IMG/VR virus record: IMGVR_UViG_3300037421_000106 | Direction: 5' to 3' (one strand) | Length of the DNA stretch: 64,000 nt | From: a virus | Lineage: Duplodnaviria; Heunggongvirae; Uroviricota; Caudoviricetes | In this document: piece by piece, positions 1-64,000 of the stretch | Layout: every line of letters starts with the position of its first letter | How positions within the stretch are numbered: the stretch's first letter is position 1 | Notes under the pieces: generated by a model | Databases searched by the model: none | Seen by the model: only the letters and a program-made list of their open reading frames with translations | Told to the model about the DNA's origin: nothing | Made by a program: the position numbers and the translations under genes

Positions 1-82
1 GATGACAGGGGCATTTTTCAAGGGATCCTCGGTGCGACCGAACCGCCGCCTCGCAAGCGTTGTCGGGAGGGTCTCTTGAAAA

Positions 83-1960
83 ATGAAAAACGTTCATCAT
101 TGCCGATCGTGTGATCGAGGCTACTACACCGAGGCGCAGTATTGCCCCTGGTGCGGTGCCGACAACGCTACCTCCGTGACGGAAGAGCGTGTAGCACGCA
201 CCGTCGACACCGAGTGCTACCCTGATTACTGGCTCTGCAAAGTCGATCCGCCGCTGCCCGGCCACTCGGGCGAGTACCAGATGTTCCCCGGTCACCCGCT
301 CGATGCGTACGGCCTGCATCGATGCCTGTCGCTGTCCACTGCAATCACGTTCAACGGCAACCACTATGACTTACCGATGATCACGTTGGCGATCGCTGGT
401 GCCGACAATGCCACGCTGAAACGGGCGAACGATGAGATCATCCAGGGTAACCTTCAACCGTGGCAATTCTACGATCGCTGGCGGCTGCAGCCGCCGACGT
501 GGATCGACCACGTCGATATGATCGAGATCGCGCCAGGCCAGGACTCACTCAAGATCTACGGCGGCAAGATGCACAGCCGCAAGATGCAAGACTTGCCGAT
601 CGACCCGAGTCAGTCGATCAGCTGGTACGACCGCCTCGTGCTGCGGGAGTACTGCGGCAATGACTTGCAGGTTACGCGCGACCTGTACAACACGTTCCCG
701 GCCCAGATCGAATTGCGTGAGCACATGAGCTCCGAATACGGGATCGATCTGCGAAGCAAGTCCGATGCGCAGATGGCCGAAGCAATCATGAAGAAGTTGA
801 CCGGCGTGAAGTACCGCGTCGAGGTCGCGCCGGGAACTCAGTTTTACTATCGCCCACCGTCGTGGATGAAATTCCAGAACCTGAATGTCCTGGATCTTAT
901 AGCACGCTCACCATTCACGGTGCTGTCGACCGGTAGCGTCGACATGACGGACGAGCTCAAGAAGACGCATATTCGCATTGGCAAGTCGACCTATCACATG
1001 GGGATCGGCGGCCTCCACTCAACCGAAACAGGAGCGGTCCATGTCGCCGATGATCAGTATTCTCTGCAAGATGTGGACGTGGCATCGTACTATCCATCTC
1101 TCATTATTCAAACGGGGATTTATCCTCCAGCTATCGGTGACCAGTTTCGTCCTATCTACAAAGGTTGGTTCGACCGACGAATCGCCTGCAAGCGAGCCGG
1201 AAACAAAAAAGACGCCGACTCTTTGAAGACACTGCTCAATGGTACGTTCGGGAAGCTCGGATCAAAGTGGTCGATCTTCTACGCCCCGAGTGAATTCATC
1301 CAAGTGACAGTCGGCGGCCAGCTGTCGCTTCTGATGCTGATCGAGATGCTGGAGGTTTGCGGGATCAGCGTGGTCAGCGCGAACACCGACGGCATCGTGA
1401 TCAAGTGCCGGCGCGACATGGAATGGCTGCGCGACCAGATCGTGAAGTGGTGGGAAGAGATCACGGGTTTCGAGACCGAGGCTGTGTCGTACCGCGCCAT
1501 TTGTTCACGGGACGTCAACAATTACATGGCGATGCCGGCCGACTTGAAGAAACCAATCAAGCGCAAAGGCACGTATGCCCCGCCGGTCCCCGTGGCCACC
1601 TCCTGGCCGGCGCCGAGTGGTGAGGTTTGCCAGGATGCCTTATGTGCGTATTTCACGAACGGCACGCCTTTGGCGGAAACGATTCGGGCATGCAATGATA
1701 TTCGCAAGTTCGTGTACGTGCGTCGGGTGACGGGCGGCGGCATGTGGAACGGTGACTATTTGGGTAAAGCGGTGCGCTGGTTTTATGCCACGGGTGAGAC
1801 TGCCCCGATCCTGTATCGCAGCGACGGTCGCAAAGTTGCGGACAGCGATGGGTGCCGTCCGCTCATGGAGTTGTCGGATTCAATGCCGACGGACATCAAC
1901 TACGACAAGTACATCGCTGACGCACGTGCGATGCTTGCCGATCTGGGGGTTCAAGGGTGA
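83..1960 (+). CDS. Putative DNA polymerase (family A-like palm motifs) with N-terminal CxxC...CxxC zinc ribbon
   Basis: 625-aa ORF; AQIELRE (motif A-like), KTLLNGTFGKLGS (motif B-like K..FGKLG), NTDGIV; N-terminal C-x2-C...C-x2-C. No exonuclease motifs recognised. Confidence 0.45.
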   Translation: MKNVHHCRSCDRGYYTEAQYCPWCGADNATSVTEERVARTVDTECYPDYWLCKVDPPLPGHSGEYQMFPGHPLDAYGLHRCLSLSTAITFNGNHYDLPMITLAIAGADNATLKRANDEIIQGNLQPWQFYDRWRLQPPTWIDHVDMIEIAPGQDSLKIYGGKMHSRKMQDLPIDPSQSISWYDRLVLREYCGNDLQVTRDLYNTFPAQIELREHMSSEYGIDLRSKSDAQMAEAIMKKLTGVKYRVEVAPGTQFYYRPPSWMKFQNLNVLDLIARSPFTVLSTGSVDMTDELKKTHIRIGKSTYHMGIGGLHSTETGAVHVADDQYSLQDVDVASYYPSLIIQTGIYPPAIGDQFRPIYKGWFDRRIACKRAGNKKDADSLKTLLNGTFGKLGSKWSIFYAPSEFIQVTVGGQLSLLMLIEMLEVCGISVVSANTDGIVIKCRRDMEWLRDQIVKWWEEITGFETEAVSYRAICSRDVNNYMAMPADLKKPIKRKGTYAPPVPVATSWPAPSGEVCQDALCAYFTNGTPLAETIRACNDIRKFVYVRRVTGGGMWNGDYLGKAVRWFYATGETAPILYRSDGRKVADSDGCRPLMELSDSMPTDINYDKYIADARAMLADLGVQG

Positions 1961-2313
1961 CAATGAAAAAATGCATCAAGTGCGCAAGGTTTTTGCGTAA
2001 CTACGGGGATCACGAATGCGTCGCGAATGTCGGTGAGTATCATCGAGAGACACACGAAAAGTATCGGACAAATCCGCCGGCCGTGCCGGTCGAACGAGTG
2101 CGCGCACTTCACAGCGACGGGGCCTATGCCATGAAACTGAACGATTTGCAGATCCTGTACATGTCACAAGAGGCGGGGCTAAGCGATGCCCCACTGCCGG
2201 CTCTGAAACGATTCGCGGATCTGGTTCGAGCCGATATGCGTTCGGAAATTAATGCCGAATCGCTGCGAGCGATCGAGCAGCGTGCGGCCGCGGTGGGGGT
2301 GACCCTAAAGTGA
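1957..2313 (+). CDS. Hypothetical small Cys-containing protein
   Basis: 118-aa ORF, start overlaps upstream stop (translational coupling), CIKCARF...HEC. Confidence 0.35.
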   Translation: MTMKKCIKCARFLRNYGDHECVANVGEYHRETHEKYRTNPPAVPVERVRALHSDGAYAMKLNDLQILYMSQEAGLSDAPLPALKRFADLVRADMRSEINAESLRAIEQRAAAVGVTLK

Positions 2314-2933
2314 TCGATCCCCGGGCCCAGGAAGCCTCTGAGCGGGGCCTGGCCGCCATCCGGGCGTCTGACTGGCCCGCGGCCGCCCAAGCCTTCTTGG
2401 AGGCCGTGCAGCTGGCCCCGGGAAGCGTCCAGGCCTGGTACAACCTGGCGAATGCCCGCACGCGCGCTGGCGATCATGCTGGAGCCCTGCCGGCGGTGCT
2501 GCGGGCCTTAAGACTCGAGTCTCGGTTCCCGAACCTCCAATTGCTGGCAGGAAACATCCACGCCGAGCTTGGGCAGTATCCGGCGGCCGTGGAGCGCTAC
2601 GTGGCCGCGGTGGAGCAAGATCCCCGCCAAATAATCGCCAGCATCAACCTAGCGGTCGCCTTCGAGCGACTGAGCCTCCACGAGGAGGCCTGTGAATGCT
2701 ATGAGGTAGCGATTATGCTCGGGGCCGATCGCAGCACGGCACTGTCTTCCATGTATTACGCAGCACAGTCATGCGGCCGGTGGGATATCTCGGCCGACGC
2801 GCAGGCACGGTTCGATCAATACGTTCGGGAAGGTGGCGAGAATCGCGCAGCACCGTTCCAGATGCTGACGATGGAATCAACCCGAGCCATGCAGCTGGAA
2901 GCGGCGCGCAATTACGCGAAACGAATGTTATAG
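2310..2933 (+). CDS. TPR-repeat protein
   Basis: Repeated 34-aa A/L/Y-rich units (AWYNLANARTRAGDHAGAL..., AELGQYPAAVERYVAAVEQDP) typical of tetratricopeptide repeats. Confidence 0.55.
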   Translation: MIDPRAQEASERGLAAIRASDWPAAAQAFLEAVQLAPGSVQAWYNLANARTRAGDHAGALPAVLRALRLESRFPNLQLLAGNIHAELGQYPAAVERYVAAVEQDPRQIIASINLAVAFERLSLHEEACECYEVAIMLGADRSTALSSMYYAAQSCGRWDISADAQARFDQYVREGGENRAAPFQMLTMESTRAMQLEAARNYAKRML

Positions 2934-3007
2934 AACCGGAGCGGCGTCATTTGTATGATGAGAGGACGATGTCATCCCGTCGCGATGAATATGCAAATAG
3001 ATCTTTT

Positions 3008-3559
3008 TCATGGCAGAAGCTCATCCCTATCCGCGGCGACTATGGCTTGGAGGGCTCGGACTTGGTCGGCGAGGCGCTCAGCGTCTGTTGCGAGGCCGCT
3101 CGCCAGGTTGTCACACGACCCGAGTATGTTCCCGAGGGTTGCGGCGGGGTCATCAGTGTAGGATCCACTTGGGATTGGGCCGGGCAGTCGCTTACTTTCA
3201 GCGGCGCTGATATAGGCGGCAATGGTGCGCTGGAACACGCCATGATCAGCAGCGAGCTGAGCAGCGAGAGCATCAGTGCGCTGTTTTGCGACTTCGTTCT
3301 TTGCTTCGAGTGCTCGTTCATTTCGGTTACGCTCCTCTTCCTTGGCTTTCGCTTGGGTGACGAAATCGTCGTGATCCTTTTGGGACGCGACGGTCATGTT
3401 GGCAATCTTCACATCACGCGACGCGATCTCGGGCTTGGCGTATACCCATACGCATAGCGCTGCGCCGGCTGCGGCAGCCGCAACGTAGGTCGCTAGTTTG
3501 AACCAGATGCTCGTCAATAGGGCAGCGGGATTCAAAAGCTTCAGTAGCCCAAACATCAT
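3008..3559 (-). CDS. Rz-like i-spanin (inner-membrane spanin)
   Basis: N-terminal TM segment then long charged coiled-coil (EEERNRNERALEAKNEVAKQRTDALAAQLAAD); last gene of lysis cassette at end of late operon. Confidence 0.5.
   Translation of the reverse strand: MMFGLLKLLNPAALLTSIWFKLATYVAAAAAGAALCVWVYAKPEIASRDVKIANMTVASQKDHDDFVTQAKAKEEERNRNERALEAKNEVAKQRTDALAAQLAADHGVFQRTIAAYISAAESKRLPGPIPSGSYTDDPAATLGNILGSCDNLASGLATDAERLADQVRALQAIVAADRDELLP
3040..3273 (-). CDS. Embedded Rz1-like o-spanin lipoprotein (+1 frame inside Rz)
   Basis: ORF fully inside Rz gene in another frame; LLSSLLIMAC lipobox-like signal followed by Pro-rich sequence (APLPPISAP...MTPPQPSG); start at internal Met estimated. 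Confidence 0.45.
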   Translation of the reverse strand: MLSLLSSLLIMACSSAPLPPISAPLKVSDCPAQSQVDPTLMTPPQPSGTYSGRVTTWRAASQQTLSASPTKSEPSKP

Positions 3560-3783
3560 CGATCCCCTTCAATGTGCTGCTTCATCACGATAGCCGCAAG
3601 CACCGCGGCCGCGCCGAGTCCGAAAGCTTGGAAAGCATCGCCAGTGATCGGCGTCATCTGCAAGAATTTCCAGCCCATGACTCCAAGCGTTCCGTATCCC
3701 CCAAGACGGACGGGGCACGTGGCGGTCGGATCCTTCGACTCATTGAAGATGTCTGCAGCTTTCTGCTTGATCCAAGCCCACAT
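3556..3783 (-). CDS. Holin-like small membrane protein
   Basis: About 75 aa with two hydrophobic segments (LGGYGTLGVMGWKFL; FQAFGLGAAAVLAAIVM), charged C-terminus, sits between putative endolysin and Rz; start at Met adjacent to upstream stop. Confidence 0.4.
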   Translation of the reverse strand: MWAWIKQKAADIFNESKDPTATCPVRLGGYGTLGVMGWKFLQMTPITGDAFQAFGLGAAAVLAAIVMKQHIEGDR

Positions 3784-3784
3784 G

Positions 3785-4246
3785 TCACGCGTCCTTCCAT
3801 TTATATTCGACCTCAATCTTGGGCGCGCCATTGGCAGCCGTCATGAAGGCTTTGAAGGCGTCGCCACTATGTACGACGGCCATCTGTAGCGGTTTCCCAG
3901 GCGGCGCGAGCTGGCCATGGGACGTGCCGAACACCGTACACCCCTCGACGTCCGAATGAAATCCGAGCGCCACGTCACCAGCCCAATTGCCGATGTGCAA
4001 CTCACATGCGACACGGTTAGGCACGTCTTCGAGTTCGTACACGGGATAACCAAATTTCGACGTCGGGCGCAGATGCGCCAAGTACAGGCCGGGCGGCACA
4101 CACGAAAGCCCCGACGCGTTGTCGCGCCACGGAAGCTCCAACGAGAATCCTGTCCAGAGTTCAATGCCGGCAGGATGAACAAGTTCGGCGGTACCGGGCG
4201 TGCCCTGGTCCGTCGAGGGGTCACGCACGATGATCAGACGATCCAT
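3785..4246 (-). CDS. Putative endolysin (peptidase-like; family not resolved)
   Basis: 153-aa soluble protein immediately upstream of holin/Rz; H-x6-D (HIGNWAGD) and downstream His (VVHSGD) reminiscent of metallopeptidase lysins; assignment is positional. Confidence 0.3.
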   Translation of the reverse strand: MDRLIIVRDPSTDQGTPGTAELVHPAGIELWTGFSLELPWRDNASGLSCVPPGLYLAHLRPTSKFGYPVYELEDVPNRVACELHIGNWAGDVALGFHSDVEGCTVFGTSHGQLAPPGKPLQMAVVHSGDAFKAFMTAANGAPKIEVEYKWKDA

Positions 4247-4250
4247 GATG

Positions 4251-4601
4251 TCAGCCGAGACTCAGAGGAATGTGAAGCAGCTTGATTGCTGCAATGGTAA
4301 CGCTACCCGTGGCAATATGCGAAACTGCGGAAGCGATACGCGCGCGGACTTTGCTTGCACCCTCGCGCTCACGCATACCATTCAGCACCAGATCGAACTT
4401 GCCATTCATGCTGTCGAATTTACCACTCATCGACGCCAGGCCTGAACGCATTTCATCCCGCACCTCTACGACTCTCTCCGAGAGGTTGTCGTAGTTGGTT
4501 TGCAGGACTGCGATTGAGACCCGAGCATCCACGAGTTGATCTTCCACGATGACCCTTACTGTGCTTGAAGCCAGTACGGCATATTGCCAGAAGCCGCGCA
4601 A
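4251..4601 (-). CDS. Hypothetical protein (coiled-coil)
   Basis: 116-aa ORF in late operon; start uncertain (overlaps upstream gene). Confidence 0.35.
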   Translation of the reverse strand: MRGFWQYAVLASSTVRVIVEDQLVDARVSIAVLQTNYDNLSERVVEVRDEMRSGLASMSGKFDSMNGKFDLVLNGMREREGASKVRARIASAVSHIATGSVTIAAIKLLHIPLSLG

Positions 4602-4963
4602 GTCACCGTGCCGGTAACCTGCACCTCGTAATCATACGTCGGTACGGTCGCGACAGTCTCATCACAACCTTCCCAGTGCGTCCGGGTGTTGCTGAAGCAG
4701 TGACCAGGTGCGCTGTTCACGGTCATGGTGCTCAGATTCATGCTGCCGATCCGGCTCGCCGCCACGGAGGTGGAACTATTGGTGGCTTGGAAGACCTGTA
4801 CGTCCGAGAACGAGCTACCCGGCGCGGTGCAGTACACGTTGAACTGAACCGCCGGCCCTACCGTGAACGTCGGCGGGAAGGGGCAGGGGATCAGTCCACA
4901 TTGCTGCGCGAACGCCGGAACGGACAGGGCCAGGGCAATCAGGAACAGGGCAATTCGTTTCAT
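4556..4963 (-). CDS. Secreted protein with signal peptide
   Basis: MKRIALFLIALALSVPAFA-QQC signal peptide; Cys-containing mature part; resembles the N-terminus of 36470-37333. Confidence 0.45.
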   Translation of the reverse strand: MKRIALFLIALALSVPAFAQQCGLIPCPFPPTFTVGPAVQFNVYCTAPGSSFSDVQVFQATNSSTSVAASRIGSMNLSTMTVNSAPGHCFSNTRTHWEGCDETVATVPTYDYEVQVTGTVTCAASGNMPYWLQAQ

Positions 4964-4975
4964 GGAGATCTCCGA

Positions 4976-5881
4976 TTAATAGAAGATAGCGACGTTGAAT
5001 CCTGCATCGGCGGCAGACCCGCCTGCGGAATTGAATGTTTGCATGATGAAGCTTCCGGCAGCCAAACTTGCGGGATCCTCTGTGGCCGTGAAGAATCCGC
5101 TATTAGTTGTCGCGATCACGGCATAGTTCGCATTTGGCATCGCGGTCCCGAAGGTGATCGTATAGACACCTGTGCCGGTATGCGACACACTGATCGTGTT
5201 GGGCCCATTTTGGTGCTGAATCACTCCGGATGAATTGACTCGGGCGATAACCTGTGCTCCGAGGCCGTTGGCAGTCACGAAGGCCGTATTCGCAAGCTTG
5301 GTGGAACTGTCACCAGCTGCGGCCGTCGGACCGTTTTGAAAACCACCGGCATTCGACATCAAAACGAATGACGTGCCTACCGACGTGTAAATCACCGTGA
5401 CCATAGCGTTGGCGATGAGTTCGCCGCCAACGAGGGCGCCGTTGTCCTGATTCACTATCGCATGCGCGGGCGATCCGTTTATCGAAAGTGTCGATGCACC
5501 CGTGTTCGAATGATTGGGCCGGAACGAATAAACCGCACCGTCGGTCAACGAAGCTGCGGGCGTATACGTCAAACTATACGAATTGGCAATAGAGCTCTGA
5601 TCCACTTGGAATTGACACGCTTGAATCGCCGACAACAGATTGGTAAGCAATGTCGAAGTCGTGCCATCGTCGACCGAATTCTGCCCCGTGACATCGGCGA
5701 TGAATTGCGCCAGCACCGCGGCAATGATCGACGCCTGGCGCCAGGTCTTGTTCAGCTGGTTCGACTCGGCGATACCCGTCTGGTATCCAGGTCCAAGCGC
5801 CGCCATCGATGCATAGGTCGATTGGGGGACGACATTGGCACCGCTGGCGGCGGCGAACGGGAGAAAATCGTTGGAGGGCAT
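4976..5881 (-). CDS. Tail fibre protein
   Basis: N-terminus MPSNDFLPFAAASGANVVPQSTYASMAALGPGYQ...WRQASIIAAVLAQFIADVTGQ is the conserved tail-fibre N-terminal attachment motif; follows baseplate genes. Confidence 0.6.
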   Translation of the reverse strand: MPSNDFLPFAAASGANVVPQSTYASMAALGPGYQTGIAESNQLNKTWRQASIIAAVLAQFIADVTGQNSVDDGTTSTLLTNLLSAIQACQFQVDQSSIANSYSLTYTPAASLTDGAVYSFRPNHSNTGASTLSINGSPAHAIVNQDNGALVGGELIANAMVTVIYTSVGTSFVLMSNAGGFQNGPTAAAGDSSTKLANTAFVTANGLGAQVIARVNSSGVIQHQNGPNTISVSHTGTGVYTITFGTAMPNANYAVIATTNSGFFTATEDPASLAAGSFIMQTFNSAGGSAADAGFNVAIFY

Positions 5882-5915
5882 GGGGGATCCTTAGGCAGGT
5901 GAATTATAGCGGGAA

Positions 5916-6971
5916 TCACGTCACGGTGGCGGTGGCCGCCGCGGTATCGGCACCTTCTAGGATGGCGGCGCTGCCGACGGACGAATCGGTGTCGGTTCCA
6001 TGTACGGTGTCGTGCCGCTCGGTCACAGCTACCGTACCGGAAGAGATCTTCTGCGCACTGGCGGCCGCTATGTCATGCGACTCGTGCGGCGTCCCACTGA
6101 GAGTGGCGTACGTAGACCCAGTCGACGCGGATACGACAGTGTCATGCCCTTCCGTGACGGCGGCGGTCCCGGCGATCGACGTATTAAACGCATGAACCTG
6201 ATCATGAGACTCGAGAATTGCGCCGACGAGAACGCCCGGGGTGAAGCTACCTGCAGCCACTCGGTCGTGACCTTCATGAATCGCACCACTCATGAACACG
6301 GCTGGTGCGATCGTAAAGGCTTCCGACGCCCACGCGCCTTGATCGAAACCCTGAATGATTGCGTCTTCGATATCGAAACCGAACAGCGGTGTGAACGGGA
6401 CACCGCCCGAACCTTGCGCAAAATAATGATTCGTGACACCTACGCCGGCCGCTACCACGTCGAGATAGCCGTTTTTGTAAAGCGACTGCGTGACAGCATT
6501 CGGAACTGGCCCGACCAGCAAAAATGCGATCGTCATGTCTTGGTGATCGATGATGTATTCGCTGTAGCCGAGCGGATTCCAGAATTGATTCAGCACTCGC
6601 TCGCCGCCAGGTACTGTGCCGTCCCAATGGTTGGCGGCCACGGTGGCGTACAGAAGCAAGCGGTATTCGTCATCGGGTAGCGGATAGAGAACCGTATTGC
6701 CGCCGACGATTGGCGCCCACGCGCCCTGATCGAAACCCAGGCCCGCGATGTCGAATGAGAAGAACAATCCCGTGATCGGTACGTTAACAAAGCGCGTCGG
6801 GCCGATCCATTGCCCGGTGGTATCGAGCTGCGACCCAATCGCCGTGTCGAGATCGTACAACGCAGGAATTCCGTTCGTAACATTCTGCTGATCGACGAGC
6901 GGCTGCAGCAACGCCTTCATCACTGCGACGAAGTCGGGCTGACTGAATGGTGCTTGCGGCAACTGGCTCAT
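5916..6971 (-). CDS. Baseplate/fibre-associated protein with C-terminal tandem T-E-[SG]-H-D repeats
   Basis: 351 aa; C-terminal ~120 aa made of ~15-18-aa repeats (ILESHDQVHAF, TEGHDTVVSAS, HESHDIAAASAQ, TERHDTVHGT, ILEGADTAAATATVT). Confidence 0.5.
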   Translation of the reverse strand: MSQLPQAPFSQPDFVAVMKALLQPLVDQQNVTNGIPALYDLDTAIGSQLDTTGQWIGPTRFVNVPITGLFFSFDIAGLGFDQGAWAPIVGGNTVLYPLPDDEYRLLLYATVAANHWDGTVPGGERVLNQFWNPLGYSEYIIDHQDMTIAFLLVGPVPNAVTQSLYKNGYLDVVAAGVGVTNHYFAQGSGGVPFTPLFGFDIEDAIIQGFDQGAWASEAFTIAPAVFMSGAIHEGHDRVAAGSFTPGVLVGAILESHDQVHAFNTSIAGTAAVTEGHDTVVSASTGSTYATLSGTPHESHDIAAASAQKISSGTVAVTERHDTVHGTDTDSSVGSAAILEGADTAAATATVT

Positions 6972-6973
6972 GA

Positions 6974-7825
6974 TCAGAACGCAAACGGATACGCCGGAGG
7001 CGTGAAATTGGACGTGTAACGAGCTACGTTGCTGAATCGAACTTCATCTATATTCCCGTCGAATATTTCTCCGATAGCTGCGATATCTCCGCCTATGGCA
7101 ATTGGGTGTCCATTCGTGGAAATAGTCCCCGTGAGTGTCCCACTGCCGAAAGAAGTGCCTTGAAAGAATGCAATCATTATTCCGGACGAACGAACAAGCG
7201 CACAATGCAACCACTGACCGGTCGGTACCGTAGGGCCAATTGCGGCAAATTGATATGCGCCAACACTGTTGCTTGCATAAAAATGAATGAGATGGTTTAT
7301 ATCGCATTGAAGCAGAAGCCATGACGCCCCACCCACCGTTCCTGTTTGACCTAAGAACGAAGTGTTGATAGCCATAGAAGTTATCGTGTTGAAATACACG
7401 AAACATTCAATCGTGAAATCTCCAACAAAATCCCATTGAGTTGCGTCAGGCGTAGTGATACGTTGATTAGTAGTGCTAAGAAGAGATGCTGTTCCAAATT
7501 TGAAGTTTGTAGTCGATAGTGCCGCACCGTTCACACCAGTCCAAGTGTTTCCATACACGTCCGTGAAAGTGGTTGAACCATTCGTACCATCAAGATGCAA
7601 CAACGCCAATCCGTTCGGCCCGGACTGCAACTGCCCAAATACCGTATCTGGAGATTCTTGTACTGCTACTCTTCCAATCGCATTCAAGAAAGAACGAGCA
7701 CTGACGCGATCATAGCCTTCGACAATCGACGCACGACCAAGTACTGGACCCAACGGTGGCGCCAATAATCCGCTGTTGTGCTCAGGCACAATCAGCTTGA
7801 TGTACTGATCAACCAATATCATCAT
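6974..7825 (-). CDS. Concanavalin-A/LamG-like lectin-domain tail protein
   Basis: LHLDGTNGSTTFTDVYG... FDGNIDEVRFSN matches LamG/laminin-G jelly-roll hallmark (DE.R.xN); paralog of 23988-25112. Confidence 0.5.
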   Translation of the reverse strand: MMILVDQYIKLIVPEHNSGLLAPPLGPVLGRASIVEGYDRVSARSFLNAIGRVAVQESPDTVFGQLQSGPNGLALLHLDGTNGSTTFTDVYGNTWTGVNGAALSTTNFKFGTASLLSTTNQRITTPDATQWDFVGDFTIECFVYFNTITSMAINTSFLGQTGTVGGASWLLLQCDINHLIHFYASNSVGAYQFAAIGPTVPTGQWLHCALVRSSGIMIAFFQGTSFGSGTLTGTISTNGHPIAIGGDIAAIGEIFDGNIDEVRFSNVARYTSNFTPPAYPFAF

Positions 7826-9018
7826 GTCACCGTGACGATAACATTGGCAGGCACACAGAATGCCGCAGCGTTGAATGCGATTGGAATATTCGCGGTACCC
7901 GTCGGACTTGGCGCCAGGCCCACCGTGAGTGCGGTGATGTAATACGTCGCACCCACGCCGATCGAATCAAGCTGCGCGGCAGGATACAGTTGCGAATAGA
8001 ACACCTCACCGCCGATTGGGAGAGACTCGAGAAATGCTGAAACTGCCGCTTGAATCGAACCTACGGTGCTACCCGCAAATCCAGGCAATGCTTTGATCGT
8101 GATGCTCACATAGATCGGAACTTCAGTCAGCACGTCGAAGTGAATCACGATCGGCAATCCTGAACCTTGATCGATAACCGTAAACGTCTCGGCTCCATAC
8201 GTACCTGTACCCTCAGACTTCGTCTTCTGAATCGTGTTGGCGATCGTCTGCAGATCCCCGCCGGCCACGATGACGTCGATCGAGTGACTCGGCACACCGT
8301 TGACATCCGTCGAGCTTGTGTTGTTCTCGTAAACCGTCCACTGCGTTACACCAGGCAGCTGCCCGATTGCCGCAAAGATTGCGGCAAGAGGTGACGTCGC
8401 CGGCAGTGCGACAGATTTGGACTGACGCACGCGAAGAGTCGCGTCAGTTTCAACAGGTGCGCCGGGCACTGCAATATGCACCGGGTTGTTCACTGTCGAC
8501 CATCCGAGTTGCGGATTGAATATGATGTTTACGCTGTTGGTCGTTGCGCTAATGGCTCCGATCTGTTGCGCCGTAGCGGTTTCGTCGATTGCGCCCGCGA
8601 GAGGGATCGTAACGCTCGCGGGCAGATTCCACAGATTTCCATTCGTGTCTTGCACCACACCATTGGTAATGGTGGTTCCAGCGGTACCCGTGATAGTTAC
8701 GACGACGGTGCTGTTCGTGGCCACGTCTCGCGTCAGACCGTTAATCCGAACCAAGCTCGACAGATTGGCCCCTTGAGCAAATGACGGACTGAAAGATTGA
8801 TATGCCGCTACGATGGCGTTGTTTCCGTCACTGATTGCCTTGGCAAATACAGCGAGCATGTTGCCATCCTGGCTGTCCGGAGAGATCACCGCATCGGAGC
8901 CGTAGATACCCTGGAAACTGGCCTGCAGCGACGCATAAACGTCCGCATACGTCGGGATAGTGATACCGGCGCTCGTGATGGTAGGGCCGAGCGTGGCGAG
9001 CGGATAGGGTCCAGCCAT
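7822..9018 (-). CDS. Baseplate J-like protein (Mu gp47 / P2 gpJ family)
   Basis: 398 aa, N-terminal ...TLGPTITSAGITIPTYADVYASLQASFQGIYGSDAVISPDSQDGNML typical of Baseplate_J; position after W-like protein. Confidence 0.6.
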   Translation of the reverse strand: MAGPYPLATLGPTITSAGITIPTYADVYASLQASFQGIYGSDAVISPDSQDGNMLAVFAKAISDGNNAIVAAYQSFSPSFAQGANLSSLVRINGLTRDVATNSTVVVTITGTAGTTITNGVVQDTNGNLWNLPASVTIPLAGAIDETATAQQIGAISATTNSVNIIFNPQLGWSTVNNPVHIAVPGAPVETDATLRVRQSKSVALPATSPLAAIFAAIGQLPGVTQWTVYENNTSSTDVNGVPSHSIDVIVAGGDLQTIANTIQKTKSEGTGTYGAETFTVIDQGSGLPIVIHFDVLTEVPIYVSITIKALPGFAGSTVGSIQAAVSAFLESLPIGGEVFYSQLYPAAQLDSIGVGATYYITALTVGLAPSPTGTANIPIAFNAAAFCVPANVIVTVT

Positions 9019-9028
9019 GGCAGTTTCC

Positions 9029-9376
9029 TCAAAGACTGAGCGTTATCGGCGCGGTGCCGTAAATCGTATCGATGGTTGCAGTGATCGTCAGGGCGCGACC
9101 ATTCAACTGCGACGAATAGTCCAGGATCTGATTCACTCCCGGCGTATTCAGGATCGCGCTTTGAATCGCCCCATCGCGGACGCCTGCAGTGCCGAATCCA
9201 ATCACTTGCTGCAAGTACGGTACTCCGACATTCGTATCGAGGAACCACTGACCTTGCCATAGGCGCAAACGCGTCAGGACCGCCTGAGCGACGCATTGCG
9301 GCGAGTTGACCAGGAACTGCGTGTGCCCGCTGAAGATCGTGCTATCGCCAGTTGGAGTGAGCTCGCGGTATCGCAT
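9029..9376 (-). CDS. Baseplate wedge protein (gpW/gp25-like, Mu gp46 position)
   Basis: 115 aa, size and position between spike (V) and J-like genes. Confidence 0.45.
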   Translation of the reverse strand: MRYRELTPTGDSTIFSGHTQFLVNSPQCVAQAVLTRLRLWQGQWFLDTNVGVPYLQQVIGFGTAGVRDGAIQSAILNTPGVNQILDYSSQLNGRALTITATIDTIYGTAPITLSL

Positions 9377-9384
9377 TTTTGTCT

Positions 9385-10122
9385 CTATGCTACGGGGCCA
9401 CTGTCGTCGCCGCCAGTTTGAACCAAAGTGTGGAGGTGGGTCTCGTCGATGCGATGGCCATTGGCAACCACTTCGCCCGCAAATGTGCTCGTGGCCGCGG
9501 TGATTCCTACAGCTGCAGCATCGATGATCGTGTTTCCTACGGATGCGACATTGACCTGACCCGCAGCATTCAGATTGATGTCGCCGCCCGCATTGATATT
9601 CACGTTGGCAGGCGTGTGAATGTTCACAACGTGGCCGCCGGCAATCTCGATGTACGCCTGGCCATCATCTGAGCGCAATTGTACCGTATTCGTGCTGACG
9701 CTTGGCAGGGCATGCGGAAGACTGGAAACGCCCACGCGGACGAATCCATCGGACAGATCGTGCATCCGAAGATCCCCTTGCTGACTCATTTGGCCAGTCG
9801 ACCACCACCCGTCGATGCAGCGACTGGAAAATGCCACTGTGCATTCATCTCCGGGCTGAATGGGGAATGTCAGGTGATATCCCCCTCCTCCTGGAAACTC
9901 CACGGGGCAATCGGCGATCACTGGCATCTGAATGTGTGCGGGCGAGCCTGTCCGAGGATCATTCCACTGGATGATGATCTGGGGCTGAACCTGACACGTT
10001 TGTTTCACCGCGTCGTAACTGACGATCTTCGCCGGCAGAAGAGTCCATATGTTCGCCTGACGGCCGCGGATCGCCGCAATCACGGCGCTTCGCAAGTCGT
10101 TTACGCGTTCGCGCGGATCCAT
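9385..10122 (-). CDS. Baseplate assembly protein V / central spike (Mu gp45-like)
   Basis: 245 aa; N-terminal OB-like region and C-terminal G/N/V/A-rich beta-helical repeats (VNIHTPANVNINAGGDINLNAAGQVNVASVGN) typical of gpV spikes. Confidence 0.55.
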   Translation of the reverse strand: MDPRERVNDLRSAVIAAIRGRQANIWTLLPAKIVSYDAVKQTCQVQPQIIIQWNDPRTGSPAHIQMPVIADCPVEFPGGGGYHLTFPIQPGDECTVAFSSRCIDGWWSTGQMSQQGDLRMHDLSDGFVRVGVSSLPHALPSVSTNTVQLRSDDGQAYIEIAGGHVVNIHTPANVNINAGGDINLNAAGQVNVASVGNTIIDAAAVGITAATSTFAGEVVANGHRIDETHLHTLVQTGGDDSGPVA

Positions 10123-10123
10123 C

Positions 10124-11137
10124 CTAACCTCCGGTCAATGGGTTCGTTAGAACCGTCGAGGTGGTTTTGTCGGTGGCCAGGCACGTTAAATTGGCGTACC
10201 ACTTCTGACCGCGCGTGTCACCTTCGTACTCGATGACATATATACGGTAAACGCCGTCGAACGTCGTCTTTGCAACGTAATCGATGTCCTTGCCTCGGCT
10301 GCGAAAACTGACACCTGCCGAACCGCCCTGTGCCAGGTTAATCGAACTACCGATGAAGGTGTTGATCAGATCGGCGTTCAGTTGAATCGTGCCGCCAACT
10401 TGTAGCAGCGGGTTAATCAAACACTGAATCTTGAGACCCTCATTTGTCGCTTCCGGAATGCCGACTACGCCTGTCTGTGTCGACATCTGGATCGGAGGCC
10501 CCGGCAGATATCGGTTAACCGGAATCAATTGCAGCACGCCTTGCTGGATTGACCACGAGACATTCAAAGTAGATGCCAGCGTATGGATCGTGTCGCGTGC
10601 CGCTCCGAACAACACTTTCGAACGAGGATTCGCGATACCTGTTTTCAAAGTGTCAAAGTCATCACGAACGACAACGGATGTCTCGCCATTACTCACATTG
10701 CTGATAGCTTTGTTTCCTGCGGCAACTGCAGCCGCTATGACTTGCTGCGGCGTATTGCCTTTCGCCAGAGAAGTGCTCACAAAGCCTTGGTTGTAAAACA
10801 CGTCAGCGTCGGAACATAGCAAATCAAGATACGTGCGCGTGGCAGTCTCTTTGCCTTTTCGAAATTGTTTGATCGAACCTGCAAAGATCGCAGCGAATGG
10901 GCCATTCTGATAGCCGGCCTGCAGAGTCACCGTTGTGAATTCGAGCAGGATTTTATTCATCGTTTCGGGTTTCAAGTTGTATACCCGAATGACGGCCGTG
11001 TTGGGGTGATCAATGTCCGCAGCCTCAATGCTGAACACGATGCGGAATTCTGACAAATCAAGTGTTTCACCTGCTGCACTGGTTATTTGCAGCACGCATT
11101 TTCTATTGAACAAACCTATCTGATCGGTAGTCATCAC
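10124..11137 (-). CDS. Baseplate hub protein (Mu gp44 / P2 gpD-like)
   Basis: 337 aa, position between tape-measure-proximal genes and spike in Mu-like order. Confidence 0.4.
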   Translation of the reverse strand: MMTTDQIGLFNRKCVLQITSAAGETLDLSEFRIVFSIEAADIDHPNTAVIRVYNLKPETMNKILLEFTTVTLQAGYQNGPFAAIFAGSIKQFRKGKETATRTYLDLLCSDADVFYNQGFVSTSLAKGNTPQQVIAAAVAAGNKAISNVSNGETSVVVRDDFDTLKTGIANPRSKVLFGAARDTIHTLASTLNVSWSIQQGVLQLIPVNRYLPGPPIQMSTQTGVVGIPEATNEGLKIQCLINPLLQVGGTIQLNADLINTFIGSSINLAQGGSAGVSFRSRGKDIDYVAKTTFDGVYRIYVIEYEGDTRGQKWYANLTCLATDKTTSTVLTNPLTGG

Positions 11138-11463
11138 GGCACCGTGATGAAGTAAAGATTTCCGTTGTCGCCCAGATTGCTATATGTCGGCACCGCGTCG
11201 GTGTCGTAGTCAGTCATGGCTACGAGCGACCCTCCGAAATTCAAGTAACCGTACTGTCCGAGGAGATCACAACCTGTGACCAGCGCGATTCCTGTAACGA
11301 TGTTATTTCCCGACTGATCGGCAATATCGAGTGTCCAGCTGTTCGCATTGGAATTGAAATTGAGCGTCAGCGTGTATACCGTGCCGCCCAATGAGATACC
11401 CAACTGCTGCTGAGAGCTGGTCAAAGGAATACGATAGGGGGTCATGGCGCCACTCCTATCCAC
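11134..11463 (-). CDS. Hypothetical tail protein
   Basis: 109-aa ORF, translationally coupled in tail module. Confidence 0.35.
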   Translation of the reverse strand: MDRSGAMTPYRIPLTSSQQQLGISLGGTVYTLTLNFNSNANSWTLDIADQSGNNIVTGIALVTGCDLLGQYGYLNFGGSLVAMTDYDTDAVPTYSNLGDNGNLYFITVP

Positions 11464-12116
11464 ACGCCTGCGGCGGTCGCATTGAAGTTGGGTGCGGCCG
11501 CAACCGACAAACGACCCGTTAACTGCACCGGATTCGTATCCTGAGGAGATTGTTGAGCGGACTGAGGCGCAGCCACCGTGACAATTTGCGTTAGCGCAAT
11601 CAGCACTTGACGCATGTGCAACGTCACTCCGAGCATGTTGACTTTCTCTTTATCCGATTCGGTAGAGATCCCTTGGATCATCATTTGCGGATACTGGCGC
11701 TTGCTAGTGACAACCGTATAAAGCACGCGTGCTGTCTGACCTTGAATCAGCTGCGTGTAAATAGCAGCCAATTGTGCAATGTATTCCGCACCGGGAGTGC
11801 TGTTTCCAATTCGACCGAGATCGAACAGCTGTTGCCCTGACCATCCAATATGTAGAGTGAGCTCGGCCGGCTTCTTGAATGAATGATCGGTGATGGGCGC
11901 ACCCTGTTCGATCGGGTGAGCCTCGATCTCCATCTCGTCGTGATGAATTTCTTCGAGCGTGACTTGGCCGATGAACTGAGGGTTGTTTGCTTGTGAGGCC
12001 GGCAGCCCATTCTGCAGGATGTTGTCCTGACCCACGAGCGCGCCCGTCGTACCGACCTCGGGGTAGAGGCCGCGAACGAGTTGCAGACCGGGCACTGGCG
12101 CGTTTGTGAGAGGCAT
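11442..12116 (-). CDS. Tail protein (Mu gp43 position, function unresolved)
   Basis: 224-aa ORF directly downstream of tape measure gene. Confidence 0.35.
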   Translation of the reverse strand: MPLTNAPVPGLQLVRGLYPEVGTTGALVGQDNILQNGLPASQANNPQFIGQVTLEEIHHDEMEIEAHPIEQGAPITDHSFKKPAELTLHIGWSGQQLFDLGRIGNSTPGAEYIAQLAAIYTQLIQGQTARVLYTVVTSKRQYPQMMIQGISTESDKEKVNMLGVTLHMRQVLIALTQIVTVAAPQSAQQSPQDTNPVQLTGRLSVAAAPNFNATAAGVWIGVAP

Positions 12117-12118
12117 GA

Positions 12119-13552
12119 TTAATTCGCAAAAAGACCGACACCATCGCGGAACAGATCCGCATTTGTACGTCGCACTTTCGATTGTACAACCTCACCGACG
12201 GCACCCGCATCGGAGCCGCTGATGTTGAAATTCTGCGTTACTTGGGGTGCGAACACCTTCGAACCTTCGCCTCGAACTTGCGCATTTACATCGCCGAGAC
12301 GCGTATTGCCCAGAATTTTGTTGGGATACTCGGTAGTCTCTTTCGTCAGCGGGCCATATTTCTTGCCTCCGGCCAACTGATCGTCTATGCGGCCCGATCC
12401 TGCATTGTAGGCTTGTAACGCCAAGCGGTAATTGCCTTTGTATTTGTCCAGCAACTCTTTCAAGAATTTCGCCGCTTCGAAGATGTCACGCATCGGATCC
12501 TGTCCCGCTTCAAACCCACGGCCGCGCGCAGTGGCCGGCATGAATTGAGCCACACCTTTGGCACCCGCAGGGCTTTCGGCGGTTGGATTCCACGCGGATT
12601 CTTGCTTGAGCATGCGCATGAATATGTTCGGATCGAGCCCAAATTTCATTGCATCCTTCTGCGCTTCGATTTGCAAGTCCTGCGTGGATATGTTGCCGAA
12701 CTTCGGTTTCTCCAAACCGCCAGCGGCTCTCAAACGTGCCTCGTCTTCGGGTTTCAGTTTCATTGTCGGGAATGCGTTCTCGAACAAATGGCCCCAATCA
12801 CCTTTCAGCATATGGCCGAGCACCGAAGACGCCTTCTGGGCAGTATCCACTGCATCGTTCATGTAGCTATTCAGCCCGAGCCATTTCGCACCAAGGCCCG
12901 AAATCTCTTGTCCGATGATTCCCAATTGCCGATTGAATTCGGCACCTTGCGACGCGGCGGTCTGATAGTTCTGACCGCTCAGCTTCATTATCTCCTGCGA
13001 CTTCTTGAACTGCTCGTCCAGCACCGGCAACTCTTTGACCAGCTGCACGAAGTTGCGCTCATTCATGTGCAACCAGTCTTGAGCCAGCTGGAGGGCCGTG
13101 TAGCGCTCGCCGCCGCCTCGGTTGAACATGGCGGCCAACATATGCTCCACGTCCTTAGCAACGAACTCGGTTGGTTGTTTGGTATTGATGCCCCATCCGC
13201 GCAACAAGCTCTCAGTGCCCGGCTTACGTAGCATGTCGCCGATCGCCTCAATGGCCTCAGTGGCCACGCCGGCCTGCAGTCCCACGCCTTGGAATGCCGC
13301 CTCAGTGGCCTTCAAACCGGCGACTGTTGCGCCTGTACGCTCGCTGATATAGAAAAGACGTGACAGGCCGTCGGCCATGGACTCTACGAACTTTTCCACC
13401 GCCAGACCGACACCGATCATGGTGCCACCGAGAGCCATCGCGCCCTTGGTGGTCTCGCTGAGTTGCGAGCGAAACTTCTTGCCACCAGCCTCGTCAATCT
13501 TGAAGCCGATGGCAATCAGAAACTCTTTTAGGATTTCGGATTCAGTGGCCAT
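12119..13552 (-). CDS. Tape measure protein with C-terminal lytic transglycosylase (SLT) domain
   Basis: 477 aa, alpha-helical N-terminus (TMP-like); SLT motif MLKQESAWNPTAESPAGAKGVAQFMPATAR...YNAG; downstream of chaperone pair. Confidence 0.6.
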   Translation of the reverse strand: MATESEILKEFLIAIGFKIDEAGGKKFRSQLSETTKGAMALGGTMIGVGLAVEKFVESMADGLSRLFYISERTGATVAGLKATEAAFQGVGLQAGVATEAIEAIGDMLRKPGTESLLRGWGINTKQPTEFVAKDVEHMLAAMFNRGGGERYTALQLAQDWLHMNERNFVQLVKELPVLDEQFKKSQEIMKLSGQNYQTAASQGAEFNRQLGIIGQEISGLGAKWLGLNSYMNDAVDTAQKASSVLGHMLKGDWGHLFENAFPTMKLKPEDEARLRAAGGLEKPKFGNISTQDLQIEAQKDAMKFGLDPNIFMRMLKQESAWNPTAESPAGAKGVAQFMPATARGRGFEAGQDPMRDIFEAAKFLKELLDKYKGNYRLALQAYNAGSGRIDDQLAGGKKYGPLTKETTEYPNKILGNTRLGDVNAQVRGEGSKVFAPQVTQNFNISGSDAGAVGEVVQSKVRRTNADLFRDGVGLFAN

Positions 13553-13823
13553 GGGAATTCGTGTATTCGGTTATGCGATATCGGTTTTCTTCCTCGACAT
13601 CGAGAGCCTCATTGGCGAGGACGATGTCCTGTAGATCAAGGGTACCATCTTTCAGGTCCCTCAACGTACACATGCCTGCGCGCACCGGCCGGTAGAGAAA
13701 ATCTTCCCCGCCCGACATGGTTACGAGGTCTACGAGGTTCCCTGCGTCGCTTCCTCGACGTTCGATGGGCCGTCGAGGAGGCCCGACAAGAAAGGGCGAA
13801 AATGCTCCATCAGGACCGCCCAT
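13542..13823 (-). CDS. Tail assembly chaperone -1 frameshift extension (GT-like product)
   Basis: ORF in -1 frame overlapping 13730-13823; canonical slippery heptamer CCCTTTC (minus strand, 13790-13796) within overlap. Confidence 0.45.
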   Translation of the reverse strand: MGGPDGAFSPFLVGPPRRPIERRGSDAGNLVDLVTMSGGEDFLYRPVRAGMCTLRDLKDGTLDLQDIVLANEALDVEEENRYRITEYTNSHGH

Positions 13824-14158
13824 ACGATCTGCAGCATGGTTGGCAGATCCATCTCACCAAACATCGGGCGTCCATTGACGATCAGCTTCAAAGGCTTCCC
13901 GTCGGTCTGCACTTCGACAACGGACAGGCACTTGTGGATGACGTAGTTCATCTGCTCGTCGGGAATCTTGGACATGTCATCCGACATGACCATCATCATC
14001 GCGATCTTGCTGACGGGGATGCCGGCCTGCGCCTGTTTCAGCGACATCAGGATCGGGCTGATCAGCGGCATCACTCGACGGAGGACGTGAAACTGGTCCT
14101 CACAATTCAACTTGCCAATCAGATAGGTCTTGCCGCCGAAATCAAATTCGGTGGCCAT
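13730..14158 (-). CDS. Tail assembly chaperone (G-like), upstream ORF of frameshift pair
   Basis: Starts MATEFDFGGKTY 2 nt after tube stop; between tube and tape measure; overlapped at 3' end by -1 frame ORF. Confidence 0.5.
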   Translation of the reverse strand: MATEFDFGGKTYLIGKLNCEDQFHVLRRVMPLISPILMSLKQAQAGIPVSKIAMMMVMSDDMSKIPDEQMNYVIHKCLSVVEVQTDGKPLKLIVNGRPMFGEMDLPTMLQIVWAVLMEHFRPFLSGLLDGPSNVEEATQGTS

Positions 14159-14160
14159 GA

Positions 14161-14610
14161 TTAGACCGCTACTCCGAGCACTTGGGTCGCATCGCCGACC
14201 AGGAATGTCCACTCGAACATTTTGCCGGTTTTGTCATATGTGTTGTCGGGAATTTTCTCGAACGCCACCTGGGACGCCGTCACTTCGTCACCAGTGGCGA
14301 AGTTCGTGATGGAGATCACATTGCGGCCCCAGAGTGCCCCGGAGGTCCGCTGGACTTCGACCAGGGCCATCAACTGTGCATTGACCGGGGATGTTTTCAG
14401 GAGGCGCAGGGTCATGCGCGCGCCGCGAGTGGCCTGCAGAACCTGCATAGCCGTGGCATCCGCACCGATCTGCATGTGGCCGACATTGTCGACCTGGGCC
14501 ACGGTGATGCCTTCTTCTGCGACGCCGGCCGTCGAGCCGATGCCGATATTCGCCCCCGTGGAGGCGTCCACGAGAGTGGCGTGGACGTCGATGAAGGAAT
14601 AGGTTGCCAT
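14161..14610 (-). CDS. Tail tube protein
   Basis: 149 aa, directly downstream of sheath gene, upstream of chaperones (canonical sheath-tube-chaperone-TMP order). Confidence 0.55.
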   Translation of the reverse strand: MATYSFIDVHATLVDASTGANIGIGSTAGVAEEGITVAQVDNVGHMQIGADATAMQVLQATRGARMTLRLLKTSPVNAQLMALVEVQRTSGALWGRNVISITNFATGDEVTASQVAFEKIPDNTYDKTGKMFEWTFLVGDATQVLGVAV

Positions 14611-14622
14611 GAACGTTCCTTG

Positions 14623-16122
14623 TTACTGGTTGACAGTGACTGCGACGTTGACGGTTTGAACCGCCCCCGCCAGCTTGATTGCGACCTGGATCGGCACCGA
14701 TTTGCGCGCGAGGCGATCGGTCGGATTCTGCACGTTAACGGATGGCGCGAAAATGTAGAAACCGGTCGGCATGAAGTCACCTTGCTTCAGCGTCCCGAAG
14801 CCGCCCACGTTCCACACCCCTGGCGCGATGAACCCATTGTTGACGTACTGCACGCAATCCTTCTTGATCACCGCGGTGATTTGATGCGTACCCGGGTCGG
14901 TCTGCGGGATCTTCGTCGGCGACAGATAGAGCAGGTTGTAGAGATCGGTCTGCATCTGAATGGCAAAGTTGTCCGAACCGATCAGAACGTCAGCATACAG
15001 ATTCGACGCGCTCACAAACGACTCGAGAATTGCCGTGTTGTTGTTGTAGGCCGCAAACACATTCGCATTGAACCCTTGCAACGTCGCAAGCTGCGTCGCG
15101 TTCAGGTTCTCCGCGGAGATCAGCGGTTCCTGCTTGTACATCAGCGTGATGACCGTGTTGTTGCCGCCGTAGTTCGTGGTCAGGATCCGTGCGAAAGGGC
15201 TGGTGGCCGAGTATTGCGTGTAGGTGCGATTCAGCTTCAGCTGCTTCAGCAAATACGCCACATTGGTCGTGTCCGACGGATTGTTGATGATCGCGCCTTC
15301 ACTGGTAGTGACGCCGTAGATATGCTTGTTGCCCGAGCCTTCGATGTAACTGGCAACGGCCACATGATCCGTGTCGCTCGTGATCGTCGGCATGGTCAGT
15401 GCGTACCACGTTTGACCGAACAGATTGTCGAACAGCGTTGCGGCGCTCACGGCGCTCTCGGCAGCCAGGCCCGGTGCCACATACGCGCCCGAGCTCGCGT
15501 CGCTCGACAGACCTTCCATCGGACCCGAGATGTCGGTGCCAGTCGTACCGGCGGTCAGGAATGAAACCGTACTTGCCGAGCCGGTCGTGCCCGAATAGAT
15601 CTCGAAGCGGGTAAAATTGGCGTTGTACACGCACGTTGCGGTATTGCTGAATGTGGTACGAATTGCGGCCTGAATAACGGCAGCGACACCATTCAGACTC
15701 AGCGCGGCCGCGAACGGCGTACCGCTCATCACGACTTGCGTCACCGACCCACCATCGAACGCCACTGCAAATGATGCACTGGTCAGTGCAGTCCAGTAAC
15801 TGAGCAGCAATTGCGCGGGTTCCAGAACGCCAGCAATCAGCGCGCCATTGGTTGCAGTCTGTGCCCACCGGCCGATCGCGATGCTAGTCGGCTGCGGGGT
15901 CTGAGCGAACCACAGATTGGCTGCCAGATACTCGGGCGCGCTCGTGCCGAAGTCAGCGGCGACGGCACCCAAGGTCGTGTAATAACGAATGCGAGTGATC
16001 GTGTCGATCACCGCCGAATTGCCAAGCACTAGTTCAACGGACGTATTTTGCGCCTGCGCGGCGGCCGGCGACAGATTGACCGAGACCTGGATCAGGGCGT
16101 CAATGGAAAGAGTTGCGGGCAT
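14623..16122 (-). CDS. Tail sheath protein
   Basis: About 499 aa starting MPATLSIDALIQVSV with GGGAG SD 6 nt upstream; size/position typical for Mu-like (gpL) sheath. Confidence 0.6.
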   Translation of the reverse strand: MPATLSIDALIQVSVNLSPAAAQAQNTSVELVLGNSAVIDTITRIRYYTTLGAVAADFGTSAPEYLAANLWFAQTPQPTSIAIGRWAQTATNGALIAGVLEPAQLLLSYWTALTSASFAVAFDGGSVTQVVMSGTPFAAALSLNGVAAVIQAAIRTTFSNTATCVYNANFTRFEIYSGTTGSASTVSFLTAGTTGTDISGPMEGLSSDASSGAYVAPGLAAESAVSAATLFDNLFGQTWYALTMPTITSDTDHVAVASYIEGSGNKHIYGVTTSEGAIINNPSDTTNVAYLLKQLKLNRTYTQYSATSPFARILTTNYGGNNTVITLMYKQEPLISAENLNATQLATLQGFNANVFAAYNNNTAILESFVSASNLYADVLIGSDNFAIQMQTDLYNLLYLSPTKIPQTDPGTHQITAVIKKDCVQYVNNGFIAPGVWNVGGFGTLKQGDFMPTGFYIFAPSVNVQNPTDRLARKSVPIQVAIKLAGAVQTVNVAVTVNQ

Positions 16123-16135
16123 GCTGGACTCCCAA

Positions 16136-16792
16136 TCAAGTGACCGTCGCCATGGCGGACACGGTATCGAAACCTTCACCTATCGACGCGTCCCCATCAG
16201 GCCGAGCCAGCAGGATGGTGGTCGTGTACGACTCGTTATTTACGGTCACATTGATGGCGACAAGGTCCTGAATCGCATACCAACGGACAATCTGACGACG
16301 TATTCTAACAGGCAAATCCACGCGATAGAGCCAGCGCTCCTTCACAAGGGAGGGTACTGTACGAAGTTCCCCGGTGTCGACCAGGCTCGCATTTTGGGTA
16401 TTCAAGATGGCTAGATTTTGCGGGATGTACAGCCCATCGCGCAATAGCGCCGCATAGTAATCGGCGGTACCGTCAGGGCTGTAGAACGACACCAGAATCT
16501 CAAGCGTCTCGTGTGTCTGGAACTCGTCATGCTCGGGCATGTTGCCCGACTGCGGCACGTGTCGTTGATAGGAGAACTTCGGATTCGAACGCTTTACAAC
16601 ACCAAACGCCGCCCATGGACCTGTTGGCAGATTCGCGACATCCGGGAATTGCCACCGCGGGAAAAACGATGTGCCAGGCAGACCAGTGATACCGACGAAG
16701 ATGGGCTGAAGGAAGCGGAATAGATCCTGACCTTCGAGAGGTGCGGGCGCATTGTACGGCAGCAGGTAACCGCTGGTTGCCGAGGTGTTCAT
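16136..16792 (-). CDS. Hypothetical virion protein (neck/tail completion region)
   Basis: 218 aa; C-terminus IGEGFDTVSAMATVT resembles one copy of the E-x-H-D repeat of 5916-6971. Confidence 0.4.
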   Translation of the reverse strand: MNTSATSGYLLPYNAPAPLEGQDLFRFLQPIFVGITGLPGTSFFPRWQFPDVANLPTGPWAAFGVVKRSNPKFSYQRHVPQSGNMPEHDEFQTHETLEILVSFYSPDGTADYYAALLRDGLYIPQNLAILNTQNASLVDTGELRTVPSLVKERWLYRVDLPVRIRRQIVRWYAIQDLVAINVTVNNESYTTTILLARPDGDASIGEGFDTVSAMATVT

Positions 16793-17205
16793 CGCGTCAC
16801 CGTTGCATCAATACGATCCACACTCGTGGCCACGACGCGCACCCATCCTGGGCCAAAATGGTTCCACGGCAGCACTTGCACGAGCATGAATGTGTCACCG
16901 CTCCAAAGTAGCAAATCAGGTTGCCGCTGCGTGGGCGGAATCGTATTCAGCTGTACCGCAGCAGTGTTCAGCAACGCCCTCGTGAAAATCACTATGTTGC
17001 GTTGCCCGTACTGTATGTCGTCGCGTCGCTTCAGATCCGCCGGCTTGGCTGGCGTTACCACACCGAGTATGTTGCGCGTGATTGTGTCGTTGGTACTGAC
17101 CTCTCCGAGATTGCTGACGCTCTGCACGCGCTGGACGACATCGAACCGATCCGTAAACTGCGGATCCAGAAGCATGATGCTCGGATCGAGGAACGGCCCG
17201 GCCAT
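16789..17205 (-). CDS. Hypothetical virion protein
   Basis: About 138 aa from MAGPFLD; stop overlaps next start (ATGA); C-terminus ...VDRIDATVTR. Confidence 0.4.
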   Translation of the reverse strand: MAGPFLDPSIMLLDPQFTDRFDVVQRVQSVSNLGEVSTNDTITRNILGVVTPAKPADLKRRDDIQYGQRNIVIFTRALLNTAAVQLNTIPPTQRQPDLLLWSGDTFMLVQVLPWNHFGPGWVRVVATSVDRIDATVTR

Positions 17206-17209
17206 GGCT

Positions 17210-17755
17210 TTACCTGCTGCGTCGAGCGTACAGAATCCCAAGCGCAGTCAGGTCGGTACCGCTGTTTACAGTAACGTTCAGCACAAGATAGACGGTGGTT
17301 GGAGTCGACACATTGAACGGTTGCGGTGCAGGTACATCCGACACAGGTGTCGCCAACGCGATGCCGTAGACGTCCGACGCACAGAGATACGCTGCCGGCA
17401 ATACCCCCGTCGTGGTGCTGATGCCGACAGTCGCTTGCGCAGGCACCGCAGAACCGCCCGTACTGGTCAGAACCATCGAGCCCCACACATCCCAATCACC
17501 CGCCGGTAGTGTCAACGAAATCAGGTTGTGAGTGCCAGTGGCAGCGAATGCCACGGGGCTCGCAGTTACGGCCTGAAGCAACTGCCCCACGGTTCCTGCC
17601 GCAGCAGCGCTGCCGTCGGTGATTCCGGGAATTTGCCCGATCGGCGAAAACACGGACAATCCTTGTGCGGTTTGAATCCCCGACGGAATGCCGTTGGTCA
17701 GCTGTAGCAGGCAAATTTCGCCGGCAATTCCAAGATCGATGTATGCAACGGCCAT
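17210..17755 (-). CDS. Hypothetical virion protein
   Basis: 181-aa ORF in head-tail joining region. Confidence 0.4.
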   Translation of the reverse strand: MAVAYIDLGIAGEICLLQLTNGIPSGIQTAQGLSVFSPIGQIPGITDGSAAAAGTVGQLLQAVTASPVAFAATGTHNLISLTLPAGDWDVWGSMVLTSTGGSAVPAQATVGISTTTGVLPAAYLCASDVYGIALATPVSDVPAPQPFNVSTPTTVYLVLNVTVNSGTDLTALGILYARRSR

Positions 17756-17764
17756 GTCGTTCTC

Positions 17765-17992
17765 CTACTGGTTCTTGACCAGATCTGTGCGCTCGCGCTT
17801 CTGCTTTTCAGAACGCTCGCCCGGATGCGAACCCGGTGTGAACACCCCCGCACCATTGCGCGGATGTTCTGATTTCTGCAGCGGTTTTCCGGGGCCCGAT
17901 CCAAACTGTCCGCGACCACCTCGCGGATGTTCCTTTGGATCGAAATCGACTGTCCGCGTGCCGGTACTGTCGTGGATGTGGATTTTGATCAT
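17765..17992 (-). CDS. Small hypothetical protein (His-rich N-terminus MIKIHIHD)
   Basis: 75-aa ORF; N-terminus similar to neighbouring 18030-18284 ORF. Confidence 0.3.
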   Translation of the reverse strand: MIKIHIHDSTGTRTVDFDPKEHPRGGRGQFGSGPGKPLQKSEHPRNGAGVFTPGSHPGERSEKQKRERTDLVKNQ

Positions 17993-18029
17993 TCGTTATT
18001 CCCGAATCGCGAATACTTCCGTTCGGAGT

Positions 18030-18284
18030 TTAAAGCATCGGGTTGCGAGCTTTCGCCTTTTCATGGGCGGCCTGGCGCGCGGCTTCGACAGCTTCGCGCG
18101 AATGCTTCGCAGCATACGCGGCCGCACCAGTGGCAGGAGTGCGCGCAGGGGCGGTTCCGGTTTTGGTCGCGAATTTGCCGCCTTCCCGTTTGTGCTTGTT
18201 TTCTTCGAATGCACCGGCATCCGCGACGTGTTGTTCGAACATGCCTGGATGCAAATGCAAATGAATGTGGGTCACGCGCGCCAT
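18030..18284 (-). CDS. Small hypothetical protein (His-rich N-terminus THIHLHLHPGM)
   Basis: 84-aa ORF, basic/Ala-rich C-terminus. Confidence 0.3.
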   Translation of the reverse strand: MARVTHIHLHLHPGMFEQHVADAGAFEENKHKREGGKFATKTGTAPARTPATGAAAYAAKHSREAVEAARQAAHEKAKARNPML

Positions 18285-18286
18285 GA

Positions 18287-18856
18287 TTAGCCTCGGCTTT
18301 TGTCTCTGACTATGTATGTTACAGCATTGCGCATCTCTGCCTCGTCGACCAGAGTGTTTGTTCGAGTTACCCCACGAGCGCGCCGATCGGCCAGTGTGCG
18401 TTCCGCCAGCGGCGGGGGCGTATTCGAGTTAATCATCTCTTTTATCGAATCGGCTGCCGCCAGTCCTGCGGCATGCATTCCTTGATCGACTGACTGCGCA
18501 TTACCGGCCATGGCCGCGCGCGCTACGGATGCCATCCGTTTGTTGATTTCTTCTCGGGCCGCCTCGATACCAGGCATCACCGTCGGACGCGCCGGGATAT
18601 TGGCCTCAGGCGCGCCGTACTCGCTGATGTACAGCCGAGCGGCATTGTTCAGACTTTCACCGTCCTGACGATCAGCCTTATCGGACGGAATCCCCACGAG
18701 CACCTCTTGCTTTACGAGGTCATCCAGAGCCTGCAAAACGACCTGTGAGCGATCCTTCGTCTGGGATGCGCCGTTGCCGCCAATGACTTTGAACGCGTTA
18801 CCCAGGCGCCCCGCAATCGCGCGCAAGGCCGCTTCATCAAACTGAGGGCCGGCCAT
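18287..18856 (-). CDS. Hypothetical head-tail joining protein
   Basis: 189-aa ORF in head-tail connector region. Confidence 0.35.
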   Translation of the reverse strand: MAGPQFDEAALRAIAGRLGNAFKVIGGNGASQTKDRSQVVLQALDDLVKQEVLVGIPSDKADRQDGESLNNAARLYISEYGAPEANIPARPTVMPGIEAAREEINKRMASVARAAMAGNAQSVDQGMHAAGLAAADSIKEMINSNTPPPLAERTLADRRARGVTRTNTLVDEAEMRNAVTYIVRDKSRG

Positions 18857-18859
18857 GGA

Positions 18860-19342
18860 TCACTCCGAGAAGTCTTCAAACCGAGGACCCGACCAGGCAG
18901 GCCCCATCGGGAAGAAGACTCCGCCGAATTGCCCGGCCGGCGCAAATCCCGGACGTGTTTGGATCGGCCCGGATCCAAATTGACGTGCCAGCTTAACGAA
19001 CATCGTGCCATAGCGCGTATTCGACCACGGGCCATCTTCCGCGTTCGTTCCGAGAGCCGTGTCGTAGGCGATCGTGAGTTCGCCGACCGTCTTGCTGGAG
19101 ATTGGGCCGACCGTCATCCCCGGGGGCGCACCATTGCCGCCCTCGGCCGTAGAGAGCCCTTGCATCGAGATCTGATGCGCCGTATACAGCTGAGCACCCA
19201 AATCGATCGCCGTCTTCCAACGCCTGGTCGACAGGAACGTGTAGGCCCATTGCAGCCACATGTTCACCATCGAGTCAGGATAGACCGTGGCTGCCGTGAA
19301 CTCCGGAAAGTTGGCGCGAAATTGCGCTACGCTGATTGCCAC
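18860..19342 (-). CDS. Head-tail connector-like protein (DUF4054-like N-terminus)
   Basis: GTG start (19342) right after upstream stop; begins (M)AISVAQFRANFPEFTAATVYPD, the characteristic DUF4054 N-terminus. Confidence 0.4.
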   Translation of the reverse strand: MAISVAQFRANFPEFTAATVYPDSMVNMWLQWAYTFLSTRRWKTAIDLGAQLYTAHQISMQGLSTAEGGNGAPPGMTVGPISSKTVGELTIAYDTALGTNAEDGPWSNTRYGTMFVKLARQFGSGPIQTRPGFAPAGQFGGVFFPMGPAWSGPRFEDFSE

Positions 19343-19350
19343 GATACACC

Positions 19351-19701
19351 CTATTGCGGCGTGACGATGCCGTTGGAGTTCTCCGGATCGTGCTCGTTGG
19401 CACCCCACATCTGGTGCACGCGATTCGCATATTCCAGCGTGTCGCATTTAACCGGCATGTGGCTGCCGTCGTGACCCATACTTGAGCCTTCGCCGTAGCC
19501 GAAGTCCATCACCCGCGCGGCCGGGCTGGCGGCACCTGGCGCCTTTGCTTCGAACGGGCACTCGTGATCCTTGTTCGCTTCGCGCTTCGTGTTTTCCGCG
19601 ATGGCGATGGCTTGTTTCATCGGCATGTCGGGATGCGCATGCTTCTCGATGCTGATGTTTTCGCCGACCGATTTCTCGGTTCCTGTTTTGACCAGAGGCA
19701 T
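19351..19701 (-). CDS. Hypothetical protein
   Basis: 116-aa ORF downstream of capsid gene. Confidence 0.35.
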   Translation of the reverse strand: MPLVKTGTEKSVGENISIEKHAHPDMPMKQAIAIAENTKREANKDHECPFEAKAPGAASPAARVMDFGYGEGSSMGHDGSHMPVKCDTLEYANRVHQMWGANEHDPENSNGIVTPQ

Positions 19702-19711
19702 GATGCTCTCC

Positions 19712-19897
19712 TTACCTGATGAAACCTGCAGCGCGGAGTTCTACTTCAGTCCAACCCGCGGCCAAGAAATCCTTGATTGATATCCCTTGGGCCTTACTCG
19801 TCATGCGGATATCCTGGAATTGACTATGCGGTACGGTGCCACCGGCAGGCCGATTTGGATCGACACTAGGGGCCTTATGGGTAGCGGGTAACAGCAT
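19712..19897 (-). CDS. Small hypothetical protein
   Basis: 61 aa with strong SD (CAGGAGAATGAAATG) just after capsid-gene hairpin. Confidence 0.35.
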   Translation of the reverse strand: MLLPATHKAPSVDPNRPAGGTVPHSQFQDIRMTSKAQGISIKDFLAAGWTEVELRAAGFIR

Positions 19898-19906
19898 TTC
19901 ATTCTC

Positions 19907-19933
19907 CTGAAAGTGAAACGGCCTGGGGGTCGC
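19907..19933 (-). terminator. Hairpin (11-bp stem) downstream of major capsid gene, possible attenuating terminator
   Basis: AACGGCCTGGG-GGTCG-CCCAGGCCGTT perfect inverted repeat followed on minus strand by TTTCACTTTC. Confidence 0.35.
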
Positions 19934-19996
19934 CCAGGCCGTTCCGTTTGCGACCGCGGTGAGGACGGCCGAGTTCGGCTCGCGGAAAGGACTCTC

Positions 19997-21085
19997 TTAC
20001 ACGCCGTAGCGCGAACCCGCAGTCTCGGGGTACACGACTTCTACGACGCCGAGCCGGCAGAAGTAGGTCGTCATGTGCCAGATACCGCTGTACTGGATCG
20101 GCGTACGCTGAAGCGTGGTCATCGGGAAACGAACCCGGTTGTACTGCTTCGTGTAGCAGAACATCACGTCGTTCGAGCTCGTCTTCGTACCCGGGACACC
20201 GAAGTTCGGGCTCGGCAGACCGGCGTTCAGACCGACCAGCCACTTGCACGGGAAGATCTGCAAACCACCGCCCTTTTGCGCGCGCACGGTGATGTTGTTC
20301 TCTTCCAGGTAGCGCAGGATCGACACGTTGCCGGCATTCGATACCTTCTGCGTGCTGATGTAGCCGAAAACGATCGGCGGAAGCAGCAGACGGTTCGGCA
20401 TCACTGCCCACGCCGAGGCGGTCCAAACGCTGGTGATGAGCTCGTTCACGTCGGCCAGGATTTCATCCGGCTGCTTGCTCACCCACGGGGTTGAACCCGA
20501 GGCGCCCGTCGCCACGATCTTGGTGTTCGTAATCAGCGAGGAGTTCAGCAGGCCGGTATCGCCCGTGCCCAAGTCACCGACGTACACTTGCTCGTCGATG
20601 TCCATCTGGTGCTTCAGCTGCAGGAATTCGAATTTCTGCTGGTCGACAGGACGGCCCGTCTTCGCAGCGCTTTCGAGTTCCAGGATCGTGAACTTGACTT
20701 CCTGTTCCCAGATCCGCAGCGGGTTGGTGATCTTCGCGATGTCCAGCGACTGCGCACCGACCTGATTGGTCTGCTTGCCAGCCCACGACTTGCCACGGCC
20801 GACGGTGTTGCCGGTGCCGAGGCCGCCCGGCGAGCCGCCGGTCGACAGCGTGAACGAGGAGAGCTCGTCGGCGATCGTCACGTCGGAGCGCAGATCGATG
20901 TCACGGTGCCAGGTGACCGAAGCCAGCGGCATGTGCAGCGTCTGATCCAGACGTTCGAGCTCGCCCACCATGAACGCGCCGGTCGAGTCGACCGTGCGAA
21001 TCACTTGCCCCTTGGAGTCACGCACCTTACCGGGTTGCGACAGGGGATACCCATTGGGGCCCAGTTGAAGATTCGTCATGTCCAT
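19997..21085 (-). CDS. Major capsid protein (DUF2184-type)
   Basis: 362 aa, downstream of scaffold/protease and decoration-like gene, followed by hairpin; sequence character consistent with DUF2184 capsid family as recalled. Confidence 0.55.
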   Translation of the reverse strand: MDMTNLQLGPNGYPLSQPGKVRDSKGQVIRTVDSTGAFMVGELERLDQTLHMPLASVTWHRDIDLRSDVTIADELSSFTLSTGGSPGGLGTGNTVGRGKSWAGKQTNQVGAQSLDIAKITNPLRIWEQEVKFTILELESAAKTGRPVDQQKFEFLQLKHQMDIDEQVYVGDLGTGDTGLLNSSLITNTKIVATGASGSTPWVSKQPDEILADVNELITSVWTASAWAVMPNRLLLPPIVFGYISTQKVSNAGNVSILRYLEENNITVRAQKGGGLQIFPCKWLVGLNAGLPSPNFGVPGTKTSSNDVMFCYTKQYNRVRFPMTTLQRTPIQYSGIWHMTTYFCRLGVVEVVYPETAGSRYGV

Positions 21086-21125
21086 TGCAGTTTCCTTGGT
21101 TGTGCGCTGTCAGGCGTCAGATGGA

Positions 21126-21701
21126 TTAGCCGCCCAGAACAACTTCGGCCACGCCGAATTGGTCCGCCGGTCCGTTGTAGTACGCGTCGTCGACGATCAG
21201 CTGTGAGGTGGCTTGGGGATCGACCACCGATTCGAAGCCGCCAACCGGCAGAGTCGTAAAGCCGGTGCTGGCCGAAGTGGCTACACGGACGTACACGGGG
21301 GCGCCCAGTTGAACCGCAGCTGCGTAGGTGCCAGTCGGTTCGTTGACCGTAACCAGAACCCCGCCCGAAAGCGACAGCACATCAACCACTTGACCGGCGG
21401 TCGGGCCGCCCGCGTTGAACGCAGTGGCGCCAAACGTCTCGCCCGAACCGTTGTCTTGGGTCGGATACGGACGCGTGGTGATGCCGGCGATGCGGACCTT
21501 CGTGTTGCCTTTGGCGGTGTCGTCGGTGGTGTCGACGGCACGGACCGTGTTGGTCGCGCCATGGAACAGCACAGCCTGTCCGAAATACGTGGCCGGATTC
21601 GAGCCCGACGCGTCATTCATGAACGCACGGACCGAGCCGGGATGGATACGGGTGATTTCACCGGGACTGCCGGCGCCCATGCGATACGGAAAAGCGGCCA
21701 T
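21126..21701 (-). CDS. Putative head decoration/structural protein
   Basis: 191-aa G/T/A-rich protein between scaffold and capsid genes. Confidence 0.35.
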   Translation of the reverse strand: MAAFPYRMGAGSPGEITRIHPGSVRAFMNDASGSNPATYFGQAVLFHGATNTVRAVDTTDDTAKGNTKVRIAGITTRPYPTQDNGSGETFGATAFNAGGPTAGQVVDVLSLSGGVLVTVNEPTGTYAAAVQLGAPVYVRVATSASTGFTTLPVGGFESVVDPQATSQLIVDDAYYNGPADQFGVAEVVLGG

Positions 21702-21732
21702 GTTGATTCCTTGTCGTGGTCAAAAGTGGTTG

Positions 21733-23343
21733 TTACTCGGCAGTTTGTTGAGCCCAATGCTCTTCGTTCATCCGCTGCACGTCGGCGATCGAGAGAGGTC
21801 CGGTGCGACCCGCGCCAGCGCCCGTCTTTTCGGAGTCCGAGAAGCTGCGCATATCGGCGTGGCTCGTTTGAGCCTTGTGAATCGCGACGGCCGCCCGGAA
21901 AGTGCTGGTCACTTCACGGCAGCTACAGCCGGCGAAATCGAGATTCCGCGTGACTTGCGACAGGACTTTCTTGCCGTCTTCGCTCGCCGAGAACAGAATC
22001 AGGGCGTTCTTGCGCAGATTGCAGAGAGTGTCATACCCTTGGGCTGTCGGCAGCTTCGAGTCGAATGTCGGGATGCTGATGGTCGGGGCCAGGATCGCCG
22101 CGTCGCGCACCGTGTCAGCGAAAGATTCGACCAGCATTTCGGAGTCCCGCGCCTTGATCGCATCGCCCGTGTACTGGGGCGCTTCTTCTTTCAACTCGCC
22201 TTCAATCTTGCGATTGGCCTTCTCGTGCGCCGGCTCTTCGCCTTCGACTGAATCGACATGCTTGCCAGCCGCCTTGGCCATCTCTGCCATGTTGTCAGCC
22301 ATCTTCTTCATTTCGGCAAACCCGTCTTCGCACGTCTTCTTGATGTGCTCGATCGCGTCATCCTGGGCCTTCATCTTCTCGTGAAAAGCCGCGTTGGTCT
22401 CGGCATCCGCGAAAAACACTTTGCCACCGAAGGTCGCTGCATGTTCGCCGCCGACCGTGCCGGCGTTGTCTTTGGCTGAGCTCACGCGTTCTTCTCCTGT
22501 TTCGGGCAGCCCACCTTCGGGCTTGGTCGTTTCTGGCGCACCCAGATGGACGTGGATGTGCGTCGTCGATTCGTTGTGCTCGGGGTCACCGGTGAGTTTC
22601 ATGATGCCGTCGCTGTCTTCCATGGCCGCCTTCAGGGCAACCTTGTCGTCGCGCAACACGGCATCTTTGACTCGCTTCATCCAATCGGCAACCACTCGCA
22701 TAGCACTGTCCTCAATTCGGTGGGTTGTTTCTGCACCACAGGAACAGAGTATATCGGAACAATTCGCGTGCGTGCGCTGGCCCCACAAGTCGGGTCCTTC
22801 CGGCTGCATGGCGGAATCTCGCACGGCGCATCGAGTGCCGCATCGACCGGGAATATTGCGCAAGAACGCAACATGATTGATTCGGATCTGTCGTTGTGCA
22901 GCGTGACCCGGCCCGTAAATCTCATAGCGCGATTCGTAGCCACAGGAGAGTTCCTGTGTCGGATCCGCTTCTACTGCTGCGATCGCATCGGGGTGTTTGA
23001 AGATCAAATCCGCGAGCAGCAGATCATCCTCGATACCAGTGCCGCGCCGGATGTTCTGCATGTGACCACGCGACAGCATTGACCAATTGTCAGGAACAAC
23101 ATCGACGCCCGGATGATTGTCGACAATGTCTTTCCCTTCGGCACTAGCCATAGCCTCGGGCGCGAACACCTCTTCGGGATCGCGCTCGATCTTTATGATG
23201 CCGTCGGGGCCAGGCTCCAGTCCAACCTCATTGACGCTGTACAGCTGAAATCCGGTGCGCGCGATGGCGCACCCGGAGATCACGAGGAATCCCTCGGGCG
23301 TCTTTGAGCGATGCTCGGTGAGTTTGACTGGCGTATAAAACAT
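21733..23343 (-). CDS. Prohead protease/scaffold-like protein (DUF2213-like)
   Basis: 536 aa; globular N-terminus then long charged alpha-helical/coiled-coil C-terminal half (E/K/A-rich) as in scaffolds; upstream of capsid. Confidence 0.45.
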   Translation of the reverse strand: MFYTPVKLTEHRSKTPEGFLVISGCAIARTGFQLYSVNEVGLEPGPDGIIKIERDPEEVFAPEAMASAEGKDIVDNHPGVDVVPDNWSMLSRGHMQNIRRGTGIEDDLLLADLIFKHPDAIAAVEADPTQELSCGYESRYEIYGPGHAAQRQIRINHVAFLRNIPGRCGTRCAVRDSAMQPEGPDLWGQRTHANCSDILCSCGAETTHRIEDSAMRVVADWMKRVKDAVLRDDKVALKAAMEDSDGIMKLTGDPEHNESTTHIHVHLGAPETTKPEGGLPETGEERVSSAKDNAGTVGGEHAATFGGKVFFADAETNAAFHEKMKAQDDAIEHIKKTCEDGFAEMKKMADNMAEMAKAAGKHVDSVEGEEPAHEKANRKIEGELKEEAPQYTGDAIKARDSEMLVESFADTVRDAAILAPTISIPTFDSKLPTAQGYDTLCNLRKNALILFSASEDGKKVLSQVTRNLDFAGCSCREVTSTFRAAVAIHKAQTSHADMRSFSDSEKTGAGAGRTGPLSIADVQRMNEEHWAQQTAE

Positions 23344-23349
23344 GACGTG

Positions 23350-23619
23350 TTACTCGATGTCGTACGTGTCGCCCGATGCGCCGGCAAACAGAACCTGACC
23401 AATAGGTCCGTTGTAATTCAACAGGATCGCGCCGGCAACAGTGGCAGTCGGCGTCATCGTAACGAAATGCGCGCCACCATCCATACTCAAACTGATCGCA
23501 CGACTGGCGTTCGTCGAGTTCAGCTGGATGCTAAACGGAGGCGAGCCTGCGCCCACACCGGTCGCGACCGTGCCGCCAGCGGGGATAGTTCCGGATGAAA
23601 ACAGAGCGGGAGTGTCCAT
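23350..23619 (-). CDS. Hypothetical protein
   Basis: 89-aa ORF. Confidence 0.3.
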   Translation of the reverse strand: MDTPALFSSGTIPAGGTVATGVGAGSPPFSIQLNSTNASRAISLSMDGGAHFVTMTPTATVAGAILLNYNGPIGQVLFAGASGDTYDIE

Positions 23620-23649
23620 GATTGTGATCCTTTCAGGTGGAATTGTATC

Positions 23650-23979
23650 TCAAATATTTTCAGTGACGATGAGGCGAAACCCTCGGGGCTCGATACGACC
23701 ACCGACGGTGTAGATCGTGTTTAGGATGAAATAAGTGCCAATCGTGGGTGACGAGATCCACGTCGTGGTCACATTGGTTGGGATGTTTGTCGCGGGCGAG
23801 CTCGCGACATTCGGTGCTGGAACAGACCACGTGGAGCGTGCGATCTGATCGAGCGGGGACATGCCGGGCACCGCCGGCAAACCTGCAAGAAAATCGGTCC
23901 AATCAAGGCTGTAATCGCGAAACTCGCCTGGCGCCACGACGATGTACCAACCTTGTGCATCTTGAATGAAATCGCCCAT
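23650..23979 (-). CDS. Hypothetical protein
   Basis: 109-aa ORF. Confidence 0.35.
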   Translation of the reverse strand: MGDFIQDAQGWYIVVAPGEFRDYSLDWTDFLAGLPAVPGMSPLDQIARSTWSVPAPNVASSPATNIPTNVTTTWISSPTIGTYFILNTIYTVGGRIEPRGFRLIVTENI

Positions 23980-23987
23980 GACGGTCC

Positions 23988-25112
23988 TCAGAAGGGTAGC
24001 GACACTATACCGGTATCGCGATACTGCGCCGACACGCGAAGGACACCAGATGCCGCGGGAAGTCGAAGTGCGGGCCTTGCGATGTACGCCATACCGATTG
24101 CACGCACGATGTCATTTGTTTCTTGAATGATCGCAGTGGTCACCGGAAGCTTTGCTTTGGCGATGACCGCGTCTACAAGTTCGCGGATCGCTGCAGTGCC
24201 TGATGAAATGACTGTACCGCCCGAATGCGCAATGTCATTATGTTCTTTGATCAGGGCCTGGCCAATCGACGCAACTGTCGCGTGCGACAGCACCGAGTCG
24301 ATACGTTCGCGAATCGCTGCAGTACCTGTTGCTATAGGTGAGGCTAACGCGCGAAAAATATCATGAGACTCGAGAATTGCGGCAGTTCCTTGATTGGCAA
24401 TGGAAGTGGCCGAGCCTTGCGCGCGGTCCTGCTGTTCGAGCATGCTCTGCACTGAAAATGGTGCAGATGGCGGAGTGAAGTTCGCGGTGTAAACCGCTTT
24501 CCCCATCGTAATACGGGCTTCATCGATGAAACCATTCCAGGTACTGCTGGGAGAACCGTTAGCGGACCCGATCGCTTGACCGGTCATGCCTTTGATGATC
24601 GACCCACTGTATGAACCGGTTGGCGTTTGCGCGACACCGTCAAGGTACATGGTAAAAGTCGGACCGTATCGCACCCACGCGCCATGGTGCCATGATCCTG
24701 TGGATAGAACCGCACTCGGTGTACTTATCGCAACGCTCCAATTGGTAGAGCCGTCAGCGCTACCGCAGAGCATGAACATGTCGCCGTTATTGAAAAAGCA
24801 GAGACATCCCGAGAAGCCGGAGCCCTGAGATCCAAATACAACGGTTGATCCGCTAAGGCTGTTCGCGTATACCCAGGCCTCGAATGTCCAATCCTGAGTC
24901 AGCGGGGCGAAGATGTCATTGCTCGTGCTGATTAGCACACCACCACCGAGGCCTAGCGATGACGGGCCAAATTTTTGCTGAGTGGTGGAAAGTGCGGCAC
25001 CGCCAACAGCCGACCACGAGCTACCGAAGACATCGGTGAATGTGGTCGAGCCGTTGGTTCCGTCGAAGTGCAGTAGCGCTGTCGACGGGTCGGTGTAGAG
25101 GGTAGCGGCCAT
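23988..25112 (-). CDS. LamG/ConA-like lectin-domain protein with internal I-x-E-x-[HN]-D repeats, located in head module
   Basis: LHFDGTNGSTTFTDVFG...NGFIDEARITMGKAVY (LamG hallmark) plus repeats ILESHDIFRAL / IRERIDSVL / IKEHNDIAH / IRELVDAVI / IQETNDIVRAIG; paralog of 6974-7825 with repeat type of 5916-6971. Confidence 0.5.
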   Translation of the reverse strand: MAATLYTDPSTALLHFDGTNGSTTFTDVFGSSWSAVGGAALSTTQQKFGPSSLGLGGGVLISTSNDIFAPLTQDWTFEAWVYANSLSGSTVVFGSQGSGFSGCLCFFNNGDMFMLCGSADGSTNWSVAISTPSAVLSTGSWHHGAWVRYGPTFTMYLDGVAQTPTGSYSGSIIKGMTGQAIGSANGSPSSTWNGFIDEARITMGKAVYTANFTPPSAPFSVQSMLEQQDRAQGSATSIANQGTAAILESHDIFRALASPIATGTAAIRERIDSVLSHATVASIGQALIKEHNDIAHSGGTVISSGTAAIRELVDAVIAKAKLPVTTAIIQETNDIVRAIGMAYIARPALRLPAASGVLRVSAQYRDTGIVSLPF

Positions 25113-25124
25113 GCGCCGCTCCTA

Positions 25125-25727
25125 TTACGCGCCGTTGGCAGTGATCGTCATCGACGAAACTGCGACGGTCTGAGGGGCAGTGATCGTCGTCGAGTTCATC
25201 GACATGTCGCCGCCGAAGGTGATAGTCGTGGTGTTGGACACGCCGGCCGTGCTGGTGACGCTGATAGTTACCGTCGTCCCGCTGACCGCATCAACCACGG
25301 TATTCGGCAGAATGCCGGTGCCCGATACGGTCATCCCCGCCACGACACCCGTGGTCGACGTGAACGTCAGAACGTTACCATTGGCAGCGGTAGCCGCGCT
25401 GGTCGTCAGAGTGGTCGTCTGATAGATCGTGCCCTGCGCGATGACCGTGGTGCCGGCCGAGCTCGTGCAGATCCGCCAATAGCCGGCCGTACCGCTATTG
25501 CCGGCCGCCGCGCTGGTGATGGCCGACATGGTCAGCACACCGGCAGACGCCGCGCCGGCAATCGGATTGGACATGGGCAGCGACGCGAGCAGTGTACCCG
25601 TCGCGCCTGTTGCGCAACTGGCCGGCACCGCACCCGAATAAATCAACAGGAAGGCCGTCGTCGACGCCAGCGTGGTGATGTCATTCATGTTGTCGTTCTG
25701 ATGGGTAACACTGTATTGCACCGACAT
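25125..25727 (-). CDS. Ser/Thr/Ala/Gly-rich putative structural protein
   Basis: 200-aa low-complexity T/S/A/G-rich ORF. Confidence 0.35.
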   Translation of the reverse strand: MSVQYSVTHQNDNMNDITTLASTTAFLLIYSGAVPASCATGATGTLLASLPMSNPIAGAASAGVLTMSAITSAAAGNSGTAGYWRICTSSAGTTVIAQGTIYQTTTLTTSAATAANGNVLTFTSTTGVVAGMTVSGTGILPNTVVDAVSGTTVTISVTSTAGVSNTTTITFGGDMSMNSTTITAPQTVAVSSMTITANGA

Positions 25728-25730
25728 GGT

Positions 25731-26025
25731 TCATCCTTCATGCGCAAATTTGCGCTTTTTCCAAATTTCTTTTAACAGAGCCGACTGTTTTGCTCTGACC
25801 GCGGGATCTTGATATCGTCGCTTATGAGTATCGGACATTTTCTTCCGAGTCTCTTCAGATGCGACGTATGTTACCACTCCGACATGCGCTGCCGCAATTC
25901 TAGCACGATGTTCGGCAGACTTCGGGATACCCTTTCTTTTTCGCAAAGCCTGTAAACCTGCAGCCTTTTCCGATATAGAAAGGCGTGCCGTCGGGTTTAT
26001 GATGCGAATACGTATAAAACATCAT
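25731..26025 (-). pseudogene. Degenerate GIY-YIG/NUMOD3 homing endonuclease remnant (frameshifted, internally deleted)
   Basis: Frame A: MMFYTYSHHKPDGTPFYIGKGCRFTGFAKKKGYPEVCRTSC* (GIY-YIG-like Y..Y...YIGKG) then a 1-nt shift into frame with two NUMOD3-like repeats (IPKSAEHRARIAAAHVG; SEETRKKMSDTHKRR). The catalytic core of the GIY-YIG domain is missing (compare the intact copy at 49661). Confidence 0.5.
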
Positions 26026-26795
26026 TCAGGTTCCGGTAGAACCACCTGAGGCCAACAGCGACAATTGGCGTTACACCCGGGATGACTGCGAAATCCTGAT
26101 CGTTTATCCACGATGGGTGGTTCGTCCCATCGATGGAATGTACCGTCAAGTTCGTTATGATCCTTTCGCACATCCGAATCCTTTGATGTGCGCCAGAAAT
26201 AGCCAGGTGATCCCACATACAACGCCCTGGATTCAACCAGCGTCGAGGACGCGGTTGAGACAGCAGATCTCGCGAGCATGCGCGCCCGGGCAACCGTGAC
26301 GTCTTCGGTGCGGAGAATCTCTTCCGCAATCTCCGCGCTGCGCCGGCCGCCGGCATGTGCTTCCATCGCGAGATTGAAGACGCGGCTCGCCGCTTCGAGT
26401 GGAATGCTTTTGATTTCGTCGACCTGATCCGCGATCAGCGTTTGCATCGTGTGACCGATTGGCGTCGACTCGATCGCGTGACGCAGGTTCTGCCCGAGCT
26501 CTTGCGCCGTCGCATTCCATGCGTTTGCATCGCGACGCGCGACCTCTTCGACCATGCGCGCAGCTGTGGCGCGCGCCCACGGATCAAGCACGTCCGAATA
26601 TTTCTCCAGCGTGGTCACGAGGTCTGTCGGCCGGTGCGCGAGGCCTCGAATGATTGTGCCGACCTGGCGACCGACGGCGACCAGCTGGCGACCGTAACTC
26701 TTCTCCGCGTTTCGCACGCGCATGAAGTGCAGGCGCAAATTACGCGCCATTTGCTTGAAGGAAGGTTTCGCGTCAGTGATCATAAAATTGCCCAT
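26022..26795 (-). CDS. Phage head morphogenesis protein (Mu gpF / SPP1 gp7 family)
   Basis: C-terminal SDVRKDHNELDGTFHRWDEPP...HPGCNANCRC is the Phage_Mu_F signature; follows portal. Confidence 0.65.
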   Translation of the reverse strand: MGNFMITDAKPSFKQMARNLRLHFMRVRNAEKSYGRQLVAVGRQVGTIIRGLAHRPTDLVTTLEKYSDVLDPWARATAARMVEEVARRDANAWNATAQELGQNLRHAIESTPIGHTMQTLIADQVDEIKSIPLEAASRVFNLAMEAHAGGRRSAEIAEEILRTEDVTVARARMLARSAVSTASSTLVESRALYVGSPGYFWRTSKDSDVRKDHNELDGTFHRWDEPPIVDKRSGFRSHPGCNANCRCWPQVVLPEPE

Positions 26796-26825
26796 TAAGC
26801 CAGATAATGGGAAATATATGTTACA

Positions 26826-27050
26826 TCAGACGACACGATTCAGACTCGGATTCAGCGTGGGGTCGAGCGACGCTTCAGCTTCGCCCGTCATCATCAGCAC
26901 GTGTTCGAGCTCGGATTTCTGGGACTGTTCGACGTTCTCTTCAGCGGCTTGCTGATAAAAATCCTGTACGAGCGAATCCCACGTGCGAGCGCCGTAGGCC
27001 GAGGTATACCCCTCGACCTTCGCCATTGCTTCGCGATCAAGCTTTTCCAT
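26826..27050 (-). CDS. Small hypothetical acidic protein
   Basis: 74-aa ORF between portal and Mu-F genes. Confidence 0.3.
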   Translation of the reverse strand: MEKLDREAMAKVEGYTSAYGARTWDSLVQDFYQQAAEENVEQSQKSELEHVLMMTGEAEASLDPTLNPSLNRVV

Positions 27051-29196
27051 ATGGCTTCCTAAGGTGACCGGTTCCGAGCCAGGTCTTGAACTCGTTCATC
27101 GACACGCGATGTACGGACATGATGCGGTCGACGCCCTGCAGATCACTGTAGCTGGACACGTAGGCCGCACACGCGCGTGCCTGCGATGAGAACCCGAGCA
27201 TGCACTTGTGCTCATCAAAAAATCCGGTGCGCAGATCCTTCTGGTTGATGATGTACACGGTGTCCGCGCCGCGATCGGGCCCGAGGAAGCAATCCATTCC
27301 TTCGTCCGGACCTTCGGCCGAACCCGTGCCAATTACATAACCATAATCGGCCGCAAGAATAGCGCGCCATGGATTTTGTGGATCCCTAGAAACGCGTTCG
27401 GTGCCGCGCTGATTCTCGATGTGCAGTTTCAAACCATGAAACTCACACGTCACGGGGCCGCGCGCAGCATCATCGAACGGCCGCGCACCAGGCATCACCC
27501 CACTCGGCATGACATCGGGCTCGGGCAAAACGTTCGGCGGGTAGCCAGGCTCGCTGTACGGAATAGCGTGTCTCTTGTTGGTCGCGCCCGCGGAACCTGT
27601 CCATGCGGCGTCGCGATTCTTTTGATTCGGAGCGGCTGGCTTTTTGCCGGCCGTCGGCCCTCCAGGAACGGGCGGCTCATCTTCCATGCCCGGCATGACG
27701 ATCCCCGCGGCCGGAACCGGCACGTCAGCGGCCGCTTCGATGTCCTCCTCCGTGATGTTTGTCCACACGCCAGTTTCGTGCGATTGCTGCTTGAGCTCCT
27801 GCATCGCGGTCTTCGTGGACACGGTGCCCTTTTCTTCGGCGGCCAGGACGGTCTCGGTGATGGTCTTGGCGATAGTGGCCTTTTCGAGCTCGGTCGGTTG
27901 CCACAGGGGCTTGAACGCGATGCTCATCTCTTCATTCCACTTGATCCCGAGCGATTGCGCCATCAGCTGATACACGATCGTCATCGGATACAGCAGATCG
28001 GCGATTTGGCGCGCCTTGATCATGTCGTAGTAGTTGCGCATGTCCGATTCACCCGTGGCGTTCATGCCGGCGGGTGACGTACCGAACAGTTTCGTCTGCG
28101 GCATCTGCAGGGCGCCCGACAATTGCTGCCGGAACTCTTGCAGAATCTCGGCCAGCCCCGCGAACGCGGCGTGCTCATGACCTTCGTATTCGTCTTCCAG
28201 GTCCATCAGGGTGACGCCCTCGATCCCCTGCTGCGAACGCATCACTTCGAGCAGCACGCGCACGCCTTCCATCGCGACATCATTCGACCCGACTAGCTCT
28301 TTCAGGCCCTTCAACTTGTACGTGCGAATGAAAGACTTGTCGATCAGCTGCGCGGCACCGCTCGATCCGATATCAAATGCATTGATTCGGTCCTGAATCG
28401 TTTCGAGCACGGACAGGCCCCAGAGATTCTCCTGGATCGCTTGCCAGTACGGAAGCTCGTTCCCGAGCAATCGGATCACGCGCGAATGATGAATCTTCAT
28501 GCGCGGCAGGGCCGGCGCATCCGCAGTCACGCGGTAGAACATCGGCTTGCCGAATTGCGGGGAGGCGAAGTCCGTGACCAGCAATTCCAGGCTCGGGTCG
28601 ACCATCCAACGATCGAGCGGAAAAATTCCCTTGAACTGGTCTTTGCCGACGGTCTCGATCCTCAGCGGCGTGGAGGGGTCCTGATTGGCGACGATGATGA
28701 ATCCGAGGCACCCGCCGTACAGGCGCGACCACTTAAGGACGGAGCGGACGTTTGTCCAAATATTAAGTTTCGTGGCCTCGGCATCCATCTTACGGATGTC
28801 TTTCGGCTTCATCGGGCCGTTAAGAATGACCCCTTGGCGAGTCATGTCTTCCGGAATCACGTCGATGGCATTCTTGCAGACGAACTGCCCGCGGTACATC
28901 CACTCGACCAGCGTGCGGATCCGGGTCAGCGGGTTGAAACTTGAACTGGAGCTTGAAAGGATGTTCTGCGCGCCGAGCCCGAGCCGGTGCGTGTAGTTGA
29001 CGAACGAGTCCTGGAATTTGCCGCCGGCCGTCGCTTTCGCCATCGGGGTAACGGCGTCCATGCCGATACTCTCACGAGCCTTGCTGTCGGCGACTCTCGC
29101 GGAGCGTGCTACCTGAGTGACACCCACTCGTTTTGGCGCGCCGGCACCGTTACGCTTCCCGCCCCATCCGTTCGCCATCTTGAAACCTCGATTCAA
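27037..29196 (-). CDS. Portal protein with Pro-rich linker and ~190-aa C-terminal extension domain
   Basis: 719 aa, upstream of Mu-F-like gene in canonical terminase-portal-MuF order; residues ~500-560 Pro-rich (PVPAAGIVMPGMEDEPPVPGGPTAGKKPAAPN...YPPNVLPEPDVMPSGVMPG) followed by a separate globular domain (CEFHGLKLHIENQRG...GMDCFLGPDRGADTVYIINQKD). Confidence 0.55.
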   Translation of the reverse strand: MNRGFKMANGWGGKRNGAGAPKRVGVTQVARSARVADSKARESIGMDAVTPMAKATAGGKFQDSFVNYTHRLGLGAQNILSSSSSSFNPLTRIRTLVEWMYRGQFVCKNAIDVIPEDMTRQGVILNGPMKPKDIRKMDAEATKLNIWTNVRSVLKWSRLYGGCLGFIIVANQDPSTPLRIETVGKDQFKGIFPLDRWMVDPSLELLVTDFASPQFGKPMFYRVTADAPALPRMKIHHSRVIRLLGNELPYWQAIQENLWGLSVLETIQDRINAFDIGSSGAAQLIDKSFIRTYKLKGLKELVGSNDVAMEGVRVLLEVMRSQQGIEGVTLMDLEDEYEGHEHAAFAGLAEILQEFRQQLSGALQMPQTKLFGTSPAGMNATGESDMRNYYDMIKARQIADLLYPMTIVYQLMAQSLGIKWNEEMSIAFKPLWQPTELEKATIAKTITETVLAAEEKGTVSTKTAMQELKQQSHETGVWTNITEEDIEAAADVPVPAAGIVMPGMEDEPPVPGGPTAGKKPAAPNQKNRDAAWTGSAGATNKRHAIPYSEPGYPPNVLPEPDVMPSGVMPGARPFDDAARGPVTCEFHGLKLHIENQRGTERVSRDPQNPWRAILAADYGYVIGTGSAEGPDEGMDCFLGPDRGADTVYIINQKDLRTGFFDEHKCMLGFSSQARACAAYVSSYSDLQGVDRIMSVHRVSMNEFKTWLGTGHLRKPYGKA

Positions 29197-29221
29197 ATTG
29201 AATCAAGATGGTATCACCGAA

Positions 29222-29458
29222 TCAAGGCATGCAGTGCTGGTCTAGATCTTCGAGGAAGGGTTTCATCAGCCGGGCGAATTTTTCACCATCAAATTCGCCG
29301 GAGGAGGTGCATTGTGTGAATGCTCCGAGAAGAATCTGGGCGCCACAGCTGAAGCCTGTTTTGTACCCTGCGCACGCCGCCTGCCGAGTGGCCAGGCTGG
29401 CATTTTCACATGCCGTCATGGAGAATTCGGCCAACGACCCCGTGAGCGTGCGAATCAT
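29222..29458 (-). CDS. Hypothetical protein
   Basis: 78-aa ORF, accessory island. Confidence 0.3.
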   Translation of the reverse strand: MIRTLTGSLAEFSMTACENASLATRQAACAGYKTGFSCGAQILLGAFTQCTSSGEFDGEKFARLMKPFLEDLDQHCMP

Positions 29459-29721
29459 TTCCGTCCCATATTTCGGACCTTCTTATCGAAGGCTTCAAGA
29501 GTTGGCGCCGGTTGCCGATGGATGCTGTCGGTATCGAGCTTGGCCGCCGGCCGGGTCAAAGTTACGGTCAGACGATCGCCGACGCGCGCCATGTCCACAA
29601 TGATTGTGCTGGCTTCGCCGAGGCCGCCCTGCATACGATACGTGCGGTTGTCCTCGGCGTCAAGCTGGACCGCCGAATCGAGAGACAGCGCCTCGATGCG
29701 GACCAGGCTCATGACGGTCAC
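29455..29721 (-). CDS. Hypothetical protein
   Basis: 88-aa ORF, translationally coupled. Confidence 0.3.
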   Translation of the reverse strand: MTVMSLVRIEALSLDSAVQLDAEDNRTYRMQGGLGEASTIIVDMARVGDRLTVTLTRPAAKLDTDSIHRQPAPTLEAFDKKVRNMGRK

Positions 29722-29915
29722 GCAAACTGACTGGTATTCACGGTCTGCGGATTAAACACCGCAGAAGCACCACCAAGGGCCAGCAACACGTTCGCGACCG
29801 CGTCGGCCGCATTGTCCGTGTTCAGCGTGACGACGACCTGGGTGATGGTCTGCGCGCCGCTGAGCGCGTTCGTGACGTTGACCGGAATGGTCATGGTATG
29901 GGAAGCGACGGGCAT
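29718..29915 (-). CDS. Hypothetical protein
   Basis: 65-aa ORF. Confidence 0.3.
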   Translation of the reverse strand: MPVASHTMTIPVNVTNALSGAQTITQVVVTLNTDNAADAVANVLLALGGASAVFNPQTVNTSQFA

Positions 29916-30023
29916 GTGATTCTCCTAAGGAATAGGTGGAGTAGCGTGATAACCCACGCCGGTCACCTTACAACTCCGGGCAACCTTTCGTTGGTACGCA
30001 CGGGCTCTGTCTGCCGGTCTATT

Positions 30024-30620
30024 CTACGCGATCCTGTGCGTCGGTTGGGGCAGACGTGAGCTTGCGCCCAGAACCGGCCTCTGATCGAATGCTTCGCCGG
30101 CATTGGGTGCCACAATGACGGTGGTACCCGGATCGGCCAACACCGGGGGCGCGATCTCGACTGTGCCACCACCCGCCCGCACAACCTCGCCAGTGCGCGG
30201 ATCGACAGCATGGGGAACGCCAGTCTCGCGTGTCAGGCGACCGGCTTCAACGTCGCCGGCCGGATTAAGCCAGGTGCCGATCTCGACCATTTCACCTTCG
30301 CCATTCTGCGCGAAGCGGCCAGTACCCTTGAAATGTTTCCCCGTAGTTGCCGGGATTTGCGTCACTTGCAAATCCTTCGATTGTAGGATCGGATCTCCGG
30401 CTAGCGCTGATGCCTTCTTAGTGGGGCGCGGCGCGCCGCCACCTGATTCTTTCTTCGAGCGTGGGGCCGTAACGAAATCAAGCGCGGCCTGCAGCTGTTC
30501 ACGCCATACATGGTCATGAGGCGACCCGGGCTCATTTTCGTAGACAAATGACTGCAGCGGATCCATCTGCCCTGTGCGAGCCAGTGCGTCGTTGCATTCA
30601 TCCCAGGTCGGCAGTATCAC
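30024..30620 (-). CDS. Hypothetical protein
   Basis: 198-aa ORF. Confidence 0.35.
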   Translation of the reverse strand: MILPTWDECNDALARTGQMDPLQSFVYENEPGSPHDHVWREQLQAALDFVTAPRSKKESGGGAPRPTKKASALAGDPILQSKDLQVTQIPATTGKHFKGTGRFAQNGEGEMVEIGTWLNPAGDVEAGRLTRETGVPHAVDPRTGEVVRAGGGTVEIAPPVLADPGTTVIVAPNAGEAFDQRPVLGASSRLPQPTHRIA

Positions 30621-31420
30621 TTCGTTCCTCCACGTCGAGCGGCATTCGCGGCCACGATGGTCGGAAGTGCCAAGTCCAGCATGTTTCGACGCTGCGCAGC
30701 CTTACGATCCTCGACTGCCTTGTGATCGCCAAACAGCAGTTGTTTGATTCGCTTCTGGTTGTCGCGCGCGCCGGGAATGTTACTGTCGGGCCGGGCCATG
30801 CGTTCCCAGATCGAACGCTTCGCCGGGTTGTCGACGGGCTCTGGACCTGGATCTGGCAGGTATGGTGCTCGTAGATACGCGATCAGCTCGGGCCTGAAAT
30901 TGTCGATTGCCATGCGGAGCTCGATTGGAATCTGCGATCGCTGCATATTCACGTAGTCGGCATCTGGAAAAGTCGCGGTATCGATCAGTGCGCTGATCTC
31001 TGGCGGTGCGCCAACCCACGGCAGAGGGTTGTCCTTAGGATTCCCGTTCGCCACATCCTTCGGATCAGGAACCATGCGGGTCACCCACGGGGTAATGACC
31101 TTGATCATACCCATTGGGTCCGGATGATCGAGCATGATGGTGATTCCCATCGCGGCCGCAGTACTGATGATCGTTTCGGCGATCGAGGGTTTGGCAGGCT
31201 CGGGAGGCGGTAGATCATCGATCGTGAGCTCTTGCCCACCCCCATCGCGCTCCTCGATGAACTCTATCAGATCCGCGCGACATTTTCGAATCTCTTGCAG
31301 CAGGTCTGCCGGAACCTTACGCTTCGGAGTAGCCGTGAGTTTTCCATCCGTGGGATTGATGCGCAGCTTGACACCGCGCTTTTCGCAGGCCTCTACGATC
31401 TCAGCGGGCTTCACGTTCAA
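30617..31420 (-). CDS. Protein with TubC_N-like N-terminal docking motif
   Basis: N-terminus AEIVEACEKRGVKLRINPTDGKLTATPKRKVPADLLQEIRKCRADLIEFI matches TubC_N pattern (L..GV.L...G.L....P.G.L...L...L..L...L). Confidence 0.35.
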   Translation of the reverse strand: MNVKPAEIVEACEKRGVKLRINPTDGKLTATPKRKVPADLLQEIRKCRADLIEFIEERDGGGQELTIDDLPPPEPAKPSIAETIISTAAAMGITIMLDHPDPMGMIKVITPWVTRMVPDPKDVANGNPKDNPLPWVGAPPEISALIDTATFPDADYVNMQRSQIPIELRMAIDNFRPELIAYLRAPYLPDPGPEPVDNPAKRSIWERMARPDSNIPGARDNQKRIKQLLFGDHKAVEDRKAAQRRNMLDLALPTIVAANAARRGGTK

Positions 31421-31815
31421 TCACCGTCGAAATCGCCGTCGGTATCAAGCACCGGCAGCGGAGGATATTGGACACCACGCACGGCGCCGATTATGGATTC
31501 ACGCGCATTGCTGATCAAAGCCTGCAGTTCGGCCGGCAGCGGCGTCGGAGTGTTGTCGGGTTGGAACGGCATCGTGACCGTCATCGTGGTGAAGTTGTTC
31601 GACAGAATGACATCGCCTCCGAGCGCCCGAATCCAGTCGAGCGCATACTGGCCTTTTGTCACTCGCAAACCTGGCGTACCTCCATTGAACATTCCGTCAG
31701 GGGCCCCATTGGGCTCGAACACGTTAGGCGGGTACGGCATATCAGGCTCCGTGCAAATCAGGCAGTTGAAACATGAACCGGAATTGCTCAGCATTGTCAG
31801 GATCACACTCACCAA
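31417..31815 (-). CDS. Hypothetical protein (C-terminus DTDGDFDGD)
   Basis: ORF with overlapping neighbours; start uncertain. Confidence 0.3.
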   Translation of the reverse strand: MVSVILTMLSNSGSCFNCLICTEPDMPYPPNVFEPNGAPDGMFNGGTPGLRVTKGQYALDWIRALGGDVILSNNFTTMTVTMPFQPDNTPTPLPAELQALISNARESIIGAVRGVQYPPLPVLDTDGDFDGD

Positions 31816-32137
31816 GGACCGCTTCTCGCACCATTCGCGGAGTCACTTCGTCATCCATGTCCCATAACGAATGAACGGTTTCGCGCACGCGAGACACGTC
31901 TTCTTTGTCTCGGACGTATGTAAACCAACGACCGTCTTCGAACATCTTCCGCAGACCTTCGTCCGCTTCGTCGACCGACCAACCCTGTATTTTCAGAGTC
32001 ATGAATCGTTCGGCGTCGGATGCATACGATACACATTCACCCGGCTGCAGGGTATGTGCGTGCGAGCCGCAGGACACTAAAACAAACATGCTACCGAGAA
32101 TCGATGCTGTCCAGAAGGCTCGCGTCAATACGACCAT
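31742..32137 (-). CDS. Putative lipoprotein
   Basis: MVVLTRAFWTASILGSMFVLVSC-GS signal peptide with lipobox (LVSC). Confidence 0.4.
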   Translation of the reverse strand: MVVLTRAFWTASILGSMFVLVSCGSHAHTLQPGECVSYASDAERFMTLKIQGWSVDEADEGLRKMFEDGRWFTYVRDKEDVSRVRETVHSLWDMDDEVTPRMVREAVLGECDPDNAEQFRFMFQLPDLHGA

Positions 32138-32138
32138 G

Positions 32139-32522
32139 TCAATCCTTATTCGGCACACCGTGCGATTGGCGCAACGACTCCATCAACCGCTCTTTGCAGT
32201 TGCTCTCCACTATATCATGGACCTGTTTCGCCGACAGCGTAAGATTACCGTAAATCCAATTCAGGGTATTGATTGCCTGCTGATCGTCGTCGTCGTCTTT
32301 GTAGATGCACGTCAGCCGATGAGCGGGATCGCGACAGATCTCCAGAGTCGCCGCCATCACACCGAGTTGCATCTTGAGGGACGCGTTCTTGACGTCGAAC
32401 GCTTCCTGCTTCGCGTCCCACGCGAACGCGTGGCATTCGGTTTCGTTCATCGTGTGGGCAACGGCGGCCCCGGCAACAGCATAGATCGCGAGCATGATCG
32501 AAAACGACAGGCTTCTCATCAC
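32139..32522 (-). CDS. Secreted protein (signal peptide)
   Basis: MMRSLSFSIMLAIYAVAGAAVA-HT signal peptide; Cys-containing, poly-Asp stretch. Confidence 0.4.
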   Translation of the reverse strand: MMRSLSFSIMLAIYAVAGAAVAHTMNETECHAFAWDAKQEAFDVKNASLKMQLGVMAATLEICRDPAHRLTCIYKDDDDDQQAINTLNWIYGNLTLSAKQVHDIVESNCKERLMESLRQSHGVPNKD

Positions 32523-33193
32523 AGGGTCCTTTCAAATGCGGCCACAGCCGCGGGAACGTATGGGCGAATCAGGTCGAGCATGGCTTCGGCGTAGACCCGT
32601 ATTTCAAACTGCGCATGCTCGTGCAAACGAAGCCTAAGGAAACCGAACAAGTTGTGCAGATCGACGGTCGCGAAGTGCTTGCTGTACGTGTTCAGTGGCA
32701 GCACGCCGCGCGCGAGCTCGCGGGGGCAACCGAGCGACAGGAGTTTTCTGTAGCTCCGGAACGATTCCACACACGCGCATCGGATCTCGTCCTGTATCTC
32801 AGCCGCATTCTCATTTACCTCGTCAGTCCGCATCTGCTTGTTGTGTTTCGACTGCGTCGTGATTTGGTCGAGCTCCGGCACGTAGAAACACTCTTCGAGC
32901 TCGCTGTAGCGTCCGGACTGCTCGTTGTACTTCCAGGTGCGGTGCCGATGCCACTGGCGGAAGTTGAAGATCGGAGCCTTCGCCTCGAAACAGAAGATCA
33001 CATGCTCGAATGGCGACGTGTGCTTGTTCTCCATCAGGTAAGCGATCAGCTTCTCGTCCGATCCGTCGTTGCGCGGCGCGGCGTTGTACGACACCCGGGC
33101 CGCGCGAACGATCATCTGGTCGTCGCCCATGTGGTCGACCAGGCGCACCATGCCGTGATCCAGCACGGCGCGCCAATTGAGGATAGGCTCGCT
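32519..33193 (-). CDS. thyX: Flavin-dependent thymidylate synthase ThyX
   Basis: ThyX signature RHRTWKYNEQSGRY (RHR-x7-S-x-RY) plus C-terminal ...RELARGVLPLNTYS; start taken at MSEPIL (upstream part of ORF is overlap). Confidence 0.75.
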   Translation of the reverse strand, partial: SEPILNWRAVLDHGMVRLVDHMGDDQMIVRAARVSYNAAPRNDGSDEKLIAYLMENKHTSPFEHVIFCFEAKAPIFNFRQWHRHRTWKYNEQSGRYSELEECFYVPELDQITTQSKHNKQMRTDEVNENAAEIQDEIRCACVESFRSYRKLLSLGCPRELARGVLPLNTYSKHFATVDLHNLFGFLRLRLHEHAQFEIRVYAEAMLDLIRPYVPAAVAAFERTL

Positions 33194-33633
33194 CATTTCG
33201 TCAGGTACGCCAGGGTCGACTCGATCGCGGCAACGTGCGCCGCGGGTACGAAGATCATCTTGCCGTCGGCCGGCGCCGGGCTCTGGCCAGGTTCGAAACC
33301 TGCGGCATCTCGCACCGCGGTCCAAAGTGCCGTGGCATCCACGGGGCGATCGGCGGTCCACACGGCCGCGTAGTAGAGTGCAGTCACGGCGGCGAGCAGT
33401 GCCCCACCGTCGTTCTCGTTGACATACTCGGTCAGCAGCACTATGGCGCGCGCCATGTACGACAGGTTCTCCGAATACAGACCTTCTCGATAGAATCCAT
33501 CGATCGACAGCCGCATCTTCTCGACTAGTTGCTCGACAGGCATCGCCACTATATGGGGAAACTCTTTCGGAGGCGCCGTTTCAATGGTCGCGACCAACTT
33601 GCTCTTCGGTGTCATGCTACCTCCATAGTGCAT
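33193..33633 (-). CDS. Hypothetical protein
   Basis: 146-aa ORF coupled to thyX. Confidence 0.35.
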   Translation of the reverse strand: MHYGGSMTPKSKLVATIETAPPKEFPHIVAMPVEQLVEKMRLSIDGFYREGLYSENLSYMARAIVLLTEYVNENDGGALLAAVTALYYAAVWTADRPVDATALWTAVRDAAGFEPGQSPAPADGKMIFVPAAHVAAIESTLAYLTK

Positions 33634-33932
33634 TGCAGGGGATGTCTGTGATTGCTTGCCGTGCCACGAACTTGGTAGACTCGAGTCTCGGCAATTTGAT
33701 GAGAATATACACCGGCCACGGCACGCCCTTCAGTATGAACCTTGAGCATGATATCGACCGCTTCGAAAGCGGTCTTGCCGAAGATCTGGATCAACAACTC
33801 AACCACGAACTCGGCCGGTGTGATGTCATCATTGATCAGAATCACAGCCCACAGTGGGGGCGGGGCTGGGGGTTGGATTTGACTGATCATACCCGGAACG
33901 ATTTCGCCGGGCACTGCGTAGGTGGCGCTCAT
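33612..33932 (-). CDS. clpS: ClpS-like ATP-dependent Clp protease adaptor
   Basis: WAVILINDDITPAEFVVELLIQIFGKTAFEAVDIMLKVHTEGRAVAGVYSHQIAETRVYQV...HPLQCTMEV aligns by eye with E. coli ClpS core ([24 protein letters not shown]...[25 protein letters not shown]...HPLLCTLE). Confidence 0.65.
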   Translation of the reverse strand: MSATYAVPGEIVPGMISQIQPPAPPPLWAVILINDDITPAEFVVELLIQIFGKTAFEAVDIMLKVHTEGRAVAGVYSHQIAETRVYQVRGTASNHRHPLQCTMEVA

Positions 33933-33933
33933 T

Positions 33934-34092
33934 TCATTCCCCACTGAGACGCGTATAGGCGCCCGCACGTTCGAGCTCTTCGATCTCTTCCTCGACTTCT
34001 TCGAGCGTCTCGCGATGACCGAGCCCAGTACGTAACGCCACGCTGACGCGAACCAGAATACCCCGCAGTCGGTTGCGATCCTCGGGAGTCAT
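33934..34092 (-). CDS. Small hypothetical protein
   Basis: short ORF, start at internal Met estimated. Confidence 0.2.
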   Translation of the reverse strand: MTPEDRNRLRGILVRVSVALRTGLGHRETLEEVEEEIEELERAGAYTRLSGE

Positions 34093-34298
34093 CGCGTCGT
34101 GTCCCGAGTGATCAACAGATCCGGGAAGTGACCCCATGGATGCACACTCATACCGAACGCGTAGTTACGGCATTGCTCCATGTCAATGAAATCTTTCGAA
34201 TGACTAACTTCCAGTCGTCCGTCGTACCAAACCTCCCGGCGACTGCTGGTACAGTTGTCGAACGTACCGGTTGGATGCTTCGGTTTCGTGGCCATCAC
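34089..34298 (-). CDS. Hypothetical protein
   Basis: 69-aa ORF. Confidence 0.3.
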   Translation of the reverse strand: MMATKPKHPTGTFDNCTSSRREVWYDGRLEVSHSKDFIDMEQCRNYAFGMSVHPWGHFPDLLITRDTTR

Positions 34299-34405
34299 TC
34301 AGTATCCTTCCAGTTGAATTCGCTCGGAGTCACTCGAACGAACATCCATGCAAGCAGGACGCCGAACATGACCAGTAATGATAGGAACACTTGATCGGGA
34401 GTCAT

Positions 34406-34603
34406 TCAGTCCTCCACGAATTGCCGGATCTCGGCGTCGAATTGGGTGTCGCGCTCGCGGGCGCCCAGGATGTGCTTGGCCTCTTCGAGAGACTTGAACT
34501 TGTCGCGCGTGCGACGGCCGGCGCGCTCGGGCGGGTTGAGCATGTTGCGGATGTTCCGCTCGACCGCTTCTTCGTACCGCTGCTGTCGGGTCTTAGCCAT
34601 CAC
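34406..34603 (-). CDS. Hypothetical protein
   Basis: 65-aa basic ORF. Confidence 0.3.
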   Translation of the reverse strand: MMAKTRQQRYEEAVERNIRNMLNPPERAGRRTRDKFKSLEEAKHILGARERDTQFDAEIRQFVED

Positions 34604-34959
34604 TTCCCCTTGGCGAGCCGACTGACACGGGCGCGTTCTTTCTTCGCCACCTTCAGCAGATCGCTCCAGACGTCCTGCTCGATGCGTATGCGCAACCGCT
34701 CGATGAAATTCATCGCATTGACGGCCTGCTCCATGACCATCACCGGGCGGGCGGGTTTGTTGCCGATGTCGAACCAGGCGAGCAGAACGTCGCGCAGGGC
34801 GTCGATCTCGCGGACATTCAGGCGGATGTTTCTGATTGCGGTCGCGGTGAGTCTGTTGCGGTCCGGCATGTATTGATACAGATCAGAATCGACCGACTTC
34901 ATAGGCGTTGCCTCCATCGAGTGAACAGTCATTATGGCAGTAAATGACGGTCGTGTCAA
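34600..34959 (-). CDS. Hypothetical protein
   Basis: 119-aa ORF. Confidence 0.3.
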   Translation of the reverse strand: MTRPSFTAIMTVHSMEATPMKSVDSDLYQYMPDRNRLTATAIRNIRLNVREIDALRDVLLAWFDIGNKPARPVMVMEQAVNAMNFIERLRIRIEQDVWSDLLKVAKKERARVSRLAKGK

Positions 34960-34967
34960 TAAATATC

Positions 34968-35099
34968 GTCGTCATTCTGATCAGCAATCTGCCGGATCAG
35001 ATCCAGGATCCAACAGCCGGCCGCCACGAGGGCTGCAGCGCACATTCCTGCAGTAACTGCTTGACAAACCGTCAGATCGTCGATCATCAGAATTTCCTC
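34968..35099 (-). CDS. Small membrane protein (43 aa), not in ORF track
   Basis: GAGGAA SD then MIDDLTVCQAVTAGMCAAALVAAGCWILDLIRQIADQNDDDIY*; one TM segment. Confidence 0.3.
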
Positions 35100-35236
35100 A
35101 AAACGAACATCAGATGATCGTACGCTTCGCGCGGAGTGGATCCTCTACGCGCAACCCATCCTAGCCGGCAATACCATACACCGCACTCGCGCCAAAGACG
35201 AGGCTTATGAGCCATTCGAATCACTCCGCGAAAAAA

Positions 35237-35833
35237 TTAAAACTCGGAACGAAGCGACAGGCTGAAAACGCCCCATCCCAATCCTTGGTACTGCGTCTGT
35301 ACCGAACCAACGTGGACATTCTCCGTGCGCAAGAGACGATAGTTGAAAATCAATTCCGCCACGGGAGTGCGATATCCGATCCCCGCCAGCGGTGACACAA
35401 GGGTTTGAGTGTTGTCCACTCGTAGACCCTGATGCGGCTTGACCGTCCCATCGGTCCAATCGGGGATATTCATCGCGAATCCCGAACGCGCGACGCCCAC
35501 CCCGATCTGCGCGAACGCCGGGCCCCAGTGAGGCTCGTACGCCGCCCAAATCCCATACGGATGCTCTACCCCGTACCAGTGGCTGTACGGAACACGCCCG
35601 TCACGACAGGCCGGCTCGTCTGCGCCACATGCGATCGCAGACGATGTCATCCTCCCCAGGCGCTCTGCCGACACGCTCCAGTTTGAGCCGACCAGCGTGA
35701 CACCATATGCCACACCTTCGTTGCGAAACGAATGAGGCTTCTCGGCTTGGTACCACGTACCATTCGGAGGATTCGTTTCGTAGGAGCCGCCGAGCAGCAG
35801 CTGCAGACATGCGGTAAACAGGCAATTCGTCAT
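35237..35833 (-). CDS. Outer-membrane beta-barrel protein (moron-like)
   Basis: Signal peptide MTNCLFTACLQLLLGG; aromatic-rich alternating pattern; C-terminal ...LSLRSEF ending in Phe (OMP C-terminal signature). Confidence 0.45.
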   Translation of the reverse strand: MTNCLFTACLQLLLGGSYETNPPNGTWYQAEKPHSFRNEGVAYGVTLVGSNWSVSAERLGRMTSSAIACGADEPACRDGRVPYSHWYGVEHPYGIWAAYEPHWGPAFAQIGVGVARSGFAMNIPDWTDGTVKPHQGLRVDNTQTLVSPLAGIGYRTPVAELIFNYRLLRTENVHVGSVQTQYQGLGWGVFSLSLRSEF

Positions 35834-36018
35834 TGCGTGGACTCCCTAATTGCTTGACGGGCCAGGTCGAGAATCTCGCCCGGAGTTATAGTTGGGCCGC
35901 CGAACGGACAGCGCGCGTGGCGTGCCTTGATCCATTCGAGATGCTTCCGGTCGAGTGCAGCGAGAAGCACAACGGCTTGCGCAGGACTGAGTGTCGGAAC
36001 CCCAACGGTGTTGAACAT
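35830..36018 (-). CDS. Hypothetical protein
   Basis: 62-aa ORF. Confidence 0.3.
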   Translation of the reverse strand: MFNTVGVPTLSPAQAVVLLAALDRKHLEWIKARHARCPFGGPTITPGEILDLARQAIRESTQ

Positions 36019-36033
36019 GTCGTTACCCCCGAT

Positions 36034-36190
36034 TCATACGTGAACCCACAGAATGACTGCGCAGAGTACTGCAACAAGCGCGTAGTCGAACGCCGCGCCG
36101 TGATGAGCGTATTTCCCGTACGAGAATTCCATGAGGGCGCGCAGAGTATAAATTGCGCATGTGAAGTAAAGCAGCCAGTGCACCTTCATC
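36034..36190 (-). CDS. Small membrane protein (52 aa), not in ORF track
   Basis: MKVHWLLYFTCAIYTLRALMEFSYGKYAHHGAAFDYALVAVLCAVILWVHV*; two hydrophobic segments. Confidence 0.3.
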
Positions 36191-36436
36191 TCCGGTTGCG
36201 GATCCAATGCAAGTGATGATGCTGGTCAAGTGATTCGGCGCGGCGCGACCGCCTGCATTGGCCTATGAACGGTGTGCCCGGCAAAGCCAGGTATTCCACC
36301 GAAAGTTCGGCACGTCGGGCGGGTCACAGGTAATTAGCGCCTCGCCGCTTCGACTCGCAACCGGCGGCGCCGCCGGCCCTATCACTTGAACAGCATCATC
36401 GAGAGCGAGACTGTAGCACATGATCCGATCTGATGC

Positions 36437-36466
36437 AAGAAAAAAATAGGCCCCGAAGGGCCTATT
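36437..36466 (-). terminator. Rho-independent terminator (minus strand)
   Basis: AATAGGCCC-CGAA-GGGCCTATT hairpin followed on minus strand by TTTTTTTCTT, immediately after stop of 36470-37333. Confidence 0.7.
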
Positions 36467-36469
36467 AGG

Positions 36470-37333
36470 CTATCGCCTAACTGCGTCATCTCCACCACCG
36501 CCCCCGCCGCCACTCGGCGGAGAGACGTAATGCTGCTGCAGACCATTCCCCCAAATCGGAATGTAGGAGAAGAACGTAGCATTGTCGAGGATGCCGCAAT
36601 TGAATCCACCGCATCCCGAACCCGTGAACGTCACCAGATACGTTCCCGGCTGCAACACGTTCCCCGTGCTTTGGTTCAGGACCCATTCGTCGCACTGCAC
36701 CCAGGTGTTGCAGGCGTAGGTGGCGTGATTGAATTGCGCCACCGTCCCATCGCCCAAAAGAGCCGGCTGACCCGTCGAGACCCATTGCTGCAACATGCAA
36801 GGGGATCCGCCGCAGAAGCCCTGCCCCATCACCGGAACCGTGTTTCCGTTGGCATCAGTCGTAGTCTCCGGCACCGCCTGAACGATCGAGACTAGAGGCG
36901 CGCCATTAACGTCTGTTGCCGGCATGTATGTCAGATACGTCGGCGGAGGACATCCGCGCCCTGAACACACGCCTCGCCCTTCCTGACCGTACAACGTCCA
37001 CGGCATGTTGGTGATGACCCATCCGCCGCCAGCTGCCGTAGCTGCCGCGTCTGACGTGTAATAGCCGGAGAAACTGGCCTGGATAGCACCGGAGAAATCT
37101 TCAGTCACCAGAGGGTTGCCAGTGCCGCCAATGCGGAAAGTGGTCTGCGTGTATGTGCCGTTGACCAGTGCCCCTTGATAGATAGTCTCACGTCCGCTGT
37201 TACCCGCGGTGCTGATCTGCGGCGGAAACGGATTGGGGGTAGGACCCGCGCATGGCGCAGCGTGAGTGCACGTCTGCGCGAGCGCAAACGTCGAAAACAG
37301 CAATGCGAAACATCCTGCAATGAATTGCTTCAT
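36470..37333 (-). CDS. Secreted Cys-rich protein with poly-Gly C-terminus
   Basis: MKQFIAGCFALLFSTFALA-QTC signal peptide; many Cys; ends SGGGGGGGDDAVRR; own terminator. Confidence 0.45.
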   Translation of the reverse strand: MKQFIAGCFALLFSTFALAQTCTHAAPCAGPTPNPFPPQISTAGNSGRETIYQGALVNGTYTQTTFRIGGTGNPLVTEDFSGAIQASFSGYYTSDAAATAAGGGWVITNMPWTLYGQEGRGVCSGRGCPPPTYLTYMPATDVNGAPLVSIVQAVPETTTDANGNTVPVMGQGFCGGSPCMLQQWVSTGQPALLGDGTVAQFNHATYACNTWVQCDEWVLNQSTGNVLQPGTYLVTFTGSGCGGFNCGILDNATFFSYIPIWGNGLQQHYVSPPSGGGGGGGDDAVRR

Positions 37334-37438
37334 TTTCCCGCTTCCTTTATTCAACATCCCGAGAACCGCTCGGTACGGTGGTTCGATAGCCTGATCTTAC
37401 CCGAAATCAAAGTCAACTCATCCGATCGGTTGAGGGTG

Positions 37439-37464
37439 AAAAAAATCCCCGCATATGCGGGGAT
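37439..37464 (-). terminator. Rho-independent terminator (minus strand)
   Basis: ATCCCCGCA-TA-TGCGGGGAT hairpin followed on minus strand by TTTTTTTCACC. Confidence 0.65.
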
Positions 37465-37603
37465 TGTCAGTTGGTTGTCACCACGACTGTAACTGAGATC
37501 GGTATCGTGGCGTAAATGCGACGGTGTCTCCGTCTTTCTCGCCATCTCCGCCACTTGGGTGAGTACCGCCAGTTAAGCTCGCGGACTAGCCCAAGGACCG
37601 AGC

Positions 37604-37915
37604 TCACGACAACGTGACTGTCACGGACAGCGGAATCGTCGCCGTCACATTCGGCACCGTAAACGGCAGCGAGACCACCGCGGGGGCGGCCGGGCGGGCC
37701 GTTTGCGCGTCAATCCGTTCCGCCGAGATCGTGTAGGTGCCAGGGGCAACGTTGTTGAACGTGACCGACACTTGCGTGCCCGTGCCCGTGGTGTCTTGCC
37801 CACTTTGCGTGGACACGATCGCGCCGGTGCTGTCCAGCAGATTGAAGTTGACCGGCCCTACCAGACCCACGTTAACCGGGCTGCCGAGGCTGGCGACTGC
37901 GTTTGCATTCATCAT
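37604..37915 (-). CDS. Hypothetical protein (possible Ig-like fold)
   Basis: About 103 aa from MMNANAVASLG; T/S/V-rich beta-strand character. Confidence 0.3.
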   Translation of the reverse strand: MMNANAVASLGSPVNVGLVGPVNFNLLDSTGAIVSTQSGQDTTGTGTQVSVTFNNVAPGTYTISAERIDAQTARPAAPAVVSLPFTVPNVTATIPLSVTVTLS

Positions 37916-37987
37916 GGTGATTCCTTTCGAAGAAGTGAATCGAGAGTATGCCACGCTGCAGTGCAGCGTGGGGACCCTCTGATTCGA

Positions 37988-38155
37988 TTACAGCTTTTTC
38001 ACTGCTGATTGAGCAGCTGCCACATCGGCCTTGATCTTTTGAGCGATCATCGGATGCTTCGCCTGCACGAACACGCCAACCACGACAGCGGCTGCGTGAG
38101 TGCTGATCAGCAATGCGTTGGTAGCCAGAAATGCGTACACGGAACTGAACATGGG
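37988..38155 (-). CDS. Small membrane protein (55 aa), not in ORF track
   Basis: GGAG SD then MFSSVYAFLATNALLISTHAAAVVVGVFVQAKHPMIAQKIKADVAAAQSAVKKL*. Confidence 0.35.
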   Translation of the reverse strand, partial: PMFSSVYAFLATNALLISTHAAAVVVGVFVQAKHPMIAQKIKADVAAAQSAVKKL

Positions 38156-38334
38156 ATTCTCCCAAAAGAATGAGCCTGCGATGGTACTCCGAATTTGACT
38201 GTTGCGCGGATGCCACTTTCGCGTGTCAACTGTCTGGAAGTATCGACCCTGTATCCCGCCAGCAAGTGATATATGGTTACCAGTAGGTCTTTGGCTGATT
38301 GGCGGAACAGGACACCATAGTTCTAGACAGTCGA

Positions 38335-39981
38335 CTACACCTCATCCTCGTCAGGTAGATACCCCACGCGAGTGGGTGTCTCTCCGTCGGCGCGCTCGCG
38401 CACCAGGCCGTCGGTGAACTTGAATTGCGCCAGGCGTTGCACATTTGCAACAGCCTTCAGCTTCTCCAGCGTCTCTTCATCCGGAATGGCCAGCACCGCA
38501 TAGGCGTCAGCGCACGCGTCGACCCCGTCATCGTGGCGGCAGTCTGGGAACGGCCGGAAGTGATCCTTGACAGCGTCGGCGCAGTGTGCCATGACCGCGA
38601 CCCACCCCACGTTCAGCTGCGAGGCGAGTGGGTCTGCGCGTGTCTGTTTATCCGATCGCGCAGGGCGCTCCACAACTGTGTAACCGTCAAGCAGCTGTGT
38701 GATGGTCATGAATTGGTCGGTGCCTGCCTGGCCCGGCTCCACCGGCACCGCTATCTTCACGTCACGTCCGTCGCGATGTGCTGTTGCCTTCATCCGCGCC
38801 TTTACCTCATCCGGGCGCGCGCGAAACAGCATGAATTCCTCGATGACGTAGATGTGCACCTGGGGGTAGTACGCCAGCAGCACGCTCGCTGTGAAGTCGG
38901 GCTCGGTCCTACCCGCCTTGAGCTCACGCGCGGCCAGGTCCCATCCGCGGCAGGCTAGGCGAGGACCCGGCGGCCGCACCGTGATCACCGGCATAGCGTC
39001 GACCTTGAATGTCGTACCCGACACGTTGTACGGCTGCTGCATATACTGCGTGGCGAACTCCCACGGTTTCTGCAGGCGATACGCATGCAGCCACTCTGTA
39101 GTGGCGCCGCCTTCCCATCGCGAGTTGTCGTTCTCGTCGAGCGCGGTCAGAGTCAGGTTATGGAACTTGACGCCCAGGATGCTGGTCATGTCCTGACGCC
39201 CATGTTCATCTGGTAGATGAAGCTTCGAGAAAATGTCGTCCGTGGCGGCCCGCTGACCGATCACCAGGAACGGCGTGCGCGTCGTCTCGTTGCGTCGCGA
39301 GTTCACGACACCGCCGACGACGCTCAGCACTTCCTCCTTGCTGAGCTCGCTCTTGGCCTCCTGCAGTTTATGCAAGTCGTCCATGATCAGCGCGCCCGAG
39401 AAGCGATCGAGCACACCTTTGATGCCGACGCCGAAGCCCGTGATCTGGCCGTTGATGCCGACGAACTTCATGTTGCCGCCCTGCGTCGTCTTCGACACCT
39501 CCTTACTGTCGTTCTTCCGGTCGATGACGGTCCGCGGAAACAGCCGCTTGTACAGCGCTGATCCCATCATGTCGCGACGAATCAGGTCCGACGAGTCATT
39601 GGCCAGCTTCTCCGTCGAGCAGATATACATGATGTTACTGTCCGGGAAGCGCCCCATCCCGAACGCGATCCACATGCACACGATGTACGTCTTACCGAAC
39701 CGCGGCGGGATGTTGATGTCGGCGCCCAGGTACTTCCCCTCGAAGCACTGCTGTAAGAATTGCATGAGCGTCGTGTGGAACTCCTGCTCGTCAAACGGCC
39801 GCCCGTCGGAGAGCTCCATGTGCATCAGGTGCACGAAACTGCGGAAGTCCTGCCGGGCCATTGCCTCGCGCACGGCCTGGTGCTGCTCGGGCGTGAGTGC
39901 CTGCTCTGGCCCGGGCTCCTCGGGCGGCAAGACACCGTATGGCGTCACCTCCCACAGGATCGGATCATCTTGCAATCGCAT
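38335..39981 (-). CDS. Terminase large subunit
   Basis: Walker A-like PRFGKTY, DD-containing ATPase core (GALIMDDLHK), C-terminal nuclease-like region; preceded by TerS-like gene; start taken at MRLQDDP (upstream segment overlaps membrane-protein gene). Confidence 0.65.
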   Translation of the reverse strand: MRLQDDPILWEVTPYGVLPPEEPGPEQALTPEQHQAVREAMARQDFRSFVHLMHMELSDGRPFDEQEFHTTLMQFLQQCFEGKYLGADINIPPRFGKTYIVCMWIAFGMGRFPDSNIMYICSTEKLANDSSDLIRRDMMGSALYKRLFPRTVIDRKNDSKEVSKTTQGGNMKFVGINGQITGFGVGIKGVLDRFSGALIMDDLHKLQEAKSELSKEEVLSVVGGVVNSRRNETTRTPFLVIGQRAATDDIFSKLHLPDEHGRQDMTSILGVKFHNLTLTALDENDNSRWEGGATTEWLHAYRLQKPWEFATQYMQQPYNVSGTTFKVDAMPVITVRPPGPRLACRGWDLAARELKAGRTEPDFTASVLLAYYPQVHIYVIEEFMLFRARPDEVKARMKATAHRDGRDVKIAVPVEPGQAGTDQFMTITQLLDGYTVVERPARSDKQTRADPLASQLNVGWVAVMAHCADAVKDHFRPFPDCRHDDGVDACADAYAVLAIPDEETLEKLKAVANVQRLAQFKFTDGLVRERADGETPTRVGYLPDEDEV

Positions 39982-40253
39982 CAGAGGACCCAGACCAGCA
40001 CCGTCAGCGCGAATCCGATGCAGTAACCGCCGAAGTCGATCCACCCTGATTGAATTGACGCACCTTCTTCATGCAAGTCGAACCAGAACTCCTTCCACGC
40101 TGTGAACGCCACCGCGGCCGCGAGCCCGTACCAGCGCAGGCCGGGCAGCCAATGCGACCACAGCGCCAGCACCGTGAAGATCATGAACGCGTGCAGCTCC
40201 AACGACGTCGTGACGGGCGACAACATGTATTTCTTGAACCAATTCACGAACAT
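39981..40253 (-). CDS. Small integral membrane protein
   Basis: 90 aa with 3 hydrophobic segments between TerS and TerL. Confidence 0.4.
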   Translation of the reverse strand: MFVNWFKKYMLSPVTTSLELHAFMIFTVLALWSHWLPGLRWYGLAAAVAFTAWKEFWFDLHEEGASIQSGWIDFGGYCIGFALTVLVWVL

Positions 40254-40420
40254 AGTCTCACCTCTTTAGGGTCACACCACATTTCACCTTCGTCGAATCG
40301 AACAGCTATCAGATCGAACTCGACACGCGTCACCTCACCGCGGGCGCCGGCATGTAGGTACGGCAACCCGCAGCCTTCCGGCAACTTGATTATTTGAATC
40401 GTGTCGCCCACCTTGATCAT
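40250..40420 (-). CDS. Small hypothetical protein (56 aa), not in ORF track
   Basis: GGAG SD then MIKVGDTIQIIKLPEGCGLPYLHAGARGEVTRVEFDLIAVRFDEGEMWCDPKEVRL*. Confidence 0.3.
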
Positions 40421-40422
40421 GA

Positions 40423-41106
40423 TTAACTCCTAAGGATTGGATCGTCCGCCAGTCTAATTGGGGACGTAGTAGACGAGACCGAAACGGGCCTGCCCGTAAC
40501 GACCGTGGCGTCAGTGGCCCGCGCATTCATCGTCCGCAGCCACAGGGAGGCTGCGTGGTCGATCTGAGCCTGGGTCATCCCGGCCGCCGGATCAACCGGC
40601 GTGTCGACCTTCACGCGCGTGGGCGCGTCGATGCCCAGGAGCATGGCGCGTCGATGCCACAGCTTCAGCAGCAGGCCTATGGCTTCGTTCTGAGGCCCCT
40701 CGTCGACCATCTCCTCCAGGACCGGCTGTAGCTGCCCCGTGTTCACGTTGCGCTCCAACAGCACCTGGCCATCAGCGCCCTTCACCGGGATCATGACGAC
40801 CTGGCCGGCGTTCACCTTGATGTACTTGCGCTGCGTCTTCTTGAACAGCTGTGCCTCGACTTTGTCGTATTTCTCCAACTCCATCTCGCGAAACTCCTCG
40901 GCGGCCTGCGAGGGGTTGTCCTGCATGTAGCGCCTGATCATCTTGCTGCAGCCCGAGACGCTAAGCCCCAGCTGATCTGCGCATTCCTTAAGGGTAAGCC
41001 CCTTCAGGCGCAATTCCAGCACTTGCTTCGTTCGCTCGTTGCGCTCGATGGCCGCTACGGTAGTCTTCCCGTGAGAAGGAGCGTGTGGTGTGTGCGATGT
41101 TGACAT
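40423..41106 (-). CDS. Terminase small subunit (HTH-containing)
   Basis: 227 aa; N-terminal HTH-like LKGLTLKECADQLGLSVSGCSKMIRR; first gene of late operon, immediately upstream of membrane protein and TerL. Confidence 0.5.
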   Translation of the reverse strand: MSTSHTPHAPSHGKTTVAAIERNERTKQVLELRLKGLTLKECADQLGLSVSGCSKMIRRYMQDNPSQAAEEFREMELEKYDKVEAQLFKKTQRKYIKVNAGQVVMIPVKGADGQVLLERNVNTGQLQPVLEEMVDEGPQNEAIGLLLKLWHRRAMLLGIDAPTRVKVDTPVDPAAGMTQAQIDHAASLWLRTMNARATDATVVTGRPVSVSSTTSPIRLADDPILRS

Positions 41107-41224
41107 TTCAGGGCCTTGAATTATTTGAGAAATTTTGAAAATTTTGTAGCACTTTCGTCAATTGTAGCATGTCTATAGCCGAGCGCCCGATGCTTATCGC
41201 GACCCTGACCCTAAATCCGGTACC

Positions 41225-41430
41225 TTTTTTTGTGCAACGCATCATTAGTGAGCACTTACTCGTTGTATCGGCGCAACAATGTCGCATTTCTGCCATGCAG
41301 CAAATGACGCAATGCAGCAAATGTTGCATTTGCGCCACTGTCGCATTTTGGAGACACAATGTCGCATTTTAGAGACATGTATCATTTGTGCCACTGTTGC
41401 GCATTCGCAACATTTGCTGCATTTCGGCGT
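41225..41430. promoter_or_regulatory. Divergent control region: array of ~10 GCAAATG/CATTTGC half-sites plus palindromes (iteron/operator-like)
   Basis: TGTCGCATTT x3; perfect palindromes GCAAATG-TTG-CATTTGC (about 41308-41324) and TGTTGCG-CATT-CGCAACA (about 41394-41411); lies between late operon start and first early gene. Confidence 0.5.
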
Positions 41431-41651
41431 TTGCGGGAGAGGGCGGCCGTTCGTCTGGTAGCCCTACAGTCAGAGACGAAAATGTGGCATGTGTCGGGCT
41501 ATCACGCGACGATTGCCACGGGTTCGGTTTTGTAGTAGACTGTCCGTATGTATAGGGTTTGCATTCCCCAGCTAGGACAGTATTTAACCCAAGGGGTTGT
41601 TTTGCTGACCGGGGGAAACGGAAAGCCGTTCATAAGGACAGTAGGCTACAT

Positions 41652-42455
41652 ATGACAGAATTGCTCGAACAGCTACTAGCACCGCACGACGTAATTCCGG
41701 CCCCTTGGGTGTCGCAAATGTTGCGCACGTTGGGATTGCCAAAGCTACATACTCGCGCGCTTACCGACGCTATGAGCGCCGCGGGATTCGAGCGGATCGA
41801 TCGCCCTCGGCTAGGCGCAATGGTGAACAGCGCGTATCGGGGTCGACGCTTTGATACTAGGTCGTGGCCTATACCCGGGGTAGGTCACTGCACTGTCTAC
41901 GTGCGAAATACCGCGGGTGACGCTGAAACGATGGTTCGCAAATACGGGCAAAATATCCCGATCCGTGGTCATGCGGCGCGGGTGTTTCAATGGCTCGATA
42001 CGTTCCCGCGCAAACCTGATGGGCGTCAAACCCGGTTCGAGGATAAACCAGGACGGCGCACGTTGGCGCGTCTGGCAATGGGTGAGATTCTCTATCATGC
42101 TAAACGTTCAGCAGCAAAGGGCGGAAAGCGCGGGCCGGCGCGAGCGACAATCTGTCGCGTTTGCGGGGTCAATCCGCCTACCCATGCGGGTGCGCGATGC
42201 AAAGAGTGTTTGTTGGTATGGCGCCGTGCATTCGACTATCCAGCGCAACGCATCAAACCCGCAAGTGACGCAAGCGCGCCAGTGATCCCCCTTGGACGCA
42301 AGCGGGCGCTCGCGCGTCAGACGGCGCGTATCGAGTCAGAGCGACAAGTGGCAGAGGGCCGCGCATTTGCTGCTGATCTGGCGCGCCGACGCGCCGCGGG
42401 TGAGGCAATCCCGCCCCCTGTCAAACCTTACTGGGTTAGTGACAATGACACGTAG
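41652..42455 (+). CDS. Hypothetical early protein with C-terminal Cys4 ribbon (CRVC...CKEC)
   Basis: First gene rightward of control region; start at MTELLEQ with AGGA SD; ORF-track start 41559 is probably too early. Confidence 0.4.
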   Translation: MTELLEQLLAPHDVIPAPWVSQMLRTLGLPKLHTRALTDAMSAAGFERIDRPRLGAMVNSAYRGRRFDTRSWPIPGVGHCTVYVRNTAGDAETMVRKYGQNIPIRGHAARVFQWLDTFPRKPDGRQTRFEDKPGRRTLARLAMGEILYHAKRSAAKGGKRGPARATICRVCGVNPPTHAGARCKECLLVWRRAFDYPAQRIKPASDASAPVIPLGRKRALARQTARIESERQVAEGRAFAADLARRRAAGEAIPPPVKPYWVSDNDT

Positions 42456-42473
42456 CTCTAAGAGGGTGATAGG

Positions 42474-42752
42474 GTGAGCGCCGCTCTGACGCCGATTGCT
42501 CGTTACCGCGCCGCCGTGGCTACGGTGCGACAGCGCGCTACATTGCCACGGGTGATAGATGCGCCGCTCCTGGAGTGCTTGGACGCGGGGCGCGCCTTCT
42601 GCTTCCTGCGGACCCTGGATAATGTCGAGAGGGTCGCACTGCGTCAGACGTGGGAACAGCATCGGCGCGACACGTGGGCAGCTGACGCAATTGCCCGGTA
42701 TCGAGACATCCGACACATGGCGCTAGGCCAGCATGTGGACACGACGGCATAG
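42474..42752 (+). CDS. Hypothetical protein
   Basis: 92-aa ORF (GTG start). Confidence 0.3.
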   Translation: MSAALTPIARYRAAVATVRQRATLPRVIDAPLLECLDAGRAFCFLRTLDNVERVALRQTWEQHRRDTWAADAIARYRDIRHMALGQHVDTTA

Positions 42753-42852
42753 GCGACAGACGGTAGGTTTGACCCGACGAACGGCGTCATGTTGCAGTGC
42801 ATTCTGTCCGATAATGCATGTGTAGCGCAACCACTCACTCGGAGTCATTCAA

Positions 42853-43467
42853 ATGGCACGTATCAGCAAACCCCGCAAGTCAATCACGACCATGTGGACG
42901 GACCCCCACACGGGAGTCCAATACACGGTTCAAGCGCAACACGCTTTGAGCGCTGCCGAAATGCGCGAAATGTGTGTATGGACCGCGCGATTGCAAGATG
43001 ACTTGCGTAGCGGCGCGAAGCAGATGATCACAACCCCGCACGACGCAAGCGCCGAAACTCCCGCATATATCATGCAGGGGAAGGTTGACGCCATCATGGA
43101 CAATCGCAGCAACCTGAAAGGGCGCGCTATCGGTCAATACCTGGATACGGTTGCGCGCAAGATGATGCAACAGCCGGTTCAACAGCAACAGTCGCAAGCG
43201 CGTGCTGACCGCTATGCAGAATTCGAATGGACCCCGCAAGCTACGTCACTGCTGGCGGATCGGTTCGAGCGTATGCCGCATGCGGGTGACCGGGTAGTGA
43301 TCGGGAATGCCCCGCACATGGTCTTGGAAGTGTGGAGCGCATTCGGGCAGACGCGTATGCGCGCCCAATGCGTCATCGGTATGGAAGGGGTACGCACATT
43401 CGAGCGGATCGCTCGCAATCAATGGCGCGCATTCCAAGACCCAAGTGCGCCAGTGTTCAGCCTGTAA
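42853..43467 (+). CDS. Hypothetical protein (poly-Gln stretch)
   Basis: 204-aa ORF. Confidence 0.4.
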   Translation: MARISKPRKSITTMWTDPHTGVQYTVQAQHALSAAEMREMCVWTARLQDDLRSGAKQMITTPHDASAETPAYIMQGKVDAIMDNRSNLKGRAIGQYLDTVARKMMQQPVQQQQSQARADRYAEFEWTPQATSLLADRFERMPHAGDRVVIGNAPHMVLEVWSAFGQTRMRAQCVIGMEGVRTFERIARNQWRAFQDPSAPVFSL

Positions 43468-43489
43468 CCCTCACTTGGAGACACACAAT

Positions 43490-43706
43490 CATGCACGGCA
43501 CAATCGTCAGTAAGGTTCGCGTCACTCTGTCCGACGGGTCACATGTGTTTGACGTGGTTATGTCCCGCCCGGGCGCTGAAATGGTTCGGTTCAATTGTCC
43601 TGATGAACCGGACGCAGATTCGTTCGTTACGGGTTTACATACGCTCCTCAACTATCACACGCTAGACTGCGCGCATCGTGGTCTTGACCGTGAGGAGAAT
43701 TGCTAA
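43490..43706 (+). CDS. Small hypothetical protein
   Basis: GGAGA SD; MHGTIVSKVRVTLSDG...; 72 aa; stop overlaps next start. Confidence 0.35.
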
Positions 43707-44704
43707 TGAACAAGTACGAATTGATCGGCGAACCGAATGAATGCGGATTGCGGCGCATTCGGTATCTGTCGGACGGTAGTTTAGGGGGATGGCTGGAAAG
43801 CGAAACGAATTTGTCGCAATCAGGCGATGCCCGCGTGTTCGGCGATGCCCGCGTGTACGGCAATGCCCGCGTGTTAGGTAATGCCCGCGTGTACGGCAAT
43901 GCCCGCGTGTTAGGTAATGCCCGCGTGTTCGACAATGCCTGCGTGTTAGGTAATGCCCGCGTGTTCGGCAATGCCCGCGTGTTCGGCAATGCCCGCGTGT
44001 TAGGCACTGTCGAGGTGTTCGACAGTGCCCGCGTGTTCGGCAATGCCCGCGTGTTAGGCAATGCCCGCGTGTACGGCGATGCCCGCGTGTACGGCAATGC
44101 CGAGGTGTTCGACAATGCCCGCGTGTTAGGCACTGTCGAGGTGTACGACGATGCCCACGTGTTCGGCGATGCCCGCGTGTTCGGCGATGCCAGCGTGTTC
44201 GACAATGCCCGCGTGTTCGGCAATGCCCGCGTGTACGACGATGCCAGCGTGTTCGGCAATGCCTGCGTGTTAGGCACTGTCGAGGTGTTCGACAATGCCC
44301 GCGTGTTAGGCACTGTCGAGGTGTTCGACAGTGCCCGCGTGTTCGGCGATGCCAGCGTGTTCGGCAATGCCCGCGTGTTCGGCAATGCCCACATGTACGA
44401 CGATGCCCGCGTGTACGGCGATGCCCGCGTGTACGGCAATGCCGAGGTGTTCGACAATGCCCGCGTGTTCGGCAATGCCGAGGTGTCGAAAACCCCCATT
44501 TGTTTGAGTGGTTTACAGTGGTATATTACGATAACCGAAAATCACATGTTTATTGGGTGCCAAGGTCACACACATGCCGAATGGGCGTCATTTGACGATG
44601 ACACTATCAAACGCATGGATGTTCGGCATGCGCTCAAATTTTGGAAAGACAACGCGCGTATTCTTCTCACTCTTTGCGAGCGTCAAGCAAATGCCGCACT
44701 TTAG
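43700..44704 (+). CDS. Hexapeptide-repeat (left-handed beta-helix-like) protein; ~37 tandem NARV[FYL]G repeats
   Basis: 334 aa; unique N-terminus (50 aa) and C-terminus (~55 aa, Cys/His-containing) flank a perfectly periodic 6-aa repeat A-R-V-[FYL]-G-[ND], encoded by 18-bp tandem DNA repeats GGCAATGCCCGCGTGTTC (about 43800-44490). Confidence 0.55.
   Translation: MLMNKYELIGEPNECGLRRIRYLSDGSLGGWLESETNLSQSGDARVFGDARVYGNARVLGNARVYGNARVLGNARVFDNACVLGNARVFGNARVFGNARVLGTVEVFDSARVFGNARVLGNARVYGDARVYGNAEVFDNARVLGTVEVYDDAHVFGDARVFGDASVFDNARVFGNARVYDDASVFGNACVLGTVEVFDNARVLGTVEVFDSARVFGDASVFGNARVFGNAHMYDDARVYGDARVYGNAEVFDNARVFGNAEVSKTPICLSGLQWYITITENHMFIGCQGHTHAEWASFDDDTIKRMDVRHALKFWKDNARILLTLCERQANAAL
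43800..44490. repeat. 18-bp tandem repeat array (about 37 copies) inside 43700-44704
   Basis: Consensus gGcaATGCCCGCGTGTtc repeated head-to-tail with point variants (CGAGGTG, CAGCGTG, TACGAC variants). Confidence 0.85.
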
Positions 44705-44924
44705 CGTTACCCATGCCGTACCGGGCGCCGTGGTTGAATCGATCGTCTTGGATGCACCCACGGCAGGGGCCGCTTGCACGCTGGCCGCAGAGTGGCTATC
44801 CGTGCCCTTCCCGGACATTCTAGTGGGACAGGTAACGCTAGAGTCAGTGCGACAGATCAGCGACCGCGAAGCGTGGTCACCCGTAACCGACGAACGGCAG
44901 GTTCTACCCGACGAACGGGCTTGA
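44691..44924 (+). CDS. Hypothetical protein
   Basis: 77 aa from MPHFSVTHAV; start overlaps upstream stop. Confidence 0.3.
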   Translation: MPHFSVTHAVPGAVVESIVLDAPTAGAACTLAAEWLSVPFPDILVGQVTLESVRQISDREAWSPVTDERQVLPDERA

Positions 44925-45037
44925 TTGCTGCACCGCACACGCCGATAATATAGGTATCACTTCGGAGCGCGCAAAATGTCAATCACTGTACTTCTGATTA
45001 CTGCGGCAATCGAGCTAGCCCTTTGGGTGCGTCGATA

Positions 45038-45277
45038 ATGGCGACTTACAAGTATCGCGGGTATACGCTCAAGTCTGAAGGGCGCCATAGCGGATGCTCA
45101 GTGTTTGATCCGACTGGCGTAGATGTTACCCGCAAAGTTACCGGGTACAGTTACGTATGGTCGCTGCAAATAGCGCGCGATTGGATTGATAGCCGGCCCG
45201 ATGCGTTGCCTCGCGTGATTCGCACTCGCGCAGTCGTTAAGATCAAGACCCCGCGTGTTGTGTCGGATGGCGCATAA
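45038..45277 (+). CDS. Hypothetical protein
   Basis: MATYKYRGYTLKSEGRH...; ~79 aa. Confidence 0.35.
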   Translation: MATYKYRGYTLKSEGRHSGCSVFDPTGVDVTRKVTGYSYVWSLQIARDWIDSRPDALPRVIRTRAVVKIKTPRVVSDGA

Positions 45278-45492
45278 TGGACAATCAAGGTACCGGCCTT
45301 ATGGCCACAATGCCCGACATGCTGCCGGCGCTGCAACAGACGCACGCGGCCAAGGTCGCTGAATACGCAGTCGGCCCCGTCAGCTTAGGTGATCTGTTGC
45401 ATGTCCACATGCTGCGGGATCTGGCGCGCGGTATCGAAGTGACTGAGCGGCCAGCATCATGGTTCGAACACTTGATGGGGCGCCCATCATGA
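45277..45492 (+). CDS. Hypothetical protein
   Basis: 71-aa ORF. Confidence 0.3.
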   Translation: MDNQGTGLMATMPDMLPALQQTHAAKVAEYAVGPVSLGDLLHVHMLRDLARGIEVTERPASWFEHLMGRPS

Positions 45493-45779
45493 TCGGATAC
45501 AGTGTCAAGCGTGCGGATCTATGCGAAGCGGGCCGCAAGGGATGGGCTTGCGTAGACTCGAACGGCGCACCCGTTGAATACTTCGAAGAGTACAAGCATG
45601 CGGCCGAACGTGCGAAGCTTGAAAACGATACGGCGCGCAAACCGCGCAAGCCCCGAGCCGATCAGAGTATACGCGACGCGCGTAAACTGCGGCGCTATCT
45701 TGGGAGTGCGTCGCCATCAACCGTCGGTAACTGTGACGGTCTAAATTTTGACAACTTGGGCGAAAGCCCTGACTATTGA
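45489..45779 (+). CDS. Hypothetical basic protein
   Basis: MIGYSVKRADL...; ~96 aa. Confidence 0.3.
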   Translation: MIGYSVKRADLCEAGRKGWACVDSNGAPVEYFEEYKHAAERAKLENDTARKPRKPRADQSIRDARKLRRYLGSASPSTVGNCDGLNFDNLGESPDY

Positions 45780-45786
45780 GGCAACT

Positions 45787-46473
45787 ATGAGCAACCCCGC
45801 CGAATATTCGCAATTGTTCGAAGCCCACGGGCACCCGTTCAAGCTTGAAGTATTCCATGACGCGCACGCGGCCGCCCCGTGGGAAATGTCGGACGGACAC
45901 GGACCCGTGCGCGCAATCCCGCGCAATTCAGCGAGCGGCAAACGTCCGGGGGAAAGACCGCTTGATACGTACAGCGACGGATCCCCGCATTTGCTTTATG
46001 ACTGGGGCACTGCGCACGCCACCGCGATGCGCGACGGATGGCGTCCGAGTATCACTCCCGACGGCGTGCAGACACGGCGCACGCTTGCCGCTGCAGCGGT
46101 CGCAGAGGATTTTGCGTACTTGCGCGCGTGGTTGCGCGACGAATGGCACTATGTCGGCGTATGCGTCACTCACGAGGCAAGCGGCGCACATGCTTCCCTT
46201 TGGGGTATCGAGTCAACCGATACCGCGTATCACTTGACGGTCGCGAACGAGCTAGCCGCGGACATTTGCGCCGATCCCAAATTCAAAGCATGGCGCCAGT
46301 TATTGGCGGATTGTGAACGCGCGTTAGACTGCGCGGACCGTTTGAATGATTGGGCGTTCAAGACTGAGCGTAAACGCGAGCAATTCGGCCGCAACGTTCA
46401 CGCGGATCGATTCTGCCAAGACATGCGCGACGCGGCCGCACTGCTTAGCACACTCGCAAAGGGGAAAGAATGA
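45787..46473 (+). CDS. Hypothetical protein
   Basis: MSNPAEYSQLFEAHGHPFKLEV...; ~228 aa. Confidence 0.4.
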   Translation: MSNPAEYSQLFEAHGHPFKLEVFHDAHAAAPWEMSDGHGPVRAIPRNSASGKRPGERPLDTYSDGSPHLLYDWGTAHATAMRDGWRPSITPDGVQTRRTLAAAAVAEDFAYLRAWLRDEWHYVGVCVTHEASGAHASLWGIESTDTAYHLTVANELAADICADPKFKAWRQLLADCERALDCADRLNDWAFKTERKREQFGRNVHADRFCQDMRDAAALLSTLAKGKE

Positions 46474-47021
46474 GTACCGAACGTAACACAGCAATCGAAA
46501 CGTACGTATCAATGTTAGGCGTGCACTACGCGGCGGAATTCGTACCGTTCAGCAAGTCACGCAACGCGAAGCCCGCGGCTAAGCTGTCGGAATTGTCGCT
46601 CAATTGGCGCGTGACGCTTTCGAAGCGGTCGCCCATCGATGGACAAACGACGCAGCAATTTACGACGGACTATCAGGCGGGCATTGGGCATATCCCGGGT
46701 TTGCCGTACAATGCGCGCCCGGCGTGCGTCCGTAATTCCTGCGAACATGGGTCGAGTTACGTTGATTCGTCTAGCGGCGTCATTCGCGGGCGCCCGTTGA
46801 GTGCGCCAGCGCTGGCGGATGTACTGTACTGTCTGATCAGCGACGCGGACGCAATCGAGTATCCCACGTACGAATATTGGGCTTCGAACATGGGCTATGA
46901 CACAGACTCACGCAAGGGTGAGGCAACCTATCGCGCATGCCTTGAAATTGATTTGAAGCTTCGCGCCTTGATTGGCGACGGCGCGCTGACCAAATTGCGC
47001 GAATTGTTTCAGGACTATTGA
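46470..47021 (+). CDS. Hypothetical protein
   Basis: 183-aa ORF. Confidence 0.4.
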   Translation: MSTERNTAIETYVSMLGVHYAAEFVPFSKSRNAKPAAKLSELSLNWRVTLSKRSPIDGQTTQQFTTDYQAGIGHIPGLPYNARPACVRNSCEHGSSYVDSSSGVIRGRPLSAPALADVLYCLISDADAIEYPTYEYWASNMGYDTDSRKGEATYRACLEIDLKLRALIGDGALTKLRELFQDY

Positions 47022-47022
47022 C

Positions 47023-47241
47023 ATGACTTGCATCGTTGAGCTACCGAGTAAGAAAGCACTGCGCGAACGCATCGCGACGGCGCCCGAACGTGTCTACATC
47101 ACGGATCCGTCGATATTCAAGCCACGCTATTTTACCGCGTCCGAAATGACGATCGGTCAGCGGGAAGTGGTAACCAATCATCCGAAACGATCATGGTTCG
47201 CTCAGATCACGCGGACTGCGACAGGGTTTAAGGTGACGTGA
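47023..47241 (+). CDS. Hypothetical protein
   Basis: 72-aa ORF. Confidence 0.3.
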   Translation: MTCIVELPSKKALRERIATAPERVYITDPSIFKPRYFTASEMTIGQREVVTNHPKRSWFAQITRTATGFKVT

Positions 47242-47453
47242 TGCGAGTACGCACAGGGTCTTGGTACCGATTCGAGCCTATCGGCATGGACGTATGGCGC
47301 CCCGCACATCGCGGGCTGCAACGCGGGGATGTCGTGCGGGTGGTCAACCTTCACGGGTGTCCGCCGGCTAACACCATGGGGCATTGCCACGTTGAAACAC
47401 TCGCGGGCGAATTCGCGGGCTTGGTATTCTGTAACTCACTGCAAAGGGTTTGA
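47238..47453 (+). CDS. Hypothetical protein
   Basis: 71-aa ORF. Confidence 0.3.
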   Translation: MMRVRTGSWYRFEPIGMDVWRPAHRGLQRGDVVRVVNLHGCPPANTMGHCHVETLAGEFAGLVFCNSLQRV

Positions 47454-47660
47454 GTATGACTGAGCTACGTACAGACTACGCGGCCGATCGTTTGCGCGCC
47501 GTGTCCGAATGCCTCGACACGATGAATGCGGGAAAGGCGGATCCGCTCGAAACACTTGAGGCAATCGCGGGCGCTATCTATGACGACCTTGTTTGACAAG
47601 GTTCAAGGCGCTTTAGATTTTTCAGAGGTGCACGCGCAAATGATCGAATTGCGACAGTAA

Positions 47661-47690
47661 CCCGCGTCTCTAGACGGCGCGGTTTTGTTG
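47661..47690 (+). terminator. Possible weak terminator (short GC stem + TTTTGTT)
   Basis: CCGCG...CGCGG followed by TTTTGTTG after short ORF ending 47597. Confidence 0.25.
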
Positions 47691-47830
47691 AGGGTGCGCA
47701 CGGCGCGCTAAGCCGGATGATCCGAGGTGCAACATGCGTAACTGATCGATCGACCCATTAACCAGTGTGAGAGTTACGCGGCCCGCGCAATCAAGCGGGT
47801 CGCTTTGCGGTCACATTGAAAGGGTAACCG

Positions 47831-48277
47831 ATGATCGATTGTTCCGATTTATCCGCGCGATCGCATGTTTCGATCGCGTTGCAATTTCTAAAATACGCAC
47901 GCGACGCGCTCAAAGCGGCAGAATGCCCCAATACGTTAGCACGCGTGCGCGCCGCGATCGACTCGTGCGAGGGTGCGTTACGCAATCAAGCGCACCGCGA
48001 CGCGTTCCCGGATCGCAAGCGTATCAAGACACCCAAAGCGCGCAACGTCGGCGCCCGTCAACGTCAGATACGCGCGGACGAAATGCGTACGGATCCGCAC
48101 GCGGCAGATATGCCATGTCCGCATTGGGATGATGTGCAAGCGGCAATAGACGCACCGCGTGATCGATACGGCAACCCGTTACCGGATGCACGCACACATG
48201 TTTATCCGGACGCGACACGCACCGCACCGCATACACAATTTGTGCGCGGCGCGTGGCGCGCGAAGCGGGGCGACTAA
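47831..48277 (+). CDS. Hypothetical protein
   Basis: 148-aa ORF after intergenic gap. Confidence 0.35.
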   Translation: MIDCSDLSARSHVSIALQFLKYARDALKAAECPNTLARVRAAIDSCEGALRNQAHRDAFPDRKRIKTPKARNVGARQRQIRADEMRTDPHAADMPCPHWDDVQAAIDAPRDRYGNPLPDARTHVYPDATRTAPHTQFVRGAWRAKRGD

Positions 48278-49017
48278 TGAAAAAACCCACCGGTTACGTG
48301 ATCTACCGGGGTCCGTCGCAATTGGATGGCGCGCCCATCGTTGCGATTGCCACGATGAAAAGCGACAATCGCAAGACGGGCAACATGGTGCAAACGTGGA
48401 TTTTGCGCGACGATCGGTCGCCCATGGAAACGTCCAAAGCGGGCGCCGATGGTTCAGTGTGCGGCGACTGTAAGCATCGATGGTCACTCGGTGGCGCGTG
48501 TTATGTCAACATCGGGCAGGGTCCGGGCGCGATCTTTCGCGCGTTCCAGCGCGGTAATTATCAAGACTTGACGCAAGCGAATTCCCCGCTTTGGGCAATC
48601 GCTCAGATCACGCGCGGCCGCACGGTGCGACTCGGCGCATACGGTGATCCCGCAGCGGTTCCCGTGCACGTCTGGGAAGCAATCACGGCGGAATCCGACG
48701 GGCACACGGGCTACACGCACCAATGGCGCAACCCCGTCGCTGAACCGCTGCGCGGGCTTTGCATGGCCAGCGTCGACACTCCCGATGAATACGCGGCCGC
48801 GCAGCGCGCGGGGTGGCGCACGTTTCGCGTGCGGTGCACGGATGACGATAGCGTTATGCCCCGTGAATTCGAGTGCGTCAGCGACACCAAGGGAACCGCT
48901 TGCGCCGATTGCCGCGCATGCGACGGTGCGGCGCGCGGCCCGGGTCAGGCATCGGTCTTTATCACGGTGCACGGGTCGTTAAAAAGCCGGTTCCCGGTAA
49001 CGATCGCCCGCGCGTGA
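48277..49017 (+). CDS. Hypothetical Cys-rich protein
   Basis: MKKPTGYVIYRG...; ~246 aa; CGDCKH, CADCRACDG clusters. Confidence 0.4.
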   Translation: MKKPTGYVIYRGPSQLDGAPIVAIATMKSDNRKTGNMVQTWILRDDRSPMETSKAGADGSVCGDCKHRWSLGGACYVNIGQGPGAIFRAFQRGNYQDLTQANSPLWAIAQITRGRTVRLGAYGDPAAVPVHVWEAITAESDGHTGYTHQWRNPVAEPLRGLCMASVDTPDEYAAAQRAGWRTFRVRCTDDDSVMPREFECVSDTKGTACADCRACDGAARGPGQASVFITVHGSLKSRFPVTIARA

Positions 49018-49591
49018 AACACCCCGCGCCACGGCGCGCCACGGGTCCGCCAGCGCGGGCCGGCCCGCTTTTGGTTATCCGCGCACCTCCCGAGCAAATG
49101 CGGGGCGCCAGCGCGCGCCTACGCGGCCGCGCGGGGTATCCGGATGCAGGCTATAGCTTGCCGTTTGCGCTCGAATGTGCAGGCTGTAGCCTGCCCGTGG
49201 GGTGTTGCGAAAACGCCACCGCAGCAAATGGTGCGGTGCGGATGAACGGTCGGTTTGATAGTGAGTACTGACATTTGGTGCAATGCAGCACGGCTGTCAG
49301 GGATTGCTGACAGGGAACCCCTACATGGGGACAGAGACGACTCGAGCCTGGAGGCCGACTATGGCGTCGCGCGCGGCATCATCGCGAACAGAGAACTCCG
49401 TAGAGACTGGCGCTTACAGCCGGCGCTGTGCGCATTTATCGAGTGCCAGTGGACGCGGGAGGATACAGACACTCTACGCCTACTCTGCAGTGGATGCATC
49501 GACGCACCTATGTGCGTGCCGACCGGATCTACGCTTGCGAATGCGATGAATGAGACATACGTGCGCGGAGTGCCTCGGTGACGACCCCTTA

Positions 49592-49652
49592 CCATCCATC
49601 CACCGGTATGTAAGCCATCCATCCACCGGTATGTAAGCCATCCATCCACCGG
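49592..49652 (+). repeat. 23-bp direct repeat (2.65 copies) immediately upstream of homing endonuclease start
   Basis: CCATCCATCCACCGGTATGTAAG x2 + CCATCCATCCACCGG; the last copy supplies GGAG SD for 49661. Confidence 0.8.
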
Positions 49653-49660
49653 AGATATCA

Positions 49661-50230
49661 ATGCGCATTGGCATTCTGTACATGCACGTGGGTCCAACTG
49701 GGAAGATCTATATTGGAAAGACATGGCAGCCAAAAGGCGAGCGCTTCAACGGAAATTGGGCGCGTCAATACACCAAATCCATGGCGGCCGATGCGTTGCG
49801 TTACGGCCGTAAAGCTTTCGAAACGATCGAGCTCTATCGGATAGAGAGCGAGGACCCGTCATATGACGACCAGCAACTGGCGATGCTGGAGATCATGGCT
49901 ATTGAATTATTCAACAGCAGGACTCCGCGCGGATACAACATCGCCCGAGGCGGCGGCCGAGCGCCAAGCGCGCCTGAAACATGCGCCAAGATCAGCGGCG
50001 AAGGAAACCCGATGTTCGGTCGGAAACACACGAAGCGAACAGTGAAACAAATGACAGAGGCGCGTCGGGCAGAAAATCTCCCGGAAGAACAACGCATAGC
50101 GATGCGAGAGGCAAATAAGTTGCGTCCGCGCAACGCGCGCGGGCATTATATCAAACTCGGGACTGAGTATCATCCCAATACACTTAAGCGGCGAGGTATA
50201 AAACCCTTGACCATCCAGCCGGGGGTATGA
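49661..50230 (+). CDS. GIY-YIG homing endonuclease with NUMOD3 repeats
   Basis: GILYMHVGPTGKIYIGKT...YNIARGG (GIY-YIG core) followed by NUMOD3-like repeats (PETCAKISGEGNPMFGRKHTKRTVKQM). Confidence 0.75.
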   Translation: MRIGILYMHVGPTGKIYIGKTWQPKGERFNGNWARQYTKSMAADALRYGRKAFETIELYRIESEDPSYDDQQLAMLEIMAIELFNSRTPRGYNIARGGGRAPSAPETCAKISGEGNPMFGRKHTKRTVKQMTEARRAENLPEEQRIAMREANKLRPRNARGHYIKLGTEYHPNTLKRRGIKPLTIQPGV

Positions 50231-50285
50231 TACAGTCGCACCCACGCTGACAGGTTCGTCAACAACCACCGAGGAGATACCCGAG

Positions 50286-50608
50286 TGACAAGCGAAGTGT
50301 TCAAGGACATGTCCCAAGTGGCGAAGGCCGGCGCGGCCTACGCCAAGGCCCAGGCGGAATTCAATGCCGCTGCCAAGCAGTGCGGCCTCATCATGAAGCC
50401 CCTGCACGATGCCGTCCAGGATGCCGATCAGCAGCTGAAGCTGGCGCTGAATAAGGCCGCCGAAGACGAAGCCAAGACCATCAAGGTCGACCTGGCTGCG
50501 TTGCTGCAAAAGGCGCTGGACGAGCAGGTTGCTGCGGCAGCTGTTGCCGCTGCGGCTGCGCAGCAAGGTGTGCCGGAAGGCGCCAACGGCCCCGCTGCAA
50601 ACGAGTAA
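50286..50608 (+). CDS. Hypothetical Ala-rich coiled-coil protein
   Basis: 107-aa ORF (start approximate). Confidence 0.35.
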
Positions 50609-50807
50609 CCATCCCTCCGGGGCGCCACGACGGGCCCACCAATTTCAGGAGATCACGGAATGATGACCGAAATCAAGATTGTCACTCCCGCCATTCGCGT
50701 CGTTGGTGAATTGGTTTGGAGTGACTGATGATGACCTTCTTATGCGTTCTAGCATACGCGCTGGTCGCATCATGGTTCATCGCATTCCTCTACCACTGGA
50801 GTAAGTG

Positions 50808-50945
50808 ATGGCAATCTTCAAAGGCGTCGAGACCGAAAAGTCGCAACGCAAGCCGAACAGGCAGGCGCGCAAAAAGCTTCGCACCAGACGCACCAAGATC
50901 CAGCAGATGATTCTGGCCAAGGTCAGAGCGCAGGGGAAGCGATGA
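50808..50945 (+). CDS. Small basic protein (45 aa), not in ORF track
   Basis: MAIFKGVETEKSQRKPNRQARKKLRTRRTKIQQMILAKVRAQGKR*. Confidence 0.25.
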   Translation: MAIFKGVETEKSQRKPNRQARKKLRTRRTKIQQMILAKVRAQGKR

Positions 50946-51307
50946 GCTCGCTACCGGTCGATTCAAAAGCACGCAAAGAGATGCCGATGGCGCGGGGTTT
51001 GTTGGATTACTTCACAGCTGCTCTAGCTGCCGTTGCTGAAGTAAGTTTCCACGGCAATCAGAAGCATAATCCTGGCGAACCGATGCATCACGCACGCGGT
51101 AAATCGGCAGACCATGCGGACTGCGTTGTTCGTCATTTATCAGAACGAGGAACGTTCGACGAAGAGGAATATCCTGGCGGCCCCCGATTGCGTCACAGTG
51201 CCAAGATGGTATGGCGCGCGCTCGCATTGCTCCAGCAGGAACTAGAAGATGCCGGCGAGGCTCCATTGGCCAGAGGGGCACGTCTACCTGAGGACACCCC
51301 GCGATGA
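50942..51307 (+). CDS. Hypothetical protein (possible dATP/dGTP diphosphohydrolase-like N-domain)
   Basis: 121 aa; LLDYFTAALAAVAEVSFHGNQKHNPGEPMHHARG...RHL pattern vaguely recalls phage dNTP diphosphohydrolase N-domains; unverified. Confidence 0.25.
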   Translation: MSSLPVDSKARKEMPMARGLLDYFTAALAAVAEVSFHGNQKHNPGEPMHHARGKSADHADCVVRHLSERGTFDEEEYPGGPRLRHSAKMVWRALALLQQELEDAGEAPLARGARLPEDTPR

Positions 51308-51639
51308 TAGTCGGTGCTGCGTTTCAACAGCTGTTCGCCGGCATCGGCAAGGTCATTCACAACGTCTTCGTGTCGCTCGACTACGCAGGCTCGATGATCC
51401 TGTGGCTGAACGAGGAGGAACCTATGACCGTCAGCAGCCGCTGCGGCCTGGCATTACGTCAGGAGCTGCCTGGCTTACAGCAAGCGGCTCTGCGCGATTT
51501 GGGACGCATGTTGAACCTGCTCGATCGTGCTGCATTGAGACGAGGGTCGACTCACTGCGAAGAATCAATCGGTGCCGACATCGATCGCGCCGATCGCTCC
51601 AAAGCACGACTCATGACCCATCCCTCCACCGGAGAATGA
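51304..51639 (+). CDS. Hypothetical protein
   Basis: 111-aa ORF. Confidence 0.3.
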   Translation: MIVGAAFQQLFAGIGKVIHNVFVSLDYAGSMILWLNEEEPMTVSSRCGLALRQELPGLQQAALRDLGRMLNLLDRAALRRGSTHCEESIGADIDRADRSKARLMTHPSTGE

Positions 51640-51640
51640 C

Positions 51641-51907
51641 ATGGAACTCGAACAAATGGTTGATCTGTTAGTAGCGGCCGCCAAAAAGGCATCCGAATCT
51701 ACCGGCAAACCTTTGTCAGAACTTGGCACGGACAAAGCTAGGTTTATAGCCGATATGCAGAGTGAGCCCGAAATCTTTGCACTCTTCAATGAGTTCGGAA
51801 AGCTTTATACGAATGCCGAGCTCGCGCAATTGAATCAATCCGGAGAGCTCGCCGGTAAAGCTGCAACACTCGATGCGCTGCTGTCGCGCGGGGTGTCATT
51901 CACGTGA
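51641..51907 (+). CDS. Hypothetical protein
   Basis: 88-aa ORF. Confidence 0.3.
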   Translation: MELEQMVDLLVAAAKKASESTGKPLSELGTDKARFIADMQSEPEIFALFNEFGKLYTNAELAQLNQSGELAGKAATLDALLSRGVSFT

Positions 51908-52365
51908 TGAAGCATTCATTGAAATGGGACAAACGGTTCCTTCATCTGGCTGAGGTCGTGGCCAGCTGGAGCAAGGATCCGTCGACCCAGGTCGGGGCCG
52001 TCATTGTCGACGCTGATAAGCGCATCGTCAGCGTCGGCTTTAACGGATTCCCTCGTCACATGCAAGACGGTGCTGAGCTCTATGCCAACCGCGAGTTCAA
52101 GTACAGTCGCATCATCCACGGGGAAATGAATGCGATCTTGCATGCGCGCGAATCGCTAGCCGACATGACGCTATATACTTGGCCGGTGCTACCGTGTGAT
52201 CGCTGCGCGGTGCATGTGATCCAATCTGGCATCGCGAGAGTAGTGGCGCCGACGTGTCCTGCGCACATGGTCGAACGGTGGGGATCATCGCTTGCCAAGA
52301 CTCGAGAATTCTTTAGAGAGGCTCGCGTGTCATTCAACGAAGGTGGAGCGGGGTACGACGTATGA
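51904..52365 (+). CDS. dCMP (deoxycytidylate) deaminase
   Basis: Zinc-binding cytidine/dCMP deaminase motifs HGEMNAI and PCDRCA. Confidence 0.7.
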   Translation: MMKHSLKWDKRFLHLAEVVASWSKDPSTQVGAVIVDADKRIVSVGFNGFPRHMQDGAELYANREFKYSRIIHGEMNAILHARESLADMTLYTWPVLPCDRCAVHVIQSGIARVVAPTCPAHMVERWGSSLAKTREFFREARVSFNEGGAGYDV

Positions 52366-52595
52366 GCGAAGGAATGATGCTAGATGCGGCGCCGCAGGCC
52401 CCACAACCGCTATCTGCGCAGGAAATCCAGCTGTATGCGGCCAGGTGGTTGTTCTGCAGCCGATACGGATTTCCGACGAAGGGTCAAAATGATCGTCCCG
52501 CATGGACCGCATATGCTGGTGATTTGCGTGCCGGCGGCGCCACGCCAGCCGACGCAATCGACAGTTTGATGCGCACGATGGGATTGATCAAGTGA
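52362..52595 (+). CDS. Hypothetical protein
   Basis: 77-aa ORF. Confidence 0.3.
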   Translation: MSEGMMLDAAPQAPQPLSAQEIQLYAARWLFCSRYGFPTKGQNDRPAWTAYAGDLRAGGATPADAIDSLMRTMGLIK

Positions 52596-52700
52596 ACTAT
52601 TTCATCGTAAATGTTGGTGATGGCTTGCAACGATTGTATCGCATGCGCATTTACGCCGATGGGCGCCGAGAAATAATCTCAATCCACTGAGGAGCAAATC

Positions 52701-53096
52701 ATGAACGTTAACATCAACAAAGCTCGCGGCGACGCGATCATCGCAGAGCTCGCGCGGTACGGTTACGAAGCGTACGTCTCGGGTGATCCTGCAACCAGCG
52801 CGCAAGTCCTGGTGCGGCCGATTCTGCATGCGGACTACGACAAATGTCGGACGCAAACCCTGCCGATCGAGCTCTCTTCCCAGTTGAACAATGCGCGTGG
52901 TTCGGTTCTCATCGCGCTACGTATCAAAATGGCAGCACAGATGGCCGAAACGGCAGCCGCTAAAAAGGCTGAGACTGAGGCCGCTGCGCAAGCCGTGGAA
53001 GCGGCGATCGTGAAAGCACCCGGCTTCGGTGATGGTCCGAGCGGCCTGAAGCATGATCCGATTTTGCGTGCCGGCGAAGACTTCGGAGCCGAATGA
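52701..53096 (+). CDS. Hypothetical protein
   Basis: 131-aa ORF. Confidence 0.35.
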   Translation: MNVNINKARGDAIIAELARYGYEAYVSGDPATSAQVLVRPILHADYDKCRTQTLPIELSSQLNNARGSVLIALRIKMAAQMAETAAAKKAETEAAAQAVEAAIVKAPGFGDGPSGLKHDPILRAGEDFGAE

Positions 53097-53473
53097 TGAA
53101 GCCGCTTATTATCGACACAACGGTACACGGCCTGGTCGTGATTGATCACTCCGCGGGTGACAAGGAATCTACCGCTGCTGAAGGCGTAGCAGAGACGCAA
53201 AAATGGGTTGATGCAGCCACGAAGATCTTTGCCGATTTCGGTTTCGTTTTGACCAACGGTTGGTGGAAACACGAGGAGTCGGGCGTCTACGCGGCGGTCG
53301 ACGATGCGCGTATGGGTCCGGGGCGTGTAGCGGCGGTATACGCCCATCGGATCGATTCGGTCGGGACCGACTACATGCAAGGGCTTGTCACAATGCCATG
53401 GTACGGCGATGGTGCCGACATCGAGACGTGCAAACGCCTGCTCAAAAACGCCATCGCAACCGTACGAGGCTGA
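53093..53473 (+). CDS. Hypothetical protein
   Basis: 126-aa ORF. Confidence 0.35.
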   Translation: MMKPLIIDTTVHGLVVIDHSAGDKESTAAEGVAETQKWVDAATKIFADFGFVLTNGWWKHEESGVYAAVDDARMGPGRVAAVYAHRIDSVGTDYMQGLVTMPWYGDGADIETCKRLLKNAIATVRG

Positions 53474-53474
53474 T

Positions 53475-53744
53475 ATGCGAGGAGTCAAAGCAAAACGTTG
53501 TCGTCAAGTCGCACGCGCTACGTGTGATGCATCAATCACCGAAATGTCCGGACGAGGTTTTAAGATACCTGAAGTTCTCGGCAAAGACATCAATGGCGAC
53601 GTTGTTCTGCAAGACGGAAAGCCCATTGTCCTGACTGCAGCATACATTCGCTACACGATGTTCTGGCCACGCAATTCGTATCGCCGTTCGTTGCGCGAGA
53701 CGAAAACCGGAAAGCCTTGCGCTTGGATCAATGAGCGTAGCTAA
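53475..53744 (+). CDS. Hypothetical protein
   Basis: about 89 aa from MRGVKAKRCRQV. Confidence 0.3.
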   Translation: MRGVKAKRCRQVARATCDASITEMSGRGFKIPEVLGKDINGDVVLQDGKPIVLTAAYIRYTMFWPRNSYRRSLRETKTGKPCAWINERS

Positions 53745-53987
53745 ATGAGCCGCGTCTATTACGCACTAGCCTTCGCGGGCCGAGTGTTGCATGTTGACAA
53801 CAATGCCGTAGAGTGTAATAAGGTCCGCGACAAGGTTCGGGAAGAGTTCCCCGAGCAGGCTGAATGCATCGTCGTGCGACAGTTGCCTTATCCATCAACA
53901 AACACCGTCGAAGGCGCATTCGAATGGATCAATTCCTTGCTCTCAGGCGAGGTTTTGAGTACACTGTCGGATCAGGAGGTAGCGTAA
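53745..53987 (+). CDS. Hypothetical protein
   Basis: 80-aa ORF. Confidence 0.3.
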   Translation: MSRVYYALAFAGRVLHVDNNAVECNKVRDKVREEFPEQAECIVVRQLPYPSTNTVEGAFEWINSLLSGEVLSTLSDQEVA

Positions 53988-54392
53988 ATGGGGCAAGCAA
54001 AGAACCGCGGTACCAAGGAGCAACGCATCGCAGCAGCAGTTGCTGCGGGCCGCCACGCTGGTGCACCCGAGCGCACCAAACCGTATGCGAACCGCATGCC
54101 GTTGACCACCCCGATGTTGAACTATCTGTGGGGGCAATTCAAGGTCGTGGGCGACCGGACGATCAATGAGATCCGCTCCGAGGCGCTGCTAGCCCAGAAG
54201 GCGGCGCAAGCGCGGCGCTTCGCCGAATCGCAGCAGGCTTCGGCACAGAACCTTGTCGACGAGAAGACGTTTAAGACGAACGCGCGCGTCATCGAGGAGA
54301 TGATTAAGGGTCCAGCGCAAGCGGAATTGCTGCAGCTGGACAGCGGCATCGATCAAGGGGCCAAAGACCTGATGGATATGCTCCATGCGTAA
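53988..54392 (+). CDS. Hypothetical protein
   Basis: 134-aa ORF. Confidence 0.35.
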   Translation: MGQAKNRGTKEQRIAAAVAAGRHAGAPERTKPYANRMPLTTPMLNYLWGQFKVVGDRTINEIRSEALLAQKAAQARRFAESQQASAQNLVDEKTFKTNARVIEEMIKGPAQAELLQLDSGIDQGAKDLMDMLHA

Positions 54393-54828
54393 ATCGAAGC
54401 GGATCTATCTCATCGGATCGCTACGCAATCCTGAGGTGTGCAACCTTGCCGAGTCTCTGCGTGAACAAGGATTCGAGGTATTCGACTCATGGATGGCCGC
54501 CGGTCCGGAGGCCGATGACTGGTGGATGCGATATGAGCAGGCACGCGGGCATTCATACGCGCAAGCGCTTGACGGATACGCGGCCAAACATGTTTTTGAA
54601 TTTGACAAATATCACCTGGATCGCAGCGGCATCGGTATTCTGCTGTTGCCGGCCGGGCGTTCCGGTCACCTCGAACTCGGTTACATGAAAGGACAGAAGA
54701 AGCGCTGCTACATCTGGAAGACCCCGCAAACCGAGCCCGATCGTTGGGACGTCATGTATCGTTTCGCCGACGCAGTTGTCAGCGACATGGCGTCATTCCT
54801 TCGGGCTCATAGAGGAGTGAAGAGATGA
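54385..54828 (+). CDS. Nucleoside 2-deoxyribosyltransferase-like protein
   Basis: N-terminal KRIYLIGSLRN (IYLAGP-like motif) and SGHLELGYMKG... fits NDT/Rcl-like Rossmann fold; tentative. Confidence 0.35.
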   Translation: MRKSKRIYLIGSLRNPEVCNLAESLREQGFEVFDSWMAAGPEADDWWMRYEQARGHSYAQALDGYAAKHVFEFDKYHLDRSGIGILLLPAGRSGHLELGYMKGQKKRCYIWKTPQTEPDRWDVMYRFADAVVSDMASFLRAHRGVKR

Positions 54829-55640
54829 CCCCGTATCTGCGCGACAATCTCCACAACTGCCTGCTCACGCTCGCGGTGGCATTCATCGGCATTGCCATCG
54901 GTTATTTTATTGCGCCTCAAGCAGCGCCATGTGAAGCCACGAAAACCGTTCTTACGATTCCGGGCGAGGGTTATTCCGTCGCACTGCCGGCAACGTTCAC
55001 GCGCGATCAGATGGAATTGCTCGACCTGGCACGTCAGACCGCCGTTGCCGATCAGCTGCCTCATCCACAGCTGTTGCAGGGCATTCTAATGCAAGAGACT
55101 CTGGCCGGCGCGCTACCGGCCTATAAGGTCGCAGGACAGGAGGCCGGCCTCCGACCCAATGAAAGGTACTACGGCGTCTACCAAATCAAGCTGGCGGCCG
55201 CCCGTGACGTCCTGAAGCGCTTTCCGGAGCTATGGGCCCAATACGATTTCCAGACACACATGGATGAAGAGGTGATTGCGCAGCTGATCGAGAACGATGC
55301 GTTCAGCACCGCGGTAGCCAGCAAGTATCTTAAGATTCTGTCGGACTCGGGCTATCACTCTGCCGGCGCCATGGCCGTGGCCTATAACAAAGGGCCAGGC
55401 GGAGCCATGGGCGTGATAGTCAGCGCTGACTCTTACGCAGTAGGGGTGTCCCGCCATATGGCGAAACTGGCACCTATCGCGCCGGCCGTGTATCATGTTC
55501 AACCTGGCGATTCGCTTAGCAAGATTGCGGCAGCTGTCCACAAGGACATGGCTGCCATTTTCGAGCGGAATCGATGGGCGTTCGTCAAAGGGGATCCGAA
55601 TACCCTAATGGCAAGTGTCGACATTCAACTGCCTCGCTGA
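54825..55640 (+). CDS. Membrane-anchored lytic transglycosylase (SLT domain) with C-terminal LysM
   Basis: N-terminal TM (LLTLAVAFIGIAIGYFIA); SLT motifs LLQGILMQETLAG, YYGVYQI, AYNKG; C-terminal LysM (YHVQPGDSLSKIAAAV). Confidence 0.6.
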   Translation: MTPYLRDNLHNCLLTLAVAFIGIAIGYFIAPQAAPCEATKTVLTIPGEGYSVALPATFTRDQMELLDLARQTAVADQLPHPQLLQGILMQETLAGALPAYKVAGQEAGLRPNERYYGVYQIKLAAARDVLKRFPELWAQYDFQTHMDEEVIAQLIENDAFSTAVASKYLKILSDSGYHSAGAMAVAYNKGPGGAMGVIVSADSYAVGVSRHMAKLAPIAPAVYHVQPGDSLSKIAAAVHKDMAAIFERNRWAFVKGDPNTLMASVDIQLPR

Positions 55641-55646
55641 GCCGCT

Positions 55647-56177
55647 ATGTTTGATTGGCTGAAGACGATACTGGACGGCCTATGGGGACATCTGCTTCCG
55701 TTCACGGTGATCCACCAATACGAGCGAGGCGGCGTGTTTCGGTTGGGGCTTTACAACAGAACGCTGGAGCCAGGTTTCCATTGGAGATGGCCGTTAGCTG
55801 AGCAGATCGTGACCGAACATACGGTCACGACGACGCTAGCGCTGGAGCCGCAAACGATCACGACGAAGGATAACAAGTCAGTCGTGGTGAGCGGTATTGT
55901 GCGATACCGGATCGTTAATGTTCAATCGTTCGTATGCGAAATCAGCAGTCCGCATGACGTCCTGCGCGATACGAGTATGGGCTCGGTTCTGAAACAGACG
56001 CGACAAATCGAATTGCGCACACTGCTGGACGAACCGCCTGAAAGCAAAATTGCCTCGGACATTCGTCGACAGGTCAAAGAGTTCGGCATCGAAATCGATT
56101 CGTTTACTTTCATCGACATCGGGCAGATCCGCACCTTGCGTCTGATCACTCACACCCACGCGCTTCCGGGGGTATGA
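55647..56177 (+). CDS. SPFH/band-7 (stomatin/HflKC-like) domain protein
   Basis: HQYERGGVFRLG..., EPQTITTKDNKSVVVSGIVRYRIVN pattern of SPFH domain. Confidence 0.5.
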   Translation: MFDWLKTILDGLWGHLLPFTVIHQYERGGVFRLGLYNRTLEPGFHWRWPLAEQIVTEHTVTTTLALEPQTITTKDNKSVVVSGIVRYRIVNVQSFVCEISSPHDVLRDTSMGSVLKQTRQIELRTLLDEPPESKIASDIRRQVKEFGIEIDSFTFIDIGQIRTLRLITHTHALPGV

Positions 56178-56179
56178 CT

Positions 56180-56350
56180 ATGAAGTGGATTCTGTGTTTC
56201 GTCGCAGGCGCATTCGTCGGAGCAGCGTTTGTTGCTCTCGGGGAAAACATAGCAGTCGATGCGGTTGTCGAATGCATCAAACAACCCGACTCATGCGGCA
56301 TCGAGGAAGAAGATTTCGACCCGCAAGAACAGTTGGTTCCCGCTTAATCC
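56180..56350 (+). CDS. Small membrane protein (56 aa), not in ORF track
   Basis: MKWILCFVAGAFVGAAFVALGEN... then acidic tail. Confidence 0.3.
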
Positions 56351-56365
56351 ACCTCAGGAGCAGCA

Positions 56366-56653
56366 ATGGCCGCCAAGCCTTTCAAGAATGCAATGACCCT
56401 CGATGAATTCGGAACGAAGCACGACAGAACCGTTTTCATTCCGGCGCGCATCACGCAGACGTTGAAGATGCTCGGTGATGCAGGAATGTATGACATGGAT
56501 TTCCTTCGCGAAGCCAAGGTTTCGACGAATGATATCGGACCTTTCCGAGAACAATTTGAAGGTCACACGGTCATTGTCCGCGAGAACGGCAAATCCAAGA
56601 TCGTGTGGTTTGGAACAATCGCAGCAGCGGCAAAGGCCCGCGACAAGGTGTAA
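56366..56653 (+). CDS. Hypothetical protein
   Basis: 95-aa ORF. Confidence 0.35.
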   Translation: MAAKPFKNAMTLDEFGTKHDRTVFIPARITQTLKMLGDAGMYDMDFLREAKVSTNDIGPFREQFEGHTVIVRENGKSKIVWFGTIAAAAKARDKV

Positions 56654-56655
56654 GC

Positions 56656-58128
56656 ATGAAAACAATAAGCCTCGAAGAATTTGAACGCCGGCACCACCCG
56701 ATGCACGATGAGGGTGAACAGATCCATCAATTCGATCTGGACATCCGCTCGGGGACGAGGTTTATCGTTACTGCAGCCCAGAACGCCACTCCGGTTCATC
56801 CGGAGTGGTGGTCCTGTCTTACCGGCATGGCAAAGGCGAAAGACGCGCAATTAGTCGTCATTCCGTTGCGCTACAAGAATCCGACGAGCCGCTGGACCGG
56901 CAGTCAGCGCAACGACGATTACTGGGTCAGCGCGGTCATGCCATACTTGTTCAACGGCCGGCACGAGTTCAACAAGAACCTCATGCTGCTCGGTGATATC
57001 AAGATCCAGCCGACGGCGACCAGCCCGCTGACAGGATCGGACGCACTATCGTTCGCCTCGTCAGGCATCATCGGTCACACGAAAATGCAGTTGCGCTCGA
57101 TCGCCACTCCTAGCAATCGCATGGCGAAGATCCTGACCACGACGGGCGCCTGCACGGTGGAAAACTACACCGATTCTCGAGCCGGCAAGACCGGCGAATT
57201 CCACCACTCGCTGTCGGCGATCATGGTCGAAGTCGTTGGTTCGAAGTTCTTCCTGCGTCAGCTGCACTTCGACAAGAAAACGAAATCGTGTACGGATATC
57301 GGCATGCAGTACTTCGCCGACGGATCGTTCGGCGTGGCCCCGCGCGCGCTGGCCCTCGTCATGGGTGACACGCACGTCGACTTCGTGGATCCGGGCGTCG
57401 AGCATGCGACCTGGGGCCGCAACGGTATCGTTGAGGTAATTCGGCCCGAGCACGTCGTATGGCACGATACACTCGATGCGTACAGCTGCTCGCCACATCA
57501 CGCCGGGGATCCGTTCATAGCCCGCGCGAAGCAGATGAGTGGTCGGCACAATGTGCGTGCCGAAGTGGAACGTGCGATCCAGTACGTTGCCACACACACC
57601 TCGGATCACTTCAAATCCATCGTGATCGCCAGCAACCACGACGATATGCTGGCCCGATGGGTCAAGCGGCACGATTGGAAGACGGATCCCTCGAACGCCG
57701 AGTTCTACCTGGAGCTCGCGCTGCGCATGCACCGCGGTACCCGGATGACGGATCACGGCACCGAGCATCCGGATCCGTTCGCGATGCTGTTGCGGGAAGC
57801 GAACATCCCGACGCTGCGAGTGCTGGACCTGGACGAGTCGTTTGTGCTCGGCAATGTCGAGCTCAGCATGCACGGCGACAAGGGCCCGAACGGTGCGCGC
57901 GGTTCGATCAAGAACATCCGCAGGCTCGGCATCCGCTCGATTATCGGCCACAGTCACATTTACGGAATTGACGAGGGTTGCTACCAGGGCGGCACATCCT
58001 CGCGGCTGCGCCAGGATTGGAATCATGGCGCGAGCGCGTGGTTGAACGTACATATCCTGTTGAATCACGACGGTAAGCGTCAAGGTTTGGTGATGATCGA
58101 AGGTTTATGGAGAGGTGTGACAAAATAA
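56656..58128 (+). CDS. Calcineurin-like metallophosphoesterase family protein
   Basis: Motifs MGDTHVDF (GDxHxD), IASNHDD (GNHD/E), MHGDKGPNG, IIGHSHI (GHxH); start at MKTISLEEF. Confidence 0.55.
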   Translation: MKTISLEEFERRHHPMHDEGEQIHQFDLDIRSGTRFIVTAAQNATPVHPEWWSCLTGMAKAKDAQLVVIPLRYKNPTSRWTGSQRNDDYWVSAVMPYLFNGRHEFNKNLMLLGDIKIQPTATSPLTGSDALSFASSGIIGHTKMQLRSIATPSNRMAKILTTTGACTVENYTDSRAGKTGEFHHSLSAIMVEVVGSKFFLRQLHFDKKTKSCTDIGMQYFADGSFGVAPRALALVMGDTHVDFVDPGVEHATWGRNGIVEVIRPEHVVWHDTLDAYSCSPHHAGDPFIARAKQMSGRHNVRAEVERAIQYVATHTSDHFKSIVIASNHDDMLARWVKRHDWKTDPSNAEFYLELALRMHRGTRMTDHGTEHPDPFAMLLREANIPTLRVLDLDESFVLGNVELSMHGDKGPNGARGSIKNIRRLGIRSIIGHSHIYGIDEGCYQGGTSSRLRQDWNHGASAWLNVHILLNHDGKRQGLVMIEGLWRGVTK

Positions 58129-58173
58129 GATGGGCTAAAGAATTCTTAAAACAATACGGATATAAGGTTCAGC

Positions 58174-58536
58174 GTGGATAAGGATGAAAAGGCCAAATTC
58201 CATCAGCGCCCGGCATGTTGTACGCCGGAAGCTTGGGAAGATTGGTCGATGCCGGCATACGTAGATCCAGCCAATTCATTTGATTGGATCTGTGGCGACT
58301 GCAACCCGGCATACAAAGCGAAGATGATGGCGCAAGGCAAGTGCGACTGGCCTTGCGTCGAGTTTTTTCTGATGCCGATCATCGACAATGGTCGCGTCAT
58401 TGGCAATGAGATTCAAGGTCGGCGCATGTCGATTCCAAACTATCGAGGGTATCCGGAGGGTCGAAAAATAATTCGCATCGTGGACGCGAAGAAAGGTGTG
58501 TACGATCTCGAACCCGAAAAACCAAAGACACTTTGA
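58174..58536 (+). CDS. Hypothetical Cys-rich protein
   Basis: 120-aa ORF, CC..., CGDC, C..C. Confidence 0.35.
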   Translation: MDKDEKAKFHQRPACCTPEAWEDWSMPAYVDPANSFDWICGDCNPAYKAKMMAQGKCDWPCVEFFLMPIIDNGRVIGNEIQGRRMSIPNYRGYPEGRKIIRIVDAKKGVYDLEPEKPKTL

Positions 58537-58612
58537 TCATGTCTGAAAAGATCTATCAAGGGAAGATATGTATGAAGCATCCTGATCGTTGGTGGCCGGA
58601 TATGGGAGTGTC

Positions 58613-60286
58613 ATGAGACTTCGCCCATATCAAGCCAAACTTGAAAACGATATCTATGCCGCATGGGACCAAGGGTTCCAAAATGTATTGGCAGTGGCCG
58701 CCACTGGTTCGGGTAAAACGGTAATTTTTGCGGATGTCGTACAGCGTCATCGCGGCGCCAGTGTGTCTGTAGCGCACCGTCAAGAGCTCGTGGGTCAAAT
58801 CAGCTTGGCGATTGCCCGCAATGGCGTACGGCATCGTTTAATCGGTCCTACATCGGTTGCAAAGGACTGCATGCAGCTGCATATATTGGAGCTCGGGCGC
58901 AACTACATTGAACCAGGAGCGCCGGCCGCGGTAGCCGGCGTGGATACGCTGATCCGGATGAATCCACGCGATCCTTGGTTCCGGCAAGTTACTCTGGGTG
59001 TACAAGATGAAGCTCATCATCTTTTGAAAGAAAACAAGTGGGGCAAAGCTGCGGCGATGTTCCCCAATGCAAAGTGGCTCGGGGTGACGGCCACGCCAAT
59101 GCGTGCCGACGGGCGCGGGCTCGGACGCAATGCTGAAGGAATTTTCGACACAATGGTTCAGGCGCCGGGCATGCGGGATTTGATTCGCATAGGGTACCTG
59201 ACCGATTACCGAATATTCACCGTCCCATCTGACGTGGATTTGAGAAATGTTCCTATCTCTGCTGGTGGTGATTTCAGTCCAGAGCCACTCCGGAAAGCTG
59301 TCCACCGAAGTCACATTGTCGGGGATGTTGTCCAACACTATCACCGAATCGCGGGTGGAAAACTCGGAGTCACTTTTGCCGTTGACGTCGAATCAGCCAC
59401 GGCCATCAATACCGCCTTCAACGCCTCAGGAGTCAAATCGAAGGTCGTTACTGCTGACACCCCAAACCGAGAGCGCGTTCAAGTTTTGCGAGCGTTCAGG
59501 AGACGTGAACTATTGCAATTGGTGAACGTGGATCTATTCGGCGAAGGATTCGATTTACCGGCGATCGAAGTCGTTAGTTTCGCCCGGCCGACGCATTCGT
59601 TTCCATTATATGCGCAGCAATTCGGTCGCACGCTACGAGTGATGGTCGACGATATCTATTGGCCGTACTGGGACACATATTCCGATTTTGAACGGCTACA
59701 GATTATCGCGGCATCCTCGAAACCGAATGGCATCATCATCGACCACGTGGGGAACGTCGGACGCCATGGTCTGCCCGATCGCGCCCGAGGCTATAGTCTC
59801 GAAGGTCGCGACAAGCGCAGCAAGTCCGTCGCGGTCATCCCCGTGAGCACGTGCGGCAATTGCGGAGCAACCTATGAACGAATCGAGATTCGCTGTCCGT
59901 ACTGCAGTACCTCCCCACTCGTTGTCGGACGTGGTTCCCCAGAGTTGGTTGACGGTGATTTGCATGAGCTCGATGCGGCCACACTGGAGCGTATGCGAGG
60001 CGAGATCGATGCTCCTCCAAATATCTGGTTCGGAGCACCGCCCGCGGTGGTTCAAGGTCTAACCGGCAACTATTGGAAGAAGCATCATGCGCAACAGCCG
60101 CTGCGCGCCGCCATTGCACAGTGGTGCGGTTATCGCACTCAGGATCCAGATCCCGCGAGCGACTCGGTGCGCCGGGCGATGAAAGAATTCTATTTGACAT
60201 TCGGAGTCGATGTGATGAGCGCGCAGGCGTTGCCGGCCAGCGAGGCTACCGATCTGGCAGAACGTATTCAACGGAGCATCTCATGA
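58613..60286 (+). CDS. Superfamily-2 DEAD/DEAH-box helicase
   Basis: Walker A AATGSGKT, motif II VQDEAHH, motif III VTATP, C-terminal Cys4 (CGNCG...CPYC). Confidence 0.7.
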   Translation: MRLRPYQAKLENDIYAAWDQGFQNVLAVAATGSGKTVIFADVVQRHRGASVSVAHRQELVGQISLAIARNGVRHRLIGPTSVAKDCMQLHILELGRNYIEPGAPAAVAGVDTLIRMNPRDPWFRQVTLGVQDEAHHLLKENKWGKAAAMFPNAKWLGVTATPMRADGRGLGRNAEGIFDTMVQAPGMRDLIRIGYLTDYRIFTVPSDVDLRNVPISAGGDFSPEPLRKAVHRSHIVGDVVQHYHRIAGGKLGVTFAVDVESATAINTAFNASGVKSKVVTADTPNRERVQVLRAFRRRELLQLVNVDLFGEGFDLPAIEVVSFARPTHSFPLYAQQFGRTLRVMVDDIYWPYWDTYSDFERLQIIAASSKPNGIIIDHVGNVGRHGLPDRARGYSLEGRDKRSKSVAVIPVSTCGNCGATYERIEIRCPYCSTSPLVVGRGSPELVDGDLHELDAATLERMRGEIDAPPNIWFGAPPAVVQGLTGNYWKKHHAQQPLRAAIAQWCGYRTQDPDPASDSVRRAMKEFYLTFGVDVMSAQALPASEATDLAERIQRSIS

Positions 60287-60606
60287 ACATGGAAGAGTAT
60301 GAATTGACGCTGCTATCCGAAGAGCTTGGCGAGACGATCGATGAATGTCTGCAGGCGCAGAAGCGCATCAGCAAGTTGAAGCGGTTTGGACCCGATGAGG
60401 TTATGCCAGGTCAGCTTGTCGACAATGCCGCTCGATTGCGTAACGAGATACTCGATGTATTGCTCTGCGTGGAAATGCTGACCGAGCGCGGTCTATTCAA
60501 ACGCATTACGCAGCAGGACGTGAATCATGCGTATTTCGAACGCAAAGCCAAGATCGACAGCAATTTGGAGCGCTCGATTGTACAGGGTCGAGTCAATCCC
60601 ACATGA
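60286..60606 (+). CDS. MazG-like nucleotide pyrophosphohydrolase (small)
   Basis: LSEELGETIDE... EEXXE-type metal-binding helix; about 106 aa. Confidence 0.4.
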   Translation, partial: NMEEYELTLLSEELGETIDECLQAQKRISKLKRFGPDEVMPGQLVDNAARLRNEILDVLLCVEMLTERGLFKRITQQDVNHAYFERKAKIDSNLERSIVQGRVNPT

Positions 60607-61067
60607 GTCCATATGACGATTGGGCCGCCCGCTGGCCGCTGGCCGCCGCTGAGCTCCGAGCCATCGCGCTGCCTGCAATCGTGTCCACGGCACCCGCAGG
60701 GGCTGGCGAGGATTACGCGCAGGCCCAGGTGCGTCTAGAGGCCTCGAAGAAGGGCGGCCGCCTGTTCCGGAACAACGTCGGTGCGGCATACCTTACCGAC
60801 GGTACGTTCGTTCGCTTCGGGCTGGCGAACGACAGCCCAGCGGTGAACAAGACCCTGAAGTCGGGCGATCTGATCGGCCCGATGCCGGTGCTGATCACGC
60901 CGGCCCATGTGGGTACAGTGATCGCCCAATTCACCAGCCGCGAGATCAAAAAGCCTGGCTGGAAGTATACCGGTACCGAGCGGGAGAAGGCTCAGCTGAA
61001 TTGGGCGAACATGGTGAACAGCTTGGGCGGTAATGCCGCATTTGCCACGGGACCTGGCAGTCTTTGA
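60603..61067 (+). CDS. VRR-NUC domain nuclease (PD-(D/E)xK)
   Basis: GDLIGPMPV...FTSREIKKPGWKYTGTEREKAQLNWANMVNSLGG matches VRR-NUC D...E.K...Q pattern. Confidence 0.45.
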   Translation: MSPYDDWAARWPLAAAELRAIALPAIVSTAPAGAGEDYAQAQVRLEASKKGGRLFRNNVGAAYLTDGTFVRFGLANDSPAVNKTLKSGDLIGPMPVLITPAHVGTVIAQFTSREIKKPGWKYTGTEREKAQLNWANMVNSLGGNAAFATGPGSL

Positions 61068-61113
61068 CGCTACCGTCAACATGTGATATACTAGTCAGAA
61101 CCGCGGAGTCCCA

Positions 61114-61416
61114 ATGACCAAACGTCTAGAACCGCTCGTTCGTCTCGAACAAATCCTCGATGCCGCCCTTCGCATGAGCCGCTTATACGGTTACCGCGAC
61201 ATGACTCGGAAAGACGTAGCGGGTGCCGCAAAGTGTTCCGAAGCGCTGGTCTCATCATACTTCGGTACCATGGTTCAATTGCGACGGGCCGTCGTCAGAG
61301 CGGCCATTGATCAGAAGGATCTCGCGATCATTGGACAGGCACTAGCGGCAAAAGACAAGCACGCCCAAAAGGCGCCGCTCGATTTACGTGTTGCTGCTCT
61401 AGCTTCGCTCGCATAA
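61114..61416 (+). CDS. Small HTH protein (TetR-like N-terminal DNA-binding motif)
   Basis: YGYRDMTRKDVAGAAKCSEALVSSYFGT resembles TetR HTH. Confidence 0.35.
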   Translation: MTKRLEPLVRLEQILDAALRMSRLYGYRDMTRKDVAGAAKCSEALVSSYFGTMVQLRRAVVRAAIDQKDLAIIGQALAAKDKHAQKAPLDLRVAALASLA

Positions 61417-63893
61417 TGCTTCGTTCGGCACTCTCGCCAGGCGGTGCTCTCGCAGCACTTGCCGCATATCGGCGATTCATCGTATACAAGCTCGTGTGGA
61501 TGCCCGAGAAGGGTAAGTTCGACAAGGTTCCAGTCGACTACAAGTCCGGACACGCGGCGAATGCGCACGATGAAAAAATACAGGTCAATTGGGAAAAGGC
61601 AATTGCCGCTGCTGAGATGCTCGGCAAAGATTTCGGAGTTGGATATGTCTTCGTTGCAGCTGACGGATTCTTTTTCCTTGACATCGATTCGTGCGCTACG
61701 CCCACGGGTTGGTCCGAGCTCGCGCTACGCCTGGTCGGGATGCTGCCCGGCGCAGCAGTGGAGCATTCCGTCAGCGGTAAAGGTCTTCACGTCTTCGGGC
61801 GCGGCACCATCCCTGCGCACGGATGCAAAAATGTCCCATTGCATCTGGAGTTTTATCATGAGGCTCGATTCGTCGCTCTTACCGGCGCGAGCGCCATTGG
61901 AAACGCTGGAGCGGATTGTTCGGTGGGGCTGGCGGCAGTGGTCTCGGAATATTTCCCTCCCGTAGCAGAAACCGCATTTGCCTGGAATGATCTGAACGTC
62001 CCTGTCGATCAGGACGAGGCTCTGATCGCGCGCATGATCTCGTCGCGCTCGGTGTACTCATTCTTCGGTGACAAGGCCGCATTTGCCGACCTGTGGTTCG
62101 CGAAGGAAGATGTGCTTGCCCGGAACTATCCGGATGCCGGAAAGCGCACGTTCGATGCGAGCTCGGTCGACATGGCAATCTGTCAGCACCTGGCATTCTG
62201 GACGCGCAAAGACTGTGCGCGCATGTGGCGCATTCTGTGGAATCCCGAATGTAAGCTGCGCCGGCCGAAATGGTCCGAGCGCCCCGAGTACGTGCGCGAC
62301 ACGATCCTGACCGCCTGCGCGCGTCAGACCGAGGTGCTGAGCGAGCGTATGCAACCGGTGCTGCCAGGATCTTCGCCGCCGGCACAGGCACTTTCTGGCG
62401 TTGCAGAAATCGCAGCCCGAGCCCCCGTGGCGTTGTGCCTAACGACCGATCAGGGCAACGCCGTACGCATATCCAAAGCGTTCGGCACTCGCATCATGTT
62501 CAGCGCGGGAGGCTGGTTCGGGTGGGACAACACGCGTTGGGTGCCCGATATGAACTATGTGTGGGAATGCGCGCAACAGCTGTCTACGCTGGTCCGCGCC
62601 GAGGCTCAGCACTGGCGCGCTCGGGCAGAAGCCATGCGTGCGGCGAATCATCCGGAGGGCGGAATGAAAGAGGATCAGAACGCCGACAACCTGGAGAAGT
62701 ACATCCCGCAGGCAGAGTCCCACGAGAAGAAGAATCTGGCATTGGCTGAACTCTCGAAGCTGTCAGCCATCAACATCGACGAGATCGATTCACACGAATT
62801 CATACTCAACACGCTGTCAGGTCATGTCGATTTGCGTACGGGTGGTCTCAGCCCACATGATTCGTCACGACGCATTACGAAGGTGGTGCCAGTTAAATTT
62901 GACGCAAATGCGACGTGCCCGCAATTTGAAGAGTTCTTGGCGCAGATCATGCTTGAAGATCATCTACCACAGCATCAACGGTTGAAGGTCAAATTCCTGC
63001 AGCGGTGGTTCGGTTATGTTTCTACCGGATCGTGTAAGGAACAAAAATTTGCAGTGCATTTCGGCAACGGATCCAACGGCAAATCCACTTTGATTGATGT
63101 AATTGGTTCGATTTTAGGCACGCAGTATGCATGTGAGGCGGCACCTGACATGCTAACGGGTAAGGGTGAGTCTAAACACCCAACAGATATTGCGGACCTC
63201 CGGGGTAGACGTATGGTCACGAGCTCAGAAAGCAAATTCGACGAACTTTTAAAAGAGGATTTCATCAAGCGAGCTACAGGTGGCGATCGACTAAAAGGTC
63301 GTCTTATGCGCCAAGATTTTTTCGAGTTCAAACCTACGCACAAACTACAACTATTAACCAATCACAAACCTCGCATCATGGGAACTGATTATGCTATTTG
63401 GCGAAGAGTGATGCTTATTCCATATCTCGCTTCATTTGGAACAAAAGAAGAACTCGCAAGGGGACTTGTTACGCGAGTTAAAAATGAAAATCTTTCAGAA
63501 CAATTAAAAGCTGAACGTCAAGGTATATTGAATTGGATTATCGCAGGCGCAGTTGAATGGTTTGCCGGAGGTCTAAATCCGCCCGAAGAGGTTTTAGCAG
63601 CAACCGATGAATATCGTAATGACCAAGATTCCATTGGACAGTTTGTTCGCGATCAGTGTGAACTTGGCCCGGATTTCTGCGTGCCGTTACAAGGCACTAC
63701 CGGGTTTACGGAGTGCTTGTTCCCGAGGTATGTTGTATGGGCCAAAGAGAATGGCATGATGCCGATGGGTTCGCGTAAATTCGAATCTGAGATCAAACGA
63801 TGCGTACCTGCCGCTAGGATTTATCGAGAATCACGAAAGTCCGAAGTTAATGGTAGAACTACTCAATTAATTATGATAAAAGGCATACGTTAA
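61416..63893 (+). CDS. Primase-helicase (prim-pol N-terminal domain + D5/P4-type SF3 helicase C-terminal domain)
   Basis: 825 aa; N-terminal bifunctional primase/polymerase-like region (YVFVAADGFFFLDIDS... LHVFGRGT), C-terminal Walker A GNGSNGKST and P4-primase-like motifs; true start may be at MPEKGKF (~61500). Confidence 0.65.
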   Translation: MLRSALSPGGALAALAAYRRFIVYKLVWMPEKGKFDKVPVDYKSGHAANAHDEKIQVNWEKAIAAAEMLGKDFGVGYVFVAADGFFFLDIDSCATPTGWSELALRLVGMLPGAAVEHSVSGKGLHVFGRGTIPAHGCKNVPLHLEFYHEARFVALTGASAIGNAGADCSVGLAAVVSEYFPPVAETAFAWNDLNVPVDQDEALIARMISSRSVYSFFGDKAAFADLWFAKEDVLARNYPDAGKRTFDASSVDMAICQHLAFWTRKDCARMWRILWNPECKLRRPKWSERPEYVRDTILTACARQTEVLSERMQPVLPGSSPPAQALSGVAEIAARAPVALCLTTDQGNAVRISKAFGTRIMFSAGGWFGWDNTRWVPDMNYVWECAQQLSTLVRAEAQHWRARAEAMRAANHPEGGMKEDQNADNLEKYIPQAESHEKKNLALAELSKLSAINIDEIDSHEFILNTLSGHVDLRTGGLSPHDSSRRITKVVPVKFDANATCPQFEEFLAQIMLEDHLPQHQRLKVKFLQRWFGYVSTGSCKEQKFAVHFGNGSNGKSTLIDVIGSILGTQYACEAAPDMLTGKGESKHPTDIADLRGRRMVTSSESKFDELLKEDFIKRATGGDRLKGRLMRQDFFEFKPTHKLQLLTNHKPRIMGTDYAIWRRVMLIPYLASFGTKEELARGLVTRVKNENLSEQLKAERQGILNWIIAGAVEWFAGGLNPPEEVLAATDEYRNDQDSIGQFVRDQCELGPDFCVPLQGTTGFTECLFPRYVVWAKENGMMPMGSRKFESEIKRCVPAARIYRESRKSEVNGRTTQLIMIKGIR

Positions 63894-63922
63894 TGTCTCG
63901 TAAGATTTCGATTTGAGACGCT

Positions 63923-64000
63923 GATGGCCTGTGAATTCATCTGCGACGGTTGCGGCAAGCGCGCGCCGGGTTGGGCGAATCGCACCGGCGAGTGGTTCAA
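63923..64000 (+). CDS. Partial ORF (runs off window) with CxxC...C zinc-ribbon start
   Basis: MACEFICDGCGKRAPGWANRTGEWF...; truncated by window edge. Confidence 0.2.

Follow-up and report, generated by a model that had tools for sequence, protein, structure and literature searches.

An uncultivated tailed phage carries, at the only point of its genome where leftward and rightward genes diverge, a dense array of short repeats that most likely provides a docking platform for a DNA-binding protein of the phage, acting in replication as an origin, in transcription as a gene switch or in packaging as its starting point. In our ranking of these functions an iteron origin comes before an operator array, and the operator array before a pac site, so that we tentatively favor a replication origin of the SaPI/P4 type. 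Of these candidates, the operator array and the iteron origin had already been proposed by a sequence-only reading of the same DNA and survive as the two leading explanations; the pac site had been missed. The array represents a known kind of element, not a new one, in a rare uncultivated clade.

The stretch of DNA analysed (64,000 nucleotides, referred to as the window) is IMG/VR record IMGVR_UViG_3300037421_000106 and comprises most of a phage genome of ~72 kb. From ~5 kb to 41.1 kb its genes point leftward and form a myovirus virion module that includes baseplate proteins, a protease, the tail sheath (14623–16179), the major head protein (19997–21085), the portal (27037–29196) and the large terminase (38335–40044). 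Rightward genes, which are mostly orphans, start at 41.65 kb and run on into the first part of the window (1–4.5 kb); among them are genes for a dCMP deaminase, a nucleoside deoxyribosyltransferase, an SNF2-type helicase, a primase-helicase and a DNA polymerase. The 545-bp gap at 41107–41651, between the leftward gene 40423–41106 and the rightward gene 41652–42455, is the genome's only divergent junction, and the earlier placement of the array between leftward late genes and the first early gene is confirmed. Describing the leftward block as a late operon holds in part: it starts with a small-terminase-like gene, and it also encloses ~9 kb of non-structural genes (e.g., those of ThyX and ClpS) between the large terminase and portal genes. 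The phage has a close relative in a 71,837-bp IMG/VR contig (UViG_3300037852_000220, hereafter UViG220), which is circularly permuted with respect to the window, its base 1 corresponding to window position 52975. No DNA-level match to cultured phages was obtained in 50,697 phage records, a search of 185,579 bacterial and archaeal genomes yielded no relative, and no tRNAs were found; Rfam gave no match in 40900–41900 or in 48900–49750.

Organization of the Repeat Array and Its Surroundings

A dense cluster of one short motif family in both orientations had been noticed at 41225–41430, and the sequence confirms it. The recurring core is CATTT, present nine times in the 181 bp of 41260–41440 against an expectation of 0.31 from the rest of the window. 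This core usually sits within TGNNNCATTT, nine of whose 21 window copies are found at 41280–41490 (a density ~170-fold higher than elsewhere), or within the dyad AATG-N3-CATT, which with at most one mismatch has eight of its 32 window copies at 41236–41491 (positions 41236, 41278, 41303, 41320, 41337, 41358, 41376 and 41481). The three exact direct repeats of TGTCGCATTT that had been reported are present at 41280, 41339 and 41360, with one further copy elsewhere in the window, and ATGCAGCAAATG occurs exactly three times in the window, each time within the array. Both perfect palindromes are there as well, GCAAATG-TTG-CATTTGC at 41317–41333 and TGTTGCG-CATT-CGCAACA at 41395–41412. The count of about ten copies of a 7-bp motif was too generous, since exact GCAAATG/CATTTGC is found four times and seven times with one mismatch, a tolerance at which another 206-bp stretch of the window reaches six copies. 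The proposed extent also needs revision: the array is real, and it runs past 41430 to an outlying conserved site at 41481–41491. The genome-wide motif search that the sequence-only reading had suggested was carried out, and the 64 kb contain no second array of this motif.

The main array can be divided into three parts. Its left arm (41277–41345; 49% GC) contains TGTCGCATTT, two direct ATGCAGCAAATG units, TGTTGCATTTGC and GCGCCACTGTCGCA, and carries CATTT cores in both orientations. It is followed by an AT-richer centre of 43 bp (41346–41388; 35% GC), which contains 21-bp direct units CA(A/C)TGTCGCATTTT(G/A)GAGACA plus TGTATCATTTG, also carries cores and is the only part in which units are spaced by 17–21 bp. 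The right arm (41389–41437; 55% GC) contains TGCCACTGTTGCGCATTCGCAACATTTGCTGCATTTCGGCGTTTGC and shows ATT(T/C)GC-like hexamers at 41403, 41412, 41421 and 41429, i.e., 8–9 bp apart over 41403–41434. The two arms are inverted and 80% complementary, and as single-stranded DNA the array is predicted to fold arm on arm, with a z-score of −5.4 in the window. Two further sites flank the array. On the left lies the AATG-N3-CATT-like site AACGCATCATT (41236–41246); on the right, AATGTGGCATG (41481–41491) is embedded in AAATGTGGCATGTGT and is invariant in five lineages.

Several other elements share the gap with the array. The window has a single copy of a 40-bp block, GCTTAYCGCGACCCTGACCCTAAATCCGGTACC plus a run of seven T, which lies at 41192–41231 between the array and the leftward promoter. 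Four lineages share this block at 100% identity, and two others have a second allele, AGTGAGYGCTAACCAACCCTA, in its place. Between this block and the array there is an imperfect palindrome of 14–16 bp (TTAGTGAGCACTTACT, 41245–41260), which is kept with variation in all lineages. Two sigma-70-like promoters diverge from the gap. The early promoter on the plus strand, TTGCCA-17-TAGACT (41513–41541), keeps both hexamers in relatives with a variable spacer, and the leftward promoter on the minus strand, TTGACG-18-CAAAAT (41132–41161), is found in a stretch of 37% GC that precedes the small-terminase-like gene; at the place of this promoter, the ERZ relative (see below) has TTGTCG-17-TATAAA, as read from its sequence. 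The array is upstream of both promoters, its main part lying from ~76–85 bp to 235 bp upstream of the early −35 element and ~115–275 bp upstream of the late one, and thus overlaps neither promoter core. The AT-rich stretch at 41107–41185 is separated from the array by ~90 bp. Consensus sites for DnaA, IHF, CRP and LexA are absent from the array, and sigma-54, sigma-28 and GATC motifs are absent or not conserved. Two candidate relationships with known elements were rejected. TGT-N12-ACA sites of the P2 Ogr type occur three times in the array of the window; ERZ does not conserve them, nor do they sit at −55 of the late promoter. For a second copy of the array motif, as in P4 crr, the candidate was 49018–49660, a stretch with an 11-mer and a few cores in common with the array; its conservation is only 77%, and the UViG relative has the 11-mer in altered form.

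Conservation of the Array Among Relatives

Six lineages could be compared: the window, UViG220 (L002), Ga0210403 (L009), ERZ k141 (L005, of the same lineage as L010), Ga0599139 (L011) and SRR18636063 (L012). Neither bacterial genomes nor IMG/VR yielded further relatives beyond these. The order of terminase-like gene, gap with array and early gene is kept in all six, each of which has between six and 11 CATTT cores in the gap. A motif frequency at background level, or an array missing from relatives, had been named by the sequence-only reading as what would speak against it; the motif far exceeds background, and no relative found lacks the array. Between the window and ERZ, DNA identity amounts to 90–97% in the left half of the array and ~80% in its right half, compared with 70% and 82% for the flanking genes. 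The higher identity of the left half suggests selection and is counted in favor of an origin. In SRR18636063, the neighboring proteins share with those of the window 33% (early protein), 48% (terminase-like protein) and 53% (next small protein) identity, and despite this divergence units such as ATGTTGCATTTGCGCCAC persist. The dyad topology of arm on arm recurs too, in five lineages, with z-scores of −5.2, −3.7, −3.4, −3.3 and −1.9 among those tested.

The weight that had been placed on the perfect palindromes turns out to be misplaced, as both are private to the window: GCAAATG becomes GCAAGTG or GCAATTG in relatives, and TGTTGCG...CGCAACA is broken there, reading TGTTGCGCATTTGCAACA or CGTGGCGCATTTGCAACA. 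Within the units, the GCATTT side is more constant than the AATG side, and the inverted cores of the left arm drift from AAATG to AATTG or AAGTG. The centre varies in the number and type of its units, which differ even between near-identical strains: the window has two copies of the 21-bp unit, UViG220 has it converted, and Ga0210403 and Ga0599139 have only one copy, while in ERZ the stretch is rearranged. In Ga0599139, a recombinant lineage, the array travels with the terminase side, a weak hint at a link with that side. As synteny is unbroken in all six lineages, the comparison cannot assign the array to one of its neighbors and does not separate an origin from an operator or a pac site. Two additional genes found in relatives were set aside as not belonging to the system. 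Both are leftward and separate the array from the small terminase gene. One, in ERZ, is an Endonuclease_7 gene; the other is a Cys-rich ORF of 169–189 aa in UViG220 that has no Pfam match. Since the window does without either, both are insertions, likely homing endonucleases.

A Candidate Replication Origin of the SaPI/P4 Type

The origins of SaPIs have been described as six to 12 penta- or hexanucleotide iterons, oppositely oriented on the two sides of an AT-rich region at the centre, and as being recognized by a self-loading helicase through its C-terminal winged helix (PMC9371898). The layout of the array resembles this organization, and the phage encodes an initiator of the right type, which together lend support, by analogy, to the reading of the array as an origin. 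The candidate initiator is a P4-family primase/SF3 helicase of 825 aa (61416–63893, plus strand) with NrS-1 prim-pol HBD, D5_N, DUF5906 (SF3 helicase) and Pox_D5 domains. It scores 233 bits against TIGR01613 "P4 family primase" (cut-off 109) and 22.3 bits for the C-terminal Pox_D5 winged-helix domain (cut-off 21.4), a domain that is equivalent to the origin-binding domain of P4 alpha (PMC2777425). The 90 C-terminal residues of the protein are ~90% identical in the UViG relative although the DNA is only 80% identical. In the proposed mechanism, the winged-helix domain of the phage initiator would bind the CATTT-centred sites, two helicase rings would assemble at opposite sides of the centre, and the 43-bp AT-richer centre would melt. 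The initiator would most likely be the primase-helicase, and the winged-helix/Cys4 early protein encoded next to the array might act in its place or together with it.

How closely does the array follow the known origins of SaPIs/PICIs and P4 (those of Rep, PriRep and P4 alpha)? As in those elements, some ten short repeats (5–10 bp) in both orientations are clustered within ~200 bp and flank an AT-richer centre, and the same genome encodes a P4-family primase/SF3 helicase with a winged-helix domain. The clustering of the iterons and the encoded SF3 initiator with its C-terminal domain agree with the SaPI/P4 pattern; the centre is AT-richer than the arms yet itself carries cores, and the orientation of the iterons agrees only in part, the left arm holding cores of both orientations and most of the well-conserved cores pointing the same way. 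Other features are unlike those of SaPIs and P4. Many units of the array are dyad-like, the array is placed in a divergent promoter region that adjoins the terminase genes, and the genome is that of a 72-kb myovirus with its own DNA polymerase, not that of a satellite. In SaPIs and P4 the origin is immediately downstream of the initiator gene, whereas here the array is ~20 kb from the 5′ end of the primase-helicase gene, or ~50 kb round the circle from its 3′ end.

This distance counts against an origin. Arrays do adjoin the gene in relatives of the enzyme, as well as in SaPIs and pRN1: 36 of 72 related primase-helicase loci in IMG/VR have a repeat-dense 200-bp window within ~400 bp after the gene, compared with a background of 1.4% of windows. 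A single short motif, present in both orientations, makes up those arrays, e.g., three copies of CGCGACCCATTG and three of its complement. Neither inside nor after the primase-helicase gene of this phage was an iteron array found, although the 3′ third of the gene is low in GC, and its origin must therefore lie elsewhere. Two other repeat-rich non-coding stretches also count against the array, one at 49018–49660 and the other, in the UViG relative, immediately before the DNA polymerase gene; the latter lies nearer the replication genes, and its last 78 bp differ in the window. The lack of DnaA and IHF sites can be added to the objections, although origins of the SaPI type do not need them.

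Against these points, the array is the only cluster of such style in 64 kb, which we count for an origin together with the turnover of unit number in the centre, tolerated as it is between near-identical strains. The cumulative GC skew reaches its minimum at ~41 kb and is also counted for an origin, though this minimum is confounded with the strand switch of transcription. On balance, we infer that the array is bound by the phage initiator and that replication may start there, a reading to which we give more weight than to any other single one while holding it at somewhat below an even chance. An iteron origin of the plasmid or lambda type, driven by a Rep or O protein, was rejected. Such origins are made of direct iterons of 17–22 bp with an AT-rich unwinding element and usually DnaA boxes, and are situated in or beside the initiator gene; the array has no DnaA box and a spacing of 17–21 bp in its centre only, and among the scanned proteins none was Rep_3 or lambda-O-like.

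The Array as a Possible Operator of an Early/Late Switch

The position of the array between divergent promoters means that a protein bound to it may also affect transcription, and an origin and an operator are thus not mutually exclusive. As an operator array, it would be bound cooperatively at its AATG-N3-CATT sites by a regulator, forming a higher-order complex between the divergent promoters that shuts off the early promoter and/or activates the promoter of the terminase and virion genes. We regard this function as possible but less probable than that of an origin. The regulator would most plausibly be the product of the adjacent first early gene (41652–42455, plus strand), an orphan of 267 aa. 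This protein combines a winged-helix-like fold with a CxxC-N11-CxxC motif that is invariant and a C-terminal tail that is nearly so. The sequence-only reading had recognized it as a Cys4 protein, and its four cysteines (C168/C171/C183/C186) are indeed invariant. Pfam, PHROGs, NCBIfam and PDB profile searches returned nothing useful on its family, and the winged-helix-like domain derives from a predicted structure of moderate confidence (pLDDT 67).

The location at the genome's only divergent junction, between two conserved sigma-70-like promoters, suits an operator, as do the eight dyad-like sites, which are typical for dimeric regulators, and the isolated invariant site upstream of the early −35 element. 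The early proteins of the window and ERZ have the same putative recognition helix, and the first residues are invariant in all five homologues; moreover, no recognizable regulator was found among the other early proteins scanned. In the control regions of phi29 (sites for p4 and p6) and Mu (operators O1–O3), regulator sites lie between early and late units and overlap the promoters that they control. The phage shares with these systems the presence of many sites in ~200 bp between divergent early and late units and an adjacent gene for a small DNA-binding protein; no protein homologous to p4, p6 or Mu Repc was detected.

The fact that the sites overlap neither conserved promoter core, unlike those of phi29 and Mu, weakens the operator reading; only one of them is near a promoter. 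The distance of that site (41481–41491) to the early −35 element varies from 21 to 30 bp among relatives. For a precise switch, it would also be unusual to have at least ten sites with gain and loss of units between near-identical strains. In several dyads the left half is not conserved and the GCATTT half is, and among the three flanking gene products the early protein shows the lowest conservation, with 55% identity to its counterpart in ERZ and the low value given above for SRR18636063, while the motif is unchanged.

The origin and operator functions could also be united in one element. Polyomaviruses show such an arrangement, as their control region, located between divergent early and late units, contains pentanucleotide sites for the SF3 initiator that show dyad symmetry and lie beside an AT tract, the same sites serving replication and transcription control. 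The array may similarly be a P4-family origin that has left the vicinity of its gene and now lies ~20 kb off, in the early/late control region directly upstream of the terminase genes, where it couples replication, the switch and perhaps the start of packaging. This scenario is quite improbable. A displaced array with multiple functions of this kind would be the tailed-phage counterpart of the polyomavirus control region, a likeness to the non-coding control region in layout only, the two virus lineages being unrelated and sequence homology not being implied.

DNA Packaging and Other Possible Functions

On its other side, the array neighbors the first gene of the leftward virion block (40423–41106, minus strand), which encodes a protein of 227 aa with an N-terminal HTH of the sigma-70-region-4 type and a match to phrog_645. 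A homologue of this protein in Streptomyces phage Zuko is encoded directly before the large terminase gene, and the HTH, the phrog_645 match and this gene order lead us to read the 227-aa protein as a small terminase. Its structure model is poor (pLDDT 46) and does not confirm a small-terminase fold, and a PDB sequence search gave only generic HTH matches. If the array were a pac site, the HTH ring of the small terminase would engage the repeats upstream of its own gene, bend or wrap the DNA and position the large terminase to make the cut that opens a headful packaging series, in a manner that resembles SPP1 pacL and the hexamer clusters of P1 pac. We consider this rather unlikely.

In most characterised headful phages, the pac site is inside the small terminase gene, which counts against such a role of the array; the pac site of P1 consists of hexamer clusters. 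Part of the SPP1 pac site, however, is directly upstream of the small terminase gene (PMC4737164), and in the pacL-pacC-pacR arrangement of SPP1/SF6 repeats are similarly found upstream of this gene and around its promoter. The array is ~170–330 bp upstream of the start codon of the HTH protein, and thus has the adjacency expected of a pac site, in a gap that is the only sizeable non-coding stretch beside the terminase genes. The terminase proteins are compatible with headful packaging: the small one has an N-terminal HTH, as in the SPP1/SF6 and P1 systems, and the large one, which is of a type related to headful packagers, belongs to the Terminase_6C group, with T1-like phages among its weaker relatives. 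Packaging by the headful mechanism from a pac site has been described for the T1-like phage TLS (PMC11447400). The circular permutation of the window and the 71.8-kb relative, and the fact that contigs read through the array, also fit headful packaging and not fixed cos ends. A cos site was in fact rejected, given that the large terminase is unlike those of the lambda and HK97 types and that the contigs are differently permuted and read through the site; a terminal repeat of 1.3 kb suspected in the UViG contig was checked and is not there. The behavior of the array in the recombinant Ga0599139, where it goes with the terminase side, agrees with a pac site as well.

Other observations argue against packaging. 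Known pac and cosB sites contain few repeats, whose conservation is loose, while here, in comparison with SPP1/SF6 and P1, they are far more numerous, much better conserved and wholly outside the terminase gene. The small terminase of SF6/SPP1 binds DNA with little sequence specificity, and a model in which DNA is wrapped around a ring needs neither dyad-symmetric units nor inverted arms. In the HTH protein of this phage, only ~3 of the 12 residues of the recognition helix are kept between the window and SRR18636063 while the motif is unchanged, which leans against a base-specific reading of the array by the terminase. The poor structure model likewise gives no help in establishing the small-terminase fold on which this reading depends.

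Finally, the array could be a platform for something else, either a host nucleoid-associated or global regulator or, as a centromere-like site, the partition of a plasmid-like carrier state. The constancy of the motif while three neighboring phage proteins diverged to 33–53% identity would be explained by a host factor. On the other hand, the array lacks consensus sites for the host regulators listed above, and a parS-like function finds no partner, as no ParA/ParB-like or other partition protein was detected among the ~60 proteins scanned. The failure to find a relative in the bacterial and archaeal genomes goes together with the absence of any sign of a prophage or plasmid lifestyle in this search. 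Functions of this sort are very unlikely.

Concluding Remarks

The clade to which this phage belongs is rare and uncultivated: its small terminase has only three homologues, and its first early protein only five, among 5.8 billion proteins. In this setting, the array is the clearest cis-acting element of the phage and offers a defined target of 160–260 bp in the search for its origin, switch or pac site. Should the array prove to be a switch or a pac site, it would be an ordinary example of its kind. If it is an origin, it would mean that initiators of the P4/SaPI type can act far from their own gene, in a large lytic myovirus, and it would be useful for the prediction of origins in metagenomic phages.

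The array and its flanks

A 40-bp block at 41192-41231 adjoins the CATTT-centred short-repeat array and is 100% identical across four lineages. In two other lineages a second allele, AGTGAGYGCTAACCAACCCTA, takes its place, although one of them shows no other difference from the window on that side. The corresponding stretches are L011:7551-7596 (relative Ga0599139) and L012:545-595 (relative SRR18636063). The motif ACCCTA(AAT) is common to both alleles. Judged by this pattern, the block appears to be a cis element that can be swapped.

In two relatives, the interval from the late promoter region to the small terminase gene contains one extra gene, a different one in each case: a Cys-rich ORF of 169-189 aa without a family match in the UViG relative (UViG_3300037852_000220; L002:2883-3452, minus strand), and an Endonuclease_7 gene in the ERZ relative (L005:1865-2209). 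Because the window has neither gene before its small terminase gene, the two are read as insertions, probably of homing-endonuclease genes that entered at one shared position.

On the early side of the array, the C-terminal ~80 residues of the first early protein (42218-42455) include a tail, AADLARRRAAGE-IP-P--KP-WV, that is almost invariant across homologues. Since these homologues are otherwise only 33-35% identical, the near-invariance suggests that the tail is a peptide by which the protein docks onto a conserved partner. Further into the early region, the gene of a 334-aa early protein built of YdcK-type beta-solenoid/bactofilin-like repeats (43700-44704) is the most internally repetitive DNA of the window.

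Other repeat-rich non-coding DNA

A second large non-coding, repeat-rich stretch of the window lies at 49018-49660. Here GCAGGCTATAGCTTGC and GCAGGCTGTAGCCTGC are near-palindromes, and CTGTCAGGGA..CTGACAG forms a conserved hairpin; the stretch also contains some GC-rich repeats and, directly in front of a homing-endonuclease-like ORF, three tandem copies of the 23-bp unit CCATCCATCCACCGGTATGTAAG (49592-49660). The 11-mer GCAATGCAGCA is common to this stretch and the array, as is AGCAAATG (x2). Identity to the UViG relative is only ~77% here, compared with 95-97% in the adjoining genes, and an Rfam search of the stretch returned no match. Array-like words, GTAAATGTTGG and TTGCAACGATTGTATCGCATGCGCATTTACG, also occur in a short gap at 52596-52700, which contributes to the second-densest cluster of one-mismatch GCAAATG sites in the window (6 in 206 bp) and holds no exact GCAAATG copy; these words may reflect chance or a promoter region.

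A candidate alternative origin is found in the UViG relative, in a 300-bp gap 5' of the DNA polymerase gene (L017:15782-16082) that lies just beyond the window, in which this gene starts at position 83. The gap carries a 50-bp direct repeat in two copies, both of which contain a hairpin (CGGTCAGCAC-GAGA-GTGCTGACCG), and several GGTTTGGTAAGG-like GT-rich motifs, all in one orientation. The 78 bp at window 1-78, the counterpart of the gap's end, are unrelated to it in sequence.

Mosaic and non-structural genes

The primase-helicase gene (61416-63893) is mosaic with respect to its homologue in the UViG relative: over the initial ~560 bp there is no DNA match, and the remainder is 80% identical, compared with 95-97% in neighbouring genes. 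Despite this mosaic DNA, the proteins are 84% identical overall, reaching ~90% in the C-terminal winged-helix part. In its 3' third the gene has a GC content of only 38-51%, below the 57% of the genome.

Small leftward genes take up the ~9 kb (29200-38300) that separate the large terminase gene from the portal gene. A ThyX gene (32519-33361, leftward) and a ClpS-like gene are among them, so the 'late operon' also has non-structural content.

What the first reader, a model, noticed from the sequence alone, without database searches (positions are those of the whole stretch)
43700..44704. Early gene encoding ~37 perfect hexapeptide (A-R-V-[FYL]-G-[ND]) repeats from an 18-bp tandem DNA array
About 680 bp are near-perfect head-to-tail copies of GGCAATGCCCGCGTGTTC. 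They are in frame and give a strictly periodic 6-residue repeat that fits the left-handed beta-helix hexapeptide rule [LIV]-G-x-x-[STAV]-x, but lack the active-site loops of acyltransferases. Unique N- and C-terminal domains flank the array and the variant units (VEVFDS, ASVFDN, AHMYDD) recur with a higher-order period. Such a regular beta-helix in a phage early region could be a DNA/nucleic-acid mimic (cf. pentapeptide-repeat Qnr/MfpA), a host-takeover or anti-defense factor, or a scaffold. The DNA array is also a candidate for slipped-strand copy-number variation. The opposite strand carries a full-length ORF too (NTRALSNT repeats), so strand assignment rests on context.
Basis: seen in the sequence. 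Interest (0 to 1): 0.8.

Follow-up and report, generated by a model that had tools for sequence, protein, structure and literature searches.

The report
Phage hexapeptide-repeat beta-helix protein gene
This is a real phage gene whose middle is 37 in-frame copies of an 18-base unit; it belongs to a large, already catalogued family of YdcK-like beta-helix repeat proteins of unknown function, and the repeat count differs between closely related phages.

Summary
Window 43823-44488 is an 18-bp tandem array of 37 units, in frame within a 332-aa CDS (43706-44704, +). Adjacent copies match at 79%, so it is regular but not "near-perfect", and no higher-order period exists.

The product belongs to a known family: Pfam PF18836 (YdcK beta-solenoid repeat, E=5e-34), PHROGs 5070/7964, and PDB YdcK 2F9C/2PIG (E=1e-17). 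More than 6,600 homologues were found. Many share the layout: a YdcK-type N-cap, 3-45 hexapeptides, and a C-terminal module that varies.

The + strand codes. The minus ORF is a by-product, because the consensus unit has no stop in any of the six frames.

The gene lies among small orphan genes between the terminase and replication modules. Homologues in annotated phages also sit in early regions.

Repeat number varies between close relatives: 37 here against 33 plus a truncated 22-unit paralogue in the nearest relative, and 200-267 codons among four sibling Vibrio phages.

One new point: the 71-aa C-terminal module is not in Pfam and is mostly fused elsewhere to pentapeptide-repeat helices.

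Function is untested. My best guess is a non-enzymatic rod-shaped host-interaction factor. The array is nearly neutral, which does not favour a DNA mimic. Verdict: new member of a known family, moderate interest.

The parts
43692..43697 (+). Shine-Dalgarno-like GAGGAG, 8 nt before the ATG
   Evidence: Read directly from the sequence.
43706..44704 (+). CDS of the repeat protein (332 aa plus TAG). Its ATG overlaps the stop of the upstream 72-aa gene (TAATG). Its last 14 nt overlap the next gene, which starts at 44691.
   Evidence: ORF list and sequence. Family matches PF18836 E=5e-34, phrog_5070 E=4e-115. Orthologue in L006.
43706..43822 (+). N-terminal cap, aa 1-39 (MNKYELIGEP...GGWLESETNLSQS). 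This is the YdcK-type cap motif.
   Evidence: Aligns to YdcK 2F9C residues 38 onward. G27, G28 and L36 are invariant in 68 homologues. 83 of the 120 top homologues carry it. AF2 pLDDT >90.
43823..44488 (+). 18-bp tandem array: 37 hexapeptides G-[ND]-A-[R/E..]-V-[FYL], aa 40-261. Predicted beta-solenoid of about 12 turns.
   Evidence: TRF. Unit table. Per-position composition: A 33/37 and V 36/37 nearly fixed, the other four positions vary. PF18836 matches in 9 stretches.
44489..44701 (+). C-terminal module, aa 262-332 (KTPICLSGLQWYITITENHMFIGCQGHTHAEW...FW...). Predicted as four short strands followed by three helices. Not in Pfam.
   Evidence: AF2 pLDDT 91-98. No Pfam hit. phrog_31567 and phrog_37032, both unknown function. 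1084 representative clusters. Mostly fused to pentapeptide repeats.
43648..44499 (-). Antisense ORF (283 aa, NTRALP repeats). Not a gene; a by-product of a stop-free repeat unit.
   Evidence: The consensus unit has no stop in any of six frames, and three frames stay open across the real array. The only Pfam match is below threshold and low-complexity.
43488..43706 (+). Upstream 72-aa orphan gene (MHGTIVSKVRV...), translationally coupled to the repeat gene
   Evidence: ORF. Conserved in L006, L085 and L086 directly upstream of the repeat gene. No family hit.
44691..44924 (+). Downstream 77-aa orphan gene, overlapping the repeat gene by 14 nt
   Evidence: ORFs in the window and in L006. No family hit.

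Best explanation
Window 43706-44704 (+) is a genuine accessory gene in the early, non-structural block of a tailed phage. Its product has three parts. First, a 39-aa YdcK-type N-terminal cap. Second, 37 uninterrupted hexapeptides of the YdcK beta-solenoid type (Pfam PF18836). These most likely stack into a single-stranded left-handed beta-helix of about 12 turns (roughly 6 nm, from 18 residues and about 4.8 A per turn; this figure is my estimate). Ala and Val fill the core, and the other four positions lie on the surface. Third, a 71-aa C-terminal alpha/beta module with near-invariant G-C-x2-H...W...F-W. In other phage proteins this module is usually fused to pentapeptide-repeat helices, or stands nearly alone.

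The solenoid has no loops and no conserved catalytic residues, so I infer it is not an enzyme. It looks like a rigid rod of tolerated, fast-changing length. The conserved C-terminal module would then be the specific partner-binding or effector part. The most likely role is a host-interaction factor (takeover or counter-defence) made early in infection.

At the DNA level, the 18-bp array gains and loses whole units by slippage or unequal recombination. This changes rod length while keeping the reading frame.

Shown here: gene, strand, family, architecture, early-region position, array-length variation. Inferred: non-enzymatic nature, division of labour between rod and C-terminal module, biological role.
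For: Coding and strand. RBS, TAATG coupling and co-orientation with neighbours. More than 6,665 homologues at E<1e-5, many with the same N-cap and C-module. The antisense ORF is explained by a stop-free unit.

Non-enzymatic. 37 units with no insertion at all. All acyltransferase and carbonic-anhydrase NCBIfam models score far below their cut-offs.

Core and surface pattern. Position 3 is A in 33/37 units and position 5 is V in 36/37, while positions 1, 2, 4 and 6 vary. Only 1 of about 16 variant codons is synonymous.

Early or accessory position. TerL at 38335-40044(-), then a divergent + block of orphan genes, then helicase and primase. In Aeromonas phage Aer_P220 the homologue lies upstream of the RNA polymerase. 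In Mycobacterium phage Boilgate gp64 lies beside NrdH, HNH and primase. In the Liberibacter phage it lies between repressor and antirepressor. The Xanthomonas and Vibrio phage homologues lie among small hypothetical genes.

Length variation. The L006 orthologue has 33 units, differing only by whole-unit indels of 3+1 units, with flanks 86-96% identical. L006 also has a truncated 22-unit paralogue. Vibrio sibling phages with 97-99.6% identical flanks have 200, 260 and 267 codons, and two of the four are disrupted. Across the family, arrays run from about 3 to 45 units.

C-module autonomy. 1084 clusters, always C-terminal, in proteins of 68 to about 300 aa (one 3,482-aa outlier apart). Of the best 147, 90 carry Pentapeptide PF00805 and 12 carry PF18836. 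BFVD structural hits include phage 'Pentapeptide' proteins.
Against: There is no functional, expression or interaction evidence of any kind, and no paper in the searched library mentions PF18836 or characterises a phage homologue.

The AF2 model is low-confidence across the array (pLDDT about 50). Handedness and turn size therefore rest mainly on homology to YdcK.

The oligomeric state is unknown. LbH enzymes are typically trimers whose active sites lie between subunits, so an enzymatic or ligand-binding trimer is not formally excluded.

Array-length differences come from short-read or metagenome assemblies, which mis-assemble tandem repeats. Four of four short contigs of close relatives end inside the array.

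Disruption in two of four Vibrio phages could mean the gene has little function. PADLOC gives no hit.
Confidence: 0.55

Rival explanations
1. DNA or nucleic-acid mimic. The beta-helix rod imitates duplex DNA and titrates a DNA-binding host enzyme such as a restriction enzyme, topoisomerase or defence nuclease, as the pentapeptide-repeat proteins Qnr/MfpA do for gyrase.
For: The protein is rod-shaped, loop-free and of variable length. The same C-terminal module is fused in 90 of 147 relatives to pentapeptide repeats, the repeat class of the known gyrase-binding mimics (the Qnr/MfpA property is from established literature, not tested here). In a T7-like phage the homologue lies in the early region upstream of the RNA polymerase; from memory, that is where T7 keeps the DNA mimic Ocr.
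Against: The array is nearly neutral: 23 K+R against 27 D+E, net -4 over 222 aa, pI 5.2, with Arg the commonest surface residue. Homologue arrays average -0.17 charge per unit. The solenoid parts of C-module relatives average -3 per 100 aa. From memory, Ocr- and ArdA-type mimics are far more acidic. There is no evidence of dimer geometry or phosphate-like charge spacing.
Confidence: 0.12
2. Bactofilin-like polymer. The protein polymerises end to end into filaments in the infected cell, as the public annotation 'polymer-forming cytoskeletal protein' implies.
For: Pfam Bactofilin PF04519 scores 41.1 bits, above its cut-off of 27.9. Several homologues are named this way in public records.
Confidence: 0.08
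3. Virion or adsorption-related beta-helix fibre, for example a tail-spike-like rod.
Against: The gene is on the opposite strand from the structural and terminase block, inside a run of small early-type orphan genes. Homologues lie in early or lysogeny-control regions. It is disrupted in viable cultured Vibrio phages. The tailspike matches score lower than the LbH matches.
Confidence: 0.05
4. Active LbH enzyme, either an acyl/acetyltransferase or a gamma-carbonic anhydrase, as some database names suggest.
For: It belongs to the LbH superfamily. JGI and UniProt-style names include 'carbonic anhydrase/acetyltransferase-like (isoleucine patch)' and 'putative acyltransferase'.
Against: Pfam Hexapep is not significant (E=0.12, 12.6 bits against cut-off 27). 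All NCBIfam enzyme models score far below their cut-offs: cysE 33.8 of 210, LpxA 18.7 of 231, LpxD 16 of 242, PaaY 15.5 of 320. There are no loop insertions in 37 units. Only two His residues occur in the array, both at the variable surface position. The array length is freely variable.
Confidence: 0.03
5. The DNA array is the functional element (iterons or origin, protein-binding repeats, or a CRISPR-like array), or the minus-strand ORF is the gene, and the + ORF is incidental.
For: The 18-bp unit is about the length of an iteron. All six frames of the consensus are open. Public records have annotated 'CRISPR spacers' in such arrays and have called the opposite strand.
Against: The non-repeat N- and C-terminal parts in the + frame are conserved across thousands of proteins from unrelated phages with different DNA sequences. 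Indels between relatives keep the + frame. The core positions A and V are nearly invariant while surface positions vary. The units are head to tail with no spacers, so this is not a CRISPR array. The minus ORF has no family match.
Confidence: 0.02

Closest known systems
YdcK (E. coli / Salmonella; PDB 2F9C, 2PIG; Pfam PF18836 B_solenoid_ydck; NCBIfam NF040481)
   Different: It scores 101.9 bits against the YdcK equivalog cut-off of 350, so it is not a YdcK orthologue. Its repeats are far more regular than those of YdcK in the alignment. It has a different C-terminal module. It is phage-encoded, with a length-variable array.
Phage PHROG families 5070 and 7964 (unknown function)
   Same: Strong full-length matches (E=4e-115 and 5e-89). 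Homologues occur in at least 98 GenBank phage records from Vibrio, Aeromonas, Xanthomonas, Acidovorax, Streptococcus, Mycobacterium, Liberibacter and Bacillus phages.
   Different: With 37 units, this array is at the long end of the top 120 homologues (median 20, range 9-45). None of these families has a tested function.
Canonical hexapeptide-repeat LbH transferases and gamma-carbonic anhydrases (Pfam PF00132; LpxA, LpxD, GlmU, PglD, Cam)
   Same: Six-residue period with a small residue and an aliphatic residue pointing inward. They are the best structural matches.
   Different: The Gly is not at i+1 (the unit is V-[FYL]-G-N, not [LIV]-G-x-x). Hexapep is not significant. There are no loops, no catalytic His and no substrate-binding domain. 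The enzyme models all fail their cut-offs.
Pentapeptide-repeat proteins (Pfam PF00805; Qnr, MfpA, AlbG)
   Same: A loop-poor beta-helical rod of variable length. The window's C-terminal module is the same module that follows pentapeptide repeats in 90 of 147 relatives. One example is P0123, with 59% identity in the module.
   Different: The period is 6, not 5. From memory, the fold is a left-handed triangular helix rather than a right-handed quadrilateral one. There is no sequence homology in the repeat part. No gyrase link has been shown.
Bactofilins (Pfam PF04519)
   Same: A beta-helical repeat with a similar V/G periodicity. The Pfam score is above its cut-off.
   Different: This hit overlaps a much stronger PF18836 hit. 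Both ends are capped by folded domains. The structural matches favour LbH.

Membership tests
Pfam PF18836 B_solenoid_ydck (YdcK beta-solenoid repeat) | Score above the Pfam gathering cut-off (30 bits) | tested here: met
   113.6 bits, E=5.3e-34, 9 stretches.
Pfam PF18836 / YdcK-like proteins | Sequence homology to the crystallised YdcK, including the N-terminal cap motif | tested here: met
   phmmer against PDB: 2F9C/2PIG E=1.2e-17. The alignment starts at GGW..NLSQ.GD.
Pfam PF18836 / YdcK-like proteins | Left-handed single-stranded beta-helix fold | tested here: inconclusive
NCBIfam NF040481 YdcK family (equivalog) | Whole-protein score of at least 350 bits | tested here: not met
   101.9 bits. 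It is a relative of YdcK, not an orthologue.
Hexapeptide-repeat transferases (Pfam PF00132) | Score above the gathering cut-off (27 bits), with [LIV]-G-x-x-[STAV]-x and Gly at i+1 | tested here: not met
   12.6 bits, E=0.12. The residue after V is F/Y/L in 36 of 37 units.
Hexapeptide-repeat transferases / gamma-carbonic anhydrases | Loop insertions and catalytic or metal-binding His residues; a match to an enzyme equivalog model | tested here: not met
   No insertion in 37 units. All enzyme models score far below their cut-offs.
Bactofilin (Pfam PF04519) | Score above the gathering cut-off (27.9 bits) | tested here: met
   41.1 bits, E=2.2e-10, but it overlaps the far stronger PF18836 match.
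Bactofilin (Pfam PF04519) | Polymerisation into filaments through free helix ends | not testable with these tools
   Folded caps at both ends (pLDDT >90) argue against it. This is inference only.
Pentapeptide-repeat proteins (Pfam PF00805) | Five-residue repeat A(D/N)LXX | tested here: not met
   The period is 6, and PF00805 is not among the Pfam hits. Only the C-terminal module is shared.
DNA-mimic proteins (Ocr, ArdA, Qnr/MfpA type) | Strongly acidic, DNA-like surface charge | tested here: not met
   Array net charge -4 over 222 aa, pI 5.2; whole protein pI 5.6. Charge spacing on a structure could not be tested.
CRISPR array (as annotated in some public homologues) | Direct repeats separated by unique spacers | tested here: not met
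   The 18-bp units are head to tail with no spacers, and the region lies within a conserved CDS.
Known anti-phage defence proteins (PADLOC-DB) | Match to any defence-system model | tested here: not met
   No hit for the protein or for seven neighbours.

The most novel reading that the evidence does not exclude
Phages carry a large, unstudied class of early proteins built on one plan. A conserved Cys/His-bearing C-terminal module, absent from Pfam, is coupled to a beta-solenoid rod. The repeat chemistry of that rod is interchangeable: left-handed YdcK-type hexapeptides here, right-handed pentapeptide repeats in most relatives. The rod's length is retuned quickly by slippage of an in-frame DNA array. 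If the rod is a decoy or ruler that positions the C-module on a host DNA-handling or defence complex, then array-length variation would be an adaptive, arms-race-driven trait and not just neutral instability.
Probability: 0.15. Interest if true: 0.75.

Novelty: new member of a known kind. Interest (0 to 1): 0.35.

Why it matters
The gene itself is an ordinary member of a catalogued family, so the main value is in clarifying what it is.

First, the strand and frame are settled. The same stop-free repeat has misled public annotation: a wrong strand, a wrong frame, 'MFS transporter', 'glycerol kinase' and 'CRISPR spacers'.

Second, such arrays break short-read assemblies and differ in unit number between near-identical phages. 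Gene length in this family should therefore be trusted only from long reads.

Third, the family is very large (>6,600 hits), sits in early regions of unrelated phages, and has no known function. That makes it a reasonable candidate for host-takeover or counter-defence screens.

Fourth, the shared C-terminal module links YdcK-type hexapeptide proteins with phage pentapeptide-repeat proteins. This gives a concrete handle, one conserved 70-aa domain with a G-C-x2-H motif, for finding the common target.

Tried and rejected
- Near-identity DNA search of 40000-48000 against GenBank phages found nothing.
- AF2 from the single sequence gave pLDDT 52.8. AF2 with a 68-sequence alignment raised the caps above 90 but left the array at about 50, probably because arrays of different length do not align. 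Fold and handedness therefore rest mostly on homology to YdcK.
- A word-indexed search with the C-module alone found only 2 proteins, and with a profile only 8. The exhaustive HMMER search was needed to find the family.
- The C-module against PDB gave WD40-repeat hits (E down to 5e-10) with zero significant stretches. I rejected these as summed weak matches to a repetitive target; they also conflict with the strands-plus-helices model. A profile of the module found nothing in PDB.
- Literature searches for YdcK, PF18836, 'polymer-forming cytoskeletal protein' with phage, left-handed beta-helix with anti-defence, and hexapeptide repeat with prophage found nothing relevant. Searches on phage pentapeptide-repeat proteins found only general reviews and one unrelated Qnr-type gene.
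- I considered a link to the Liberibacter 'hypervariable prophage genes' but did not establish it.
- The promoter and terminator scan was no better than shuffled sequence.
- PADLOC gave no hits.
- Higher-order periodicity of the array was tested and rejected.
- The crude excess of non-synonymous over synonymous unit variants (about 15 to 1) is suggestive but not statistically robust, so I do not rely on it.
Full report
**1. The observation**

Tandem Repeats Finder reports one large array in the window: 43823-44479, period 18, 36.5 copies, 79% matches, no indels, consensus GGCAATGCCCGCGTGTTC. Read in the frame of the ORF 43700-44704, it gives 37 hexapeptides in unbroken register, aa 40-261, nt 43823-44488.

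The start codon is the ATG at 43706. GAGGAG lies 8 nt upstream. The ATG overlaps the stop of the upstream 72-aa ORF as TAATG. Homologues begin MNKYEL or MKKYEL. The product is therefore 332 aa. The next gene starts at 44691 and overlaps the end of this one by 14 nt.

'Near-perfect' overstates the regularity. Only 2 of 37 units equal the consensus, and there are 21 distinct DNA units and 19 distinct peptides.

The claimed higher-order period is absent. Self-identity is 0.78-0.85 at every lag from 1 to 19 units, and the GTVEVF variant units lie at irregular spacings.

**2. Which strand codes**

The consensus unit has no stop codon in any of the six frames. In the real array, three frames remain open: the + frame and two minus frames. 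The 283-aa antisense ORF is therefore an expected by-product.

Several things identify the + frame as coding:
- its ribosome-binding site and its coupling to both neighbours;
- its orientation, which matches the surrounding genes;
- the conservation of its non-repeat N- and C-terminal parts in many proteins whose DNA is unrelated.

The antisense ORF has no family match above threshold.

**3. What the protein is**

Pfam gives PF18836 (YdcK beta-solenoid repeat) at 113.6 bits against a cut-off of 30, E=5e-34, in nine stretches. Bactofilin scores 41.1 bits. The canonical Hexapep model is not significant at E=0.12. PHROGs 5070 and 7964, both of unknown function, match at E=4e-115 and 5e-89.

NCBIfam's YdcK equivalog scores 101.9 bits against a cut-off of 350. 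Every acyltransferase or carbonic-anhydrase model falls far below its threshold.

The only solved structure found by sequence is YdcK (2F9C/2PIG, E=1e-17). That alignment includes the N-terminal motif GGW..NLSQ.GD.

Within the array, position 3 is Ala in 33 of 37 units and position 5 is Val in 36 of 37. Positions 1, 2, 4 and 6 vary (G/D, N/D/T/S, R/E/S/C/H, F/Y/L). This fits a core of A and V with the other positions on the surface.

There is no loop insertion anywhere in the 37 units. The features that make LbH proteins enzymes are therefore missing.

**4. Family and architecture**

The word-indexed search returned more than 6,665 proteins at E<1e-5. Among the top 120, 83 share the N-cap and 44 share the C-terminal module. 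The uninterrupted hexapeptide run ranges from 9 to 45 units, median 20. Versions with only 3-5 units also exist.

tblastn finds homologues in 98 GenBank phage records from very different hosts. They are annotated variously as hypothetical, 'polymer-forming cytoskeletal', 'trimeric LpxA-like', 'putative acyltransferase', 'glycerol kinase' or 'MFS transporter'.

Seventy-three IMG/VR loci carry similar arrays, with mean unit-to-unit DNA identity of 0.57-0.90. The window's value is 0.80, which is typical for that set. The set is biased towards similar units, because it was found with peptide patterns taken from this protein.

**5. Context**

The window is a tailed-phage genome segment. It has a large terminase at 38335-40044(-) with a small-terminase-position gene beside it. 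From 41559 onwards there is a divergent + strand block of small orphan genes that contains the repeat gene. Further along come a homing endonuclease, a helicase and a primase.

No transcript evidence exists. 'Early' is inferred from position, and the promoter scan was uninformative.

Homologues sit in comparable places:
- upstream of the RNA polymerase in the T7-like Aeromonas phage Aer_P220;
- between NrdH and HNH/primase in Mycobacterium phage Boilgate;
- between repressor and antirepressor in a Liberibacter phage;
- among small hypothetical genes in Xanthomonas and Vibrio phages.

**6. Copy-number variation**

The nearest relative is IMG/VR contig L006, whose flanks are 86-96% identical at the DNA level. 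Its orthologue has 308 aa and 33 units. It differs from the window only by whole-unit indels (3+1 units), while the caps are about 96% identical.

L006 also carries an extra truncated paralogue immediately upstream. It has an identical N-cap, 22 units with a 54-bp superperiod, and no C-module.

Four sibling Vibrio breoganii phages have 97-99.6% identical flanks. Their genes are 200 aa, 260 aa, 267 codons with two in-frame stops at a duplication junction, and a frameshifted copy.

Four of four short-read metagenome contigs from close relatives end inside the array.

These results support array instability and suggest the gene is dispensable. The caveat is that tandem arrays are exactly where assemblies go wrong.

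**7. The C-terminal module**

Residues 262-332 are predicted with pLDDT 91-98 as four short strands followed by three helices. They match no Pfam family and nothing in PDB.

An exhaustive HMMER search of 1.84 billion representatives finds 1,084 clusters at E<=0.001. The module is always at the C-terminus, in proteins of 68 to about 300 aa, apart from one 3,482-aa outlier with eight weak stretches, P0154.

Of the best 147 representatives, 90 carry Pfam Pentapeptide repeats, 12 carry PF18836 and 8 carry a 'Decapeptide' repeat. Eighteen of the 148 listed are 95 aa or shorter, so they are nearly stand-alone. Near-invariant residues form I-G-C-x2-H...W..F...I..M...F-W.

BFVD structural matches include phage 'Pentapeptide' proteins aligned on this module.

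The window protein is thus the less common hexapeptide version of a plan in which one conserved C-module follows a beta-solenoid of either repeat class.

**8. Mechanism**

Shown here: the gene, its strand, its family, its three-part architecture, its early-region position and the variation in array length.

Inferred: the rod is not an enzyme, because it has no loops, all enzyme models fail, and its length is freely variable. The C-module is the specific interacting part, because it is conserved, autonomous and always terminal. The protein is probably a host-interaction factor.

The DNA-mimic version of this idea gains indirect support from the link to pentapeptide repeats. Charge does not favour it: the array is net -4 over 222 aa with pI 5.2, and Arg is its commonest surface residue. 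The solenoid parts of related proteins average -3 per 100 aa.

The bactofilin reading rests on a secondary Pfam hit and is disfavoured by the capped ends. Enzyme, virion-fibre and DNA-element readings are each contradicted by specific results listed under the rivals. PADLOC gives no hit.

**9. Novelty and score**

The repeat family, a crystal structure of a member, and PHROG and NCBIfam models already exist. This is a new member of a known kind whose function is unknown. No paper in the searched library mentions PF18836 or characterises a phage homologue, and the papers that mention YdcK do so only in passing.

The points that go beyond the catalogue are the shared C-module with pentapeptide-repeat proteins, the documented array-length differences between near-identical phages, and the systematic mis-annotation these arrays cause.

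Interest is moderate at 0.35.

Noticed in passing
window 49592-49652: A perfect 23-bp tandem repeat, 2.7 copies (CCATCCATCCACCGGTATGTAAG), ends 8 nt before the ATG of a homing-endonuclease-like ORF at 49661-50230 (phrog_314). Its purpose is unknown.
   Followed up: partly
L006 5261-5779 (IMGVR_UViG_3300037852_000220): The closest relative carries an extra truncated paralogue just upstream of the orthologue. It has an identical N-cap, 22 units with a clear 54-bp (3-unit) superperiod, and no C-terminal module. An extra small gene comes with it, which suggests cassette duplication by recombination at the shared gene starts or arrays.
   Followed up: partly
L001 3944-4504; L080 3263-3892; L003, L081, L082, L083; rows H20, H25, H34, H49: Public annotation of this family is often wrong because the repeat has no stop codons. 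In Acidovorax phage AP1 the CDS is called on the opposite strand. In Aeromonas phage Aer_P220 a wrong-frame CDS is named 'MFS-type transporter'. The Vibrio phages carry 'CRISPR spacer' features inside the array. Streptococcus Javan prophage copies are named 'glycerol kinase'.
   Followed up: yes
L003 3833-4636 and L082 about 1240-2022 (Vibrio phages 1.139.B and 1.209.O): In two of four near-identical cultured Vibrio phages, the gene is interrupted inside the array. One has two in-frame stops at a duplication junction; the other has a frameshifting duplication. This is either real loss of a dispensable gene or short-read mis-assembly.
   Followed up: partly
L004, L005, L085, L086: All four short-read metagenome contigs from close relatives of this phage end inside the hexapeptide array. 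The array acts as an assembly breakpoint.
   Followed up: yes
window 40423-41106 (-): The gene next to the large terminase, where a small terminase would be expected, matches phrog_645, which is labelled 'Rnase E' (E=3e-23). The label may be misleading.
   Followed up: no
P0027, P0116 (homologues): The YdcK-type cap plus array also occurs fused behind a ClpP protease domain (P0027, 552 aa). It also occurs in a 538-aa chromosomal protein with a long non-repeat N-terminal region that starts with a hydrophobic stretch (P0116, on a 2.49-Mb contig). The solenoid is therefore used in other architectures too.
   Followed up: no
window 48253-49017 (+) and 56605-58128 (+): Two conserved phage genes near the region have little or no functional annotation. 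One matches phrog_2554 (E=2e-72, unknown function). The other matches phrog_1745, labelled 'DNA transfer protein' (E=2e-132).
   Followed up: no

Follow-up and report, generated by a model that had tools for sequence, protein, structure and literature searches.

GIY-YIG endonucleases of the I-TevI/Seg-type family are often intron-encoded. Among the closest described systems, the seg and mob genes of phage T4 share a free-standing organisation, several of them being promoter-less, while I-TevI represses its own promoter by way of an operator similar in sequence to its homing site (PMC2988022). Furthermore, Barth, Dunham and Seed 2023 (PMC10448857) describe exchange boundaries in phages that are marked by nuclease genes, as well as nucleases that have swapped domains. 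Here we analysed a 64,000-nucleotide stretch of phage DNA (the window) and propose, with a probability of roughly 0.8, that it carries a free-standing GIY-YIG homing endonuclease in a hypervariable intergenic slot, the adjoining core repeats and small gene being phage-owned. The ~70-kb lytic phage has this slot in its early/replication region, where a small Cys-rich gene precedes it and the sigma-70-type promoter of the following operon comes after it. The slot comprises or adjoins the following features:

48253-49017, + strand: upstream conserved gene forming the left border (254 aa, Cys-rich, PHROG 2554 at 2.3e-72)
49018-49362, + strand: conserved non-coding region of about 310-345 nt, ending at about 49325-49362
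49363-49581, + strand: small Cys-rich gene with 72 conserved codons, from homologous ORFs in relatives and dN/dS
49592-49652, + strand: array of three CCATCCATCC cores (at 49592, 49615 and 49638) with a 23-nt period, from TRF
49661-50230, + strand: intact 189-aa gene for a free-standing homing endonuclease of GIY-YIG (I-TevI/Seg) type
50207-50236, + strand: sigma-70-type promoter-like site of the downstream operon (TTGACC, 18-nt spacer, TGATACAGT as extended -10)
50285-50608, + strand: downstream conserved gene forming the right border of the slot (107 aa, own SD and GTG start)
50609-50618, + strand: further core copy (CCATCCCTCC), directly after the stop of the 107-aa gene
51618-51643, + strand: further core followed by an SD and start (CCATCCCTCCACCGGAGAATGAcATG), where gene 51304-51639 meets gene 51641-51907

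Like T4 SegA-G, the endonuclease is a GIY-YIG and NUMOD-type protein of ~190 aa that sits intergenically between genes conserved among related phages, displays presence/absence polymorphism and forms an ORF-only cassette in a host transcription unit, the window copy appearing promoter-less; unlike SegA-G, its ORF ends inside the next promoter, its homing and cleavage site are putative, and it resides in a ~70-kb phage of high GC that has been seen only in soil-type metagenomes. With I-TevI, encoded in the T4 td intron, it shares the TIGR01453 family and a weak similarity to the DNA-binding region, and in relatives a sequence resembling the one beside the insertion point is found again over a promoter-like element ahead of the ORF; the window locus, however, has no intron, and this motif also occurs where the endonuclease is absent, as well as at two unrelated gene junctions. 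As in the phages of PMC10448857, different nuclease families share one slot, the nuclease domain has in one relative (L001) been swapped for unrelated genes, and the flanks are mosaic, but the slot is a small single-gene one as opposed to a >10-kb island and is known here from sequence alone.

The ORF at 49661-50230 had been read as an intact GIY-YIG homing endonuclease, and the homology searches uphold this identification. It opens with an ATG preceded at 6 nt by an SD (GGAG, 49651-49654), is matched by two PHROG families annotated as homing endonucleases (PHROG 314 at 1.3e-17, PHROG 7168 at 2.9e-6) and aligns at E 5e-18 with gp018 of Enterococcus phage VD13, which itself carries Pfam GIY-YIG (2.6e-12, residues 1-84) and NUMOD3. 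Annotated GIY-YIG/Seg endonucleases are likewise matched by tblastn, the best identity to any annotated phage endonuclease being only ~30%, and megablast against the INPHARED phages found no relative. The TIGR01453 model matches residues 9-143 (E 4.8e-9) with 36.5 bits, not reaching its cut-off of 56.05, NUMOD3 scores 19.7 bits, short of its cut-off of 20.4, and Pfam GIY-YIG (PF01541) gives no match to the window protein at E<=1; because the curated models stay below their thresholds, family membership rests on sub-threshold and transitive evidence.

At the N-terminus, a variant first GIY motif (GILY, residues 4-7) is followed ~10 residues later by YIG (residues 17-19; MRIGILYMHVGPTGKIYIGKT), the latter region aligning with KQYVGQT of VD13 gp018. 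The YIG motif is invariant in four homologues, down to 61% identity, together with R28 (ERFN), E77 (LEIMAIE) and N93 (GYNIA), whose motifs pair with KRFN, LEIIEIE and GYNL of VD13 gp018, and we infer from the family that R28, E77 and N93 are the catalytic residues. An AF2 model of poor overall confidence (pLDDT 58.7) shows a beta-beta-alpha-beta-alpha order over residues 1-88, with pLDDT of 51-84 per 10-residue block; Foldseek with this model against the PDB returned nothing at E<=0.001, the GIY-YIG-family entry 1zg2 appearing only at E 2.7. Phmmer and profile searches of the PDB, as well as hhalign against an approximate I-TevI sequence, found only the NUMOD3-like stretch. The proposed architecture is a GIY-YIG nuclease domain at the N-terminus with a NUMOD3-type DNA-binding tail behind it, and identities to the L204 homologue of 0.95/0.96/0.61 by codon position point to purifying selection on the ORF.

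The comparison set comprised eight related phage contigs from about four lineages, across which presence, absence and degeneration of the endonuclease all occur at one fixed locus. The gene is intact there in L204, L299 and L300, carries an internal deletion of residues 34-111 in L301, and has its nuclease domain replaced by a 93-aa ORF and a DNA methyltransferase in L001, while the slot of L303 holds an HNH/EndoVII-like ORF. In the close relative L202, small gene, core array, promoter and 107-aa gene are contiguous and only the endonuclease segment is missing. Alignment to such a relative, a check suggested by the sequence-only reading, places the endonuclease-specific DNA at about 49656-50194 and shows the flanks to be kept: the ORFs bordering the slot have the same lengths in L202, and the final ~12 codons and stop of the endonuclease are phage sequence present also without it. 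The L202-type empty site reads ...CCATCCATCCACCGGAGAATG / GAATCAAAACCCCTTGACC..., and because its junction shows 3-4-nt microhomology, L202 might be a secondary deletion instead of a never-invaded site. The PHROG 2554 gene on the left is 80-95% identical in L202, L203, L204, L001, L299 and L300, and the 107-aa gene on the right shows 70-99% identity across the relatives, all of them considered and irrespective of whether the endonuclease is there. The mosaic nature of the flanks is exemplified by the dCMP deaminase, which is just 35-38% identical while its neighbours exceed 90% identity.

Between the left border and the array, the sequence-only reading had seen ~640 bp of hairpin-rich DNA with no convincing ORF. 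The non-coding description stands for 49018 to about 49325-49362 and fails for 49363-49581, where the ORF at 49255-49581 contains a real conserved gene: its motif (...RDWRLxPxLCAxIxCxW.RED...LRLLCxGCID...) recurs in homologues that have both ATG and SD in L204 (83 aa) and in L001, L202 and L299 (79 aa), and a dN/dS of 0.24-0.30, with mostly third-position changes, indicates that the gene is under purifying selection. Within the window, its only in-frame start is a TTG at 49255 with no clear SD, so its 5′ end appears disrupted relative to L204; in line with a broken frame, the distance from ATG to the conserved part is 5 nt longer than in L204. As to a wider family for this ORF, a word-indexed search gave one match and an exhaustive HMMER search two other 50%-identity clusters.

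The preceding 49018-49362 region is 58-94% identical to its relatives, which in each of the four comparisons exceeds the identity that the flanking genes show at third codon positions. Indels of 14, 15, 26 and ~110 nt, some of them not multiples of three, separate the relatives here, and the final ~40 nt are what remains, in rearranged form, of the start region of the small gene, the ATGs at 49325 and 49361 being out of frame with the conserved reading frame. The region is conserved and non-coding, and probably regulatory. Its hairpin content is modest, with minimum free energies at z = -2.6 (+ strand) and -2.1 (- strand), and includes a terminator-like hairpin with T-run at 49055-49072, a long hairpin made up of two imperfect palindromes of 16 nt (49146-49161, 49179-49194) and, at 49294-49313, a hairpin of 7 bp; the last three positions are those of the palindromes quoted earlier, one of which had been given wrongly as AGCTATAGCT for the actual GGCTATAGCTT. 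RNAalifold, run with four and with six sequences and also over the 130 nt at the 3′ end, returned positive covariation terms, which penalise structure, and few compensatory pairs in what are effectively 2-4 lineages; a structured non-coding RNA in 49018-49330 is thus unsupported. No convincing sigma-70 promoter was found within the conserved non-coding blocks by eye or by scan, and ARAGORN and Rfam were both negative for a tRNA near site B of L001 and L202.

These comparisons also bear on the proposal that the endonuclease ORF is carried by a group I intron, or by an intron-like structured RNA, spanning 49018-50230 and spliced from a host gene. The family's frequent residence in introns, the name of its best curated model match ('group I intron endonuclease') and the somewhat better than shuffled folding of the upstream region would all fit such an element. 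However, the Rfam scan proposed to settle the point (cmscan of 4227 families over 47500-51500 at E<=10) returned no group I or group II model, as did scans at E<=1 of the three relatives L202, L204 and L300; each flanking ORF is complete and has a stop or start of its own, and the upstream ORFs end at conserved stops; the supposedly structured stretch includes the small gene under purifying selection, and the covariation terms count against structure. Importantly, the endonuclease-less L202 retains the whole upstream region, repeats included, and both neighbouring ORFs unchanged. The outcomes that the sequence-only reading had named as refuting its proposal, among them a real gene within ORF 49255-49581, are thus all observed. 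On the Rfam negatives and this empty-site relative we reject the intron and regard it as effectively refuted, and the endonuclease instead appears to be an ordinary selfish, free-standing gene between two phage genes.

The array next to the slot had been described as a 23-bp repeat in 2.65 copies, which TRF reproduces (49592-49652, period 23, 2.7 copies, 100% matches, score 122) and shuffling supports, the full 23-mer occurring twice in the window and never in 100 shuffles. The unit is CCATCCATCCACCGGTATGTAAG, whose third copy runs into the SD; the earlier statement that this last copy supplies the SD is roughly right, in that the GG of the SD is the end of the truncated copy. The 10-nt core CCATCCNTCC occurs five times in the 64 kb, always on the + strand, against 0.59 expected. 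At the array position, CCATCCATCC is present two to three times in L001, L202, L204, L299, L300, L301 and L303 with differing spacers, which are lineage-specific and often palindromic (ACCGGT in the window, GGGTATACCC in L303, GGCT-CTC-AGCC in L300) at a period of 23-24 nt; the spacer of a second phage clade, CCGRC-GCA-GYCGG, shows compensatory changes between its two variants. With two to three cores in each of the relatives, among them the one without the endonuclease and one with a different nuclease, a duplicated homing or target site is not supported as their source, and the 23-bp repeat is the phage's own, rearranged variant of a conserved CCATCCATCC array and not a product of the endonuclease.

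The array is closely associated with promoter-like sequences. In all relatives whose sequence is readable at that point, the last spacer between cores contains an extended -10-like element, TGnTATACT in most and the hexamer without the TG in L299, which could drive the endonuclease in those relatives. In the window, this spacer is replaced by a second copy of the short spacer, so that the element is lost and the cores are kept, and the endonuclease is here probably expressed only by read-through. The first core and its upstream flank resemble the -35/spacer of the downstream promoter (CCCTTA-CCATCCATCC-ACCGG versus CCCTTGA-CCATCCAGCC-GGGG), within whose spacer a degenerate fourth core (CCATCCAGCC, 50211-50220) is found. 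A role as promoter element nevertheless fails to explain all cores, because the copies at 50609 and 51618 have no -10-like partner; the former is kept at the same junction in L001, L202, L204, L301 and L303, and 51618-51643 is nearly identical to the last repeat and endonuclease start of L001, L299 and L301. Our best guess, with promoter and operator roles read from conservation patterns in eight sequences from about four lineages, is that the cores are putative sites for a regulatory protein acting on these promoters. A fuller version, in which the core is a previously undescribed cis-element, namely a protein-binding array that controls tandem promoter modules, serves as a nuclease landing pad and is perhaps bound by the endonuclease as an autorepressor, is speculative and on balance unlikely. 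Scans of IMG/VR for the 15-mer returned chance matches only and those for paired cores mostly (CCAT)n microsatellites, and the core is not enriched beside the PHROG 2554 gene (2 matches in 173 loci against 2.7 expected).

If the cores were instead the endonuclease's own binding sites, as operators that mimic part of its homing site and mediate autorepression as described for I-TevI (PMC2988022), this would explain why nucleases land at the slot. Indeed, the insertion point is 13 nt away from the last core and, in the empty allele, has another core-like sequence ~20 nt to its right, an upstream core occupies the -35 position of the extended -10-like element before the endonuclease in relatives, and two different nuclease families occupy the same slot beside the array. 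The array nevertheless also occurs in L202, where there is no endonuclease, and in L303, whose nuclease is a different one; the cores at 50609 and 51618 adjoin non-endonuclease genes, and the window has lost the promoter-like spacer yet kept its cores, all of which makes self-binding rather improbable.

The cores could also act as RNA, within a C-rich unstructured leader of the endonuclease and two other genes that is bound by a translational regulator or Rho: every core is on the sense strand and 5′ of an SD (those of the endonuclease, 50662 and 51641), and the leader is G-poor and unstructured (z about 0). We give this only a slim chance, since the core-like copy in the downstream promoter would sit upstream of its transcription start, no conserved RBS-sequestering hairpin exists and no protein partner is known. 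Such a hairpin, as in I-TevI, segB and mobE, was sought and rejected in the leaders of the window, L204, L299, L300 and L301 (z -0.74 to +0.54), in which no conserved structure covers the SD. Of the ideas in the sequence-only reading, a regulatory role remains a live interpretation of the repeat array.

Direct repeats of 23-24-nt period in non-coding DNA resemble iterons, the phage encodes its own primase-helicase and polymerase, and in another phage clade 24-nt arrays with the same core lie just upstream of terminase genes, so that a replication origin or a packaging (pac/cos) site, considered early on for the array and the hairpin-rich region, had some appeal. Against an origin, however, the cumulative GC skew has its minimum at ~41 kb and rises monotonically through 44-54 kb, and local GC is 53-68% with no AT-rich segment for unwinding; against a packaging site, terminase and portal genes lie 10-20 kb away on the other strand (TerL 38335-40044, -). 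Core copy number and spacing also vary freely among close relatives. We consider either role very unlikely, and the locus is best annotated as a free-standing GIY-YIG homing endonuclease together with a promoter region and a small ORFan gene that is conserved; neither intron nor origin is an apt label.

For the proposed free-standing endonuclease, the insertion leaves the neighbouring genes and promoter intact, because the ORF borrows on its left an SD region belonging to the phage and its stop, TGA (50228-50230), is the TGA of the extended -10. During mixed infection, the enzyme would cut endonuclease-less relatives near the slot, repair of the cut would copy the endonuclease gene into it, and copies would later decay or be replaced, which fits the states seen in the relatives; the eight contigs would thereby illustrate the usual life cycle of a free-standing homing endonuclease. 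They form a compact natural series from a poorly sampled high-GC soil phage group, in which the endonuclease invades, is maintained under selection, loses an internal segment, has a domain replaced by a methyltransferase cassette, gives way to another nuclease or is lost. Were such a phage brought into culture, the core array beside the slot would offer a concrete and cheap target for binding and promoter assays. In the downstream promoter itself, both hexamers are conserved and the spacer has diverged in L001, L202, L204, L299, L300, L301 and L303. Its TGnTACAGT element occurs three times in the window, against 0.65 expected; one of these copies, at 36410 (- strand), comes after an intrinsic terminator, and TTGCAT lies 17 nt upstream of it.

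The ORF that follows the repeat array encodes a new, divergent free-standing GIY-YIG homing endonuclease in a recombination-prone slot, between a small Cys-rich gene and the predicted promoter of a downstream 107-aa gene (50285-50608).

Features of the locus
49363-49581, + strand: conserved part of the small Cys-rich gene, the 3′ third of the presumed 640-bp non-coding stretch
49661-50230, + strand: endonuclease ORF, 189 aa, intact, GGAG 6 nt 5′ of the ATG
50207-50236, + strand: promoter-like site flagged by scan (TTGACC, 18-nt spacer, TGATACAGT)
50609 and 51618: extra copies of the repeat core CCATCCATCC at other gene junctions

The intact GIY-YIG endonuclease had been correctly spotted from the sequence alone: its product matches PHROG 314 ‘homing endonuclease’ (1.3e-17) and, under the curated cut-off, TIGR01453 (E 4.8e-9, residues 9-143), tblastn returns annotated GIY-YIG/Seg-like genes, and pairwise alignment to Enterococcus phage VD13 gp018, itself carrying a Pfam GIY-YIG match (2.6e-12) plus NUMOD3, gives an E value of 5e-18. 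The Pfam GIY-YIG model did not match the window protein directly, and the predicted structure is weak (pLDDT 58.7) with no significant PDB match; the YIG motif is unchanged across four homologues, as are Arg28, Glu77 and Asn93. By these similarities we assign the ORF to the GIY-YIG/I-TevI family.

The window represents the greater part of the genome, some 70 kb long, of a lytic-type phage. It encodes DNA polymerase, primase-helicase, helicase, terminase large subunit and portal protein, and the locus sits within an extended series of + strand genes of the early/replication region. Megablast against 50,697 deposited phage genomes found no relative, and metagenome collections were the only source of related contigs. 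Wherever the endonuclease is present its syntenic position is constant, and its codon-position identities (0.95/0.96/0.61 against L204, with similar patterns for L299 and L300) show purifying selection.

State of the slot and repeat cores in the window and related contigs
Window: intact; three cores, period 23
L204 (JGI metagenome contig): intact, 91% aa identity; three cores, periods 23 and 39
L299 (Logan assembly): intact, 76%; two cores, 40 nt apart
L300 (Logan assembly): intact, 60%; three cores, periods 23 and 62, one a variant, CCGTCCATCC
L301 (JGI contig): internal deletion, residues 34-111 missing; three cores, periods 23 and 39
L001 (IMG/VR contig, 71.8 kb): reduced to the first six codons (MRIGIL) plus ~90 C-terminal residues, the gap filled by a 93-aa ORF and a PHROG 757 DNA methyltransferase; two cores, 40 nt apart
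L303 (JGI contig, reached via small-ORF homologue P0006): ORF with HNH/EndoVII-type motif instead (PHROG 26577 1.2e-20, PHROG 1035 1e-6); two cores, period 23
L202 (JGI metagenome contig): empty; two cores, 40 nt apart

In L001 the nuclease domain is replaced over 7386-8218 (methyltransferase of 184 aa, PHROG 757 at 3e-71), and the L303 ORF (414-776; HHVDHIVPL...GLH...NL...N..KG) is preceded by two 23-nt units, CCATCCATCCAGATAGGGTATAC. This range of states agrees with the biology of T4-like free-standing homing endonucleases, which are intergenic cassettes among conserved genes and often promoter-less (PMC2988022), as well as with nuclease genes that mark exchange boundaries and swap domains (PMC10448857). 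Homologues of the L001-type methyltransferase adjoin the gene for the Cys-rich PHROG 2554 protein, which in the window is the upstream neighbour (48253-49017), in many distant phages (L045, L060, L061, L074, L221, L285 and others), an adjacency that hints at a functional pairing of the two proteins. Further downstream, the dCMP deaminase (51904-52365) is only 35-38% identical to the same-position gene in L001, L204, L299, L300 and L301, and the genes flanking it on either side are 90-98% identical; on these identities it reads as a module replacement, illustrating strong mosaicism around the locus.

The sequence-only reading had framed endonuclease and repeat as a possible group I intron-like RNA carrying the ORF. 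Infernal searches with all Rfam families returned nothing relevant over 47500-51500 even at E ≤ 10, nor in L202, L204 and L300, with no intron match in any of them. L202 matches the window over 48000-49655 and again from 50200 on, lacking the endonuclease segment only; its junction reads ...CCATCCATCCACCGGAGAATG/GAATCAAAACCCCTTGACC... (slash at the joint), and its small upstream gene and 106-aa downstream gene are complete and of the same lengths as in endonuclease-bearing relatives. As far as sequence comparison goes, the L202 evidence is decisive against an intron; together with the Rfam negatives it overturns that framing in favor of a free-standing gene. It also bounds the endonuclease-specific DNA at about 49656-50194, and the SD region, last codons and stop codon fall within sequence that also exists without the endonuclease.

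The 640 bp upstream had been described as non-coding and hairpin-rich, and the first description holds for the first ~310 nt (49018-49325), where relatives differ by indels of 14, 15, 26 and ~110 nt, but fails for 49363-49581, a gene with a dN/dS of 0.24-0.30 and changes mostly at third positions. In each of the four comparisons, 49018-49325 shows higher identity than the third codon positions of its flanking genes (93.5% vs 58% for L204, 87% vs 59% for L299), and we regard it as a conserved, putatively regulatory intergenic region. As to hairpins, its predicted folding is moderately more stable than that of shuffled sequence, with a compensatory change in one long hairpin, but RNAalifold on 4-6 sequences gave no net covariation support; a terminator-like hairpin at 49055-49072 is confined to the window lineage. 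A ~110-nt insertion, found in L202 (1385-1510) and L203 (JGI metagenome contig) at window position ~49136, consists of two ~55-nt copies, each with a near-perfect 17-bp hairpin (GTCCGCGCCTGGTCC-GAGAAATA-CCGGGACCAGGCGCGGAC), and resembles a small mobile or duplicating element of palindromic type; Rfam returned only spurious miRNA-precursor matches to it. The suggestion of an origin or pac site was likewise not borne out: the cumulative GC-skew minimum coincides with the switch in transcription direction at ~41 kb, no AT-rich segment was found at the locus, and the packaging genes are located elsewhere.

The small gene is a clade-restricted ORFan whose homologues start with ATG and SD in L204 (83 aa) and in L001, L202 and L299 (79 aa); L300 carries an unrelated PHROG 8231 ORF at its position. 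Relative to L204, an insertion and a 13-nt deletion lengthen the stretch from ATG to conserved part by 5 nt in the window, which puts ATG 49325 and ATG 49361 out of frame, the latter with a good GGAGG SD upstream yet opening the wrong frame. The sole in-frame start left is TTG 49255, with no clear SD, and the window gene may be 5′-disrupted (possible pseudogenisation), use an unusual TTG start or contain a sequence error.

The 23-bp unit CCATCCATCCACCGGTATGTAAG had also been picked out accurately, with 2.65 copies at 100% identity (49592-49652), far beyond chance. Two or three cores lie between small gene and slot in every relative, conserved while their spacers vary from lineage to lineage, and the repeat is a property of the phage, not of the endonuclease; the array at 23-nt period is the only mildly unusual element of the locus. 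The first core and its left flank (CCCTTA-CCATCCATCC-ACCGG) resemble the downstream promoter −35/spacer (CCCTTGA-CCATCCAGCC-GGGG), and L303 has a perfect core within that promoter spacer. Every relative with sequence at this point has an extended −10-like element in its last inter-core spacer (L204 TGATATACT, L301 TGGTATACT, L001/L202 TGGCATACT, L300 TGGTACACT; in L299, GGGTATACT, the TG is missing). In the window this spacer has given way to a repeat of the 8-nt short one, so that the endonuclease is probably expressed via read-through transcription. The 51618 copy, CCATCCCTCCACCGGAGAATGAcATG, is nearly identical to the last core and endonuclease start of L001/L299, and the repeat-containing leader shows no RNA structure (z about 0). 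We infer that the cores are putative protein-binding regulatory sites tied to promoter-like modules in tandem; a minority alternative is that the endonuclease represses itself via the same cores, in the manner of I-TevI.

Around 173 PHROG 2554 loci the core shows no general enrichment (2 matches vs 2.7 expected). In another clade (L311:7660-7790, L315:3030-3130; also L328, L333, L338, L342), 3-4 tandem 24-nt units, each a CCGRC-GCA-GYCGG palindrome followed by CCATCCATC, occupy a divergent intergenic region directly upstream of a 200-aa ORF, TerL and portal, with a PHROG 2554 homologue 1.5-2 kb away; the palindrome has two variants differing by compensatory changes. Downstream of the 50285-50608 homologue in L001 (8925-9045) and L202 (2480-2600), a ~120-nt stretch absent from the window starts right after a core and contains two T-arm-like GGTTCGAWTCC motifs plus possible acceptor pairing; ARAGORN and Rfam called nothing in it.

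Finally, the right border of the slot is a predicted promoter, both boxes being conserved and the spacer divergent across seven relatives (TTGACC...TGCTACAGT in L300, TTGCCA...TGATACAGT in L303). In the window and L204 the TGA of the extended −10 doubles as the endonuclease stop codon, a role taken in L001, L299 and L300 by the TGA inside TTGACC. TGnTACAGT is present in three copies in the window (0.65 expected). At 36410-36470, on the − strand, a clean intrinsic terminator (GGCCCTTCGGGGCC plus T7) is immediately followed by TTGCAT and then, after a spacer of 17 nt, by TGCTACAGT; this copy at 36410 has the same extended −10 as 50228-50236, which suggests that promoters of the TGnTACAGT type recur in this phage.
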